A stretch of 61,763 nt of DNA, counting the filler, from Sluysia triapertura (taxonomy: Eukaryota): the NCBI GenBank assembly GCA_046118255.1. It is 5 parts of 5 records of this genome, joined end to end, with 100 filler letters (N's around TTAATTAATTAA, not from the genome) between each part and the next. Parts side by side here need not be neighbours in the genome. Positions count along the whole stretch, not along the records: positions 1 to 13,506 come from JBJNIA010036149.1; 4 more parts are not named here. One strand, given 5' to 3'. Shown here one piece after another: positions 1 through 61,763 of the stretch (position 1 is the first letter of the stretch; the number at the start of each line of letters is the position of its first letter). Position numbers and translations under genes: made by a program. The notes below the pieces were generated by a model. That model did not search any database and was not told the origin of the DNA. It saw only the letters and a list, made by a program, of their open reading frames with translations.

Positions 1-822
1 AGGTAGAACATAATAAAATTATACTTGATATACTAATTATTGAAATTATTAAGGTTATTATTAAAGTGATCAAGGTAATAATAGTGAGGTTAATATTTAA
101 CAAGTTTTAAAGACGCAACATATAATTAAATAAATATATAATTTATAAATATATAAATATGTAATTTTATTTTTGATTTTACTTAAGAATTCTTTACAAT
201 TAAACATTTTATATGAGAATGTAAATTATTAGTTTTAACATGACATCTTTCAACTATGTCGAGTTCAACTTTTAACTTTATACAATGAAATTATCTTAAT
301 TTACTGTCACATTTCATAATGAAGAACTTATCAATATATACATAAACTATAAATTTACACTTTTAGTTTTAGAATTAGTTTTAAATATTCACTTTGAATG
401 TGTTTATAGATGATCATTTTCCCTAATGTTCTACGCTACGTAATTTGAAAAATGATTTTTGTGTAAAATTTCTTCAAGCATCATTTGAATATTTGATATG
501 TTTTAATATCTATACTTGATACACCAGAAGTATCAGTTGAAATCGTCCTCCAGATTGTTCTTCTATTCGATCGTTAATTTATTGCTTCATTAAAATTAAA
601 ATAATTGGTAAATAAGTATATCGAAAAGTAAAGTGTTCTTTAGCACTATTTCTACCAAAGACATCATAGGACACCTTTTTTAACATTTTAATTTGAAATT
701 TTTTTTCTACGTTTAACCATTTTTTTTCAATTCGTATAATAATTGTTAAATTTATTTAGTGGTATTTTTTTCCTTCAACTCATACTAGATCTAAATACAT
801 GTACCTGATATACAAATAGGTA

Positions 823-1222
823 CAATAAACTCCTGATTGTCCCTGGAGAATATTTAGAAAATGCATAATTGTTTAAATAAATATGCATCTATTTATTTTA
901 AAAAGTACAATTTTAAATTTTATTGATTTGCTATTGATTTACCGGTATGTCTTGTTTATTTTTCTTTAGGTTTAAAATACCTTATGATACGTCGAATAAT
1001 GGAGCTTTGACTATAACGATGTAATATCTTTAATAAAAATTAGATATGATATTAAAAGTCATTGAGAAATTCACTTAAACAAACCAAAATTACCGATTTT
1101 TTAATAAATCATTGAATGTATTTTCAGTGTTTTTGTATTGTACTAGTATTTTGTATTATTATTTTGCGGATTATCCCTGGCAATCCTCGCCACCATTAGC
1201 CCGAATAATCGGGAGTTTACTG
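823..1222. mobile_element. pogo/Tigger-like MITE
   Basis: Imperfect TIRs CAATAAACTCCTGATTGTCC (823) and CCGAATAATCGGGAGTTTACTG (ending 1222), both flanked by TA; no coding capacity. Confidence 0.65.
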
Positions 1223-1819
1223 TATAAACAAAATAGTATTAACTAATAAGTCAGAATTTAGATTTGTACTTTTATTGTCTTATGTACACCATAGATAGAT
1301 TACAGCATGACTACTTTTATTTTTTACAAGATTTTAGGCTAAAACTTGCTGCCAGCAGTTTTACAAAAAAAACGAATTAATTATGCACTTACAAATTTAC
1401 GATGAAGTTTAAATTGTCCACAGATAAAATCAATTAATTATAGAACAGGTTCTACTTCTCTATTAAATCTACTAACGTTTTATTAGTATTGACATTAGAT
1501 TTTATATCACCACTATTAAATTGTACTTATTCCGATACTTTTGTTTCAATAAGATCATTATCAGGGCTTTTTAGTGTCACATTTAGAGATCCATTGGGAA
1601 AATATTTGCTGTAAAGTTCTTAAAATATTCAAACAAATGATGTATTGTGTAATATTGATCTTTTTTGATTTTATTTATTATAATTTTAAGATTAACTTTT
1701 TATTTCACAAATAATCTGCTTTCAGAATCATACAGTGCCCCTGCAGAACTTTATCCAATTATAATCCATGAATGATTTAAAAGATTTCATTATTTGTTAT
1801 GCTAGATTTTCTCTTATTC

Positions 1820-2760
1820 TTCTAACAATTACGATTTTAAATAAGGGTTCGTCTGCGGTATACGGTTTATTACGAAAATAACTACGAAAGGAATTTCCTT
1901 ACTCTTGCTAATGAAAGTCACTTAATAACGATTTGTAGAATTTCTTTAATTTTCTAAATTAAACAAATGATCTGTCCGCTTATCAAAATTTTAATTACTG
2001 TAATCTTACTAACAATTTTAATTCTAACTTCAAATAGGTCTATGATCGTAATCTTACCAACAATTTTAAATCTAAATATTCTTTAAGTCAATTTATGCTC
2101 AATTACGTTTATTAATATATTCGTGTAATTCAAAAATTATGAAACTCAAACAAATTTATCTTATTAAATAAACAATAATAATAACTAAGAAATGAATCGT
2201 AGGAAATTTATTCAAATAATAATTAACGAACAAAAGGTCAATAAAATTTATCAACGAACAATGGAACAATTATAATAATAATAGGTTAACAAAGAAAAAT
2301 AATCTTTTCTAATTGTAAATAAATAATTTTGGTTTATAGTTTAACCCAAGTTTAATACTTGGGTGTAAAAATTTAAATGATTTTGCGTAAGATTTTAAGG
2401 CTAAATGTATTAAAGCCGAACTTAACAAGAATTATCTTACTGAATTCTGATAAAATATTCTCCAAAAATTGATGCAATTAATATTGTCCAATTTTCTCAA
2501 AGTCGTCCAATTTTCCAAATCGATTCAACCAATGTTATCTATTTCTGAATTACTTCTAAAAGATCTAAGTCCAAGTAAATTCGTCTGACGAATAAAATGA
2601 TGAATATCTCGTTGACCAAATTTCAAAAAATCCGAATATCACGACGATAACACCTTCTTTTTAAAAAGTTTATAAAAATTCCTTCAATAACCTATGTGTT
2701 TCGTTTGCCAAACCTTCTAATATTTATACTTATTGATGATGGACCATAACATTTTTAATA
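1820..2760. repeat. Non-coding structured repeat family 1, copy A
   Basis: Shares ordered motifs with 3700-4450, 34600-35700 (inverted) and 41000-41830: AACAATTA..GGGTTCG, hairpin ACCCAAGT/ACTTGGGT at 2344-2364, GATTTTAA, and a minus-strand TATAAA near 2725. Confidence 0.7.
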
Positions 2761-3699
2761 TCTTAAAATATTTTTATTTATCAGAATTCAATAGTAGAAT
2801 TGTTTTTTAATGATTTTAATGATATTTTTATTATTTTTTCTTATCAATTAACTTTCGTATAATAATTTTAGAACACTAATATTAAATAATTTTTTAAATA
2901 CAATTTTTTCAAAGTTTTTAATACAAATTTTTCAAGAATTAAATGTTTAATATTTAATGTATCAAAATTAATATACAAAAATTTACAAAGATTTTAAATA
3001 TTTACATATAATTAGAATTTGCATTTATCCTGTAAATATTGAAAGTTTACTGAAATTGGAGAAAAATTTTTGAGAACCATTTTACGATTACTAGAGATAC
3101 ATTAAGTTATTCTTAATAATATTAAATCGAGATTTCAACAATTACAGAAAACAATGAAATTGGAAACCGATGGAAATTGCTATTGAAATTTAATTATTAA
3201 AATTGCTCGGCTTATGACCGAATAAAAAATGAAAATTTTTATGAGTAACTATTCCCATTTTTTCAATTTTAATATCCTAAACAATTACCCAATTGCTATA
3301 TTAACAATTGTATTTTTGTCAAAATAGAACAAGATAGCTGGACAAAAAAGAAAATTTTTTATATAAAACATTATCTCCATTACTTTCAGCAGCTGACTAA
3401 ACTTTATAAGCATTAGTTTTATTGTTAGGATTAGTAACTTACATTATTCCAATTTTATTAGTTTTAATAGTTATCGTGTTGTGTCACCCTTTGATTTTTA
3501 TAGATTTAGTACATAAGACAGTGATATATAATTGTTGAATTTATATATTGAAATTATATTTCTATAAAAGAGTAAAGGATAATTTATTGTGATAATTAAG
3601 CATATATTGAGATGTCGTATTAATTTAATTATTGAGTTATTTTTAAATAAGGACACATTTATATTTATCTCATTTTATTACTTGTTCAACTTTTTCTAA

Positions 3700-4450
3700 G
3701 ATTGTAACAATTATGATATTATCAATTTTCTGGGTCCGCCTGTGATATATGATCGATATCTCGCAGAAGACGTATTCACAGGATTTCAAATGTCAAGTTA
3801 ACTACGTGCAAAGTTTCTTAACCGTTTTGATGCAACTTAATCTAAAATACTTTGTAAATTAAATAATCGTTTAACGCAATTCTATGCAATTTAAAAATTT
3901 TAATCTTATATGACTGAGGTTAATTCTTTTATCTTTCAAAAATTCTTAACTAAAGATATAAAACTATAAAATGTATACAAATATTTATATATATAAATAA
4001 ATTGAGGATTCCTCAAACAAAAATTTCAGATTTTGAATTAGATTTTAACTCAGGTGAATTCTTGAGTATAATAAAAATGATTTTGAGTCGATTTTGATGC
4101 AAAAAACATTAATGTAAAACCTTAAAGAAAAATAGCATACTTATTCATGGGATTATGGAATGAAAATAGATTGAAATTACCCGATAGAATTATTTCTGCG
4201 AAAAGCCAAATACTGATCTAATACTCTTGTAGCAAACTGACGATTCGTCGAAAAAACTATTTCTTGGAATAATACGAATAATATCTTGACAAAAATTTGA
4301 ATATTAAAATTTCCTTTAAATAACTTGTAACGAATAATCATCCGGCATATATAAATGTCAAAAAGTTGTAAGTTTTAACTTTTGTTTCTGATTTATATAT
4401 GTACTCTGATTTACTTTACCGACTATTAATAAAATTGTTTATATTCTAAT
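3700..4450. repeat. Non-coding structured repeat family 1, copy B (~1.9 kb after copy A)
   Basis: AACAATTAT..GGGTCCG, hairpin 3739-3782, hairpin 4048-4067, minus-strand TATATAAA near 4395, and a TTTACCGACT motif shared with 41785. Confidence 0.7.
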
Positions 4451-4779
4451 TTTTAGCAATAAAATAATAAATTATTTCATAAAAACGGAATAAAATTCTT
4501 TCTTTATTAATTATTTTCTAAATTAATCATTTCATAATCTTTTTAAATTAAAAAATAATAACAGCCTTTTATTTTAACTATTCTTAAAAATTTTAACAAT
4601 TAATTTATTTACAAAAATAGTAACAAAAATTAACGTTATTTACAGAAAATGAATTAATTAATTTACAATAATAATAAAATTAACAAAATTAACGCTATTT
4701 ACAGTTTCAACGGTTAATTAATGAAAATGACAAATGATTAATAATATAAATTTACATATTTACATACTTGTATCCTTCT

Positions 4780-5620
4780 GATGTTTATAGTATAACGTTT
4801 CTTCCTTTTGTTGGAATAAGAAATCGAATACTGAAATTGAAACCTGTGTATATGGAACCTGGTATTGGATTGATTTGATTAATTTAATATGATTGATTTT
4901 TACTGTTTATATTTATTTTATAATTAATACATTTTCTATTTTAATTGTAAATATTATTACTATATAAAAATAAATTATTAAAATAAATTTATCTAAATAA
5001 AATTCTTAAAACAAAAATTACTTAAATGAAAAATAAAAAATTGTTTTAAAATTTGTTTAAATAAACCAAACTACCAAATAATCAATATGGCGAACACAAT
5101 ACAAGTATAAATACTAAATAGTTAACAAAGTTTTTTAGAAAATTAATTTTTAGAAAAGAAAAAACAAAGTTTTAGAAAAGAAAGGCACTGGTATCGACGT
5201 ACTAGTTGAAATAATCTGGTCGCTATAATAAAAGACAATTGTTATCATCCATGAAAAAGTAATTTTTATTTTATAGGTTGGAAATGTCCTAATTGTAATT
5301 AATAGTACTGAAACCTTATTCAAAATCATTAATTTATTGTCAGACCGTAAAAAGGCTGACTTAAACTTGAATTAAACTCCAAATTATAATCTTAAAGATG
5401 TAAAATTTTATTATTATTATATTATTGCTGTAACTGTAAAATTTATTTTAGTATTTTGTAAGGTTGATTTCTTATTGTGAATAAATCTTCCGGTGATAGA
5501 GTTGATCTGTTTTATTTAAAATCCTCGCCAATTTAATCAGACCGTAAAAATGCTGTCTTAACATATAAAATCTAATTAATCATTGGCAGATCGTAAGAAG
5601 GCTGTCTTAACGTACTGTTG
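4780..5620 (+). repeat. Non-coding repeat family 2 (triple bulged-A hairpin), copy 1
   Basis: Colinear with 37720-38930: TTTAGAAAAGAAA, ATCCATGAA.AAGTAATTTTT, and three AGAYCGTA hairpins with conserved spacing. Confidence 0.7.
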
Positions 5621-7684
5621 TGCTTTTGTTTTGTTTACTGATATTCCTCTTTAATAACTAAAAATAAAAAAAACTGAATCTCGATATATTCTTATATAAG
5701 AATTACACAAATCAAATCTTTTATACGACAAATATAATTCTATAAATCAAACTTTTTATATGGCTAATCAAATTCTTTAATAAATTATTGTCTAACTCTT
5801 TTTAAAAATCGCAGGGGTTACACAAAATAAAATGAAATATAAATAATAAAGACAAAATAAATCTTAACTCTATACTAACCACGTAAACTTATTTTGTTTT
5901 AATGTTATTGCTGAAGAAAAGATTCAATGAATGTTATCCACAACTCAATTGAATCCAGCGTCCCTATAGCAAGAAGTTCTTGACTAATTTGTCAATTGTT
6001 ACTGTTGTCGTTTTTTCTGGATTGTTCTTGTGATTTTATGTAAAAAGTTAGTTCTTTATATAATATCGAGATAATATCGATGCTATTTTCTTAGAGTCGG
6101 TTTTATGCCGACCCATTACTAAATGGAATTTCATTATTAATTTCCAATGAATGTCCGACTTTAGATTGCCTGACAATTATCTGAGATAATTAGTATTGTG
6201 AAGAACAAGCCCATATCTCTTTAAAATAATCAAATGATAATTTAATATCACAATTGGAATTATACAAACAGATATTAAAATACTTCATCCTAATTTACCC
6301 ATATTTATAATCCAATATAAAATTTCTTTTAATAACAATACTTTATATCATACGTAACACGGTTTAATTTTCAAAGAATGTTGCGATTAGAGAAAGTTGG
6401 ATTGTGAACCTCTAAAGTGAATAGGTAGTAAAAACGGAGTTAACAACACAATAATAATAACAATAATGTAAGAAATGATCCAGTATCAGTTCCATGCTGT
6501 GGTAACATTTTTTTAAATTGATTTTCTTTAAAATAATTAATTTAATTTAAATTATTTTACATATTTTTGGAAATACCAATTTTTTAATTAAAATGTTTAT
6601 TTATTTAATAATTTTTATATAGTTTTTAGGGAAGCTTTTATTTATTCCAAAAATTTTAAAATTACCTTTAGAAACTTTATCTCTATTAACTATTATTTGT
6701 TTAATTTTTTGAATTACTGGTAGTCGTTAATTATTTTGGTTAGTTTCAAATATTTGACTAGTATTGAAAATAACTTGTAATTTTGAAAAGTGATCAAGGC
6801 TCTTTATTTTAATTGTCTCATTGTAATCTTGTTATCTTTTCATTTTATTAAGTTTTAAATTTAATGTTAAATTGAAATAGGTTTGACATCAACATGAAAT
6901 CATTAAAGAAGTAATAAATTGATATAGTATCATTGTTAAAATAAAAACTAATTATGATAATTTGCATTCATTTTGTGCTTATTAAATTTATTGAGATTTC
7001 CAAGCTAAATTGATTTTGTTATTAAATTATTATTAATTCAATTAAATACTCAAAACTATGTTAATTACATTATTTGTTTTCGAAGCTTCCGTCTTTTCCG
7101 TTATGACTTCATTTCTTTTCTGATTTTGATATTTTCATACAAAGTTTGTGACAGCACCTTTCTTTCAGACTAATGTTTTTCAATCAGATAATATAATTTC
7201 TCTAATGCATCCGTTTTATTTCCTGACTTATAATTGATAACTTATTTCGTATAACCCAAATTGTTTTGGATTTCCCACAGAGTATTATCGGTTTTCATAA
7301 AGATTCTTTAACTTTAGAAACTCCATGCAAGATCGTCGTTCTATCTGAAGTTTCAGGTGCTCGTCGGCATTATCGACATTTTAAAGTAAAAAAATTTATT
7401 CTAAGATTGGGAAAGTTTAACCTTATAAATATACTTTATTTAAACGAATTTATAATTTTCAAAAATAAACGGAATAACTTTTCATTCATAATTCAAATAT
7501 TCTATTCAATCACTTAAAATATAAAAGCCATAGTCAAGAATCATGCATCATAATTTATACATATCAATATCTCTTCATATTAATTAAACCACAAAATTAT
7601 AAATTAATTTCGTCATAATTTTGCAATTTAATTCTTTAACATCATATTTACCTTACAGTTGCAAAACTTAAAATTACAAACAGC

Positions 7685-7736
<52 letters not shown>
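7685..7736. repeat. (AAT)n microsatellite
   Basis: Perfect trinucleotide run just upstream of the ATG at 7755. Confidence 0.95.
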
Positions 7737-7738
<2 letters not shown>

Positions 7739-7754
7739 CAATATTATTATAAGC

Positions 7755-8450
7755 ATGCCGAAAATATTTCAAAAACAAATTGCACCTACTACTTCAGTAA
7801 ATAATAGTAAAATGGTTATAGTAGCAAACACCAGTCATGGAACAAAATTTAAATCAAATGAAATACCTGGATTAAATGTTTTACGCTTAAATAATCATTT
7901 TAGTACTCCTGCTGGAATTGATCAAGCAAATATACACAAAAGAATTGCTTGTATTCATAGACCAATTGATGCTACTTTTTTAATAACAGGATTCTTAACA
8001 TTTGGATTAAAGACTTGGCAAGTTATAATTTGTACTAATGCTCCAAATAAAGTTGGAGGGTTTCTAGGTGGAATTGTATTATTAATATCTGGTTTAATTA
8101 ATTTTATCACAGTTGGTGCATTATCCTTAATGATTGTTTTGATCAGACTCTTTGCTTATGTTTCCATTCTTTTTGTGATGCTTTTACAAATAATATTAGA
8201 ATCAATTCATATAAGAAATATTCAATACAATTTATATGTTCAATATAAATCTAATTTAGATGAATGCAAAAATTATGCTTTGTTTTATATGAGTGTAACT
8301 ATTTTAATTGCTTGTCTATTCGCATTTCTTATGGCTATGGCCGGACTAATGCTAACGGTAGATGAATTAATTCTTACTTTAAAATATGATAACTACGTAG
8401 AATCTAGTCAAATTAATTTAGGTCGTGGTTTAGAACATCCGTTAATATAA
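7755..8450 (+). CDS. Intronless four-transmembrane protein, MS4A/CD20-like topology
   Basis: Open 231-aa ORF in very AT-rich DNA with four hydrophobic segments. GFLGGIVLLISGLI resembles the MS4A TM2 pattern. AATAAA lies ~40 nt after the stop. Family assignment is tentative. Confidence 0.7.
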   Translation: MPKIFQKQIAPTTSVNNSKMVIVANTSHGTKFKSNEIPGLNVLRLNNHFSTPAGIDQANIHKRIACIHRPIDATFLITGFLTFGLKTWQVIICTNAPNKVGGFLGGIVLLISGLINFITVGALSLMIVLIRLFAYVSILFVMLLQIILESIHIRNIQYNLYVQYKSNLDECKNYALFYMSVTILIACLFAFLMAMAGLMLTVDELILTLKYDNYVESSQINLGRGLEHPLI

Positions 8451-8727
8451 ATGATATTGTTTTTACTTATCATATTAATAATGTAATAATAAAATATAAC
8501 GCAACATTTTGATTAAAATCAATATAACACAGTTTTCAAGTTAAATGAAAGTTTGGTAATTTTTTAGTAAAAATTTTTTGCTTAAATTATATTTAAGAAA
8601 TAAAAACAAAATTAAATGATTTTTAACACTAAATAAATTCGTATTCTATTCATTATTTGTCTTTTATTTCGGTTATATTATTGTGCTATATACGTTTGGC
8701 GTAATTGCAAAGTTAAGAAGTGCAATT

Positions 8728-9056
8728 ATGCCTCCAAAGCGGAAAATCGCATCAAAATGTAAAGAAGTTGTCCCTCTTAAGAAGCCAAAGAGTGAATTTG
8801 AAAAAGTAAAAGCAGGTATATGAACTCTTTAATATCAATTATACGTTTAGTTTTGCAAAAGGGACCATCTTTTCGTAAAAAGGAACATATCATAGATAAA
8901 GAGGCTCAATCAATTTTTTCTGGTGGTTCTGTTGTTGAGGATTATGATTGTATGCTTAATCAAACAAATATTGACAAAAATAACAATAAATATTATGTGA
9001 TACAATTGATTAAACATGGTGGTAAATTTCATGTGTGGACTAGGTGGGGAAGAGTA
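8728..9056 (+). CDS. PARP3/PARP2-like poly(ADP-ribose) polymerase, 5' exons (WGR domain), partial
   Basis: Exon 1 8728-8815 (MPPKRK...), a 35-nt GT-AG intron 8816-8850, and exon 2 from 8851 in frame encoding YDCMLNQTNIDKNNNKYYVIQL...VWTRWGRV, the WGR signature. Probable donor at 9057. Later exons were not found. Confidence 0.85.
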
Positions 9057-10899
9057 GTTGGTTTATAAATAATAAAATTAAATTTTATAAATATATAATT
9101 AGTTTGTGTAGGGTATGTTTATGAATATTTTTCAGAATTTAGTTGAAATGAAATATGCATACTTCGAAATGTATACATAATACATTAATATTATTTTCAA
9201 AGGAAATTTCGAATCGAAGTTAATTTTTATTAAACCCATGTTCATTTTTGCTAGAAAATTCTATTTGTTTGGTGATCTCAATCCATATTTTCCCATCTAT
9301 TTTCTGTTATCCAATTTTTTAAGTTTTCTCTTAACTTTTACATTAATAGATATTTCAAATACAATTTCAAAATTTACAATCTTTTGTGGTCTGAATTTGT
9401 TGCTTTAATAAAAAATTTTATTTAATTTAAGAGTTTCTTCTAATTACTTTCAACGTCGTTTGATTAATGTAAAATGTTTCGAATCTTTATTAAAATTGGT
9501 TAACCAAAATGATGCATCCATTGTTTTATCAAACTCTTGATACTTAAACGTTTATACTGTTTAATTATTACAGTTAAGCTGATTGGTTTTCAGTATTGAT
9601 CTATTATGAAAACTATGTGCTTATAAATAAACCTGTAGAGCTTAAGGAAATTAAAACAATGCACGTATCAATATCCTTATTTATAATCTGAATAATTAAA
9701 ATCAGTTACTTAGATATTTAATCGAATTTTAATTTTCAACATACGCTAGATGAGGCATTGAAATTAATATTTTTCTTGATTATCAGCATTTATTATCTAT
9801 AACTCAAACTGACATTAAAATAAACAATTGTTTGCAGGCCTTTGAAAAATTCTTGGTGACAATTTTTGAAGAAAAATATCCAAAACTTTAAGTGTTCGTG
9901 GTTTATTTTGTAACTGATTTGAAGCAATATTGATCAAATATTTCTTTGTAAAATTACTTATGTTTTGAAATTGCATTTGGAAGGAAAATAGTTTTTATTT
10001 AGACAATATAAAAATAAAAGAAAATCTTAAAAAATAGATGTATCAACAAATTTATTTCAAATTATGAATCTGATAAAGCAAAAAATCAGTTTTTTGCGTG
10101 AAGAACAAGCTTTAATAAAATTCTAAAATGAAAAACAAAAATGAAATGAACTGACAATCTGACAAGTAGAGTTTCAATATATGAATATCGTGAAACCTAG
10201 AAGATACAACAGTGCAGATAAAAATGGATCATTTTGAATAGTATTTATTTTATTATATTTTTCAGATAAATTTTGAGTTAATTTTTTGTTATTTCTGTTG
10301 AAATTTATTATCTTAGAATGATAAATTATTTATTCATTCGGAAGTAAATGTAATGTTGTCTTAACTGCGAAGTTTTTTAATTTTATATATTTACTACAAT
10401 GAACTTTTCATAATGTATATATGCAGATGTAATTTTCATTAAACTTCACGAATAAGGTTAAATATTTATTAAATATTATTAGGTTCACTTTTACATTTCA
10501 AAAATAATTGTTAACAAAATTCTAATTACTTTTCCAAGTAAAATAAACAACGTATTAGGTTTTTTGACAAAACAATATCAAACAATTAAACATTATCACC
10601 AAGTATTTACCTTTGCAGTAATTGATTATTTTATTTAAAGATACTTCTAAGCAATTCACTATTAATTTTAAGCACATATTGTGTTTGAATTGTATTATTG
10701 GAAAGATATACGTTAGAGTATTGTCTTAATCAGACGGAATTATAAAATAATTTATTACTAGATGTCGAAAAAAAGTACCACATACTGTTCAATATTATGG
10801 TGAATCTTTATATTTATATATGTTCTTATTAATTTAATTTAATATTAATTTAATTTCGAATGATGTATTTTAATATTAAAATAATTATTAATTTATCTA

Positions 10900-11250
10900 A
10901 ACACAATTTTTATTTATGCTTATCTATATTTCTTGGTTTTTATGGTAAAATAATGAAAGTAGTTAGTATAGTCACCACTATATGACCGAAGTGGTGAGCA
11001 CCTCTATGGGATTTTAAACTTTTAATATATCTTTCTAATTTTTATAAATTGTCGGCGAGTTAAAGTAGTAATGGAAGGATTATGAAATTTGCTTAATGTT
11101 AACTTTAATTAACATTAACTTTAACGACCACTTTAACTATAATGCATTGCCATGAACTTTACGTTTAGCTTTATTGGCATATTTATTTTAGGTAACAAAC
11201 ATTTCAATTGATAAATTCAATTAATTGCTGCTTGAATTTATATTTATAAA
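10900..11250 (-). repeat. Non-coding repeat family 3, partial inverted copy
   Basis: CCACTA..GTGGTGA..GGATTTTAA.TTTTAAT..TCGGC(G)AG matches the reverse complement of about 14500-14640; hairpin at 10972-10997. Confidence 0.5.
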
Positions 11251-11612
11251 TATTTCAATTTATTATTGCAAGATTTTGTTCGAGTTACTTATTACATTAC
11301 TTTATTCTGTGTTGCGAAGGTGTTAAAAGTTTATGCAATATTAAATTGAATGATGTGACAGTTTGATTTTTTAAATATTTCTTTAATAATTAACTTTTAA
11401 TTAAATTTTCTACATCAGTGCCTTCTTTGTTTTTTATATTTCGATTTTTAAATGATATTACGTCATTTATTATGATAATTATACTGATAAATAATTATAA
11501 TTATTATTGCTATTATTATATTATTTTATTATTACTCATTGTTATATTATATTATATATTATTATTAATCATTTATTTTGATAATTAAACTGATAAATAA
11601 TTATTATTGTTA

Positions 11613-11679
11613 TTGTTAGACTTCTCAAAATGGACTGACCGGGAATCGAACCCGGGACCTCTGTCTGAGCAGTTAGATG
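11613..11679 (-). mobile_element. 3' part of a tRNA-derived element (SINE-like or tRNA pseudogene)
   Basis: Minus strand reads CATCTAACTGCTCAGACAGAGGTCCCGGGTTCGATTCCCGGTCAGTCCATTTT: T-arm/B-box, 3' acceptor strand and T4 terminator. The tail AGTCTAACA is shared with the copy at 44094. Confidence 0.8.
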
Positions 11680-12142
11680 ATTAAAAACATGTATTAATAT
11701 AATAGTTTTAGTCTCTTTCTCTTTTTTTAGAGAAGGAAGGTAATCTTTCTTCTATTCAGGGACCTTGTAGAACATGGTCGCGATATGCGTTATTCGAGGA
11801 CTCCGCAGCTAGTCGTACCAGGGTCTTGGTTTCGGTCTTGTGGAAGCCAAGTGCCTTGAGAAGCTTGTCATTCTCGGGATCCCACGAGCTCAAGGCTCCA
11901 ACGACGAATGTATCCAGAGACACCTTGCACATCAGTTGTTCCTGCAGTTTGCCCTGGAGATCAGAATACTTCGCTATATTGGTGGTTCGGGCTATTTCGA
12001 AATTTTTCTTCAGGTTCATGGGAGTTTTGACATCAATCAAGAACAGTTGCGATGAGGAAGTACCGCGGGACTGTATGTCAGCTCGTCGAGTCTCACCGAT
12101 AATTGGTGTAGGCGAATCCTTGATGACTTACAATCCCTTCTG
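11680..12142 (-). mobile_element. 5'-truncated R2-group (NeSL/R4/Utopia-like) non-LTR retrotransposon: REL endonuclease end plus 3' UTR
   Basis: GC-rich island encoding RRADI...LIDVKTP...AR...KYSDL...FVVGALSSWDPENDKLLKALG, the restriction-like endonuclease C-terminal pattern. Confidence 0.85.
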
Positions 12143-12163
12143 GGCTATCAGACCCGTCTAACA
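12143..12163 (-). mobile_element. 5' part of the same tRNA-derived element
   Basis: Minus strand TGTTAGACGGGTCTGATAGCCCAG aligns with the 5' end of the intact copy (TGTAGTCGCGGCTGATAGCTCTG, 44086). GGTCTGA pairs with TCAGTCC of the 3' part. Confidence 0.6.
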
Positions 12164-13085
12164 ATTTTAGATTATTATATTCAATTTAGCACTTTAGGGC
12201 TGTATCCCATTACATCAGCTTTCTCCAATTTATTTTATAGTAAGAGTAATTACAAAATCAAAATAGTTATAAATAGTATAATAATTGGAGTTATAAATAG
12301 TCATAAATAGTTATAAGAATTATAATAGTTATAACTCCTAAAATAGTATAGTAATATTAATAGTAGTAAAATAAATATTTTATAAATTTTATAAATGTAA
12401 TTTTTTTGTTTGAATCATTACAATTATAAATTTTTATTCAAGAGACAACAAAAAATTTAGTTTTGCTTATTAAAATGATACATAAAGAAGTGAGTTTGAA
12501 ATATATCACCAATAAATATATAACGGTGATAAGCGGAAAAAATATCTTGGATAATAAATAAAATTCATAGCATTTACAAAACTTGTGTTATGGTTGTTAC
12601 TGAAATATTTTCCTATTTCATACAAAATGTTTTCTTATTTCACTATGGATTCGCCTATAGTTTACGGTTTACCTTTTGACGAGAAACGTACCTCTAGGAT
12701 GGGTGGGTCTGATAAATGTATCCTTTCTTCTGTCACTTGTTGGTATCCGCATAATTACATTCTTAAATTATTTGTGCAATAAGCAATAGTGTCAATGATT
12801 TTTGGATTTAGAGGAAAGTGGATATTAATAATACAAAGTCCTAAAAGCATTAATAAAATAAAAATTAAATGTTTAAATGAAATATGGATTGTAGGATATT
12901 GTTGGGATTGTCCAATTGTGCATCAGGAGATAAGTGAGAAACATATAGAGCTATTAAATCAAGGAAGAACTGAAACAAAGAGATGAATTAAACATTATAA
13001 ACATTGTTGAAATAAGAATCATAAAAAAGAAAATATTTATAATAATGTTAACAGTTAAAGAATAACTTAAGTTCCAATGACCTAT

Positions 13086-13300
13086 ATAAGGTTCGAGACA
13101 TTGTAGAAGCTTGAGATGGATTTGAAGAACTTTTGGAAGCATTAAGATATCTTTGAACTTTAGAACCTTTGGATCATTGAAGACCTTAGTGACCTTTGAG
13201 TATTCTTGGAATATCGATAAGCATTTGAGATCCTTTAGTAACCTTATAAAGTGTATGAAATCTTTAAATTGCTTGAGAAATAAAATCTTTGTTCAAAATA
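13086..13300 (+). repeat. Unclassified dispersed repeat (inverted copy at 49982-50200)
   Basis: TATAAAGTGTATGAAATCTTTAAA..TTGAGAAATAAAATC.TTGTTCAA and upstream sequence match the reverse complement of 49982-50180. Confidence 0.75.
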
Positions 13301-13506
13301 ATAAAGATGAGTTTAACATAGTAATAATTAACATGAAGAAGTAGAAACATGAATCAGAGAGGTGAAGGTGAAAACATCTAGAGCCTCCTGAATGCCTTAT
13401 AAACTACTAAAAAAACTTTAGAACCTCACTTAAACCTTTAAACATAGAATAAGATTAAGTCTAAAAATAGATTAATTAATTAAAAATCTTAATTAACTTA
13501 ATTAAG

Positions 13507-13606
13507 NNNNNNNNNNNNNNNNNNNNNNNNNNNNNNNNNNNNNNNNNNNNTTAATTAATTAANNNNNNNNNNNNNNNNNNNNNNNNNNNNNNNNNNNNNN
13601 NNNNNN
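13507..13606. other. Artificial contig linker
   Basis: 44 N + TTAATTAATTAA (stops in all six frames) + 44 N. Confidence 0.97.
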
Positions 13607-14299
13607 ACAATGCAAGACACATGAACAATGACCATTAAAATTATATATTGTGTCATAATTATGTGTTTAATGATTTATTGTCTTACAATAAGACTATTCA
13701 TCGTGATAAAGTATCTCGTATATGCTTAACAACATGTAGGTCCCTATTGTATTTAGTTATTTAACCGGCTCTGTAGTTTCGTATTATTATTTCATTACAA
13801 TTAAACTAAGAAGTATTTTTTATTATTTAATAAACGTATTTATTTTTTGTTTTCATTTTTCCATGTTTATTAATTAATTTATCTTATTTTTAGAATTTTT
13901 GTTTATATAAATACAATATTTTTTTATCACAAATCTTATTTTACTGTTCAAAATAAATGTGCGTATACAATTTTAAATTTAATTATTATTATTTTCGAGA
14001 AATGCTGACAAACTAATAGTATTACCTTTAGTTGTTTTTATACATTTAAATTATACTTAACATGATAATTTTTGCATATATGCTCAAATTGGCGACTACA
14101 AATTAAAGCTTCTTATTATGGTGATCCAATTGATAAGCATAATTTTACAATGTTATTATCATACAATCACCGTATATTCACAAAATATTTAAAATTTTTA
14201 ATTGTAATCAAAGGATTTTAGATTAGCAAATATTCCTTTTTACAATTTTGAAGCAAACTTTAACGAACCTTTTATTTCTCATCACAACTCCAGAATTTT

Positions 14300-15125
14300 T
14301 AAGTTTATTCTATCGATTTCTATTGGCTGATGACTAGTATATAAACTAGCTTCAGCTCAGTATTTTAAACAATTTTATTTACGATTAGTACACACAATTT
14401 TACAAATTAGTATACATGAAATTTTAACAACGTGGTCTTTGTTCGCAAATTATTTGGTTCCAAACTACAGTTTAATCTGCAATTAAATATTTGCAAATTT
14501 TAATTCATTGTACCAATTTCGAGCGAGGATTCCCAACAATATTTACTGCCGAAGGATGGAGGAAATATAATATTTTTCTTTATTCGAATTAAAACTTAAA
14601 ATCCACGTAAATTCACCACCCTGATCTAGTGGGGGGAACTTGTAAATTCTAAAATTTTAAAGTTAAATTGAAGACCCTCAAAGGTTTCGGTTTTAAAATC
14701 AATTATTTTAGCACTATTTCTGTATATCTATATTTGTTATTTAATATAAAATTTTTGTAATAGACTTTACATTTTGTTATTCTATTTGGATAGTTCGATT
14801 TAATAGACCCTCCAATTAGTTATTGTATTAAGTTTTTGAGATATTAGATTACACTATAAGCTACAGAGGTGCCAACTATTAGTTGTAAGACACTTACTGT
14901 AGCCTGACCCTACTCAATTTTATTTTGCCGTAGGTTTAATTCATAAGAAAACCACAGCAGATTTATCAGTAAGACATTAATGGAAAGTTTAGTAAATTTA
15001 AAACGATTAAGTTTTAATAATACGCTCAGGAAATTAGTTTGGTCTTTATAAAATTAATAATGTTTCAGTTTCTTTCAGAAGCCTTTTTAGCTTTTTTATA
15101 AATGCTTAACCTTTTTATACTCTGA
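14300..15125. repeat. Non-coding repeat family 3, copy 1 (LTR-like; TATA inside a hairpin)
   Basis: Colinear with 39150-40100: CTGATGACTAGTATATAAACTAGC and a near-identical block TAAGCTACAGAGGTGCCAACTATTAGTTGTAA...CTCAATTTTATTTTGCC.TAGGTTTA. Confidence 0.75.
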
Positions 15126-15423
15126 CATATATGAATTCAAATTTATACATTATTTTGAATTAAGTAACTGTGATGATGGTTAAGATGTAAAGAATTATAA
15201 ATGTTTTAATTTTCTGGTTTTTTTCTTAAGACAAAAACCTAACTTACACCAAATTGGTTTATTATTATTCAGAGTCCCATTTACGACTTACTAATGGCGT
15301 ACCTGTAAAATTACATGAAAACAATTATTAAGATTAATCGTATAAAAGTACCGGTGATCTGACGGGAATTGTCGATATAAGGTGATGTTGGTGGTGATGA
15401 ACAGGTTACCATGTTATTGACGA

Positions 15424-16460
15424 CTATATCGGCTGGGCCAGGTGGAAGAAAAAGAGAGGGAGGAAATAATTTGCAATTAGGAATAAAGGTAAGTCATGCT
15501 CCCTAATGTAATCAAATAAATGGACCAATTCAGTGGCCATTTTTACACAATCAAATCGCAGCAATACAGGATATAAGAGTTTGAAAGATTGCCAAGATCG
15601 AGATACTCGAAGAAGGTAGAGAAATAAGATTATGATTATTAAGGTTGACAATTCCTCGGATCCATCGGAAAGGAATATGCAGTGTTCTCAAAACCAAGTT
15701 AGGATTGAAAGTAACCAGGATTTTATCATGAAACTTGGCCAAGAAGTATCGTTGAGTATCAAAAAGATCGCTTGCCGTTTTTAGATCGTTTTCTTTATGA
15801 CCATGTACGTCAGTACGGAAGTAGGACATCTGGCAGTAAGAACTGATTTTAGCCTCCATATGATATTGCTTAATATACGGTTTACATGCTAACTGGATAA
15901 TCCTTGGTTTATTCCCAAATCAATAGCGTGATGACAAGCCACAAACAAGAGTCGTTCTTCATCAAAGACGGACAATGGTGGTTTGTGCGTAAAAGAAGAA
16001 CTTCCAGATCTTTTTCATAGGGGCAGGGCAAGAATGAATAAAGATCTCTCGATGGCAACAGGAAAATAAGTGCGAGAGAAGTAGGCAGTTACAATGCTTC
16101 AATATACATAAAGCAACTCATATTTATGTCGGGAAAACAGATCGTCGACATAGCATCAACTCGGAAAGTCAGAGAGGTGTTATTCAAAATAGCAATGACT
16201 TTTACTGAACCACGGCCTACAGCAATATATAAGGTTCGGAAATGAGGTGGTTTATGTCAGATCATTTACGGTGATATGAGATTTCTTAGCAGTGAGAGGA
16301 ATAACATGAGTTGTTCAAAGTCAGACTCACTTCTAAATTTATTTGGGGTAACATGAGAATTAGGAAAGAAGATAGAAAGTTCCATTTCCCCACAATAAGA
16401 ATTTATAGAAGAATCAAAAAGTTTTGCCTGACTCAACCGTTTTGTATTTGATGGGTATAT
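15424..16460 (-). pseudogene. Unidentified decayed coding-like segment downstream of gypsy RNase H
   Basis: Higher GC than the flanks and several protein-like open stretches broken by stops and frameshifts; no recognisable domain. Confidence 0.35.
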
Positions 16461-16587
16461 CGGTATAAACTAAAGTAGGAATAAAACAATAAAATAGGTA
16501 TACATATAAGTAATTATTAATTAAATAATAGTAAGTTTTATCTGGAGCAATTATGGCATATTATAATAGATAACTACATAGGTGATT

Positions 16588-18723
16588 TTAGGAATTATCA
16601 ATCTTTCCCGAAGTAGTCATGATTTGTATAAAACTTATATTACCATTCCCATCGATATTTGTCAGTCTGGACATATAATCTGCTCCACTATTTTGTTTTC
16701 CTGGTTTGTAAATAATTTCTAGATCAAATTCAGATAATTTTGTAAACCATCTATTCAGTCTACTTATTTCCTCTCTAGAATTATATAAGTACGTTAAAGG
16801 TTTATGATCGGTGTATAAATATACCTTTTGTCCTAATAGATAGTGTCTAAATAGTTTACATAAACAATAGCTAAACATTCTCTCTCTATAGTCGAATAAT
16901 TTATTTCAGCCTTATTTAATCTTCGACTAGCGTATGCTATAACTCCTTCTAGATTATTATTATCTTTCTGTCCTAATATTCCACAGATTGCGTAATCACT
17001 CGCATATGTAGTTACGCATCAGGAAAGATAAGTATTGGTGTTGTTGTAAGTATCTCTTTTAAAAGTAAAAATGCATCATTTTTATCATCAGTCTATTCGA
17101 ATTCTACATCATTCTTAGTGAGATTCCTTAACGGTTGAAATATCTTAGCGAAATCTTTTACGAATCTTCCATAATAATTGGCCAATCACAAGAAACTCTG
17201 AACCTTTTTCACATTGTCTTGGATTTGGTTTGATGCCTTCTTCTGACACAATATGTCCTATAAATTCGACTTGTTGTTCTACCCATACACATTTTATGGG
17301 TTTTATTTTTAATCTGGCTACTTCTAATCTTATTAAGATATTGTCGATATCCTTTAAGTGAGTTTCAAAATCCTTCGAAAAAATTATTGTCATCTATATA
17401 AACAATGACATTTTTATAACCTTATAAAAGAAAATTCATGCAACGTTGGAATGTTGCTGGTGCAACTATTAAGCCAAATGGCATTTTCTCGCACTCATAT
17501 AGTTCATCTCCACAAGTGAATGCTATCTTTTTCTGCAATCTCTATTTGCCACTAACCACTGTGTAAGTCGAGAGTCGTAAAAAATGTAGCATTACCTAGT
17601 TTATCCAACATTTCATCTATTCTCGGTAAAGGAAAAACATTTTTTCGAGTTATCTTTTTTAACTCCCTAAAATCTATGCAAAACCTCATTGTACCATCTT
17701 TTTTCTTAACTAGTAATACAGGTTATGAAAAAGGAGAAAAGCTAGGTCTAATTATCGTAGCCTTTTTCATTGTATCGAGTTGTTCCTGCTTTTCTTTTTG
17801 GTTGCATATTGGAATTCTATACAGTTTCCTGCGTATTACTTTATCTTCTACTAATGGTATTTCGTGTTTAATTATAACTGAGTCCCCAATATCGTATTTA
17901 TTTTTTGAGATTACTAGTGGGAATCGATAAATAATATCATATAATTGTTCTTTTTGTCTTCTTGTTAAATTCTTATGTGTGATTTCAATACCAGAATAAT
18001 TTCCATCGTTTATTTCCCGTTGTAATTTTATAGTATTCCCTTTTAATTTATCCGTAATAACATTAACATGTATTACATTATAATTAACGATTCGGTCCAA
18101 TTTCGTACCAGTATATAACCATATGTTATCATTTGTATAATTGATTAATCGGACGGGTATTCTTCCGTAGCATATATTACGAATTGAGTCCGCTATACCA
18201 ATGTCCATTTTCTCTTGGTTATTTTTTGATGCTATAAACATTATTCTGCCAGTTCCTAAACTATTAGACCTTCCAGGAATAATATATTCGCTTCTACTTA
18301 ATAACCATAATGGTTCTTCTCGAAATATACCGTCGTCGTCTATATTCCTACGTGAATAACTGTCCATTAATTTTACCTTATCAAAGTCTAGTACTGCACC
18401 TTTAGTTGTGACAGTATGTCCATACCAATTATCATATCCTCAGGACAACTTTTCATAACTCTTAGTTTTGCTTCAAATTTGTTTTATCTTAATTCACAGT
18501 GTGATTTCATTATACCAATTATGTGGATTGTATCTCCAGTAACACCCGCTATATGTGATAAATTTTCAGAAAGTCCTTTTAATTCTTCACCGGGGAGAAG
18601 ATTTTCATTTATCAGTGATGCCATTGCACCTCTATCAATTAGTGCCGAAATTTTCCTTCCACTAATTCTTATATCGACGATAGGTCGTTTTGCTCCATTA
18701 TAATTATTCTTTGACCAAATCAT
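16588..18723 (-). mobile_element. Decayed Ty3/gypsy pol: protease, reverse transcriptase, RNase H
   Basis: Protease ALIDRGAMASLI; RT IIRPSFSPFS, MPFGL..APATFQR, VYIDD, VEFIGHIVSEEGIKPNP; RNase H FRHYLLG..VYLYTDHKPL...RW...LSEFDLEIIYKPGKQNSGADYMSR. Frameshifts and stops; integrase absent. Confidence 0.95.
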
Positions 18724-18729
18724 ATTACA

Positions 18730-19865
18730 ACATTTGATGATGGTGGTACCTCAGCTGGGTATAATCGTTCCTTTTGATTTTCTTCGATTTCTCTATTTTC
18801 ATAATAGTTGATTGTCTGTAACGCGATGTTTCCATTTTGTTGCGTTTCCTTTTTTAAAGCGTCTATCTGTGAATTCGCATGATGGTGTAATAAATATTTT
18901 ACTAAAAATGGAAAACAACCTATTATTAGTTTCCACGTAAATCAAGAATCTTATAAATTCCTACTATTGAAAATACTTTTAATACAATTAATGCTATAAC
19001 TTTTAATATTATGTAAATACTAATTAATCCGGAAAATACTTGACTTTTTATTAGATAACTTCGCAAAATATGTTTTAAAGTATTATGAGCTGCCTTCTTG
19101 AAATGATCTGGTCCTTATAGTAGTTCGAAATTTATTTGTCCTTCCTTTTCTATTGTGATTTTATCTACTATGTCTGTTAATATCTTAGCCATTCTTATGG
19201 GGAATAGTATGTTTTCTTTAGTATATATACCTGAATTTTGAATATTTTTCGATGCAAAAATTTAAGTTTTCCTCTTAATTTTGTTAACCCTATAATTTCA
19301 GGTTATTTAACTTGTCCTCTATGTGGAAGTGATATCCACAGGTTATCATTAATTCGATATTCCGGTGCCATTACATTGAGCAATGCATGAATTTTGGTTT
19401 GACCTTATCATTATAATATTCTAGTTACGAGTTCTAAATGAGTTTGCATTTCACCAGATAACAAAGGTACTTCATTAGTATATATTTCAATTACAATTCT
19501 ACTTTCTTACATTTGTAAGTACATATATAACTTGTTTTGTTCTCAATATTTCTCTGTTTAATTAACAATCCATGGCTATCATAATGTGGTATCTTTTTTC
19601 TAAAGACATTAGACCTAAATGATAGTAAAAGTCTATCTTATTATTAAAATATGTATTTAATTTTACATCTTTTGGTTCCACTCCTTTTTAGCTTGCAATA
19701 TTGTTTGTTGTGTTAGGTATATCACTTGATAATTGGTTTCCATAATTTCCTTACCACACGGATCATTGTTCCTTTCGATATAAATATTAATCCATATTCT
19801 TCTTTAGTTGCAATTAAAACTGTTGGTGTTCCCTTAACCTTTTTCTCTGTAAAAATTCTGTATTT
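18730..19865 (-). pseudogene. Decayed env-like glycoprotein (chuvirus-like class III fusion protein), C-terminal portion
   Basis: Manual translation across frameshifts gives CGKEIMETNYQVIYL, DVKLNTYFNNKIDF, YKCKKVEL, NEVP, VTRIL, APEYRINDNLWISLP, NSGIYTKENILFP, then a TM segment GLISIYIILKVIALIVLKVFSIVGI and a polar tail. The motif order matches recalled chuvirus-type glycoproteins. Confidence 0.65.
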
Positions 19866-20188
19866 ACTTGTTTTTTATGTAAATATTTTACCGGTAATTC
19901 ATCATCTTTTTGATATAAAAATCCAGAAACTAAATTAAATTTTACTTGCTTTAAAAATATCAGTGGCATTGAAATTTATTTAATTCATAAATTAACTTAG
20001 ATTCTCCGGTATCGCAACTTGTTTGATCGATTCTACATTACGATCGGGATATCATTGTGTCTTTCTCAATATCAAAACTCTCATAGGATTTTAAACTTAT
20101 TGCATAATCTTCATATGCAACTACATTGTGGTCGTAAAAGTGTAGTAAAAGAGACCTTTTTAACGTTTTAGATTGTTCTCACAGGCTC

Positions 20189-20720
20189 TCATTTATTGAA
20201 TAGTTGTATAGTAGTTCCGGTATAAAAAGTGACTGATTTGATTACTTTTCTCGGGTCAATACCTTTGTCAGTTAAAATTGTCGCTGGTTTAATTTTGCAC
20301 CAGTTTATAGTTCGATGTTGTCCAGCGACTGAGATGATAACAGTTTGGTTTTCCTTATTTATGTTTATTACTTTGTACGGGCCTATATATCTTGGCTGCA
20401 GCGAATGAGGATTTTCTACGATCAACCAGACATATTCACTATCGGTGATACTTTGTGGTATGTATACACGCGGTGAATTTTTATGTACTGGTGATTTGTT
20501 TAATTCGCTGAATTATTGTCTTAAATGCTTAGTGAAAATGCACTCTTTTGGCAGCGAGGTTACGAATAATTCGTGTGATAATCTTGTACTTGTACCAAAC
20601 ACGATTTGGGCAGGAGAATATCCGGTAGATGAATGTGGAATATTTCTCCAACCAAGTAGTATAAGAAGCAGTGCATACAATCAATTGTACTTGAGTGATA
20701 TGTTTACCACTCATAAATAG
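20189..20720 (-). mobile_element. Ty3/gypsy integrase C-terminal fragment
   Basis: LGWRNIPHSSTGYSPAQIVFG (end of core) and SLQPRYIGPYKVI (GPY/F motif). Confidence 0.85.
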
Positions 20721-21299
20721 TAAACATATCACATCACAACCCTCACAATTACTACAAATTTTACCACTACCTAAACAACAAAAAAATTCCGTTCACCATA
20801 AAACGTTACAGCCAAACTCTAACAAGTCACCAACCTTGCATAACTCGGTCAAACAACCTCTCCACTGAAACAAACTATATCATCACATGTACCACACAAA
20901 ACCTCCATGTAACAACAAATACCTCACATAAACTTAATACATGAACTCTCCAACACAATATACAAACCAAGAACGTCAAAATAAATCAAGTCACACATGC
21001 ACTTCCATTACAGAAACATTTACCAATAATAAACCATTTCAAAGATTTATATATCATCGTCATCTAGAATATCCACTAAAAATAAAACGCAAAATAAAAC
21101 GAACAAATTTCTAACAAAGGTAATGAAATTGTTTGGTATGGATGTGCCATTATCCGTGGCACATTTAAAATCACGCGATCAGTAAAGGAACTTCCTCTCG
21201 AGGAAATATCGAGGCACTATCCTAACAAAATCATTATATAAGTCTATTCCTAATTGTACTTGGATGACAAAGAGATATCTGTCCAAATCAGATACCTAG

Positions 21300-21830
21300 G
21301 TTTGTAAAAAGAATAATGTAAACAAACCTGAACGTAACATACAAAAAACACGCCACAATGAGGACATAATTTCAAACAAACCGGCATCAGAACACAGCTG
21401 TCACAGTAGCAACAAATCGCAAATCGGCCGTACAAAAACATTCTTCCCACATTATTCCCAGTCGAAACAAAATTCCAAACCAGTGAAAGCAACAAATTAA
21501 ACAAAATCAGCATTACACTTACGTAAAACCAAGACCCGACTACAAATAATAAGGGCGCCCAATTAATGGTGGTAATGGCACGTACGCGAAGATTGGCGAT
21601 AAACAGTATATTCTCAATGCCGCTAACTTTTATTGATTCCCGGTATACGACGTTGGATTTTCTAATTGATATTGGAGCCGCCGTATCAGTTATTCCCAAC
21701 AGTATAATAAATAATACAGCGCAGACCCGATCGTACTTAACAGTAGCCAATGGAACAACTGTGACTTGCTTTGGCTCTCTAAAACTAAAATTTACAATCC
21801 CCCACTTCACTAAAGTATACCAATGGATTA
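21300..21830 (+). mobile_element. Ty3/gypsy gag-end/aspartic protease fragment (CsRN1/Mag-like)
   Basis: FLIDIGAAVSVIP...LTVANGTTVTCFGSLKLKF...YQW; catalytic DTG is degraded to DIG. Confidence 0.75.
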
Positions 21831-24800
21831 TTCACTTTTCAATGACTATCTAGTAATCGACAGTCGATCCAACTTTTGTCAACAACATATCACAGATTAT
21901 AAGTTCCATAACGCAATCATTGCTATGTTTTCGATTAGTTTTTTAAACAAGATTTGTCTCCGTTTCATTAAATCCACTCGGCATAGTTTTAGTGTACTAG
22001 AAGTAGTAATCCCAATTTTAATATACCACTTTGGATTATAAATTACAATTCATAAATATTCAGCCTTTTACTATTCCTGCTAACATCAGCGCACTTACCA
22101 CAAATCATAAGGCTACCTTGACAATTCAAAGCGAATTTCAAAGTTTATCGTCCAATAATTAATCCAATATGATTTTCTTTTCCTAAGTTTTCACCAAAAG
22201 CATGTATATATTTCTTGCGTTTTTATAGCTACAATGTCGCATATTTATTCCATGGTAACAATAAATAAATGAACGATCATTATCATAATACTTTGTTTCT
22301 GTTTCTCAACGAGTTAACTTATAGTCAAAATTTATATTCATTGAATATATCATTGAATAACAGAATTAAGATTGAAAATAAAATAATAATAAAACACATA
22401 AGAAAATAATAATAAAACAATAAACTAACATAAAATTGATACGTATAATAATAATAACGATATAGTGATTATATTATTTATTTTGTTTAAAATTTAAAGT
22501 GAAAGTTGCTCGAAACAAATTGCTGAACTAGGCAATTACAGAAAGATATGAAGTTATAAGTGTAATTAGTTGTAATAAATTATTTGCGTTAAAAATGTGT
22601 CGCAATTTTGAGTTTTGAATATTGCAGGTAAATTATTTGGTATTTTTGAAAGTAAAGTGTGGTGTTCTTTTGAGGCTTGATTTACCACAATATTGTTAAG
22701 AAAGAATCATCTTCTAGAAAAATAGATCATTTTTTAAATTGCAAGTACAGTGGCAAGACATGGTAACAAATAGAAATAATATTTTCACTAAGGAATTTTC
22801 AACAACAATAAACTTAAAGATGCATTACTCTCTCGTGAGTTCCGCACATAGAAACAATTTCTCAGAATTCTATGGAAGCTTCTGCTTTTACTTTTGAGAT
22901 TTATAGATTTCGCGATGCTTGTATAAAATTACATTTCTTAAGTTATTACTCAAATGTCATCTTTTGACCTTCATCTACACTTTAAACAAACAAATTAATT
23001 CTTTAACATTGTTCCATCGTCAATTTCATTCGCATTACTGCGAATTTTTATTATATATAATGTAATATTGAAACGAATCATATTTTGTTAATTATAACTT
23101 TTCAAAAAATCTATAATTTTCTAGTTTGTTCATGACTTAATGAATGTACAACGCATATTCATAAAATAATAGTCATAAAAATAATATCAGATTAATTAGA
23201 AGCTGTCTTAATTAACATTTTTATGTTTAAATTGTATATTATATGCTAAAATAAATTTTATATATTTAATTTTAAGTAATTGATCTGTAATTGATTTCTA
23301 TTAAACTAATTTTTGTATTTTTGAATATATTTGTTTAAATTTACCAAATAAATAATAATAAAATGAAAATATAAAAATATTTTATCTGCTTTCCTCAAAA
23401 ATTAATTCATATAGGTTAAATACTATAATTATATTAAAAAGGAATTATCATTTATTACTTTTTGTCAGTTTTTTTAATTTATAACGCATATTAAAATATG
23501 TTTTTAAAAAAATTAGTTTTAAATCAGTTTTATCAGACATATATATATATATATATATATTTGTTAAGTATTATTGAAATGGAAAAATAAAATTAATATA
23601 TTATCAATATTATTACCGTTGTTGTTTTTACAAATATTATTGCAAATAACAGCATCAGAACTATCCTACTAAACTTCCTTTAACATATTTCCTATTACTC
23701 TTCAGTCATTAAGAAAATTGTTAACTATATATTTCCTTTACTTTTAATTTGATCATGAAATTTGTTTACCAGCTAATTTTAGGCTGATGTTTTTGTAATA
23801 GATAAAAGAGATTCAGTGATTCTTTTTTTTGCTTTTTCTCTCTTTATTCAACTAGATGAATCAATTTGTATAATATAATTGTTTTGCTTTTTAAAAAAAA
23901 ACGGAATTTTGTCAGTAATCCTGGCATTAAAAACAATAAAAATATTACAAATCAAAACCCTTAAATTATTTAAAATTTAATAATAAAAAAAATATTCTAA
24001 TTAATTTTTCATTATTAATATTAAGATGTTAGAAAATATTCAAAAAATTAAATTTCTAAAAGTATTGGTGGTTTAATATTATAATATTATAATTATTATT
24101 ATGATTAATATTATAATTAATATTATAATTATTAATCTGTAAATTATAAAATCATTTTTAAATAAAAACAAAACCAATGATAATTATTGTTACAAAACAA
24201 AACAATTTTTATATTTAGTCTTATTATCATAATGGACTAAATAAAGCAATGGATTTATATGATTTATTTTAGTAAAATTATCACTATCGAATATATTTTG
24301 AAACCATAACATATGAAAAAGTTTGTTCATGCCAATGTCACAATAAATCAATATGTTATGATTTAATGATATTTATCAGATATTTTTCATTTAAGAGATG
24401 TCTGCTTTTTCGAAATTTATGTTAATAATAATAAAGATAAGTAAAAATATCTGAGATTATTAGAAATTTCAAACATTAAATAAAATCAAACCACTATGAA
24501 TTGATTATTATCGATTACATTAATAATAATAAATGTACAATCACATTTTTTTATTTTTTATTTTCAAAAATTCAAAGGATTTATAAAAGTCATTTTCTAT
24601 TGGCTACTAACCGAAGATAATCGTTCAAATTATGTAATAAATTAAGTTATGTCATTATTTTTAGGACATTTGCCAGTGTTAATGAATCAAAATTGATTTC
24701 TAATTCCAAATAAATAAAAAATATAACTTTACGATTAAGATGAAACACATAAAAGTATAAAAAGTTAAATAATAAAAGTTCTTTTTTCATTTCATTGTAT

Positions 24801-25948
24801 TCTACGTTTTTTTTGTATTTCTAAGTTATAATTTATTTAGTTTTATTTTATTTATTTAAAGTACATTTAATGTAATTTAAACAATTTTCAAATTGATAAT
24901 GCATTATATTAATTGACAATTCAAAATTTAAAAAATTCATTTATAAAATTTGTGAATATATTTTCAATTTACTTTTTGAATATTTGATAATACTTTACAC
25001 AATTAATGAAAAATTCTATGAATCATATATTTTGGTGTATTAATATATTTATTCAACAGAATTAAAATATGAAAGAATAAGTTAAAAAAGCATTATTTAA
25101 GATTTAAATATAATTGTAACTATTAATAACTTTTAAATTTTAATTATAATTCCGTAAATTAATATTGTTTTCACAAAATAAAATTAGTTATTTGCTTTAA
25201 ATAAATAATAAAGTAATTTCACAATATCTAAAATAATAAATAATTAATTAAAATTATAAAATCTAATAACAACAACAAAAAAAATTATTATAAATCCACG
25301 ACAAATAATTTTTCAAAGATAAAAAACATTAATATTAACCAATTTATTTAAGCATGATATTTTCTAAATCAACGAAATATTTAACAATAAAAATAAATAA
25401 ACAATCTCTAGAATATTTAATATTTAATCAAGTTTAGATATTAATCATCTAATTCTTGCTAATCAAATGTTGTAAAATCAAAACCTAGGAAACTCAAAAA
25501 ACACTAATTTATATTTTTGTTCTATTCTCATCTTATTTTCTATTTATTTTTCTATTTATAACCACCTTTTGATAAATGTGATTGACATTAAATTATTCAT
25601 TTTTACTTTACATGTAATTATACTATATATATATTGCGTATATGCAAAACAAATATGAAATGAAAAGAATGAAATAGATAGATAAATAAATTGAAGGAGA
25701 TATAAAGAGAGAGAGAGAGCGAGAATAGAGTAAGATTGTAAAAGTAGAGAGAAAGTCGATATGAGATATATACATACATTTATGAGAAATTTGGGGAATT
25801 TCTTTCTGTTATTAAATAACCATGACAAATTTGTCTAAAGTATCACAAAAGCTACTCAAAGTGAATTGAATTATTACTGCTTGACACATACTTATAATTC
25901 TATTCAATTCTCATACTAACTTTACAAATTCATTTTATTCAACAACAT

Positions 25949-26048
25949 NNNNNNNNNNNNNNNNNNNNNNNNNNNNNNNNNNNNNNNNNNNNTTAATTAA
26001 TTAANNNNNNNNNNNNNNNNNNNNNNNNNNNNNNNNNNNNNNNNNNNN
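25949..26048. other. Artificial contig linker
   Basis: 44 N + TTAATTAATTAA + 44 N. Confidence 0.97.
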
Positions 26049-26370
26049 CACTCACTTTGAATTACAAGAACCACACTCAAGGAGTGGAACGTTGCATAAA
26101 ACTGGTTACATATGCCTCAAAAGCTGTTTATGTTTTTGAGGCCAGGGATGGCTTTATGTATATTTGCAAACAATATTGATTTACGTTATGTGTGTCTCAT
26201 TATTTGATAAGTTTGTTGTGATTGTCAATACCATTAAAGCGAGTATTTTCTAAATTAAAAATGGGGCACTTACAAGTGTTCAGAAATAATTTCTTTGTAA
26301 TTTTCTGTCATTTCACAAACGCAAAGTTTTCCTGAGTTTCGTGACAAAGTTTTATTTTCAACCCACCCTA
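26049..26370 (+). mobile_element. 3' end of a DNA transposon (hAT/hATm-like)
   Basis: NHTQGVERCIKLVTYASKAVYVFEARDGFM transposase C-terminal motif; terminus CCACCCTA (reverse complement of TAGGGTGG) followed by (TA)n. Confidence 0.55.
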
Positions 26371-27385
26371 ATATATATATATATATATATATAAGTACGG
26401 TAAGCTCAGAACCTTCGCAAGCATAACTGTGGTAACCATGGAATCATCATGGGTATGTAATGTGTAATATTATATATCACATTCGTGTATAAATTATATA
26501 AGTGTAGTTGGTTGTCTCATTAAGTGATAGCAGATTATAACAGATGTTATAATGACACACTTTTCTGATTAATTTATCATTAAAATCAATTTTGATTTTT
26601 TAAAATAAAACCCCGCGAAAATACCCTAAGTTCTATACATGTGGATAATGCAATAAACATCATATAAGTCAAAAACTAATGAAATTCTTTTCCATTTAAT
26701 TAAGACCAAATCCAAATTTAATATAAAACTTGTTTGTGTCTATTAGTATTCTGCGTTTGTTATTATTATTATTATTAATATTATTATTATTACTATTGTA
26801 AAGATTACTTACAAAATTACCTTAAATCTATTTTTAAAAAAATGACATAATTGTATTTAAAATATTAAAATTATTCTTAAAATTTATAATACATAAAAAT
26901 AGAATGTGAATTAAAATCTAAGACAAAAAGTAATAACATAACGTGAATAAAATAATAGCAATGAAAATTAATAGAGAAAAATAATAACGTATATATTATA
27001 AAATAATAACAAACAATAATGTAAATGCAATAATATCAGTTTACAACAATTTATACAGAATATACAATGATAGGTAATATGAATTATGTTTCTCAAATAC
27101 ATATTCAGCTGTCAAATGTTCTTACTACTGCTTAAACATTACAATAAATGATCCATTCAATGCGCTTTTGAGTTTTTATTTCGTATTAGATATTATCGAT
27201 ATATAAATTATTATCATTATTATTATTATCATCATCATTATTATTATCATTATTATGTGTTTTATTCTTTCTTATTTATTATTAAATAATCATTTTTGAA
27301 TGACCATTCTTTTATTATTGTAATACGAAATACACTTCAAAAGTGCCACTATTTCTTTGAAAAGCACCATAACTAGTCACTTGCA

Positions 27386-27720
27386 CAGGGCTCGGTCGTG
27401 AGAAAGCCCTTAGAGGGCCGACGAGTGAATGCATGTGCTCCCACCGAAAGTTTCTCCCATAAAGTACAGTACATCTTATGACGTCAAGTATCTAATATAA
27501 ACGACCAATTAAATTTAGCCGTTTATTAAAGCACAAAAGCCTGCTGACGATATTATAATAATCGTTTCCTAATCCCCATGAATTTGCTGTTTGGTTTTTA
27601 TTTTATATATACTTTTTGAATATGCATAATTGTTGCGTCATATATATAATTTTTTTTTGGTGCTTTAGGAGGCCCTAATTTAATATCTTGCACAGGACCC
27701 GTGTTAAATGTGAGAAGTGT
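27386..27720. mobile_element. Possible degenerate hAT-type MITE
   Basis: Starts CAGGGCTCGGTC...GAGGGCC; right part has GGAGGCCC..CTTGCACAGGACCC. Termini are degraded. Confidence 0.3.
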
Positions 27721-27909
27721 TATTTAATTACCAAATTATTCAAATTATCGTTGCAATCTTAAAAAAATGAAATCTTCAATAATTAATATAGTTTTATGAT
27801 TGGATAATATTTAAGGATGAAAAAATTAATCAAGTTTGATAATTTCTTCGAATTATTTGTTTATTTGTTATGAATGTGTGTGTGGTGTTATTTGTGAAAA
27901 ATAATTTAG

Positions 27910-28006
27910 GTTCAGAATGCTCAACTATCGGATTCTGGTGTTTACAAATGTCGCGGAGTTACCGGATTTGGCAGCAAAGAAGCAACTTTTTATGTTACTA
28001 TTCTGG
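27910..28006 (+). CDS. Internal exon: C-terminal half of an Ig I-set domain (FGFRL1/nou-darake-like)
   Basis: tttag|GTTCAG...CTGG|gttagt encodes VQNAQLSDSGVYKCRGVTGFGSKEATFYVTIL, with D-x-G-x-Y-x-C and GFGS motifs and a phase-1 end typical of Ig domain boundaries. It is absent from the ORF track in this frame. Confidence 0.8.
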
Positions 28007-28084
28007 GTTAGTATGTGACTTTAATTTCTGTGATACTAAAGATGCGAGAAACAGGCTTATATATGAGATTTTACTACTCTTGAA

Positions 28085-28365
28085 TATAATAATAATAATG
28101 ATAATAGTAATGATAATATTATTAATCATAATGATTATAATATTATAATATTGAAAATAATAATGATAATAATATTAATAATAAAGAAAATAATAATGAT
28201 TATCATAATGATAATGGTAATTATAATAATAATGATTATAATATAATAATAATGATAACAGTAATATTAATGATGATAATAATAATGATAATTATAATAA
28301 TATAATAATAGTAATGTAATAAATTTATATGAGATTTAATTTATAAGAGATTTTAATACTCTTGA

Positions 28366-28448
<83 letters not shown>

Positions 28449-28450
28449 GT
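28085..28450. repeat. (AAT/GAT)n low-complexity and microsatellite block
   Basis: Degenerate then near-perfect AAT runs. The flank TATATGAGATTTA..TACTCTTGAATATAATAAT is duplicated at ~28060 and ~28327. Confidence 0.9.
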
Positions 28451-29006
28451 AATAAATTTCTTTTTATTGAAAATGAATACTCTTTCCATCATTTCGTCAC
28501 AGTAACGAAGACAAGTTAACAAAAGGATTTGTAATAAATTAAATTTAATAATATTCGAACAAGTATCTTAAAATAGAAAAAACAAATAAACAAAATATTG
28601 AAATAAGGAAATAAATATTCAAAGAATTAAGCAATCCATATGTATAAAAATGTAATATCGGTCAATATGAACACGATTTTGTGTATACCTATTTCGACCA
28701 ATAAGTGTCTATTTAGATCTAAATAAATTTAACAATTATTATGCAAAAAGTCAAAACATAAATTGAGTAAAAATGGTTAAACTTAGAATATAATTTCAAA
28801 TTAAAATGTTAATTAATTAATATTGAAGAAAAATTAATACTTCCATCGAGTAGTTGTTCAAACACTTTATAAAGTTTGAAACTGTATCTTCATTTAAAAC
28901 TTAATGCTTATTGCTAAGAAACATTTCGAGAAACTAGCAGAAAAACTTTTATTAGATGCAAATATTTCTGCTAAATTCTATTAAATAATAATCGTATATT
29001 CAAAAT

Positions 29007-29684
29007 CGGTCCAAAAACTAACCGAACCGCAAACGTAAATAAAAATTAGATGTCACTTTATGTTATCTTCGTTCTATTCATTTCCTTCTGAGAATAGTAG
29101 TCTTTGGAATGACTTTTGTTGCGTGACTGATCTTGTTCATTTTGTTCTGACGTCATTGCTTTATTTTTGTTCAGCGTGCGGTTTTGGACCCTCATTCTTA
29201 AAAATGCAGCAAATGACTTTAGATTTAAATAAATGTATCTTCGTTATTAAGAATTACTATGCAAGGACTAGCTACAAGCATGGTGTAGAAAGATGCTCAA
29301 ATGCTCCTAAAGAAGGTCGTTCGAAAACAGAAATAAAGTGACAGCTGCATTTGTTCATTATCCTAAAAATCTATCCTCCAAACATCGAAAGAGCTTAACA
29401 TTTCTCGAACCATATCTTACATAACATTGGTCTAAAACCTCATCTTCTTCATACCCTAAATGAGGATGACCCGGATAAACGATTAGAATTTTGTACAATT
29501 TTTTGAAGAATCAAATTTTCAGATTTCAGAGCAAACTTGCCAGAAAGTATGTCGCAGTGTTGTCAAAAAATGTATTTGTATTGAAGTTCACAAGGTTGAC
29601 ATTGTGAACATATACTTATTAAATTTGTTGTTTTTGATATCTAATTGTTATTTAAGTTTGTGGTTCGGTTACATTTGGTGGCCA
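29007..29684 (+). mobile_element. Internally deleted Tc1/mariner-superfamily element
   Basis: TIRs TAACCGAACCGCAAACGTAAATAAAAATTAGAT and ATCTAATTGTTATTTAAGTTTGTGGTTCGGTTA; transposase relics CIFVIKNYY and LNEDDPDKRLEFC. Same family as 45578-45988. Confidence 0.8.
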
Positions 29685-29734
29685 AATTATTAGACTAAAT
29701 ATTTTTCTCGATGATCCTGATGTTAAGCTGCTAC

Positions 29735-29870
29735 CCAGACATACATCCCATAAACCAACCACCAGGACGGAACTTATTGAAACCCTGATAAAAGTATGGC
29801 ATCACGATGACGAGATCAAAGACATGTGCTTCAAGCGCATTTAAGGATCAGGGTAACAAAGTAGTACTGA
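29735..29870 (+). mobile_element. Tc1-like transposase C-terminal fragment
   Basis: HKPTTRTELIETLIKVWHHDDEIKDMC resembles the helices after the DDE core of Tc1-like transposases. Confidence 0.45.
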
Positions 29871-30156
29871 TACAACAGTTTGTACATATTTGATTAGTAG
29901 TAAAATCACATTCTACATGAATAAAATTTCTTTATGTTTTGGATATCAGTATTTTTTATCTATTATTTTACTTTCACCAGAAGTTTTTAGAGAAAGTAGT
30001 TATTTTCCAATATTTTACATTTTCCGTGACAATGTTTTTATACACTTGTATCCTTGAAATACTATCAAAGATACTTTGTGTTTTTTTCATCATGAAAAGA
30101 TATTATAAAATGATAAATGATAAAATATATGATTAGAATTTATAAATTAAATCGAC

Positions 30157-30394
30157 CTTCGTTAATTTTTCTCGAATAACCGCAACGTCTTTGTTTTTGT
30201 CCACTTCCAAATTTCGTCTTATTAAATTCAATTCTTGTTCAAATTTTTCTTCCGATGCTGCTTTATGTTCCGATAATTGTCTTATACGATATTCCAATTC
30301 ATGAACCAATGACCTTGTTTCACTACCACAAGCTTCTAAATTCGCTATTGCTTGAGTGATTACATTGTCAGACTTTAAAAAATTGTCATCCAAT
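30157..30394 (-). CDS. Internal exon of a coiled-coil protein
   Basis: tatag|A...AAG|gtcgat boundaries; open frame LDDNFLKSD...LVHELEYRIRQLSEHKAASEEKFEQELNLIRRNLE with heptad character. Confidence 0.7.
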
Positions 30395-30400
30395 CTATAC

Positions 30401-30463
<63 letters not shown>
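30401..30463. repeat. (AAT)n microsatellite
   Basis: Perfect run adjoining the splice acceptor of the coiled-coil exon. Confidence 0.95.
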
Positions 30464-30467
<4 letters not shown>

Positions 30468-31549
30468 TATAAATAATTTTTTAAAGAAATGGCAATCTAA
30501 TAGTGTCAATAAATGAAAATATAGATTAGATTTATTTAAAATTTTATGAGTTTACTACATAAAGGTTAATATTTATAACATTATTAAGTGAAAGAGGTAT
30601 TTAAGATCTTCGCAAAACTATTACCTCAGTAGTTAATAGTGGATATGTGGGAATTGGTAATGTGTTATGTAATGGGATTCGTGAGATATGTTTTTAAATG
30701 TGATGCAGATGAATTTTCGTGTATGTACGTATGTTATATAATATAATGGTGGCCGATTATATTAAACATTTGGTTTATAAAGAGACGATAGTATTTTATA
30801 TATTTATAAATCTGACGCCTAAATAAAGTACCAATTTGAAATATATTAATAACTCAAAGTACTCAATATAAAAATTAGCATCCGTCACGATCTAATATAT
30901 GCCAAACTAATGCGCATGCGCATTTCTATCTTTCTTCAGATAAGTAATTCTGACACTAAAACAATAATATTATGACATTCATAACATTGGTTTTTCCATT
31001 AGCTTTTATAAAAGGTTTTTCTGGAATTATATTTAGTAAGTTGAATTTTTTTAGAATTTCGTTTTAGTGATGTCAAATCTATAATTATTTCTAACAAATT
31101 GTACTAAAATATGTTGTCATGATTTTTACGCGCAATTTGAATTTATAAATTTTATCTTTTAAAAAATATGTTTGATATGAATGAAATATTTTGTTTTCAG
31201 TATATTTCATATATTTGTGTTTCGTCTTTCATAAATGAATTGATTAAATATTATATAATTCGTGATTAAATATATCTGTGTTGAACATTAGGTAAAATCG
31301 GAATTTCTACATCAATTTATATTTGAGACATTTATAATTAACCCAATTTTTCCAAAATATTTGTATTATCAAAACTTTTTTTAATTAATTTTATAAAGGT
31401 AATTAAAATGTGTGTGCAAAATATTCCATAAATTTAAATTTTTATTTTTCCATGTTTTTTCTATATGCTAAAGGGTCTTCATAATATTTTTCACCATGCA
31501 TAAAATATTTTTGTGAGTGTTTTATCAACTGTTTGTATTATCTCAAATA

Positions 31550-33350
31550 CGTTATCCTAAAAGCCGACACTTTCACATTCATCTTGTTAAGTTTTAAGTT
31601 TCATATTTTCTCTTATTATAACTATGTAATAACTGCATTGGATTACAATAAACCACTATTGTTGTGATTAATCATCAATTTTTAAATATTATATTGATAT
31701 TGATTATTTTTAATATGAATATTGTATTGACAATGATTAAAAATTTATAAATCATTTGGTTATCATTATTTTGAATTTTAAATTTTATAATTTTCATTAT
31801 TTTGTAATTCATTAATATTTTGGATTCTATCAAATGTTATATTTTAATTATTGTGGATTTTATTAAATTAACGGATAAAATTTTAATAGTAAGTATTTTA
31901 ATATTTTAATTCTAATTTATAATTTTAATGTTTTAATTTGCAATATTTTTCAAGGTTAACTTCTAAACTATATAAGCAGCCACAATTTTGATTATGTTCA
32001 CAGAAAAAAGTTTTTTCAAACAATAAAATTTTACCATATCTTTAAAATGAAATTCTAACAGTGGTGGAATAACTGTGGTGATTTATATTCGACAATTACT
32101 TTGCAGAAAATAAACAAAATTTTGGCTGATATACAGACAATTTTCTTTTAACAGATAAAGTTAGATTATTTTTTGTAAGATCGATATTATGCAATATCAA
32201 AGAAAAATATACGTAAAATCTATTCATTTAATATTGCGATCTTATTATAGATCGATGTAACATTGCTTTTAAAATTATATAAAAATAAAATTACATAATT
32301 AATTTTTGTAAAATCTGTATATTTTATTTTATATTATTTGATATAATTAAACTTTGTAGTGAAAACACAATTTGTCTTCTGATATAATCAAAAATAATTT
32401 TTAACTAATTAGTAAAGAATTCTTATCATAGAATTCCTGTAATATTATTTTAAGATAATCGGATAGGTTAAAGAAAACACTCAATAATGTAACCACCAGT
32501 ATCGAATATCAATTATCCTTTTGTCGATAAGTAAACCAAAAATTTGCAACCCCAAAATTAAATTGTTATGACATAAAAATTATTATGATCAATGTTTGAT
32601 TGTGACATTTATGCTAATTCATTGATAAAAGTATGTCATTGATAAAATTTTATATATAATTTTGTATATTATGTTAATTTATTGATTTTATTTTGTAATT
32701 TATTTTGTAACTTTATAATTTGTATTAACTTTGGAATTTTAATAATTTTAATTTCGGAATAATGCTAGTTTTAATATTTTAAGTATGTTTTTAATTTTTA
32801 TTATTAAATTATTAAATTTTTAATTTTAAAGTTAACGAGACTCAATTATTTTAATTAAAAAACTTTATTTTGATAAATTAAATTTTATTTATCTTTTTGT
32901 TTGAATCTAACCTCAAGGTTGGATTAAAACTACTATATAAATAACTAAAAATTTACATAAGTTTTCACAAAAAACAACAAATTCTTATTTTAAAATTTTA
33001 GTTCGAGATTTCAATTTTTAAAGACAAATTTTATTTTGGAGCAGTTATTCATATCAAATCACGTTAGCTCAATTTTTACTAAGTTTAGATATTCGAAAGA
33101 ATATCATTGTAAAATTTTACGCTAATTTATAAATTTCATTTTGGATCGTATAACGATCTATAGCAAAATACTATTTCAAAATTTATTTTTATATTCAAAC
33201 TAATTGTATTTAGTTTAAGGTAAAATATTGATTTATATTATATTCATTTGTCAATTTAATTCCTTTTTGCATTTTATTAATAAATTACTTAATTTGAATT
33301 TATTTTTCAATTCTATAGTTTCAAAATCTCAAAATTGATTAATTTATATG
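31550..33350 (+). repeat. Diverged tandem duplication (~960-bp unit) with TATA-like boxes
   Basis: CAAGGTT...ACTATATAA...TTCACA.AAAA occurs at ~31951 and ~32914 with colinear upstream T-rich blocks. Confidence 0.55.
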
Positions 33351-34319
33351 TTTTCACATACTAGAAATTAACTCTAGTGAGAAAAATCTTTTTAAATCGA
33401 TCCCATATAACGGGATTTACGTAAAATCATTATTTTAAACTTTTGCATTTGACATTTAACTAAAAATATTTAAGTTTTTAAATATTAAACTCCAGATTTA
33501 AGGTGCTAGATAGAATCATTACTTTATCAGTTAAGTATTTATTTTCGCATAAAAATCCAACGGCTGGCCCTCGCTGGTAAGTCCAATACGTTGGTGAACT
33601 CACGTAAATTTTAATTAACTCTTTATTCTATACATTAAATTCTCAGAAAAAATAAAATAGTCAAGTGAGTCCGAATACTTAAAATGGAGCAATCATACAA
33701 CATTATAAAGATTGTGTAGTTATTTGAGTCAAGTCAAGTAAAGTACTTATAATTAGACTTATAATTATACTTATACACTTAAATATTTACGTTACAAACA
33801 GCTTTAAAATGAAAAATAGAAATTTGAATTAATTTTATTGACCTTAAATGTCTTTTCAAAATTTGCAAATTAAAGGTTAAGTATTATTTTAAATCTGAGT
33901 TAAGCTCAGATACAAACTTATTAAAATAAACTAACGTCTAATTTTTAGATAATCTGTGTCTGAAATTGTTAATCATTTCGATAAAATTGTGATATGATTG
34001 TACAGCTGTAAATTTGAGAAACCAGTTGTGTAGAAATCTTATTAATCAAAATTCAAATTGGGAAATAAATTTTTAAATTCAGTAAAATTGAATAAATAAA
34101 TTGTTTAAAATGATTAAATTAAGTTTTCAATGTGCATTGTAACGCCATTTATTTTGCTTAATGCATGAGTACATGTTTACTATCTTAATGAATACAAAGT
34201 ACTTTTTATCAATCAGTAACGACAAACGTACTAAATAAATTCTAGCTACAAACCCTTATTAAAATTATTATTATTGTTGTTATTATACGATTTAAAATTA
34301 TTAATTTTATTGTCATTAT

Positions 34320-34455
34320 NNNNNNNNNNNNNNNNNNNNNNNNNNNNNNNNNNNNNNNNNNNNNNNNNNNNNNNNNNNNNNNNNNNNNNNNNNNNNNNNN
34401 NNNNNNNNNNNNNNNNNNNNNNNNNNNNNNNNNNNNNNNNNNNNNNNNNNNNNNN
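34320..34455. other. Scaffold gap
   Basis: Run of N with no linker motif. Confidence 0.95.
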
Positions 34456-34599
34456 TTTGAAAAATATTTTTGTAAAAATAATTGTATTTCATTTTAAATA
34501 TTTCTATAAATAAAAATTTTAATTTTAAGTATAATAATAAAAAGTTTTAAGTTTAAAAATTTTAAGTTTAATTTTTTAGTTTAAAATCCAAATTATAAA

Positions 34600-35700
34600 A
34601 ATTATTATTAGTCAACGGAAATTAATTCTAAACGGAAATCAATATTTACTATATTTATTTTAACAAAGGATATTATATTTATTTATTTAAAATTTTAACA
34701 AAGGATATTAGTAATTTATTATACGAATATTATCGAACGGAAATTTTTAAATATTTAATATTATATGAATATTATTTATCGAACGGAAATCAATAGTTAT
34801 TAACGCAAATCAAACTCCAAAAAAGTATAAAAGGTATAATTTAATCATTGTTAATGCACAACAATAATAGAAAAGCTTCTGGAAATAAATTCTGTGGACG
34901 ATTATTCAGTTGTAAAAGGATTGGAATATTCAAATTTTGGTTTACGATTGGAACATTTGGTCTTCTCTGATTATTTCACAATTTTTCGATTAGAATATCC
35001 GATATTCTCTCAATTGCTCGTATCTGAAAAAAGGAACTTTCAAGCAGCTTTTGCCATACATTATTCGGCTTCAATTTACTGATTACGTAAGCTTTTATCA
35101 TTAAGTTTTTGACCCGAATCCACGGTCTTAAAATCCTACTCAAATTTAATCATAAAATTTAGTGAAACCCAAAGATAACCTCTGGGTCAAAATCTTACGT
35201 AAAATTTAAAATTCTATTTTTATTATATTATTTAATAATTTGTCGTGTTATATATAATTTTGTCCATTTATATAATTATACTGTGTACGATACTTTTTAC
35301 TTGATTTAATAAAAATTCTAGTATATATTTGTGACTTGTTTTTCATTTATAAAATTACGACTAAAGATAAATTAATCAAGAATCGAAATTTATTAAAACC
35401 TTTTAATACCTGTAAACAAAAAGTTCAGTAACCTTTGATTATTAAAGAAAAAGTGATTAGAAAATTTGCACCTTAAGGGATAAATTAATTAAAGTGTTAA
35501 GAAAATAAAGACTTAGGAACATATTTATCAAATACAATAACTACTGACATTACGCAGATAAAAGATTTTCCTGATCTTCAGCTTTGACCGTTTTAAATCC
35601 TACGTAAACGTCCTTCCAGATAAGATAAATCGTTTAACGTAGGTGAACCCAACTTACTTCTAAATTCTTTTATAATTGTTCGTTTAGATATAAAATCGAA
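34600..35700. repeat. Non-coding structured repeat family 1, copy C (inverted relative to A, B, D)
   Basis: AACGGAAAT repeats, AGTATAAAAG at ~34824, hairpins 35167-35187 and 35599-35643, GAACCC..ATAATTGTTCG. Confidence 0.7.
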
Positions 35701-35749
35701 CAATTAAAAACATTAATAAAACTCAATAATACACACGAAATCCATTATC

Positions 35750-36340
35750 ATTTTATCATGAACAAACATTTTTACTGATTTATCATATTAAACAAATTTT
35801 AATTAAATTAATTAACAAATGTACTTTAATTTTTAACAAATAAAACCTTGTAAAGGGTTATTTCTTCTTATTACTCATTATTTTGTTTTAATTTAAATAT
35901 TTTATATACTTATCTTACCATTACAGTTCATTATAATACCTCACCTTGGTTCTTTAATAATGTTAAACTTATTCTGTTATCCTAAGTCCTGACCCTTACA
36001 TCTACCTTTATCCTTCACTAATCCCAATAATTTACGTTTCTGATTAAAAAATAATTGACGTTAAGAGATTTTAAAAGAACAGGGTTATGTTGGGCTTGCT
36101 TGAAGATAAAGTCGTGGCATAAAAATCAAATAATCATCATTGAGAAATCAAGATAGAACATTATGATGAATTGTGATAACAATGTAAGTGTATTAAATGT
36201 TTAAATCAATACAAAATATGGGAAGAAAGAACCATTTATAAGGTTTTATTTGTTAAAATATTAAAGTATATTGGTTAATTAATTTAATTAAAAATTATGT
36301 AATTTGATAATTTAGTGGAAAATGCTTACTCATGATAAAT
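35750..36340. repeat. Long imperfect inverted repeat
   Basis: 35750-35965 aligns with the reverse complement of 36130-36340 (e.g. AATTAAATTAATTAAC..TACTTTAAT..TTTAACAAATAAAACCTT versus AAGGTTTTATTTGTTAAA..ATTAAAGTA..GTTAATTAATTTAATT). Confidence 0.9.
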
Positions 36341-36837
36341 AGCATTAGAGTTAGCATGAATTTTATTAGTGATTTTAATGATGAAATGATACGAAGTACG
36401 TCGACGCAGATAACGTAAAAATTACTTCATTTAATTGTATATCAGTGAAAATTAATGTGTATGATCTAAAATTATATAATCTAAAATTAAATTTATATAT
36501 TCTGTGACGTTTAAGTATAATTAAAGCGTATATTAAATGAATTCTCATGAAGATACTAAATCAAATACGTTATTGAAATGGACGTTCGATTTACGGTTGA
36601 CGTATAACGTATTATACAAAAGATTTCAATGAAAAGTAAATAATAATTTTACTCAATTTTATATAGATGTTGTGCCTTTTATACTTTTTATTTCACAAAT
36701 TATTAATCAAAACCCAATAATTAAACAACTTCAGAATCTCAATATATTCTTTGAATAATCAAAAATTACAATTTAAAAGATAACAATTATTCTTTATGAC
36801 AACAACAATATAAAGTACTCTTTAAAACAAAATACAA

Positions 36838-36937
36838 NNNNNNNNNNNNNNNNNNNNNNNNNNNNNNNNNNNNNNNNNNNNTTAATTAATTAANNNNNNN
36901 NNNNNNNNNNNNNNNNNNNNNNNNNNNNNNNNNNNNN
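36838..36937. other. Artificial contig linker
   Basis: 44 N + TTAATTAATTAA + 44 N. Confidence 0.97.
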
Positions 36938-36970
36938 AAGTGTAAACATTCAATTCGATATACTACAATA

Positions 36971-37630
36971 ATGGCGTTTACACTTCATAATAAGTCAGTA
37001 ATAATTGATTTCATAGATTTTTTTAAGAATAAGGATATAAATAAAACAATAAGTACAAAATCACCTAATACAATGAATAGAGTTATGAATACTACTACTG
37101 AATTAAGTAAAAAAGTAAGTAAGGGCATAAGTAAGGAGAATAAGTGGGAAATACATAACATTTTTATAATTGCACTTTTAATTTTTACTATAATCTATAT
37201 GCTGTTCACTATTTACTACATAATTACATGTAATAGGATAATAAGAGTTAATAATAGGGTACCAAGTATGATGTTTCTTACCTTATTGACATTGATAACA
37301 ATTACAAACGCATCACAGAGAATTTACAAATCGTAATATTTAGATTTTTATAATTTTGATACTGAAGTTCAAATTAAAGTAACTAGAAACATCAAAGCAC
37401 AATACATATGTATTAATCCAGCAGGACTTAATTTTAGTATATGGGAATTACATAGACACGTTCTACCAAACACGGAGTATCCAGTAACAATATGCAGGGA
37501 CTATTTACTTTCAGAAGACAGACATGTAATAATATTCATTCAGCTTCAAGCTAAAATTATTAAGCAACTTCATTTTGCTATACAAGGAATCAAAGGACCA
37601 ATAACGATTATAGACACTTTGATATTTTGA
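36971..37630 (+). pseudogene. Decayed membrane/secreted ORF, possibly the N-terminus of an env-like glycoprotein
   Basis: TM segment, then signal-like MMFLTLLTLITITNA. The frame continues past one stop at 37334-37336 for ~97 codons (AQYICINPAGLNFSIWEL...C...FIQLQ). Confidence 0.45.
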
Positions 37631-37719
37631 CCATCAATCACGGTCTCAAAGAAAATGACTTAAACAACGCTAAGGACATCAACAAAATACGAAAAAGTTC
37701 GATGACTTCTTTGTATAAT

Positions 37720-38930
37720 AAAGTTTTAGTTTCTTTTCACCCAGAACTCATAATCGGAACATTAGGAATTCCATGCGGTTGGTTTATTGTTATATACTAA
37801 CTTACTCGAAACCATTTTAAAATTTAATTAACCTAATTTTTTCTAAAATATTAAAATTATCTAAATAAATAATATTAAAATTACTTAAAACAAACTTTAA
37901 AATGATTATTTAAAACAAGTAATTAAAATATTTCTTTTAATATTTAGTTTTAATTTTATTTTTAATTTAAATTTTAAAATAATAATTTCTTTACTATTAA
38001 AGTTATATTTAGAAATATTTGTTTTTAAAATTATTAATTTTCCTATTTTTATTAATTTATATAATAATATTAATTTAATTCGTGTAATAAAAATAATTAT
38101 TCATAAAATAGTTACAAAATAAATTCTACAATAAATAGAACGTAGAAGTTACAACTTGACGATATTAAAAGCAGAATTTTTAATCAGAATAATAATTAAT
38201 TTAAATTTCTAATTTAGAAAAAAATATTAAAATTATATCGATATTTTATTTTAATATTTAAAATTTTTATTTTCGTTTTAATTCAAGAAATTTTTAAAAT
38301 ATTTTTCTTTTAAGATTAGGAAATTATTAAATTTTAGGAATTTTGTTTGTACGAACCAAAAAAAGTAATATGGGGATATTTTTGTAAAATTAATATAAAT
38401 TTAGGGAATTTTTAGAAAAGAAACAAAATTATTTAGTTTAAGAACATTCTAATAAAAGAAAATGTCAATGCATAAAAATCTTTCTATATCCATGAACAAG
38501 TAATTTTTTGTTTTATAAGATTTTTAATAGTTTTACCGAGTAAGGAAGACTTAAAATCCTACTTAAATTTTATAACTTTTCATCTAGACCGTACTGGGTA
38601 GAGTAATTTAAATTTTAACTTAAAATATCACGTCGAGGGAATTAATCCATTGAACGTGAATTTTAAAATCCATATCTCTATTATAATTAATATTTTTTTA
38701 AATTTTATTCTTCTTTTATTTTAGTCCTTTTTATTTTGTAATAGAGTTGATAAAAAGCGTTACTTTTATTTCTTAAACTATAAAATATTTATTAAAACTA
38801 GACCGTATATGGCTAGTGAAAAATCTTAAAATCCTTTCATCATAATTACTAGACCGTACCAGGTTAGTGCAATATAAAATATTTTACATACCACACATTA
38901 ACAAGGCTAGTGCAGTACATAACAAACCAG
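37720..38930 (+). repeat. Non-coding repeat family 2 (triple bulged-A hairpin), copy 2
   Basis: Colinear with 4780-5620; hairpins at 38583, 38797 and 38848. Confidence 0.7.
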
Positions 38931-39149
38931 TCAAAATCAGTAAGATAGACTAATATATCAAGATTCTGTTAGGGTGCCATCACAACCCCCTAAAATTATG
39001 AAAAATATTATTCAAATTTCTTTTAAATTATTTAAAAAATATTTTAGAGTTTCCAAATATCCAAAAAACATTTATTTTCCAAAAAAGAAAATAGAAATGC
39101 TAAAAAGGAAATTTTGCTTCTATAAATAGAATAGAAGCTTCTATAATGT

Positions 39150-40100
39150 TCTGGAACATTCCATCGATTTTCAATGACTGATGACTAGTATATAAACTAG
39201 CATCAGTTTAATGAAAATCGCCATTTAATTAGTTAACTATTTAGTATAGCCATTTTGATTTTAGCAGTTAAATTTAATTTACAAAACAATTTAGTGATTC
39301 AATCAGTTATTCAACGTCTTATCATTAATTCTATTTTGGTATTTGGCTCAGTTGCATCAAATCGGATTTTTGGAAATTCTAACTTGCATGATAACGGTAA
39401 TTTGCTTTTTATATGATACTTTTATCTTCCCGAAGATAAAAATATTAAAATCAACTTAAAATATTTTATTTAATTGATTTTTTTATCCTCGATGTAATGA
39501 GAGGAATTTTAAATTATAAATTTTTAATTTAAAATCAATATTTACAAAAATTTTGATTATAATTTATATTATTACTATTATATTACTAATTCCCTATTTA
39601 TTTTGTTAATAATAATAAAATTTAATCTTCGTTATTTATTTACTGATAAATAGGTTTAAGACCATCTAAACGTGTTAAAAGTAGTATTTTTAATTAAGTT
39701 AAGTACGATTTTTCACTCATAAGCTACAGAGGTGCCAACTATTAGTTGTAACCGGACCCTGCTCAATTTTATTTTGCCATAGGTTTAGCATTAAGAAAAA
39801 CCACAACAATTCTACACTCAAGCTTAGTAACTTATTCACTATTTCATAATTCTTTGCAAAAAATCCTAATAGTAGTGATACAATTCGTGTATATTAGGCG
39901 AACCGACACTCAGGTATTATTTTTTAGTTTTCTTTTAAGTTTTGCAATAATCTTAACAATAGGTAAAAAAAATTCAAACTTTGTTCGGAATTTATAAGAT
40001 TTATAAGAATGGTGTTTGTATTTCACTAGAGTTTATGTAAGATGTTTGTTTTAATTTGGAATTCACTACACAGCTTCTTATGTTTTTATATTTGAATTTG
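39150..40100. repeat. Non-coding repeat family 3, copy 2
   Basis: Colinear with 14300-15125; TATA hairpin at 39177-39207 and conserved block at 39720-39810. Confidence 0.75.
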
Positions 40101-40455
40101 CATAAGATATACAGCTATATTTTAGGCAAATTTTTGTAAATATTTTAAGATTACTCTTGATGATTTTAAATAAGATTACCAGTAATAATAGATTGATTAC
40201 TAGTTAACTGCATCACTTATTTAAATTTAAGTATTTAATTTTGAACTTTGAATAATCGAATAAAAAACACTTCACTATTTCTTAATATAAATTTAATTTT
40301 TGACGCATCTTAAATTATCAAAAATAAAAAATTTAAAAAAATAAAATGCATTTAATAGTAAAGTTTTCAACAGATACAATAAATATTTATATACAATATT
40401 AATTTATTTCCCTCATGTAAAACAAAATAAATTAATTATGAAAAACTATATTAAT

Positions 40456-40647
40456 TTATCTCATTTTTCTGGCTTCACGTTCACATTCTAATAACGTCAA
40501 AATATCTCCAATTCGAACTGGACCACGAACATTACGAACAATGGTTCGGTCAGACCCATCCATAAATTCTGCACGTACTTGAGTACATTGACCTTGATTG
40601 CCTGTACGACCTAATATGCTAATTACTCGAACGTTAGTAGATTCCAT
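40456..40647 (-). CDS. RPS28: 40S ribosomal protein S28 (eS28)
   Basis: ATG at 40647; [14 protein letters not shown]...[27 protein letters not shown] is the eS28 signature; intronless, 63 aa. Confidence 0.97.
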
Positions 40648-40999
40648 TATATATAGATAATGTTTATATTTAAACAAAACTAATTAATAGCAGACATTAT
40701 TTCAACTTAATTTCAACTTAAATTTATTTTAATATTGACTACTTTAAAAATATTTTCACTAAGATAGTTTTAATATATAAAATAATTTTGGTAATTGTTG
40801 TATGAGGTATTATTTATTTGAATTGCCAATACATTGTTATTATTTAATTAATAATGAAAAATAAAACTTCAATTCTATTTTTATAATTATAATAATAATT
40901 AAATTAAAATAATCATAATTATTTTTATAATTATAATTAAAATAGATAATGAAAATGAAAATGTTGAATTAAATACTAAATAACCTATTGAAACGAAAT

Positions 41000-41830
41000 C
41001 TAAGAAAAGAAGAAAGAGCCTAATATTTATCCAAAGATTTCATACATGTTATATAATAGTGTTAATTCATTAATCTCTAATAGTGTTAACGATAATCATA
41101 ATGCGTCTTTTGTTAGATTATATTTTACATTGAATTTAAAATGGCCAAGAATCCAATTGTATCAATACAAATAAATAATAAATTGAAAGATGCATCATTG
41201 ATTGATTATAACTGTAAGGTTATTTTTATTTTATCCTAACGAACAATTATGATTAACTTACTGGGTTCGCTTATAATCTAAGATTTATATCGCAAACTCA
41301 AATTATGAATTCAAAATAAATAAATACATGTAATAGAATTTCTCCTAAAATATACAATGAATCAAAATTTTTAAGAAGATTTTGACCTAGGCGAATGCTT
41401 GGGTTTCGAAATTCAATTGAGTTTAAGTAAGAATTTAATACAAAATAATATTGTATAAACTTAACATAAAAAGCTTACTAATTTTGATTCTGGGACATCA
41501 CATATAATCAGAAAAATTCGTTGAATTAATTTATATAAATTTGCTTCCAATGATCCAAATCTTCTCGAACAGTAACTTCAATAAGCCTGGTTCCAACAAT
41601 CAATTTATAGATCCCAAACAACCAAAATTTAAAATTATGCTGGAGTCGTAGCTCAAATTATAAAATACTTATTTTTGTGTGAAAACGTAAAATCGTTTCT
41701 TCTTTTATACTCTTTCTAAGGTTGCTGATTGTATATTTTTGCCGGCTTTATTTTTTTATATTTTTTGATAATTAATTATTTAATTTTACCGACTTATTAA
41801 CACAAAATTGTATATTTTTGCCGATTTCTT
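41000..41830. repeat. Non-coding structured repeat family 1, copy D (internally deleted)
   Basis: AACGAACAATTAT..GGGTTCG, AGATTTTG plus hairpin 41385-41404, AAAAGCTTAC, minus-strand AGTATAAAAG near 41705, and TTTT(G/A)CCG repeats. Confidence 0.7.
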
Positions 41831-42119
41831 TGATAAAAATAAATGTTTCTATTTCTTCGATAAAATAAATATTTTTTCATAATTAATTAAATTTGATTAA
41901 ATTTGTACTTTTTAATTAATTAAATATTTTAATAGTTTCAATTATTTTAACATTTACATAACGAACTCAGACGTTATCAGAATGTACCAATTCAGTGGAC
42001 ATTTTTTCAACGCATTTTGATAAAAATACATTAGTAAGAGAACAACTCAGAGATGAATAGATAAAGCAGAAAAATGATTTATTTAAAAAATGGAAAGGAA
42101 ATCCCTATTATATTATACA

Positions 42120-42570
42120 AAATGATATTTTAAAATTTCATATAAATAGTAAAGTACTAATAGTAATATTAAAAATAATATTTTTCATGAAAGTCACGTC
42201 AAATTTCGAAGGACATTTGTCTGTTAGGAAAAGATACCATTGGAAAAATATAATTGGCGTAATAATTGTGAGATTTGCTTACGAATAAAGGGTAGAAAAA
42301 TACAAAACTTACCTGAAACTTATTCAAGATACAGCTGTACCAATGGAAATACTGTCATGGATATTGTAGGTCCGTCGTTGCCTGAAACTATAAAAGGAAA
42401 TAAATATATCTTAGTATTTTCGAATTATTTTACAAGATGGTCAGGGCCAAAGATTTTCATAGAAGTAATGGATACGGATCAAGGTACAAGGTAATGTTAC
42501 AAGTGAAATGGTAACAGAAGTTTGTAACTTTTTCCAAATTAATAAAACAGCAACGTCAGCTTATCAGAGC
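42120..42570 (+). mobile_element. Ty3/gypsy integrase fragment
   Basis: GHLS, CEIC (zinc-binding), MDIVGP.LPET.KGNKYILVFSNYFTRW and TDQGT. Confidence 0.9.
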
Positions 42571-43604
42571 CAGTGTTTAGATCTAAAAAAAGGATTGTAT
42601 CTCACATAAACAGTTATATGTTGCGTGTTCTATAGTCGTCAAATCAGGCGCAAATAATGGAACAACAAAAATTATTGTATACCCAAAAACACTGTGAAAT
42701 TAAAAATATTTGAAACGAGCGCTTTCTCCTTTTTCTTTTATATTATTATTATAAAATGAATAATAATAGTAATAATAATAATAATAACAATAATAATATT
42801 TGTAAAACTTAATAATGTAATTATTGATAATATTAATAATAATGGAAATAACAACAATTTTAATAAAAGTCGATAAGCGGATAAATCGTGTACGACATTT
42901 TAGATGGTGTAATAAAAAATCTGTTTAGCGTATAAAATTGATTAAAGTAATAAAAATGCTTTTGGTAAAGTAATTTTGAAAATCTGTTATTGTAACATAT
43001 TATTTGAAGTCTTGCGATTTAAATTAACTGACATAACGCAAGAAATATTATTTTAATTAATTGTAAAAGTTATTAACACATAGTAGAATAATTGGATAAA
43101 CCAGAAACATGTATAAAATGAATTTTAAAAACTCCGAAATAAAAAACAAAAATTTGTAATTAATGATATAGGTAATGGTTTTAGTAGTATTATCGATTAA
43201 AGATGGTGAAACTATAGACTTCATGCTTTTCTAAATGCATCGAGATGGCTTTTCTAAAAATGTTTATATAAAAATATAGCATAAAATAAAAAAAATAAAT
43301 TATTTGAATAAAGTATATGTAGATTTTCAAAGATGTAAAGTCACGAATCATCATCATCATATTATACAATGTTATCACTTATAATTGAAGATATAAATTA
43401 AATGATTCAATAAGTTCCGAAAACCAAGCGGGACAACTGGTACTAATAAAGAAAATGAACAGTTCTGTAAGTGTAAAAATTGTGTCAAAAGTCTTAATCA
43501 TTTTAATAATGCAGATAATTCACAGAAATGTCTAAAATATATGGAAATTACAACTCTATCTCCGAAAAAATTATTATATTAAATGATTAATACAATGATT
43601 GTAT

Positions 43605-44080
43605 TAAATTTGGTATTCAAAATGTTAGGGCTGTTCGAAATAATAATATGGAAATTATTGAGATTATTTATGAAAATATCAGTGACATTTTTTGTTCAAT
43701 AGAAACTTGGATTAAAAATGATAAAACATATTTAATTCATTACGTTATTTAAATGTCATAATTGTCGATAATGATCAAATGGTGTTAGTATTAGTGTTAT
43801 AATAAATTATTAGACATTGGTTCAGTTATAATTAAATATTAGTGGTACTATTATATATATATATATGATTATTTCGTTATTATTTTGGAAAAAGCCAAAG
43901 AAGTTTTAATAACAGAAAATTTTAATATAAAAATGAAGAAAAATGTAAAACAAGCAAAAACATTACTAAATATATTCAATTTAATGAACTGTGTTAAATT
44001 TGAAACTCATAACTGTGAGAATATATTAGATGGGGTAAAAGACCTAAAGTGCCATTTGGTAAAATTGACTATAATAAAAT
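43605..44080 (+). mobile_element. Non-LTR (CR1/L2-like) APE endonuclease relic
   Basis: NVR...DIFCSIETW; VLITENFNI (GDFN equivalent); FNLMNCVKFETHNCENILD (PTH..GN.LD equivalent). Confidence 0.75.
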
Positions 44081-44093
44081 AAAATTGTAGTCG

Positions 44094-44182
44094 CGGCTGA
44101 TAGCTCTGTGGTAAAGCATCGAAATGCGCAGCGAGAGGTCCTAGGTTCGATCTCCGGTTAGTCCATTTTATTAAGTCTAACA
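44094..44182 (+). mobile_element. tRNA-derived element (SINE-like or tRNA pseudogene), complete head
   Basis: A-box TAGCTCTGTGG, B-box GGTTCGATCTCC, degenerate acceptor stem, broken anticodon stem, TTTT terminator and tail AGTCTAACA. Cys/Ala-like ancestry is tentative. Confidence 0.8.
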
Positions 44183-44236
44183 TTATTAATAAATACATAT
44201 GGTTACTGATATAATAAAGTTAGTACTCAAAATTGC

Positions 44237-44540
44237 TCAAATTAAATCATTCATTATAATATTTCTGAAACAGAAACAACTTTGCCTTGTTCTTAAAAAT
44301 TTCATAATCTTCACATTTGACTTCACATTATTCAATAAGTATGATTCAAACCATTTTATTGCACCAATGGAAAGATACATTCTTTGGAGATTACAAAGTA
44401 ATATTTCATGAACAACTGTATCAAAAGCAACAAACATGTGTACCAAAACCATGAAACACATTTATTGTGATTAAAACAATTTAAAATATCATATTTTATT
44501 TTTAAAATATCCGTTACTGTTGAGTAATAAAAGTGAATGA
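44237..44540 (-). mobile_element. Non-LTR (CR1/L2-like) reverse transcriptase relic
   Basis: VAFDTVVHEILL..L......GAIKWFESYL matches the AFDTVDH.ILL...WF.SYL motif. Confidence 0.8.
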
Positions 44541-44659
44541 ACTATTAGATATATGGGATAGTTATTTATTTACTTTTAAAGTAGAATTTAGTATTACAAA
44601 TTATAGAAGCATTTCATAACTATGCTTATCAATTGATGGTACTTTTGGGGTTATCAGAA

Positions 44660-45060
44660 GATAAAGGGATCAATATTTTATAAAGTTTTACAAAAAAATT
44701 TATAAATACATTAATTAATTAATTTAATTAGAATTTTTTGAAAATCATTTTTAATCGATAACTTTCTTTATGATGTTTGCATAAGAGGAGGTATCACACA
44801 TAATAATAAAACACAATAATTAAATGTATCTATGTTAAGAACACCAAGACAATGCGAAACACGTCAATGTAGATAACGTAAAATCAGTTTTAATTAATGT
44901 TCTTTATTATAAAGTTAAATTTCTATGGATTATAATGAGAATATATAACAAAAGTACATATAATAATAGATCATCCTAAATATATTATTGAAACTGACCT
45001 GTGATGTACCGTTAACGTATTGCATATTGTATCCAAAGTTTTTATTGAAAATAAGTTTTA
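44660..45060 (+). repeat. Dispersed copy of 36220-36650 (right arm of the long inverted repeat plus downstream block)
   Basis: TTTATAA.GTTTTA..TTAATTAATTTAATTA and ACGTC.A.G.AGATAACGTAAAA..TTATTGAAA shared in order. Confidence 0.6.
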
Positions 45061-45577
45061 TATCTGATTAGACTTAAGTTCACTTTTAAGTATTATTATA
45101 ACTATGATTTTTATTATTTTGAAAAGATAAGAATTTGTTTGCCACAAAATTCATTATCTTTGGATAAGTGCTAGATAATATTAAGACGGAAATTAATGTT
45201 CAAATTTGATTAATGAAATTAGTTGGAATAAAATCGATGTACACAATAATTAAGTCGAATTCTCTACTTTCTAGGAATTATCCAAACACTATAAATATAA
45301 CAATATTTTTGTATCATCGCAAAAGAAAATTAATACTTCTGGTGTAAGAAGGCTGATTCAAAAAAAACACTGATTGAATCTTATATTCTTTAGAAATAGA
45401 AACAAATTTTATTTTTAAGCCAACGTATTTGTGGCTTCTTGGGTCTTGAATTTTGAATAGTTTATTTGTTATTCGGTTACTAAGATTTATATATGTTATG
45501 TAACCCCTAATATGGAATACTATAATTGAGTTTTATTTCATTGAATTATACTGTTTTAATTATTTGATTTCTATAGT

Positions 45578-45988
45578 CAGGTGTCCCAAAGTAACCGAAT
45601 CACAGACTTAAATAAAAATTAGATATCAAAAACGACAAAAGTTCAAAATGTAAACCCTGAACTTCAGTACAAGCACATCTTTTGACAACACTGCGACATA
45701 CTTTCTGGCAAATTTCCTCTGAAATTTGGTTCCATTCATGCTGAGTTCTTTATTTTAGTTGATTCATTGTCTTAAGCTTTTCAGCAGAAGCTACGTTCTT
45801 TAGTAATTCTTAATAACGAAGATATGTTCTTTCATTCAGTGCATTTTTAAGAAGCGCGCGCTGAACAAGACTACTCGCAGAAGGAAATGAATATTAGCGA
45901 AGATAACATAAAAAGAAAAAATTACACTTGTCGCTTTCGATATCTAATTTTTATTTAAGTTTGGGGTTCCGTTACTTTTGGGACACTG
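45578..45988 (-). mobile_element. Tc1/mariner-type MITE
   Basis: ~60-bp TIRs (CAG(G)TGTCCCAAAGTAAC...TTAGATATC), TA after the right end; internal sequence is the reverse complement of parts of 29007-29684. Confidence 0.9.
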
Positions 45989-46779
45989 TATATTGAAATT
46001 TAGACTCATTTTATTATTATTATTATGGTTAATTAAAAAGATAAAAACTATTAGAATGGAATGATTACTAAAATAAACGCAGTTTGTTATATTAATTTTG
46101 AAATTTCATTTTTAAAATTTACAAAAGAATGCTTTATAATTGTAATAATTTTTTAATGTAGTTTATATGTTAATGTAAAATTTAGGCTGGATTTTTTCTA
46201 AGTCTTTGAAATCTTGTACGTTATCTTTTCGCTTTAAATTTATGTCAAACTTGAATATGTCTGCATGCTATTTTATACTCTAAAAATTCTTACTCTATAT
46301 TATTAATTCAAATATCTCTATAAAATTTATAATTATTCTGAACTTTAATTAATAATATCACTTTATATTAGTCTTAACCGGAGGTATGAATCAGTATACT
46401 CGTATATTCAGGATGGAAGTGCTTATTAATTTGATAATGATATCTTTAAAATAATTTTATTAGCGGTACCATTCTCACTTTAGTATTTCAATATATATAA
46501 AAAAAAGAATAATAAATTATTAATTTATAGTTATGCAAATATACTTAAATTTACTAAATAGATCCAAAAAAATAAAGCAATAAATAATCACAGTTCGATT
46601 AGTAAATCTGTCAAGTTTAATGATTTCAATTGTTGATGATTCCAAAACGATTTCTTCTTTTATAGATTGTTAATAAATTTTGAAATTCTCAATAAGTTTA
46701 GCCCAACTTAATATACATATTTTATCAACTCTTCTTCTTTTATACTATTTTCATATAATAGTTACCAATAGTTTAAATT

Positions 46780-47020
46780 TTCTAATTCTAATAATAATAC
46801 GTACAATATGTTTTATAATAATCAATGCAGTTAATTACAGAAATTTTCTAATATATAATTCTAATAGTATTCACAATCGATACAGTTAAGCATACAATTA
46901 ATTATATTTATAATTCTAATAGTAATTACAATTAATACAGTTAAGCATGTTTATAATAATCAATACAATTAATTATAATTCTAATAGCAATAATATAAGT
47001 ACAATCAATACAGTTAGGCT
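46780..47020. repeat. Degenerate minisatellite
   Basis: Repeated AATTCTAATAG...ACAAT..ATACAGTTA units. Confidence 0.75.
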
Positions 47021-48719
47021 TGAATGAAATTATTAAGTGTTACATAGCAGTAATAATAATAATAACACAATAAATTCTAATAATAATAATGACAATCTCT
47101 GGGTCTATTAAGATTCAAAAATATTATATTACATTATTAAATTAAAAATATTAAAATTATTAAATTAAAAATAAAATATTAAATTAAATATTATGTTAAC
47201 ATTAAAATATTAGATTAAAAATATTATGTTAACTTATTAAATTAAAAATAAAATAAATATTATATTAACAATAATAATAATAATTCAGTAACCGTTATGA
47301 TTACTATTGTTATTCGAGTTTGCTATTAAATTTTGATTTTATAATTTACATATTCAATCTTAATTTAATAATTTTTGCGATTATAATGCTTTTAATCTTG
47401 AAATACTTTTGATATTACATTGTTCTTTCTCTTATACTCATTCTTTAATTTAAGTTGATTTTGATCGAAAATAATATTACTAATTTTTAATTGCACACTA
47501 GTTTTATTCAATCTCAATTTAATACAATTTTAACTTTCATATTAGAATGATCTTAAAATTTAATGTTATGTTATCTTTATAGAATCTTATTTTAAGATGA
47601 CAATTTGTTTGATTCCAATTTAAACTAGTTACTATTTGTTGTTGTTAAATTTTGAATTTATATTAACTGTATTAAATCTCATTTTAAGATCATATAAAGC
47701 ATAATAACTTTGAAATACTTTTATTTTTAAATTAAATAAATTATAAATATTGAATATTAAATAATTGAAAAATTAAAATTTAAGATAAAAGTTGAATATT
47801 ATATTACAATACTATAAAGTTAGTACAGTAATCTGAAATCAAAGTTCTATTTAAATTAATTTAAATTAATTAAATTAATTTAATTTTGTTCAAAGTACAT
47901 GTGTTTTTAAACTATATTTGTGTTAAAATTTGAGAATAGATTTTAGTTGATATAATTTTTATTATCGTGACTTTATTGAGATTTTTAAAGAAAGTTTTGA
48001 TTTGTACTTTCATCTTTAAAATAAAAGACGAGTTAGAATTATGACTTCATAGGTAAAGGTAACTTATATTAAAGTTTGCAAAATCATATGATAATTATTA
48101 AAATATTTTGAAAAGTTTTTATAATTAGAAGTAGTCATTGTTTTATAAATTTGACGAATAATTCTCAAGCGAATAAGAGTCATTCATTATAAGCTAACTC
48201 TAAACTTTTGATTAAGCTTGGTTTAATTTAAAGTAATAAATAACTAATAAAGATTTCTTGCAATTATAATTATAAATTATAAATAATTAATTATTTAGTT
48301 ATTACATCTTAAAGAATTCTCATTTCATTAAAAACTTAATTCGATCAGTGCATAAAAGTTATGTTTTATTTGAAATTGATTTTTGTGTAATTAGTTAGTG
48401 CAATGTTCAGAACAAATATCTTCGGTGAGATTTTTAATGGTTGTATATATTCCACATTTTCGTATGTGCATATCAGCAATTTAATGTGTTTAATATAATT
48501 GTAACATGACGTGTCGTAAATTTCGATTTGTGTTGTATATACAATTTTAATTTAAAATTTCTGCATATAACTTACTTTAGAAAAGCACTTACACAAAGAA
48601 TTATTTAATTATTGAAATTTCATAAATTAAATAAAAACTTTAATTTAAATAAAATGTCAATTTAGAATTCTAAAAATCATTAAAAACAAAAAAAATCAAT
48701 TAATTAGTTTTAATATTTT

Positions 48720-49750
48720 ATACAGAATTCGCTAGGAAAGTTAGGCTTGAATATCTCTGGTGAATTAAGATACATATGAGATGGTGAATATTTTGGAACA
48801 TTAGTAAGATCTTTTATCAGGCAAACAATGTAGCTAGAATCAGTAATAGAATTTGCGTGTAAGATATGCCAATTTCGTGCTGATTGTAATTTATCCATCA
48901 GTGATAATTAGCCTCGGTGATTATAGAATTGCCTTTGAGAGAACAATAGAAAAGTCTAAGCTTACCAGAAAGGTAAATAATAATTTAAATACTGTTAAAA
49001 ACATTAATCTATATCTTCAAATTGGGATTTCACTTTTGTAATAAAGAATCTGATGCAGAAAATCGGCAACCAAACATTTAAATATAAAATAAAATTTAAA
49101 ATTACTGTTATTTTTAATTAAATATACACAATGTAAATAAATATTAAACAATAAATAATAATATAAATAAAAATATATAATAAACAACATATTATTATTT
49201 ATAATTGAACATCGATCATATTTAACGCATCAGTTTTGAATATATATTTGTATATATGAATCTTTATATATTTGGTACAATTCACAACTGTTAAATTTTT
49301 TATATTTTCAATTGATGCCTGAGTCATATCGGCTAAAAATTGTTGTTGCTCTTAATGTCAGCTTTTAAACGTAACGAAGAATGTTCGATAGCATTAAATA
49401 ATGTGCTTAGTTCGATAAATTCGTTTTCTTGAGAAACTTCTCCATTGAAGCATGACAAATCAAATTATCGATTACCAAATATAACGTATTTTTGAAAGCT
49501 CTTCTAAGTTCATGATGAATCAAATTCCGATACAACTTTTCGAAATTTTTGGTCTAGTTCTTTTAAAATTATTCTTGTGCTATTTTTAACAACGGAGTGT
49601 TCAGAAAAATTTTGACTATCTCCACCACATTCCACTTTAGTTACTTGTTGATTGATTTATCGATGTGCAAGCGATCTCCATTGAGCAAAATTACAAACCT
49701 AGGATTGGGAATCGGGAATGCCAATTTCTGTGATAAGTCAAAATATACAA
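48720..49750 (-). mobile_element. Highly decayed hAT transposase relic
   Basis: STLFNAIE..LRLKADI (region following RWNS), VADFLH (A.FLDPR equivalent), LAYLTRKF..ILAT (dimerisation-domain equivalent). Confidence 0.4.
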
Positions 49751-49881
49751 AATATACATTGATATTGTATCTCAACATTTTAATGCGTTATGATTTTACG
49801 GAAAATTTTTTTTAATTTGTCTTATATTTTAAATTTTTGTCACAATTTTTGAAAAGAATTTTAGTTAATTAGGTTCACTTT

Positions 49882-49981
49882 NNNNNNNNNNNNNNNNNNN
49901 NNNNNNNNNNNNNNNNNNNNNNNNNTTAATTAATTAANNNNNNNNNNNNNNNNNNNNNNNNNNNNNNNNNNNNNNNNNNNN
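49882..49981. other. Artificial contig linker
   Basis: 44 N + TTAATTAATTAA + 44 N. Confidence 0.97.
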
Positions 49982-50200
49982 ATCTTGAACAATGATTTTA
50001 TTTCTCAAATATTTTAAAGATTTTATACACTTTATAATATTACTCGAAGATCTTAGATACTTATCAAGGTTTCAAGAATACTTAAAGGTTAATAAGATCT
50101 CAGATGATCTCAATGTTCACAAGCTCAAAAGCATTCTAATGCCTTCGAAATGTTCCACAAGGTCTCAATACCTTATGTAGGTTTTTGAAACTCTAAGGTA
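49982..50200 (-). repeat. Unclassified dispersed repeat (copy of 13086-13300)
   Basis: Reverse-complement similarity over ~200 bp. Confidence 0.75.
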
Positions 50201-50354
50201 TTCTTCAGCTGCTAGCCATATTATAAATGTTTTTACTTTCATGATTCCCACTCCGACAATTCTTATAAAGCTCCATCTATCACTTCGCATCAACTCTTTC
50301 TTCATTTTGTAATTCTCTGTCTTTTACTCATCTCCTAATTCACAGTTGAAAAAT

Positions 50355-50700
50355 CTCAACATGAATAATGCAGTGAAGAGAGAAGCATTTCAGAAGCTAC
50401 ACTTGAAAGAAATAACATCAACAGTGCGTGACGCAAAGAAAGGTTATCATCATATCTTAATACCCATTTGTTCCCGAAATATTTCCAAAATGTACGGAAC
50501 ATATTATAAATGATCTTAATGGTGTCTATAAAAAAGGCAATGCCCATTAAAATATTACTTTAAAAGATTAGTGTTTGCGAAGCGGATATCCGATAAACAT
50601 ATGTTTATTGACCGCTTTCTTTAGATAGCCCTGATCGATTATGTTGCTTCATTATCCAAGTGATATGACATGACGAAAAATGGAAGTAGTACATAAATAA
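50355..50700 (-). mobile_element. hAT (Charlie/SPIN-like) transposase relic
   Basis: LDNEAT (DE.TD equivalent), DIRF, and SLHCIIHVE (CxxH motif). Confidence 0.65.
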
Positions 50701-51792
50701 TATTACTTCAGATGGTCTAACATTGTATCGTTTATTAGAGAATACTATTAAACTTTATCAGAAATGTGTACTGTTTGTTAAGTTGAATTTTATATAAGGC
50801 AAATATAATAGTAGTAATATATTATTATTATATATAATTATTATAATTCATTATTAATGCATTACATTTCACGTATACTAATTAATGTTAAAAATAATGG
50901 ATTTATTTTTACAATCTGAATTTTTTTTAGATATAAGAAATCAAAAGTTTAAATTTTTTGCCTAATTTTTAAAAAGTACTTTCATTTTTAATTTATCTAA
51001 AATATTTTTAGTTAAATTGAATGAAATTAAATTTTTAAACTCAATAAATTCGTCTTTATAATTAACAAGTGACATTTTCAAAAACAGGTCCACCACCACA
51101 CCAACAAATTTTAATTAATTAATTGTAAAATAATTAATACAAAACATCCATTTATGTGAAATATATTGATTTTTTAATTGCTTTGTTAAGAATTACTCGT
51201 AGCTGGCGCCTAAACACAAATTTCCGTTTACGATATAACTCGTAATTGGGCAGCGAATGTGTGTTGATATCTATCGATCTCCGATAAATTAAATGTAACT
51301 ATGTGAACTCTAAGATTATGTGAACATTAAGTTTATTTTTACATTATTTTGAATTTTACAATAAAAATGTGTTAAGTAAAGATCAATTTGAAACAAATTA
51401 TCGTATATTTTATGTATTATACTGTCCAATCAAGCACTTAAAGGTAAATAATGATTAATATACAAAATAAGTACATAAAATTGAGTTTGATGAATACATA
51501 TTGGTACTGTTTTTATACATATCAATATGAAGTTCCTTTAATGAGAGCGTAATAATGATTAAAATATTAATTTTTTAAAGTCAAAAATTATTTATTTTAA
51601 ATGTCATTTTAACTAATATTAACTAATAATATTTTGTGACGAATGTGATCCTCAAGCAAAACAAAGATATTAATAATACGAAGCGTAATGTACGTTTGTT
51701 ACAAAAAGGTAACATTTTCATGTTTTTGAAACACTCGAACAGAATTGTCCTTATCTAAAATAATATAAACAAATCAACAATTAACATATAAC

Positions 51793-54700
51793 AAATGTTA
51801 CTAACTCAACTTGAAAATGTGCCGTAGAAGTATTTAAACAGGTTACTGAGAAATTAATTCCCATTCTAGGAATAGATGCTGGTATATCATCTAATAAAAA
51901 ATTGATCTTATTGATATATGTATTAAAATAATCTAGTTTTTCACTGACCACATATTGGAAATTCACTGTGGAACGAAATGCACATTTTCCGTAAAATTCC
52001 GTGAAATTGTTTTGTGTATCGCACTGAAAGTATTTTTAAAATTTATTTGGGGATTTAAAATAAAAATATTTGTGCACTATCATTATTTCACACGTCAAAA
52101 ATCTTTACTTTGATCTACGTTCGATCCGTAATATTTTGTAAATGCTAATTAAGTATTATGTATTCCTGCCTTCATTCTTCACGTTTTTCTGGCTTCTGCT
52201 TTGTCATATGGAGTTTTTGGGAAGCTTTTTCGTGCTTATAAAGATGTTTTGAGATAAATATAAGTGGATATTTAGGTACTATAAAGTATGTGCAATATCA
52301 ATATTTACATATTCAAGATTGATTTAGAATATTTATATTTTTTAAATTGTATAAAATAAATTACAGTTAACGAAATGACCCTAAATAGCCTTATATAATA
52401 TCTGTTTTCTATATTTTAATGATAATAAGCTGATTTGTATTATATATTGATACAATAGGAAATAATTTCTTCCTGTTTAATAAATTAGAAATTTATTAGA
52501 AAATAATAATTTGTTTCAAAAATGTTTATTTTCATCTTCCTTTCTGTCAAATGCTCAATTTCATTGGGCTCATCACTTTCTCCGAACATTAATTCATTTT
52601 TCAAATCATGCTCAATCCATACGTCAAATGTATCATTCGCCCAAATAATATTATCTTATGATCCATCCATGTCGTTAGTCAGGCAACATTACTTGATAAT
52701 AGTTGCTTCTCTAACTGCATCCCACAATTCTTGAATCCATTTGCAAATAATTTCTAAGTCAACCTTTTTTCTGTTTATAGAACCACTAAACATCCACGTA
52801 TTCCATCTTTTTTCATATTTCTTGCTTAAGTGGTCTATTGAAAACTACAATAATTTGAAGTTGTCCTGTTATTTGTTTTGTTTCGTCTAATACTAGCATC
52901 CTCCTTTAATTTCGAAATTCATATTTTCTATTCTTAAACCAAATACTCAACTCCTCCTCCATTCCTCCATTCCTCCATTTTTTGTGCTTTAACAACCATA
53001 CTAGCCGACCAGTGAATGTTTTTTGGGCAAGGCAGGAATCTTCGTACAATCATCATAATCACCCAGTATAACTGTAAACCTTTTTTCATTCCTTGCAGTT
53101 TTAATAGGTACTGCCTTAACTCTTATGGAAAACAATGTTTGAAATGAAAGAATATCAAAAATAAATGGATGCAACTAATTAGATATTCATACCTCTTACT
53201 TAAATTTATTACACATTCTACACCATTTATTATTTATTTTCTGCGATATCTGTCATTCTTATAAAAATATTCATTTTCATGAAAAGCTGGCACCAACACA
53301 CCGAGGCTTTAAATATTGAATTAAGGCACAACTCACTGATTAAACCGAAAACCTTCAAACTAATTTCTACACTATATATTGTGCAACCCGAAAGTTGCTT
53401 TGGGTGAATATAAATTCAAATAAAGAAAAATAATTTCCCACCTCTGCTAGGTGCCTTTATATAATGCTCCAAAGTCTTTCATTGGCTTCATTTAGACCAT
53501 ATTCCATATTGCCAATAAGTTAAGCTGTTTCAATCACTTTCAATTTAAAACCAGTCATGTAATTGCAACATTTTAAAGACATTATGTTATAATAAACAAT
53601 TTAAATTTTACCGAAATTAGAATATTTAAACAAAATATATGGGATTTTGATTAAATTCAAACCTTTTTAATAATTAAACATATGTATTATAATTGCTTTA
53701 CTTATATTATTTTACATTTAGTTAATTTTAAAGATGCATACTACATTTGGACATTTATTGTAATTTATTAATTCCGCGAAAACGATTGTTTAATTTATTT
53801 CAACTTTATGAAATATAATTTAAGGTTACTTTATCACAATATTTACCAATTCGACCTTTTTCGTAACAAAATTCTTCACAAGTTCCATCTTGATGACAAC
53901 TAGCAGATAGATTATTCTGAACACATGGACATATTGAACAGCCACTGTAAGTGTGGCCATGGAAACCTTTTATACAACGGTCACAATGCTTTCCCGTAGT
54001 ATTATGCAAGCATCGAGTGCAAACACTTTCTAGTAATAATAACAATAATAGTAATAGTAATAATAATAATACAATGATAATGATAATAATAATAATAACT
54101 TGTGACATTGTTCTTACGTACAATTTGACATGTAGAATGACCATTACATCCACAAAATGAACATTGAGATTCGTTTAAAGCTAATGAAAACAATGGACGA
54201 CAAACAGGAACTTTTTGATTGGTTAAAAGATCGGGGTATTGAGCAACAGAAACACACTGAATTAATATAAGATATTTTAAAATAGTTGACCTTCAAAAAA
54301 CCAATGCTTTTGCAACTCTTATATAATACCAATTTTCACGTCCCGCAATAAGTAAATACAAAAACGATTCAATAATCAATCTTGAAATTATAAGTGAGAC
54401 CCTTAGAACCTGAGCATCACATTTTAATACCTTTCCAAGTAGTTTCAAACGATTTAAACGGCTGCACACAAAGTTTCCAAATATCTCGATTTGATTCAAC
54501 TAGTACGGTAAGAGTATCATTTTACAGTTGTGAAGATCCTCCTGATTTAGGTTTATATCCTGTAAATAATCGTTTTTCGAACTGTTTTAAACCACTTTTC
54601 AATTGTTCTAAGACTTACAGAATCTGATATGTTTTAAAAATTTTATTAAAATCTTCAGTGGATCACTATACTCCGAAAGGTTACAATATCGAATATGAAA

Positions 54701-55445
54701 ATTATCATAAAATAATAAAAATAATAAAAATAAAATAATAAAAATAATAAAAATAAAATAATAAATTTACATACATGTTTTAATAATTATAATGAATATT
54801 TAAACAATATTTTGTTAAATTTGAGCTATTCAAAGTTTATCTGTAAACTTTTTTCAAATCTAATAGAAGCATATTTTGAGTAGTAAAATTTTACTTCATT
54901 TGACATAAAAATCTATCGTTCCTGAATATATGGAGTACTGGATTTGATTAGTGTGATTTCTTCTGTCTAAACCATCTTAGTGCCAAAAGAAATCCACAAC
55001 TTAAATGACGCAATCAGATCACATAAACATGAATTTAGTGGTTTTATCTAATTGCTTTTGTTTAAAATAAAAATATTTTATGCAGCAAAATTGATTAAAA
55101 ACAATTTTCCCATATAAAGTATTTTAAAATAACTGAAAGTATTAATGCACGACCTTAATTGGATTTAAATCTCATCTCACCTTTCCAAATCCATCTAATT
55201 GATATGGCTGTATTTTAGATCTAGAATCAATTTCACACCAACCACATGAATACAATTGATTACAAGAATAACAATACCGCATTGAAGAACAATCTATGGG
55301 GCACTGATAATCATATAAAATCGGTGTTGGATCTCCACGAATAGTTCCAGTAATTAAGCTTTTACCAGTACCACGACATGTTGCGCTAGCACCATTTAGC
55401 AAAACATTTTGTAGACCATTAACACATTTACCATTCACAGAGCAC
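51793..55445 (-). CDS. ATRN: Attractin-like protein, internal exons (PSI, laminin-EGF repeats, juxtamembrane region)
   Basis: Phase-compatible exons 55445-55181, 54256-54118, 54029-53830 and 52023-51793 give C..C.....CGWC...GFGK|CVS...CGCNGHSTCQIVQSVCTRCLHNTTGKHCDRCIKGFHG...FCYEKGRIGKYCDK|CDTQN...GKC....VNFQY...INF, colinear with attractin/ATRNL1. 5' and 3' exons unresolved. Confidence 0.85.
52560..53575 (-). mobile_element. Decayed pogo transposase (in attractin intron)
   Basis: YMTGFKLKVIETA, ASVCWCQLFMK, PFIFDI, VPIKTARNEK, ICKWIQELWDAV and CCLTNDMDGS*D. Confidence 0.85.
54310..54610 (-). mobile_element. mariner transposase relic (in attractin intron)
   Basis: KWF...KPKSG, RLKLLGKVLKC..V (WVPHEL region), LIAGRENW (IVTGDEKW equivalent). 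Confidence 0.65.
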
Positions 55446-55876
55446 CTAAATTATAAATAGAAAGTAATTAAACCAATAGTAAAAAATAAAATAAATAAGA
55501 CTGGCATGGAGAAAACAAATCTGAGCTTGCCTCACTCAATTAACAAGTCCAGAGTGTAGGGATCAGACTTTAGCACGTGAGAAAAGAAAAACTGATGATT
55601 TTACTAAAATAGAAACGGAAAAACAAATATTATTAAGCACATAGGAATACAAGATAAATGAATACATGAATGTACAAATGAATTATAATATGGTTAATTA
55701 CATTACAGAAGAAAATTAAATAATATAGATGAAATTGGTTATATTAGAATGTAATAGAATTATTTGACAGTAGAAAGAAATTTATCATATGATATAATTA
55801 ACTAAATTAAAGCTGTAGAGTGGTTTGAGAAAGTTAATGACTACAATATAATAATAAAAAAGCATTATATTTGCTA

Positions 55877-56208
55877 TAGGACTAATACGAAAGTCTTATC
55901 CGATAGAAAATAATATTTATTAAAAAGATATTATTTTGTGGTGTATGATGGAGTTTAAACGAAAAGCTGACGTATTTTTTTGTGGAAATGTGGAATGAAT
56001 GCACCAGCCATGAAGAAGATTAACCGGAACCGCCAACGAATAATTGCAAATTTATTATTGTTGGTAATTTCGTTGTTGATGATGAAGAGAGAAGTGGACG
56101 ACCATTTGTTAAATATGATGTTTTGTTAATATTTTTCAATTTACATGTTTCCTTTATTGGTTAAATAAATATTATTTTCTATCGGATAAGACTTTCGTTC
56201 TAATCCTA
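55877..56208 (+). mobile_element. mariner-derived MITE
   Basis: ~43-bp TIRs TAGGACTAATACGAAAGTCTTATCCGATAGAAAATAATATTTA and its near-perfect reverse complement, TA on both sides, internal VDDEERSGRP remnant. Confidence 0.92.
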
Positions 56209-56379
56209 TACATTTTTAACATAAAACTGCAAATAAATAGAATATATACATCTAAATCCACCGAAGTTGGAGTTTAAAAACTGAAAAATATAAGGATCAC
56301 ATTTAGTTCTATTTTTTTCAGTTAGTTTTCTTGATCTGATTCCGCATTCTCTTCTATATTACCGCTCTCTAGGAATATT

Positions 56380-58700
56380 CTGTTGTTGTGGATACCGTAT
56401 ATTTTGCAGCTACCCATAAGTGATTCCAATATGAGACCAATTAGCGCCAACTACCAAGCGATCCCACACATATTGTATCATTAACTACTGTTCAATTTGG
56501 TTTATTAGATCTCATTGACAATATATTGATATTTGGCTTCGTTAAGAAAGTACGAGATAGTGCATCGTTTGGAACTTTGATGTCGACCACTATACATTTT
56601 GTTTTTGATTGTGAGATTAATTGGATATCTACTCTTAACATGCTTAAACTGAATTCGATCAATTAGAACGTCGTAGCCATAAAGGTTTATCAAGTGTTTT
56701 GCTATTATTCGAAGGACAGAATTATATCTGTCAGTAATCAGTTCTGATTATTGAGGCAATGATTTAGAATATGCAATTGCAATTCGGGCCATTCTTTGCA
56801 TATGCGTCAGAGTCTATCGTTGTATTTTTTATTGGGATCGGCGAATGAACACCCACTGACTAATTTTCAAGTTTCCATTGTTGAAAATTGACGTAGATAT
56901 TCTTGAGTTCTATAATGTTATAGCACATTTACCAGCCATTTTTTGAGCTGACCACTTATAAAAGTGATGAGTGCCAATATATTGTCACAATGTTTCACCT
57001 ACTTTATTTTGTATGTTATTTATTTTAGATGTTATTTATTTTGAGTCTATAATATTTATTATTTTATTATTAAACAGTAATTTTAAACATATAGCTAATT
57101 CAAGTTTGACAAAATTTATAACTATTGAAAAGTTTTCATTCAATATACTGTTCCTGACCCTACGTGCTTGACCAGAGTTGAGCCATTCGAGTGGATCTCG
57201 ATTTTCAGAATTATAAGGTAAATTTAAGTTTCGTGATGAAGTATTGATAAGTTCTTGAAACGCAAGTTGAGAAACGCTTTCATCATCACAAACTAACATT
57301 CGGAATGCAAAAGTAATCGTATTAACTGCATAATCATTCCTTGCTGAGACTAAGCCGACTCCACCTATAGATATTGTGGAATACAGGTAATGATTCGTTG
57401 CATAAATAACCTAAGTATATTTGCAACATAATTCATTCACCAATATCATTTTTGAATCCATGACCAGATAACATGTCAATATATTAATGTTTTATAGTCA
57501 TCCAACATTTGCCATGGTTTTAGTACGCTTTTGCAGATTCTATCAAATTCTTGAATAGCCTTCCGAATAGCTCTTTTGGATCATGACCAAAATGTACTCC
57601 CAAGTGTTTGCATGGGTTCGTAGATATTATTGGTATTGGGTTTTCGTAAATAGTTGGTGCTTTTATGCTTTTCTGGTTTAAATTTTAATTGTGTCCAGTC
57701 TGCAATTTCTACATATTTATATATCATTTTCTGTAATACAAAATGGGATTAATAATGCCAAGTCATCTGCATAAGCTAAAGCAGATATTATTCTGTTATT
57801 TGATTTAATTCCTCTTATAACTGGATTTATTCCAATATTGAATAGTAACATAGATAAATGGCACCTTCGGCATCTTTTTCATAATTCAATTATAGATGTC
57901 ACTATTGATCCACATATACAGCTGGAGCTGCCACTCATGTAGAGATTTTCAAAAAGTTCGTTTGAATCTCTGTTAACACCCATATTTCACAGTAGATCAT
58001 GAATACGTTCTATTGGTACAGATGGAAAGGCTTCAGCTATGTCAAGAAAGGCAATATGGATTGTTAAAACAGAATAATACCGTTTATGTTTCTCAATTAG
58101 AGCGTCAAAGTAAATATATTCTCGCAACAGCCTTCAAAATTTCCAGCTGAACTACAATAATCATTATCCATGTCATTAATTGATTTAAGCAACTGGTAAA
58201 AATATTATACATAGTTTATAGCACAGCAATTGATCTCCAAGATGATATAAATTTGTAATGAGATTTATCTGGTTTTGGCATCATTATTGTCTGATATGTT
58301 TTCCAGGAATTTGAGATCTGTTTTATGATCAAGATCTTACTGAATATTTCAAGTCTTTGTATGAAATATTATCAGAATCAGAGACAGAATTTTATGGGTT
58401 TTTCAGTACTTCCAATTCTGAAATTGAATCAGTCCAGTTTTAATTTCCGGAGAATTTGCCCAATTAGTTTCATTTGAAGACACAATTTTGCCTTTAAATG
58501 ATCCGGATATTTTATTATAAATAATTTTCTCAAATACGTATTTCTTATTTAGATTGTATTTTGAGCAAAATGTTTCCGAGTCACAGTAAGAAGATTCGCT
58601 TCGTATTGGTAATTACAATTTCATTGTACACTTCTTCTGGTGTCATATAGTTGATACTTTCTAACAATGATTCTATTATTTATGCTTAGTTTCGGTTGCT
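56380..58700 (-). mobile_element. Decayed R2-group (NeSL-like) non-LTR retrotransposon, RT to REL
   Basis: IAFLDIAEAFPSVP, LSMLLFNIGINP, ALAYADDLAL, KHLGVHF, LYSTISIGGVGL, RYNSVLRII (RHN equivalent), KYQYI and CVGSLGSW. Confidence 0.9.
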
Positions 58701-61489
58701 GTTGTTCTTCTGGAATTTTCTGTTTAAATTGCAGTTTTATTATTATTATTGATTTTGTAACTTCTTTCTAAAGTTACAAGACATCTATGAAGTCATATGG
58801 TAATACAAATGTAGTTTTAATTGTAATTCCACGAATTATTGGAGCCGATTGGGTTATATTTCTATTTGTCATATGGTTGGTGTTTTGAGTTACAATTAGA
58901 AATACATTGTCTAATTGTAAATTTGATTTTAGATTTTCGTGTTTATTTCAAACTGCATTTGTTTAAATATTGTTGAAGATCTTTCTAAAACACTGAAGAT
59001 AATTAATAACCAATGATTGTTTTCATAAAATAGTAATAATATTATCATTGCGATATTTCCCAAACATTTTAAGAGCAATAAATTTATTATTATGTTCAGC
59101 TTAGAATGTATTGGACAGATAAATTGTGTATAATTTATCCTATAAGTTTATTATAAACATTCTTCATTAATACTGACTAACATAATAATTCACATATAAT
59201 TTTGGGACATCTTACTATTCTGAACCAAAACAATTGTTAATAAATGTGTTTTTGGCTCTAATTTAGTTTATGTGATAGTTTATCTTTCTGTGATGACTTG
59301 ACTTTTAATATTCTCAAATTTTACTATCAAATTGTAAGTGCTTATCCTCTTCATCATACACCAACATTAAAATTTATTAGCATATATTGCGCAGAGTACA
59401 AACCCAATATTCTTAAGTTGTTAAATAATTTCAAATTTTTATTATTTTATTTTATTTCGCCCTTTTTATTTGGAAGACAAAAATACATTTAACCTTTTAA
59501 AAAGCAGTAAATCATTCACATAACAATCCATAACCTACTCTAAATTTTTAATCAAACCCTAACTTATGAATAGTAAATTAAATTATTTTCTCATTAATAA
59601 AAATTTTGGTTTTGAATCTCGAGAGTAGAAAATAAAAGTTATGAAATTTTCGAGTTCTTTAAAGTCAATGTTATAGAAAATCTAACGAAATTCTGAGTTC
59701 GATTAAGTGAAATACGAAAATGAAGAATATGAATAATTTATACTTAGTTGCTTGGGAAAAAACTAATTGCATTTAGCTATGGCTAAGAATTTAGCTGCCA
59801 GATATATCGGAGAATCGATCTAACTAGAACTGGTTAGCTGATGTAAGATTTTTGGTATTGATAAAATGTGACATTTTTTGAATTTTTCTAAATTTAATTC
59901 TGCTCGAAATATTGCCATAGCTAATTCGTCCACAGTCGAATGAGTAATGAAGAAGAAATGGAAGCCATGAGAAGCAATAAGAGAAACAAATTCACCGAAA
60001 TCTCTAAATTACTTCTCTAACGCATATTAGAAAGCGGAAATTTCGCAATGCACCGGATAACAAATTATTGTACAGGTCTGCAAAAAATGTTTGTTAAAAT
60101 TATTATTATTGTTACAATCGGATTTTTTCATTCGAGAAAATCTTGCTCTAGCACGAGTAGATGTTCTCAGTTGATGAGTTACACTAATTTTTTCATAAAA
60201 ATTTTGACACCTGTGCTCTTCGAAATAACCACAAAGTCTTGTTGGAAATTAAATATTAGATTTATTATTGATTTGTTGACACGAAATTTTCATTATTTTT
60301 ATAAATTCAACAAAAATACATACTTGACATTAACAAAATTAACTATCCATTTTGTACAAATTTTTCGGTGAATTGAAATTCTTTTAAAATAATTATGAAA
60401 ATAATTATAAAAATAATAATAATAATAATAATAATTATTATTATTATTATTATTATCATGAAGTAACAAATTCATACTAATTAATAACTTATTCCTAGCA
60501 ATAAAAGAATTTCCGAACTTTCTCGAGTGTTAACGATTCGTATATTATCGATGCTATTATATAGGTAATAAAAATGATATTTCTGATGATAAAAATGGAT
60601 TATAATGATACTTGTGATGAATTAATGACATAAAGATGTACATATGATTCTTAGAAAGCTTGTGAATTATTGTGTGATTTATATAAATTAATGGATATTT
60701 AGTGTTTGTAGACGTGGTTGATGGAGGTTAAAGTGCTGGCTCTCTAAAAAGAAAATTGTATTTTAAATAATTATGTGGTTTTATTTTTAGTGTCATTATT
60801 TAAAAAAAATGTATGATGCAGTTGAATTTCGTAGCACGATTTGGTTTCTGGCAAAAACTAAATTGTCTAGCACATGTCGAATTCCCATCAATAATGACTA
60901 TAAGTAATCGGATATATGAATTTCAATCTGGTTGTTTTTGTTTCTGACAACGTGAATCGAATTTCTTTAAAATTAAGTGTATCGCCAGGAAATGTGTGTT
61001 AGTATAAATAGAAGTTATACGTATAATCATTTTGTCTTAAATATAAAATTGGGTTCTCCAAGATTGAAGTCATTCAAACAAGTGAAAGAATGACACAGTA
61101 AATTTCAACTCAATCCAAAAACGAATATATAAACATTGAAGTATATAAACTTTATTATTAAAACATTTCTATTCAAGACAACTAAATTAGAAAATCTCCT
61201 ATTTACATTATACCTAAATTTTACTGTATAACCCAAATTTAATTTAACATTTATTTAAAATTATTAATCTCTTTTGGAAAAATCATTAATCGCATGAACT
61301 TCGTATCTCATCCTAACAATACTCGATCAAAGGCAATATTAATATTACCTGCATACCTTTTTTAAGGAAATTGGTGAACATATTAAAATTCATATATTTT
61401 CTAATTACCAAGCCTAGTACTTGTCTCAAAATAGAATTTAGCATTCAAGTTATTTGATTTATTAAAAATTTCTTAGGTATAGATACTGT

Positions 61490-61763
61490 AACATAATTAA
61501 CATGTATTTTTTAATATAAATAATATGTATGTATTTTTTAATGTATCTTCTAACATAATTAATATGTACTTTAATTTTAACTGTAATATAAAATAAAACA
61601 TGTACTTTAATTTTAATTTGTATGTAACATAAAATAACATAAATTATGTACCTTAATTTTAATTTGTATGTAAATAATTTTTTAACATAAAACATAAATT
61701 ATAACTAGCAGTAATTTTAATGTAAATAATTTTGTAAAATTAATTTGTATGTAAGTAATTTTA
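61490..61763. repeat. AT-rich degenerate tandem repeat
   Basis: Recurring ATGTAC(T/C)TTAATTTTAA and TAATTTGTATGTAA units. Confidence 0.7.

What the first reader, a model, noticed from the sequence alone, without database searches (positions are those of the whole stretch)
3700..4450. Family 1: diverged non-coding element with two strand-specific, covarying hairpins
Seen: four copies (1820, 3700, 34600 inverted, 41000) on three contigs have low overall similarity but keep hairpin H1: ACCCAAGT/ACTTGGGT (2344), ACTCAGG/CTTGAGT (4048), ACCCAGAG/CTTTGGGT (35187 minus), ACCTAGGC/GCTTGGGT (41385). Hairpin H2 is CCTGTGA-t-ATATG/CGTAT-TCACAGG (3739-3782) versus CCTACG-t-TAAACG/CGTTTA-CGTAGG (35643-35599), both 12-bp stems with a bulged U. 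All non-Watson-Crick pairs are G-U on the same element strand, which is antisense to the TATA-like box. Inference: selection on an RNA or ssDNA structure in an unclassified element, such as an LTR/pseudo-LTR, a retrozyme-like unit or an ncRNA gene.
Basis: partly seen in the sequence, partly recalled or inferred. Interest (0 to 1): 0.8.

Follow-up and report, generated by a model that had tools for sequence, protein, structure and literature searches.

The report
Decayed solo LTR with conserved hairpins
The flagged stretch is the inner part of a dead, single long terminal repeat (LTR) of a tRNA-Lys-primed retrotransposon; its hairpins are real, conserved signals of the retrotransposon lineage, not a host RNA gene.

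Summary
Window 3700-4450 lies inside a 1082-bp interspersed repeat (3683-4764), 5'-TG...CA-3', flanked by a 4-bp duplication (TACT). A diverged relative lies at 1800-3006. Fifteen copies from three families have their own 4-bp duplications and unique flanks, so these are solo LTRs.

The hairpins are real. H2 (3739-3782) is a 7+5-bp stem with one bulge. It belongs to a terminal module found 881 times (0 in the control), with many compensatory stem variants. H1 and a newly found H3 show three compensatory pairs between the two window families.

Within a family, mutations break the stems symmetrically. Selection therefore acted on the active element, not on these copies.

In full-length relatives the H2-proximal LTR end is followed by 5-6 nt and a primer-binding site. 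That site is complementary over 16 nt to this genome's own tRNA-Lys. The other LTR end abuts a polypurine tract (240 junctions).

H2 then sits at the R/U5 border, about 60-105 nt upstream of the primer-binding site. A second covarying stem, like the retroviral U5-IR stem, spans the LTR terminus.

There is no Rfam or hammerhead match. This is a known kind of feature and of modest interest.

The parts
3683..4764 (-). Solo LTR, family B (subfamily with the end TGTTCAAC...). Read on the element's sense (minus) strand: U3 starts at 4764 and U5 ends at 3683.
   Evidence: Homology to other copies stops at 3676-3685 and 4764-4769. Termini are TG...CA. There are at least 1434 first-look candidates in the genome. 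Full-length relatives of this subfamily carry ...GTTGAACA + ATTATT + TGGCGCCCGAA.
3679..3682 (.). Target-site duplication TACT, left copy.
   Evidence: Read from the sequence. Seven family-B copies have their own 4-bp duplications.
4765..4768 (.). Target-site duplication TACT, right copy.
3739..3782 (-). Hairpin H2: 7 bp, one bulged base, 5 bp, 19-nt loop. Lies at the R/U5 border of the element's RNA. This copy has one private T.G pair.
3731..3738 (-). Near-invariant motif TGGGTCCG (CGGACCCA on the sense strand) next to H2. Candidate poly(A) cleavage site (CA) or contact with the tRNA primer.
   Evidence: Used as the anchor (881 hits, 0 in the control). Conserved in families A, B and C. The function is inferred.
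3683..3689 (-). LTR terminus TGTTCAA: the part of the 3' arm (sense strand) of the U5-IR-like stem that lies inside the LTR.
   Evidence: It pairs with 3702-3709. CAA/TTG here against CAG/CTG in the main B family is a compensatory change.
3702..3714 (-). TTGtAACAATTAT: the 5' arm (sense strand) of the U5-IR-like stem. ATTAT would pair with the spacer that follows the LTR in full-length copies.
4048..4067 (.). Hairpin H1: ACTCAGG / CTTGAGT, 7 bp with a G.T on the + strand.
4098..4116 (.). Hairpin H3 (newly found): TGCA ... TGTA, 4 bp.
   Evidence: Two compensatory pairs against family A (GGCT/AGCC).
1800..3006 (-). Solo LTR, family A (TGCTAGA...ATATTTACA). This copy has no clean target-site duplication (GTTA / TATA).
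   Evidence: Six other A copies have 4-bp duplications.
1852..1864 (-). What remains of family A's H2 (one arm only). The partner arm was lost in a 20-bp deletion between 1873 and 1874.
2344..2364 (.). H1 in the family-A copy: ACCCAAGT / ACTTGGGT.
2399..2417 (.). H3 in the family-A copy: GGCT ... AGCC.

Best explanation
Window 3683-4764 is a decayed solo LTR, and 1800-3006 is a second one from a related family. Both belong to a large group of LTR retrotransposons primed by tRNA-Lys. The element's RNA is read from the window's minus strand, so the end near 3683 is the 3' end of U5.

The last ~130 nt before that end form a module shared by many otherwise dissimilar LTR families. In RNA order the module contains:
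- hairpin H2 (7 bp, one bulged base, 5 bp), whose loop in most lineages ends in a poly(A)-signal-like (A/G/U)AUAAA;
- the near-invariant motif CGGACCCA, 20-22 nt after that hexamer;
- about 50 nt of U5;
- a second stem whose 3' arm runs across the LTR end into the 5-6-nt spacer before the primer-binding site, as the retroviral U5-IR stem does.

Shown: the LTR identity, the orientation, the conservation and covariation of H2 and of the terminal stem, and the neutral decay of individual copies.

Inferred: H2 acts in the genomic RNA at the R/U5 border. It most likely presents or masks the poly(A) signal, so that the signal is used in the 3' copy of the LTR and ignored in the 5' copy. It may also help first-strand transfer or primer placement. 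The terminal stem most likely helps initiation of reverse transcription at the tRNA-Lys primer.

[quoted passage not shown] Whether they act as RNA or as DNA is unresolved. The copy in the window is a fossil with no sign of a function of its own.
For: Solo LTR: TG...CA ends, 4-bp duplications in 15 copies of three families, and unique flanks. All 100 listed flanks of the ~1900 family-C starts are different.

Orientation:
- TGGCGCCCGAA occurs 1455 times (472 in the control). It is preceded by ends typical of these LTR families (...GCTGAACA...GTTGAACA...CCGAACA...CTAGCA) plus a 5-6-nt spacer.
- The same junction read from the LTR side is CCCAATTCGGGCGCCAAATAAT|TGTTCAGC.
- It matches over 16 nt the 3' end of a tRNA-Lys-like gene of this genome...GTCCCAATTCGGGCG.
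- The other LTR end is followed by CTTCCC-loop-GGGAAG in 240 junctions (0 in the control). On the minus strand this reads as a purine tract abutting TG.
- Lineage-level non-Watson-Crick pairs in H2 are A.C on the + strand, which is G.U on the minus strand, in at least 5 independent lineages against none of the opposite kind.
- RNAalifold finds the H2 helix only on the minus strand.
- The longest open frames in internal fragments lie on the minus-sense strand.

Structures: H2 statistics. The module occurs 881 times against 0 in the control, with stem variants such as CCTGTGA.ATACG, CCTACG.TAAACG and CCTATAA.CTAAG, each with a matching partner arm. The terminal stem is CAG/CTG in B, CAA/TTG in the window subfamily, AGA/TCT in A and CG/CG in C.
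Against: No transcript data are available, so the transcription start, the poly(A) site and the R boundaries are not mapped. The main B family, including this copy, has TATCAA instead of a (A/G/U)AUAAA hexamer, so the poly(A) reading does not fit every lineage. H1's conserved G.T pair is on the + strand and becomes an A.C mismatch in the sense RNA. No gag or pol domain was found in the three short internal fragments held, so the superfamily is not determined. The five-to-zero strand asymmetry is a small sample, read by eye from 100 of 881 listed matches.
Confidence: 0.82

Rival explanations
1. The inverted repeats act as double-stranded DNA, for example as palindromic binding sites for dimeric transcription factors or for integrase. 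On this view they are not RNA structures.
For: [quoted passage not shown] RNAalifold predicts nothing for that block on either strand.
Against: The sequence of H2's stem changes almost completely between families, while pairing, the bulge position and the 7+5 geometry are kept. A protein site would keep sequence, not complementarity. The lineage-level mismatches are strand-specific wobbles.
Confidence: 0.1
2. One reading: the structures form on the + strand, as RNA antisense to the element or as first-strand cDNA.
For: H1 has a conserved G.T on the + strand in 41 of 47 copies. It folds to -8.2 kcal/mol on the + strand against -3.3 on the minus strand.
Against: For H2 the propagated non-Watson-Crick pairs are mismatches on the + strand. 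The window's T.G pair is private to this copy. The element's sense strand is the minus strand.
Confidence: 0.06
3. The unit is a free-standing non-coding RNA gene or a retrozyme-like, self-cleaving unit.
For: Conserved, covarying hairpins in a non-coding repeat.
Against: No Rfam family at E<=1 in the window or in seven intact relatives, and no hammerhead. The unit has TG...CA ends, 4-bp duplications, and a primer-binding site and polypurine tract in full-length relatives. Stems decay neutrally within families.
Confidence: 0.02
4. The hairpins arise by chance in AT-rich repeat DNA.
For: The fold of H2 in the single window copy is no better than shuffled sequence (z = -0.95).
Against: 0 of 500 shuffles reach the observed covariation. 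The pattern controls give 0 hits against 162, 881 and 240.
Confidence: 0.01

Closest known systems
Solo LTRs of Ty3/gypsy- or BEL/Pao-type LTR retrotransposons and insect errantiviruses
   Same: TGT...ACA short inverted ends, a 4-bp target duplication, a size of about 0.8-1.4 kb, thousands of copies, and mostly solo LTRs. Full-length relatives have a tRNA-Lys primer-binding site and a polypurine tract. The best-conserved part lies near the poly(A) signal and U5, as described for animal Metaviridae LTRs (PMC3601003).
   Different: The superfamily is not established, because no gag or pol sequence linked to these LTRs could be read. The 5-6-nt spacer before the primer-binding site is longer than usual.
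Retroviral U5-IR stem-loop, and the similar stem required by the self-primed retrotransposon Tf1
   Same: A stem made from U5 sequence directly upstream of the primer-binding site, kept by compensatory changes. PMC3601003 cites the U5-IR loop at the 5' end of retroviral genomes as a general feature.
   Different: Here the 3' arm crosses the LTR boundary into the spacer. The role in initiation is inferred, not tested. Priming is by tRNA-Lys, not self-priming.
Lentiviral poly(A) hairpin at the R/U5 border (HIV-1), cited from general knowledge
   Same: A conserved stem-loop about 60-105 nt upstream of a tRNA-Lys primer-binding site. In most lineages it carries a poly(A)-like hexamer, with a conserved CA about 20 nt downstream.
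   Different: There is no sequence similarity. The hexamer sits in the loop and is often a weak variant (GAUAAA, UAUAAA), and it is absent in the main B family. The poly(A) site is not mapped.
Hairpins containing the polypurine tract in Sirevirus and HIV (PMC3601003)
   Same: The polypurine tract next to the 3' LTR lies in a hairpin with an invariant stem (CTTCCC/GGGAAG) and a variable loop.
   Different: Here the purine tract is in the stem and both arms lie outside the LTR. In Sirevirus one arm lies in U3 and the tract is in the loop.
Retrozymes, TRIMs and LARDs (non-autonomous LTR elements)
   Same: Non-coding units with 4-bp duplications. The internal fragments that could be read have no recognisable domains.
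   Different: There is no hammerhead ribozyme. The 1.1-kb unit is a single LTR, not a pair of short repeats around a core.

Membership tests
LTR of an LTR retrotransposon (solo LTR) | Ends 5'-TG...CA-3' forming short inverted repeats | tested here: met
   TGTTCAAC...ATATTTACA in the window. The same type of ends is seen in families A, B and C.
LTR of an LTR retrotransposon (solo LTR) | Target-site duplication of fixed length, 4-6 bp | tested here: met
   4 bp in 15 copies. B: TACT, TTTT, ATTT, AAAC, TTCT, TTAC, ATAT. A: TTAA, TAAT, GATT, GAAA, CATT, CAAT. C: CAAA, GATT.
LTR of an LTR retrotransposon (solo LTR) | In full-length copies, a primer-binding site complementary to a host tRNA 3' end just inside one LTR | tested here: met
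   TGGCGCCCGAATTGGG lies 5-6 nt after ...GAACA or ...AGCA. It matches 16 nt of this genome's tRNA-Lys-like gene 3' end plus CCA.
LTR of an LTR retrotransposon (solo LTR) | A polypurine tract just inside the other LTR | tested here: met
   GGGGAAG(TAA) abuts TG on the minus strand in 240 junctions, 0 in the control.
LTR of an LTR retrotransposon (solo LTR) | Two LTRs in the same orientation around an internal region that codes for gag and pol | tested here: inconclusive
   Contig C14633 has an LTR/polypurine junction at 1334-1368 and an A-type LTR at 6053-7263. The 1.5 kb of internal sequence held (L040) has no Pfam domain.
Ty3/gypsy (Metaviridae) specifically | Pol domain order PR-RT-RH-IN and RT phylogeny | not testable with these tools
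   No pol sequence linked to these LTRs could be fetched. The 4-bp duplication and the tRNA-Lys primer are only suggestive.
Retrozyme or hammerhead-bearing repeat | Hammerhead ribozyme motif in the repeat | tested here: not met
   No Rfam hit at E<=1 in the window. In seven relatives the only hit is a sub-threshold S15 leader match that lies elsewhere.
MITE or DNA transposon | Terminal inverted repeats longer than a few bases | tested here: not met
   Only TGT/ACA is shared between the two ends.
U5-IR-type stem next to the primer-binding site | A stem from U5 sequence abutting the primer-binding site, kept by compensatory change | tested here: met
   ATAATTGTT(a)CAG pairs with CTGAACA|ATTAT. 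The inner pairs are CAG/CTG, CAA/TTG, AGA/TCT and CG/CG in different families.
U5-IR-type stem next to the primer-binding site | Required for initiation of reverse transcription | not testable with these tools
   This needs an experiment.
Poly(A) hairpin at the R/U5 border | Poly(A) hexamer within the hairpin and a cleavage site 10-30 nt downstream | tested here: inconclusive
   AAUAAA in family A, GAUAAA or UAUAAA in most C and some B lineages, GGUAAA or UAUCAA in others. A conserved CA lies 20-22 nt downstream. No 3'-end data are available.

The most novel reading that the evidence does not exclude
H2 together with the invariant CGGACCCA could be a previously undescribed cis-acting RNA module, shared by a whole clade of invertebrate tRNA-Lys-primed LTR retrotransposons, that does two jobs at once. 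The first job would be that of a poly(A)-signal hairpin deciding between 5' and 3' LTR use. The second would be a second contact with the tRNA-Lys primer: GGACCC can pair with GGGUCU in the variable/T-arm region of this genome's tRNA-Lys, much like the primer activation signal of HIV-1. The excess of A-to-G changes on the sense strand of the stem could also be a fossil trace of ADAR editing of the genomic RNA.
Probability: 0.2. Interest if true: 0.55.

Novelty: new member of a known kind. Interest (0 to 1): 0.3.

Why it matters
The result turns an apparently mysterious 'structured non-coding element' into an ordinary annotation: two solo LTRs. It also shows that the LTR group makes up thousands of copies of this genome.

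For transposon biology it gives a clean comparative example. Hundreds of copies and many stem variants show RNA structures at the R/U5/primer-binding-site junction of an invertebrate LTR retrotransposon group. These structures parallel the retroviral U5-IR stem and the lentiviral poly(A) hairpin.

For genome scanning it is a caution. Covariation between repeat families reflects selection on the mobile element, not a function of the copy at hand.

Tried and rejected
- Rfam scans at E<=1 of the window and of seven intact relatives gave nothing relevant.
- First searches for a primer-binding site as 'LTR end + 0-4 nt + TGG' failed or hit unrelated repeats, because the real spacer is 5-6 nt and I first looked at the wrong end.
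- A purine run directly before TGTTCAGC gave no hit.
- A recurrent flank, TGGAGTGTTGACAATC, was first taken for a primer-binding site. It is now regarded as leader or other repeat sequence and remains unexplained.
- Recurrent flanks TATCACGTAACCATCTGAAACT and GGAGTGAGGTTCGAGAAA before some TGTTCAGC starts, and a TTTTCGTGTTATATATTAT-type repeat before some family-A starts, are unexplained. They may be nested insertions.
- Comparing all flanks of 57 loci with each other found no shared internal region.
- The gypsy-like protease and RT fragments next to LTRs in L005, L086 and L004 belong to other elements into which these LTRs inserted. L005 has its own duplication, AAAC.
- A scan of metagenome contigs for the module found nothing.
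- Looking up a histone H2A to identify the organism found nothing.
- Counts of AATAAA and TATAAA motifs cannot give the orientation in this AT-rich DNA.
- RNAalifold run through the tool on the + strand predicted no structure.
Motifs are quoted as the tools printed them.

Full report
WHAT IS THERE

The window is very AT-rich (about 16-37% G+C per 500 nt). It comes from a 619-Mb eukaryotic assembly of 263,945 contigs. I could not identify the organism.

A search of that genome with 3660-4480 returned dozens of copies and 1434 first-look candidates. Extending the query showed that homology runs from about 3683 to 4764, so the flagged 3700-4450 is only the inner part of a 1082-bp repeat.

The repeat begins TGTTCAAC and ends ATATTTACA. 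It is flanked by the direct duplication TACT at 3679-3682 and 4765-4768. Six other family-B copies with both ends present have their own 4-bp duplications and unrelated flanks.

It runs from 1800 to 3006, TGCTAGA...ATATTTACA. The genome holds 877 first-look candidates for it, and six of its copies have 4-bp duplications.

Its LTRs are 797 and 1421 bp long and again have 4-bp duplications.

There are no long terminal inverted repeats, no tRNA-like or hammerhead motif, and no Rfam hit. TG...CA ends, a fixed 4-bp duplication and unique flanks are the signature of solo LTRs.

ARE THE HAIRPINS REAL?

Yes, on comparative evidence.

H2 follows a near-invariant GGGTCCG. In families A, B and C it is a 7-bp stem, one bulged base, a 5-bp stem and a 16-21-nt loop.

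On 43 copies, 90% of cells pair and five pairs changed on both sides. The covariation score is 0.315 against 0.167+-0.012 in shuffles (0/500). Sliding the partner arm drops pairing to 45% or less.

A pattern that fixes only the flanks (AACAATTAT, GGGTCCG and the closing GG) finds 881 sites against 0 in the control. The listed matches show at least eight stem versions, each with a matching partner arm. Examples are CCTGTGA.ATACG, CCTACG.TAAACG, CCTACG.CAAACG, CCTACG.CAATCG, CCTATAA.CTAAG and CCTGTG.AACAC.

H1, together with a hairpin I call H3, lies in a ~100-nt block shared by A and B. Between the two families all six base differences in the eleven pairs fall as three compensatory doubles.

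By energy alone, H2 of this copy is unremarkable (z = -0.95). H1 is modestly better than shuffles (z = -2.7).

THE COPIES THEMSELVES ARE DECAYING

Within families A and B, private changes in H2 break or weaken pairs without strand preference. There are 23 changes that give G.T against 21 that give A.C.

The window's own T.G pair is such a private change, a CpG turned into TpG. The window's A copy has lost one arm of H2 through a 20-bp deletion.

Selection therefore acted on the replicating element lineages, not on the inserted copies. This rules out a host ncRNA gene.

WHICH STRAND?

Early attempts to find a primer-binding site failed. Three later searches settled the question.

(i) The sequence CTTCCCCGTTAGGGAAGAT occurs 240 times (0 in the control). 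Every listed case directly follows an LTR end ...ATTTACA plus 2-5 nt. On the minus strand this reads CTTCCC-loop-GGGGAAG-TAA|TGTAAAT, a purine tract abutting the start of an LTR.

(ii) Listing what precedes TGTTCAGC showed a recurrent CCCAATTCGGGCGCCAAATAAT. Searching TGGCGCCCGAA gave 1455 hits against 472 in the control. Row after row is preceded by the reverse complements of these LTR starts plus a 5-6-nt spacer. These are ...GCTGAACA and ...GTTGAACA (family B; the latter is the window's own subfamily)...CCGAACA (family C) and ...CTAGCA (A-like).

(iii) The genome's own tRNA-Lys-like gene ends ...GTCCCAATTCGGGCG. The site TGGCGCCCGAATTGGG is therefore complementary to 16 nt of the mature tRNA 3' end.

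A polypurine tract on one side and a tRNA-Lys primer-binding site on the other fix the element's sense strand as the window's minus strand.

Three weaker observations agree:
- The non-Watson-Crick pairs that spread with whole lineages of H2 are all A.C on the + strand, that is G.U on the minus strand. They are four different T-to-C changes in the C and B groups and the C.A of family A, with none of the opposite kind.
- RNAalifold recovers the helix only on the minus strand.
- Open frames in three internal fragments are longer on that strand.

ANATOMY OF THE CONSERVED MODULE (RNA ORDER)

The C-group LTRs share only their last ~110-135 nt with each other and with B. This fits the published observation that animal Metaviridae and retroviral LTRs are best conserved around the poly(A) signal, the region downstream of it and the terminal integrase sites, while U3 is variable (PMC3601003).

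In RNA order the module is as follows:
- H2. Its loop ends, in most lineages, in AAUAAA (family A), GAUAAA or UAUAAA (most C and some B lineages), and less often GGUAAA. The main B family has UAUCAA.
- CGGACCCA, whose final CA lies 20-22 nt after the hexamer.
- About 50 nt of U-rich U5.
- A stem ATAATTGTT(a)CAG ... CTGAACA|ATTAT, whose 3' arm crosses the LTR end into the spacer, one base before the primer-binding site.

The inner pairs of this terminal stem differ between families in a compensatory way. They are CAG/CTG in B, CAA/TTG in the window's subfamily, AGA/TCT in A and CG/CG in C. Family A's AGCA end pairs with UGUU through a G.U that exists only on the minus strand.

MECHANISM: WHAT IS SHOWN AND WHAT IS INFERRED

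Shown: the features are LTRs; the orientation is as stated; two stems near the U5 end are kept by compensatory change.

Inferred:
- The terminal stem is the counterpart of the retroviral U5-IR stem and helps tRNA-Lys-primed initiation of reverse transcription.
- H2 is an R/U5-border stem-loop, most likely a poly(A)-signal hairpin. It may also have a role in strand transfer or primer contact. I put about 50% on the poly(A) reading.

H1 and H3 remain unassigned. Their covariation is real, but it amounts to one split between two families. RNAalifold predicts nothing for them on either strand. H1's G.T is on the antisense strand, so a DNA-level palindrome in U3 or an antisense transcript are both open.

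COMPARISON AND NOVELTY

The feature is a member of a known kind: solo LTRs of a tRNA-Lys-primed LTR retrotransposon group, with R/U5 RNA structures like those of retroviruses. The superfamily (Ty3/gypsy or BEL/Pao) could not be tested, because no linked pol sequence could be read.

Retrozyme, MITE and ncRNA-gene memberships fail on their defining features.

The specific bulged 7+5 hairpin and its breadth (about 900 or more copies) are, as far as I can tell, undescribed. I could not check any transposon library, so this particular family may already be catalogued.

LIMITS

- Everything is in silico.
- The strand-asymmetry count was read by eye from 100 of 881 listed matches.
- Only a sample of copies was read, biased towards well-assembled, old solo LTRs.
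- The organism was not identified.

Noticed in passing
genome-wide; L024:2137-2165; L012:1370-1394: The polypurine tract next to the 3' LTR sits in a small hairpin with an invariant 6-bp stem (CTTCCC/GGGAAG). The 5-nt loop varies between lineages (CGTTA, CATTA, CGTCA, CGTTC, CCTTA on the + strand). There are 240 junctions and 0 in the control.
   Followed up: partly
window 4002-4016: A perfect palindrome, TTGAGGA-t-TCCTCAA, inside LTR B. Some relatives (for example L017) have TTGAGGA-ttac-TCCTCAA, and others have only AGGA/TCCT.
   Followed up: no
window 8820-9065 (+): An open frame with a WGR domain (Pfam E = 9e-12), probably an exon of a PARP-like gene. If the two LTRs lie in an intron of that gene, they are antisense to it.
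   Followed up: partly
window 7755-8450 (+): A 231-aa ATG-started open frame with several hydrophobic stretches and no Pfam match.
   Followed up: partly
window 11500-12160: A G+C-richer island (37%) with overlapping open frames on both strands (94 aa on the minus strand, 111 aa on the plus strand). The minus-strand frame has no Pfam match. It may be a remnant of another mobile element.
   Followed up: partly
window 7686-7735: An (AAT)n microsatellite of about 50 nt.
   Followed up: no
L005:100-1500, L086:469-849, L004:539-1004: Fragments of a gypsy-like protease and reverse transcriptase (RVT_1, E = 9e-11 in L005) lie next to three of the LTR copies. In L005 the LTR has its own duplication, so it is nested in an older pol gene. 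The same pol family recurs as a neighbour.
   Followed up: partly
genome-wide: Several other flanks recur beside LTR starts: TATCACGTAACCATCTGAAACT (about 12 of 100 rows), GGAGTGAGGTTCGAGAAA (6 rows), a TTTTCGTGTTATATATTAT-type repeat before family-A starts, and TGGAGTGTTGACAATC after family-C ends. Their nature is unexplained. They could be nested insertions, preferred targets or leader variants.
   Followed up: partly
G000:C14367:1126-1159 (-): The 3' half of a tRNA-Lys-like gene (...GAGGGTCTTGGATTCGAGTCCCAATTCGGGCG). Its GGGTCT could pair with the LTR's invariant GGACCC.
   Followed up: no
L024:38-445 (+): An intact-looking 135-aa histone H2A gene (Pfam Histone and Histone_H2A_C) about 1 kb from an LTR B fragment. 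The exact protein is not on record in the public collection.
   Followed up: partly
L024:2684-3371: A tandem array of ~110-nt units (74-83% identical) inside the putative internal region next to the polypurine tract.
   Followed up: no
family B copies, around window 3949-3951: Several copies (C19790, C15854, C203540, C233999) carry about 66-77 extra bases at this point compared with the window copy. This is an indel polymorphism of the LTR.
   Followed up: no

Follow-up and report, generated by a model that had tools for sequence, protein, structure and literature searches.

At two places in the 61,763-nt stretch of Sluysia triapertura DNA that we analysed (hereafter the window), the motif AGA(C/T)CGTA stands three times in short hairpins, and the question raised by these two triplets, which we call locus A and locus B, is what such hairpins would do. 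A first-pass annotation had proposed that they are protein-binding RNA hairpins such as packaging or localisation signals. The analysis below indicates that the likely role of the hairpins is to control when tiny introns beside them are removed, and not to serve as packaging signals.

The window and its two hairpin triplets

The window is AT-rich, with a GC content of 18-36% per 2-kb step, few long ORFs and scaffold gaps. Its gene content comprises eS28, laminin/attractin EGF exons and a PARP3-like fragment. The best solved relatives of eS28 are animal proteins, and the named relatives of the PARP3-like fragment are mostly from invertebrates. Together with the Gypsy-type remnants noted below, this content marks the window as animal DNA. 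The eS28 gene (40459-40647, minus strand) is uninterrupted and unusually divergent, with two relatives found, the nearest being 83% and 74% identical. In the attractin-like exons (53800-55450, minus strand), one inferred intron consists almost entirely of AAT microsatellite, and its last 8 letters are those of the B3 acceptor described below. Remnants of a Gypsy-type RT, RNase H and protease lie at 16.6-18.8 kb. A tRNA-like short repeat that is not called by ARAGORN, and is probably a SINE, has two copies (11604-11682, minus strand, and 44114-44192, plus strand); the first adjoins an ORF end (11756-12127, minus strand) that has no Pfam match and that, we presume, recalls the restriction-like endonuclease of non-LTR elements. 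Depth in run X1, a sequencing run of unrecorded kind whose depth is given in 414-nt bins, is greatest over short degenerate units at 12900-13400 and 49982-50361 (bin mean 807,522). We also observed inverted-repeat pairs resembling miniature DNA transposons (45567-45999, 29009-29678, 35769-36321 and 55875-56210) and a second collinear block pair with a strong hairpin (14307-14355/39158-39206 and 14849-14959/39711-39808, spaced by 542 and 553 nt), which is probably the other family of the first-pass annotation. Two in-frame ORFs with one stop between them and hydrophobic stretches lie 0.7 kb upstream of locus B (36971-37800, plus strand); they match no protein family above the cut-off.

All six copies of AGA(C/T)CGTA in the window are on the plus strand and form the two triplets. 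Likewise, AGACCGTA occurs five times and AGATCGTA once, all on the plus strand and all inside the triplets. The units, together with one extra hairpin, are as follows.

5339..5360, plus strand: hairpin A1, with an acceptor-like CAG, a putative 3-nt exon ACC (5344-5346) and a donor-like GTA that opens the loop
5536..5557, plus strand: hairpin A2, with CAG, putative exon ACC (5541-5543), GTA and three mismatches
5585..5606, plus strand: hairpin A3, with CAG, putative exon ATC (5590-5592) and GTAAGA
38529..38551, plus strand: extra hairpin B0 of unit-like shape, with a putative 9-nt exon (38531-38539) and GTAAGG in the loop
38583..38602, plus strand: hairpin B1, with TAG, putative exon ACC (38588-38590), GTA and a G.G mismatch
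38797..38817, plus strand: hairpin B2, with TAG, putative exon ACC (38802-38804) and GTATAT
38847..38869, plus strand: hairpin B3, with TAG, putative exon ACC (38853-38855) and GTACCA; it cross-pairs with B2 in the whole-locus fold

The units are spaced by 197 and 49 nt in locus A and by 214 and 51 nt in locus B, in keeping with the similar spacing noted at first pass. Across 200 locally shuffled windows, the motif occurs on average 1.6 times (maximum 6) and a triplet within 300 nt never arises (0/200). The window also holds four strict hairpins, as compared to a mean of 0.2 and a maximum of 2 in 60 shuffles. We conclude that the two triplets are real, structured and non-random. A covariance model built from the six units finds only these training units in the window below an E-value of 1; the best match outside the training set (14665-14692, E 1.8) has a bulged-A shape and a different loop. 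Further sites with a TAAAATC motif plus a hairpin lie at 14596-14700, 33400-33620, 35585-35660 and 10960-11020. A pattern scan of metagenome contigs (29 of 64 parts) and viral contigs returned 137 loci, which we rejected as chance matches: none has three motifs and none is similar to the window by BLASTN, and the covariance model finds no match in 99 of the 137.

When the six units are aligned, pairing is kept in 92.1% of 38 cells and both sides change in 3 of 7 pairs, a signal that is abolished by sliding the pairing partner. The observed pairing or covariation score is reached by 2 of 500 shuffles, and the number of double-changed pairs by 107 of 500; independent covariation events are few because the six rows descend from only two loci. 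Over all units, the 48 pair positions comprise 36 Watson-Crick pairs, 4 G.T, 1 A.C and 7 others. The balance of G.T over A.C leans toward pairing in plus-strand RNA, at a count too small for proof. The hairpins are stable with RNA parameters (-4.5 to -9.2 kcal/mol) and marginal with DNA parameters (-0.4 to -4.3 kcal/mol), which, along with the Watson-Crick majority, supports a conserved RNA pairing on the plus strand.

The hairpins as they had been drawn at first pass fared unevenly. The six units do fall into two triplets, but the bulged-A shape is the minimum-energy fold in only three of them (5339, 5585 and 38797). The unit drawn at 5538 (A2) is present, but with C.T, T.T and A.C mismatches; B1 (38583) prefers another fold, and the bulge of B3 (38847) slides. 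The arms differ between the loci as claimed, but the ACTAG/CTAGT stem assigned to locus B fits just one of its three units. The stems are indeed uniform within a locus and different between loci, each locus having its own arm letters in all three units. In the whole-locus folds, A1 forms its own hairpin with a probability of ~1.0, and B2 and B3 cross-pair, at a probability of ~0.99, in preference to forming their own hairpins. The mean arm-pair duplex energy is -5.8 kcal/mol for a unit's own arms, -4.9 for crosses within a locus and -2.75 between loci. Selection for interchangeable pairing would account for the uniformity within each locus, as would independent tandem growth of each locus. Since their order and spacing are common to A and B, the triplets probably predate the split between the two loci.

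Splice-like signals and intron-sized units

All six units read YAG-A(C/T)C-GTA, which is an acceptor-like word, three nucleotides and a donor-like word. The base at -3 gives CAG throughout locus A and TAG throughout locus B, a C-to-T switch that stays within the acceptor consensus. Given that the invariant letters are YAG, three nucleotides and GTA, splice sites are indicated, a point that the first-pass annotation had missed. In every one of the six units, 34-47 nt separate the YAG from the nearest AG upstream, as compared to a gap of at least 35 nt at 23% of the 2264 YAG sites. Among the 28 YAG-NNN-GTA sites in the window, 10 are preceded by at least 30 bases without an AG, and the hairpins account for 6 of these. 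However, two of four related loci described below (K and L) are AG-poor at the equivalent place, and all four lack AG-NNN-GT, so the argument from AG exclusion is weakened. A looser pattern, in which a hairpin stem contains YAG, GT follows after 1-13 nt and the upstream sequence is free of AG, occurs 45 times, as compared to a mean of 44.8 in 25 shuffles. At this chance level, resemblance to splice sites is weak evidence when taken by itself. A window-wide class of hairpin-gated microexons was rejected for the same lack of enrichment, and we therefore do not count loci C, E, I, K, L or B0 as support.

Splice-like words also occur upstream of each triplet and in the linkers between the hairpins.

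5251..5258, plus strand: locus A ATG block, made up of ATG and 5 further nt and bounded by a donor-like GTAATT (5259); a putative upstream exon end
38492..38499, plus strand: locus B ATG block, made up of ATG and 5 further nt and bounded by a donor-like GTAATT (38500)
5347..5540, plus strand: linker A1-A2, with four GT..AG units (5347-5397, 5400-5451, 5458-5499 and 5501-5540)
5544..5589, plus strand: A2-A3 unit, a 46-nt GT..AG stretch with no internal AG and a TAAAATC motif 24 nt before the AG
38591..38801, plus strand: linker B1-B2, with three GT..AG units (47, 69 and 64 nt) in the loosest setting only
5320-5327, 5516-5523, 5565-5572, 38551-38558 and 38826-38833, plus strand: T(T/C)AAAATC-type motif, a candidate branch region 24-37 nt before an AG
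8816..8850, plus strand: 35-nt GT-AG intron of the PARP3-like gene, the excision of which joins MPPKRK to the WGR domain

The word CCATGAA.AAGTA is found at three sites in the window, namely at A, at B (85 and 88 nt upstream of A1 and B1, respectively) and at the related locus L; among these three, the ATG block varies only at the third-codon position. Over an alignment of loci A and B, 280 of 546 columns are identical (51%), and 8 local shuffles give 46-51%. Identity over ~600 nt is thus at shuffle level, which means that only islands have been kept, most of them on acceptor-like or donor-like words. The intervals between the splice-like signals measure 85, 194 and 46 nt in A and 88, 211 and 48 nt in B. 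GTAA falls 9 times on the plus strand and 0 times on the minus strand in A, a bias matched, in the top rows of 1168 windows, by microsatellite tracts only; the count in B is 4 to 3, with no bias.

We tiled the linkers into GT..AG units under settings that were picked after looking at the data. The 194-nt A1-A2 linker divides into units of 51, 52, 42 and 40 nt that are separated by 2, 6 and 1 nt and are alike mainly at their ends; under three settings, 4, 47 and 236 of 3000 shuffles tile. This parse requires exons of 1 and 2 nt. The 211-nt B1-B2 linker requires exons of up to 21 nt and a GAG acceptor (39 of 3000 shuffles tile) and fails under the two stricter settings. The interval B0-B1 tiles under two of three settings and A0-A1 under none. 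In a joint test across seven settings, in which the arms were kept and the linkers were shuffled, the real loci tile in 2-3 of 4 intervals, a result equalled by 15-219 of 4000 shuffles. Tiling of the linkers into GT..AG units of 31-69 nt thus exceeds what shuffling usually yields (0.4-5.5% of shuffles reach it). A chain test over the whole window makes A the longest or joint-longest chain in two of five settings, a length reached by 2 of 60 and 10 of 60 shuffles, and unremarkable in the other three.

The PARP3-like gene, whose 5' part lies at 8728-9056 (plus strand), provides a calibration for intron size. Excision of 8816-8850 restores the frame from MPPKRK to the WGR domain, and 44 of 83 PARP3-like homologues start with MPPK or MAPK, most at a similar distance from that domain. 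This restored frame implies that 35-nt introns are spliced in this genome. The array units measure 40-52 nt in A, and 46 and 48 nt between the last units of A and B. The 35-nt intron has the same donor hexamer as B2, with TTAATATC, an 8-mer resembling the array motif, placed 22 nt ahead of its AG. In 9 of the 12 array units listed, T(T/C)AAAATC or a shorter form of it stands 15-37 nt before the AG, and we regard it as a candidate branch region.

A putative micro-exon array and its alternatives

Taken together, these signals suggest that A and B are two paralogous micro-exon arrays in which each hairpin would mask an acceptor while showing a donor, and so would be predicted to order intron removal; we judge this to be the best account of the hairpins, about as likely to be right as wrong. 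In each unit, YAG forms the last three letters of the left arm, the exon-like bases consist of the bulged A and the CC, and the loop begins with GTA. The right arm falls within the next intron-like unit (+7 to +14) and has both the acceptor and the CC as its pairing partners. Introns of ~40-70 nt would separate the putative 3-nt exons. During RNA synthesis, the hairpin would conceal the acceptor and leave the donor in the loop, such that the downstream intron would be removed first. Its loss would delete the right arm and free the acceptor, and the exon, by then fused to the next one, could be joined upstream. According to the available part of PMC8831610, a microexon is too small for its two flanking introns to carry spliceosomes simultaneously, and one of them has to wait; given this constraint, ordered removal would be needed, and the proposed order would keep two spliceosomes from meeting on three bases. 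Because the arms also fit other acceptors of their own locus, alternative pairings could cause skipping. A fuller version, in which ladders of 1- to 6-nt exons and 40- to 52-nt introns carry one hairpin lock per single-codon exon, each lock pairing the next intron with the acceptor and forcing 3'-to-5' removal while swappable arms give combinatorial skipping, would follow the same logic; we think it unlikely. The portion of PMC12871342 available describes vertebrate microexon acceptor regions as unpaired and free of covarying structure, which is the opposite of a masked acceptor.

Locus A has one candidate for a downstream exon.

7754..8450, plus strand: candidate downstream exon for A, with an AAG acceptor followed by a 231-aa four-TM ORF whose phase matches the one predicted from the array

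The ATG block plus three 3-nt exons gives a product that ends in phase 2 and fits the acceptor at 7753, a match with a one-in-three chance of arising by accident. The 231-aa ORF (7755-8450, plus strand) is CD20/MS4A-like by atlas features and has no Pfam match; HMMER finds one full-length relative (P0086, 28% identity) and word search none. By this homologue, the four-TM ORF is a real gene. P0086 has an N-terminus that equals the unextended ORF in length and bears no resemblance to the predicted array peptide, and array A may therefore be a leader or unrelated to the 231-aa gene. When all small exons are included, a stop falls in the ATG frame at both loci. No clear candidate for a gene downstream of locus B was identified. 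As to an N-terminal signal peptide, the frames of the array allow several readings, none of them anchored, and the putative exons may either code, with an M-K/N-K-P-P start, or lie in a 5' leader.

An alternative is that the intron-like units are part of a leader RNA or a non-coding RNA, in which they would attract splicing factors or be excised one step at a time, and would yield no meaningful 3-nt exon product. The splice-like evidence fits this account equally well, as do the stops in the ATG frame and the want of a clear gene downstream of B. Nevertheless, the three bases are kept as ACC or ATC in all six units, though pairing alone could hold the CC, and the ATG block of A, B and L varies only at its third-codon position; we consider this account quite improbable. 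More improbable still is a reading of every unit as the gene of a small non-coding RNA of spliced-leader or microRNA type. A donor-like GTA does lie within a stem-loop, as in leader RNAs, and one A-T6-G run, of the A-T(4-6)-G form of an Sm site, follows the first donor of B (38502-38510), but none follows the first donor of A. No Rfam family reaches its gathering score in the window, loci A and B have sub-threshold matches only, and an ARAGORN tRNA scan of the window was empty. The stems are presumably too short for a microRNA precursor. Furthermore, spliced-leader exons end in WWG before the donor (PMC3795323, in the part available), whereas the donors here follow ACC, ATC, AAA or CAA. We give this possibility very little credence.

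The packaging or localisation reading, in which the hairpins are protein-binding operators of a retroelement transcript, draws on the co-varying stem, on the conserved bulge and loop start, on hairpins that fold better as RNA than as DNA, and on the retroelement remnants elsewhere in the window. MS2- and PP7-type coat-protein operators consist of a lower stem, a bulged A, a 2-bp upper stem and a loop. The units resemble them in shape only, with a 5- to 7-nt loop that starts with GUA and without a cognate protein or element, and just half of the units adopt the bulged-A shape as their minimum fold. Such an operator would require no YAG, AG-free linker or intron-sized spacing. The nearest RT, RNase H and protease remnants are >10 kb from A and on the other strand, no direct repeat brackets either locus in a self-BLAST, and gag and env families have no match in the repeat beside A or in ORFs near B. 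With no LTR, gag or env tied to either locus, this part of the first-pass annotation found no support, and we regard the operator reading as highly improbable.

A mobile element offers the most substantial of the other accounts: the units would be modules, each with a TAAAATC motif and a hairpin, of an old non-autonomous family, such as a rolling-circle element with repeated ends, in which the role of the hairpins lies in transposition and the likeness to splice sites is incidental. We consider it rather unlikely but well short of negligible, and were it right, the array would be an ordinary repeat of modest interest. It rests on the following features.

4014..4161, minus strand: related locus L, with an ATG-plus-donor block, a TAAAATC block and a hairpin, without AG-NNN-GT
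2317..2462, minus strand: related locus I, with the common scaffold and a homologous hairpin without AG-NNN-GT
35066..35219, plus strand: related locus E, whose ends form a 14-nt inverted repeat and whose opposite strand carries AGACCGT (35128)
41353..41500, minus strand: related locus K, with the common scaffold
~5650..6350, strand not assigned: unclassified very high-depth repeat directly 3' of A3 (bin depths 83,726 and 185,961, as compared to ~11-18 in long single contigs)

Loci E, I, K and L have in common with A and B a 140-nt scaffold that keeps a donor-like word, the TAAAATC block and the hairpin but not AG-NNN-GT, and three of the hairpins at these loci fold better on the other strand. 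Six homologous loci within 62 kb, with unrelated flanks and leave-one-out scores of 17-45 bits (7.1 at most in shuffles), in a window full of repeats, favour this account, but in a model built from just E, I, K and L the scores of A and B are weak (9.0 and 6.8 bits), and the link rests largely on L. AGACCGT also occurs in opposite-strand hairpins at 35128 and 37646. The terminal inverted repeat of locus E is matched in 0 of 40 shuffles, but those at A and B are at chance (36 and 7 of 40 shuffles are as long). Depth in run X1 is 2,870 and 83,726 in the two bins that hold the A hairpins, as compared to 404 upstream and ~11-18 in long single contigs, none of which, among those listed, covers these bins; at a bin width of 414 nt, the signal of the hairpins merges with that of the adjacent repeat, which is a possible source of the depth. 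That repeat has no Pfam family of note and, like the ORFs near B, no gag, env or transposase match. An inverted-arm arrangement, with the 5' block as the reverse complement of the TAAAATC block, was plausible by eye and failed the shuffle test, since the two blocks pair no better than shuffles at any of the six loci (30-196 of 300). The hairpins are marginal as DNA, and the GT..AG tiling is left unexplained. The six loci fall into two groups of three, as do 2.5% of random placements, a pattern more like local duplication.

The features that we used to test for Helentrons were taken from the available parts of PMC4067079 and PMC7492417. As described there, the non-autonomous HINE/DINE-1 Helentrons are likewise dispersed and non-coding, with a short conserved motif followed by a stem-loop and sometimes with tandem units. 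The stem-loop near the 3' end has a parallel in the order of motif and hairpin at all six loci, which is not diagnostic; as for the 11-15 bp sub-terminal inverted repeats given in the same sources, A and B do not exceed chance, and the only comparable pair is the 14-nt one at E. Among 150 of the 185 stop-free frames of the window, none encodes a Rep/helicase partner of Helentron type, and the ORF upstream of locus E has no atlas match. Two further ideas were dropped: a contig joint (11052-2341) as a link between two loci, where the bin depth is too low beyond a short match, and a coding reading of I and K, which have a P-S-I-x-L-G stretch in common, given no Pfam family of note and a compensatory hairpin change in L.

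Comparison with known microexon and splice-site systems

Exon definition cannot fit a 3-nt exon, and vertebrate microexons appear to use an open acceptor region, which leaves the handling of so short an exon by the spliceosome to be explained. If the micro-exon array is true, it would offer a compact and protein-independent answer in the form of a 20-nt hairpin that covers the acceptor, the exon and the donor, recurs three times in each locus and co-varies from one paralogue to the other, and such genes would be invisible to annotation. Among the matches listed in open-licence literature, we found no paper on a hairpin spanning an acceptor, a 3-nt exon and a donor.

Schistosome MEG genes, in the text of PMC10526429 available to us, have 10-20 short exons of 6-81 nt (3-81 nt in the abstract), introns of 0.1-5 kb and a signal peptide. 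The putative arrays resemble them in their runs of very short, mostly frame-keeping exons, in their clustered paralogues and in the mobile elements nearby. They differ in that the putative exons here are 1-21 nt long, the putative introns are 31-69 nt, and a hairpin surrounds each 3-nt exon; if only the 3-nt exons are used, the putative introns measure 46-211 nt, and with either count the arrays do not match the MEG genes in intron length. Vertebrate and plant microexons, in the portions of PMC12871342, PMC8831610 and PMC13149111 consulted, provide a likeness in 3-nt exons that lie between GT-AG introns and in flanking introns that are removed singly for steric reasons, and 1-nt exons have been reported in plants. 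As presented in these portions, however, those are mostly single exons, and the branch-to-acceptor region of vertebrate neural microexons is lengthened, unpaired and without covarying structure; loci A and B, in contrast, have paired acceptors and a candidate branch motif at an ordinary distance.

A G-rich element just 3' of the donor has a counterpart in the GGGGCUG enhancer, which is bound by SF1 downstream of the microexon donor (PMC9929638, as partly available), and two right arms of locus A read GGCUG. Unlike that enhancer, the right arm has a different sequence in locus B and changes in step with the acceptor, as would befit a pairing partner more than a protein site. In tau exon 10 and in the docking-selector system of Dscam, RNA pairing hides a splice site, and alternative partners choose among exons. 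By comparison, a single 20-nt hairpin here would span the acceptor, the exon and the donor together. The array would thus act like a microexon with a splice-site hairpin, set apart from the schistosome MEG genes by its intron length and from leader RNAs by the end of its exons.

Follow-up and report, generated by a model that had tools for sequence, protein, structure and literature searches.

Among the closest described systems are the giant gypsy-like LTR elements Burro/GYPSM1 of planarians. In the account by Arkhipova & Yushenova 2019 (PMC6431247, with Jurka 2007 and Grohme 2018 cited therein), their env sits between gag and pol, shares the reading frame and matches mononegavirus fusion glycoproteins. 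The same account describes a dUTPase-like domain between protease (PR) and reverse transcriptase (RT) of Burro, modules of the Bcl-2-like and ankyrin kinds, and decayed remnants of Burro, carrying stops and frameshifts, in Dugesia japonica. The accessible sections of Chary & Hayashi, eLife (PMC13524379) report gB-type env genes on gypsy elements across animals, with the order GAG-ENV-POL in flatworms, nematodes and bryozoans and env-gag-pol in two mites; in these sections env-before-pol order is reported for non-insect hosts only. Nine flatworm elements are included, six of them from Schmidtea (Smed_errantivirus_1-6), the published gB-type flatworm elements being intact and present in 1-215 copies, and in arthropods 114 elements are reported with a chuvirus-like glycoprotein next to gypsy POL. 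How gB-type errantiviruses enter cells is called unknown in those sections. Chuviridae-like glycoproteins carried by mosquito BEL/Pao elements (Dezordi 2020, PMC7642597) and insect Jingchuvirales glycoprotein insertions with flanking gypsy fragments (Dezordi 2023, PMC10084718) are described in the accessible parts of two further papers.

The stretch of DNA analysed here (hereafter the window) comprises 61,763 nucleotides, filler included, from the assembly of Sluysia triapertura (GCA_046118255.1). It is AT-rich (GC 0.25) with few long frames, and has N gaps at 13507-13606 and 25949-26048, with none lying within the studied region. This region is, with high probability, a decayed internal fragment of a Ty3/gypsy element (env, protease, dUTPase-like domain, RT and RNase H), most likely of the planarian Burro-like gag-env-pol kind. 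This reading is supported by the domain order, by collinearity with natural polyproteins encoded in a single frame and by the fold of a relative, which is of class III. Other features of the window include a 237-codon stop-free frame without a Pfam match (7737-8450, plus strand) and two inverted repeat pairs that are apparently unrelated to the env element, one at 12900-13299 and 49982-50361 (71% over 402 bases) and one at 29520-29678 and 45586-45728 (81% over 159 bases).

The decayed class III env (gB/Monjiviricetes-G type) was located on the minus strand at 18720..20133, using PF24664, a profile of its relatives and tblastn of those relatives, and in the window it runs from the second half of domain I to the stalk, followed by a C-terminal membrane helix and a tail. 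Six motifs had been noted in order on the minus strand. A motif scan with six-frame translation recovered all of them in that order, namely CG..I.ET (19758), NTYFNNK (19657), KC..V (19514), VTRIL (19428), AP.Y.I....W...P (19368) and SGIY....I.FP (19234), although the last two needed one more wildcard each, as neither matched in the window in its originally written form. KC..V is by itself unspecific, with six further minus-strand matches within the window. The frameshifted gene with a transmembrane helix and tail that had been noted was likewise found, the hydrophobic helix lying at about 19045-18960 (with a start near 19033 by translation and motif scan) and the tail ending at 18720 (six-frame translation and motif scan).

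With the env-region frames read whole and stops entered as X, frame 18929-19261 matched PF24664 (Monjiviricetes_fusion) at 29.2 bits against a curated cut-off of 27 bits (E 3.1e-7, profile 471-579). Frame 19501-19687 gave a weak match at a collinear place (E 0.088, profile 300-351), and PF24664 and the rest of Pfam found nothing in the other four of these six frames. Among the stop-free pieces of the env region, one of nine matched Pfam (PF24664), below the cut-off. A profile built from 18 natural relatives was also run against the whole window in six frames, and its 11 top-scoring stop-free pieces (5.4-50.8 bits) were collinear over 20133-18944, compared to 5.0 bits for the best piece of the reversed window. 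The env therefore starts some 270 bases upstream of 19865, where its limit had first been set. As the pieces cover positions 146-584 of 588 in the profile, the first ~145 positions of the ectodomain are missing, and 6 of the 14 conserved cysteines of the relatives fall within this missing part. The N-terminal membrane anchor is also absent from the window copy, which thus has an incomplete ectodomain with its C-terminal helix retained. Decay of the remainder is evident from about 8 frame switches by profile placement (fewer if the weakest pieces are left out), at least 7 in-frame stops counted in alignments to relative P0004, a short internal gap near 19510-19480 in the profile alignment, and a longest env-homologous stop-free frame of no more than 73 codons.

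Since the env of the window is broken, its fold was approached through a natural relative (P0005), modelled with an 18-row alignment; the model was uneven (mean pLDDT 59.5, pTM 0.40). Searched against the PDB with Foldseek, it matched glycoprotein B (gB) in all of the listed rows, with HSV-1 gB the best at E 6.6e-11 and probability 1.0, at identities of 7-12% and TM-scores by query length of 0.13-0.22. Against viral models, the matches were glycoproteins of chuvirus-like and other Monjiviricetes viruses (best E 3.6e-34, 20% identity), the ten best being 16-20% identical with TM-scores of up to 0.36 by query length. The fold class is supported by these matches, and the low TM-scores indicate that the model overall is not good. 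A profile search of PDB sequences returned only proteases among the best 60 of 218 matches, and no fusogen among these. The original prediction of a class III fusogen related to those of chuviruses and herpesviruses is thus borne out by profile and structure checks of the kind it had proposed (the significant PF24664 match and the Foldseek match of P0005 to gB): the env is real and, as judged from domain profiles and a relative's predicted fold, belongs to the class III fusogens of the chuvirus/herpes-gB kind.

On the same strand, the env lies in front of its pol (PR at 18715-18400, then RT, then RNase H to about 16657). A retropepsin-type protease with a degenerate catalytic motif was identified at 18400..18715 (Pfam RVP, E 1.1e-7), its start at about 18715 following directly behind the end of the env tail. 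It is succeeded by a 238-codon open frame (17723..18439) that comprises the PR-RT spacer and runs into the start of the RT, and that is 35-40% identical to the corresponding spacer and RT start of relatives. A predicted model of this frame (pLDDT 54) gave dUTPases in 31 of 31 listed Foldseek matches in the PDB (best E 5.9e-4), suggesting a dUTPase-like fold, while Pfam and PDB searches by sequence were blank for a dUTPase in the spacer. The RT itself (17190..17770) is broken, with YIDD present, and was recognized by RVT_1 on two pieces and by translation; it is 37-63% identical to that of relatives. The connection and a gypsy-type RNase H occupy 16657..17190 (RT_RNaseH, E 1.3e-16 and 6.1e-11). 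By sequence, this order of PR, RT and RNase H with a gypsy-type RNase H is that of a Ty3/gypsy (Metaviridae) element, as had been proposed.

Homology to the relatives stops at 16657-16618 (tblastn), and no Pfam match to an integrase was obtained behind the RNase H in six frames of 14900-16651. No gag of the env element was found in the window copy, no LTR-like pair was found flanking the env-pol region, and a search for a tRNA gene gave none. The lack of an integrase and LTRs in the window copy lowers the case for a whole element and leaves the Ty3/gypsy family call unaffected. The window copy is inert, having lost gag, the front of env, the integrase and the LTRs and having acquired stops and frame switches. 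Beyond the RNase H, 14000-16650 is a high-depth repeat with coding-looking but decayed plus-strand frames at about 15350-16400, for which Pfam gave no match within 14900-16651. Elsewhere in the window, a separate decayed gypsy integrase piece (42010-42573, plus strand) is 55% identical to residues 1879-1944 of relative P0012, with no Pfam match in its three frames.

A second piece of gypsy pol adjoins the env on its other side. At 20134..20700 on the minus strand, the C-terminal tail of an integrase was identified (GPY-like motif and SH3; SH3_11, E 0.002, below the cut-off), with a coding part at 20698-20189 and about 55 bases after its stop. This tail may resemble the CsRn1 lineage. With an integrase tail upstream and pol downstream, ownership of the env was ambiguous and was for this reason tested through relatives. 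In addition, the env and the protease stand in different frames in the broken window copy, and a single env-pol frame is consequently deduced from the relatives.

A phmmer/HMMER search of 1.84 billion representative proteins with the env piece gave 18 matches, 25-43% identical (E 1.8e-12 to 1.9e-4), all 18 with PF24664 above its cut-off. Ten of the 18 carry a protease after the env in the same protein, and env and pol also share a single frame in P0020, P0022 and L001. Six of the remaining eight are fragments of 75-215 residues, and two (P0005 and P0006) are without a Pfam protease. An RT or integrase before the env was seen in none of the 18. The complete order env-PR-RT-RH was present in P0004, P0012, P0013, the cluster members P0020 and P0022 and a 3426-codon frame of L001, and it was followed by an integrase (IN) in all of these except P0013. 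In tblastn, these six long polyproteins match the window in the same order, from the env through to the RNase H. Spacings also agree: the membrane helix and the protease are about 132 codons apart in the window and 120-185 residues apart in seven of the nine relatives in which both patterns could be located (360 in the remaining two), and the distance from protease to RT is about 319 codons in the window as against about 304-311 in relatives. It is this arrangement in the relatives that decides the linkage of the env to the downstream protease and RT. The gag-pol-env order that had been assumed is not upheld, as the relatives have env and then pol in one polyprotein; the attachment of the env to a gypsy element is confirmed by the ordered RVP, RVT_1 and RT_RNaseH matches and by the fusion of env to pol in the relatives.

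Further modules were noted among the relatives: P0009 and P0025 have CCHC knuckles upstream of the env, P0005 has a weak Bcl-2 match, and P0022, of 4844 residues, has ankyrin repeats. In P0004, P0006, P0012 and P0020 the ectodomain has a hydrophobic segment on either side, and a simple hydropathy scan did not find the segment before the env in P0005, P0008, P0009, P0011 and P0022. Env relatives were present in at least one metagenome contig, and none were found in viral contigs. Word-based protein searches among longer proteins, using the env piece and the PR-RT spacer, gave no match, which is weak evidence.

The design varies widely among the database relatives, in that protease-like repeats number from one to several and additional membrane modules occur past the integrase. 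P0004, P0008, P0009, P0011, P0020, P0022 and L001 have two or more protease-like domains after the env, with up to six protease motif sites in P0022, and P0006 contains two env stretches. Long C-terminal extensions with hydrophobic segments continue beyond the integrase in P0004, P0012, P0020 and P0022, and a separate 496-codon frame stands behind the polyprotein of L001 (10617-12107, plus strand). P0012, a 2627-residue env-PR-RT-RH-IN polyprotein, has an NCBI entry as a 'hypothetical protein' from a metagenome bin of Flavobacteriaceae and is probably animal DNA within a bacterial bin.

The alternative that survives best, though it is very improbable, is a canonical gag-pol-env element in which the env belongs to the upstream integrase tail, with the protease and RT derived from a second element and a different gypsy lineage having gained the env. 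The integrase C-terminus does lie on the same strand and end about 55 bases before the env homology, at the canonical site for an env. However, it is at this junction that the first ~145 ectodomain positions of the env are missing, pol precedes the env in none of the relatives, and the spacing from env to protease is that of the relatives. Furthermore, identity between this tail and the tails of env-pol relatives is only about 20%, and its GC is 0.36 versus 0.28 in the env. A diverged contig (59 differences) that covers the tail from 20499 leaves at 20133, the position at which the env homology stops, although it overhangs by only 17 letters. Depth in the bin that spans the junction of integrase tail and env dips to 14,184, compared to 70,571 and 30,955 alongside. 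On account of the low identity, the GC difference and the departure of the contig at 20133, the tail (20134..20700) most likely comes from another gypsy element, which borders on the truncated env. On the plus strand, 21033..21850 (GC 0.36; translation) belongs to a second gypsy element and not to the env element, with a protease at 21527-21850 (Asp_protease_2, E 0.14, weak) and what is possibly a gag remnant, assigned by eye. Within 20134-21850, the minus-strand integrase tail and the plus-strand gag-like and protease pieces share a GC of 0.36 and face apart, and are possibly parts of one rearranged second element.

That the env is instead a stand-alone endogenous chuvirus glycoprotein gene among gypsy debris is hardly credible. 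Insect insertions of this kind flanked by gypsy fragments are common according to the accessible part of PMC10084718, and the best predicted-structure matches of the modelled relative are chuvirus-like glycoproteins. Against this, the nearest sequences to the env (25-43% identical) include the 10 retroelement polyproteins that join env and protease in one chain, whereas the modelled relative is only 16-20% identical to its ten best viral matches; in addition, no viral nucleoprotein or polymerase domain was present in the pieces scanned from 14900-21850, no env relative was found in viral contigs, and the depth of the env tracks that of pol. The relatives with env and pol in a single frame thus largely refute a stand-alone viral insertion.

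Env genes have been domesticated in other animals, but that this env now serves the host as a fusogen is, barring assembly errors in this copy, almost certainly wrong, given its roughly 8 frame switches, its stops (at least 7), its 5’ truncation and its lack of any homologous stop-free frame longer than 73 codons.

Contig depths were obtained from one public run, possibly the source of the assembly. Summed depth, which does not equal copy number, was 47,600-159,400 over 16672-20011, for pol and env alike, and about 37, a single-copy level, at 20680-21347. Most of the matching contigs were 80-95% alike to the window copy, and at many of the listed sites nearly all of the depth differed from it, a pattern to be anticipated where a large family has a decayed member such as this one. 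A 345-base contig with zero differences spans the env-protease junction, which is therefore not a scaffolding artefact in that run.

The decayed gag-env-pol fragment favoured here is probably, from sequence comparison, a member of a family not yet listed in databases, as it is 33-43% identical to its nearest database relatives. In intact members, a single polyprotein would cross the ER membrane twice, at a hydrophobic segment in front of the ectodomain and at the helix behind it, with Gag and Pol staying cytosolic and the Env ectodomain being luminal. The element's own protease or proteases, together with host peptidases, would release the parts, and Gag-Pol would bud at membranes bearing Env trimers. 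Through Env, the particle would then fuse with adjacent cells, which would probably be germ or stem cells. It is unlikely, while by no means negligible as a prospect, that the window copy is what remains of one member of a compact, single-protease gag-env-pol family of very high copy number, not yet listed and with intact members in this species, which would form enveloped particles with a gB-like fusogen lacking partner glycoproteins and spread between cells into stem or germ cells. If this were true, Sluysia triapertura would be a direct model for cell entry by the gB-type envelopes of retrotransposons. A single dead copy in itself matters little and constitutes a further record of flatworm gag-env-pol elements with a gB-type envelope. 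The question it touches, whether and how a lone gB-like fusogen in a retrotransposon polyprotein drives entry, is already in print in the accessible sections of PMC13524379. In a search of mostly open-access literature, no listed paper dealt with Burro particles, as judged by title and the start of the abstract.

Comparison with the described systems shows that the design is real and not new, being that of Burro and of the flatworm gB-type errantiviruses. The suggestion of a previously undescribed enveloped gypsy lineage is consequently not sustained, given the gB-type env genes on gypsy elements in the accessible text of PMC13524379 and PMC6431247, and its premise that gypsy env is derived only from baculovirus F has been overtaken by the former. 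Elements of the Pao type carry a pol with the Peptidase_A17 family. No match of this type was found in the window pieces or the relatives, in which gypsy-type RT_RNaseH was found instead. Mosquito BEL/Pao elements differ in belonging to an element family other than Ty3/gypsy, while they and the arthropod gypsy elements share with this locus the same Pfam family and class of envelope fold on an LTR element. The glycoproteins G of Chuviridae and other Monjiviricetes and herpesvirus gB have the class III fusogen fold and PF24664 in common with the env; these are separate viral genes, in contrast to the env of the relatives, which is part of a retroelement polyprotein. The gB-type errantiviruses of Platyhelminthes are alike in having a gB-type env before pol. 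In the accessible alignment of PMC13524379, the six Schmidtea rows agree, as judged by eye, with the window in their domain I-II motifs, with a 7-residue motif common to Smed_3, and about 18 of 49 residues of Smed_3 are identical by eye to the upstream frames of the window, which suggests the same kind of element and another family. The label 'planarian' for the host is a tentative one, based on this by-eye likeness to Schmidtea env rows. The Smed_errantivirus elements are described there as intact, whereas the window copy is dead. Burro resembles the locus in its env before pol and its dUTPase-like domain between PR and RT, and resembles the relatives in CCHC gag, Bcl-2-like and ankyrin modules; it differs from the window copy, a fragment of 3.5 kb whose one protease is placed directly between the env and the dUTPase-like spacer.
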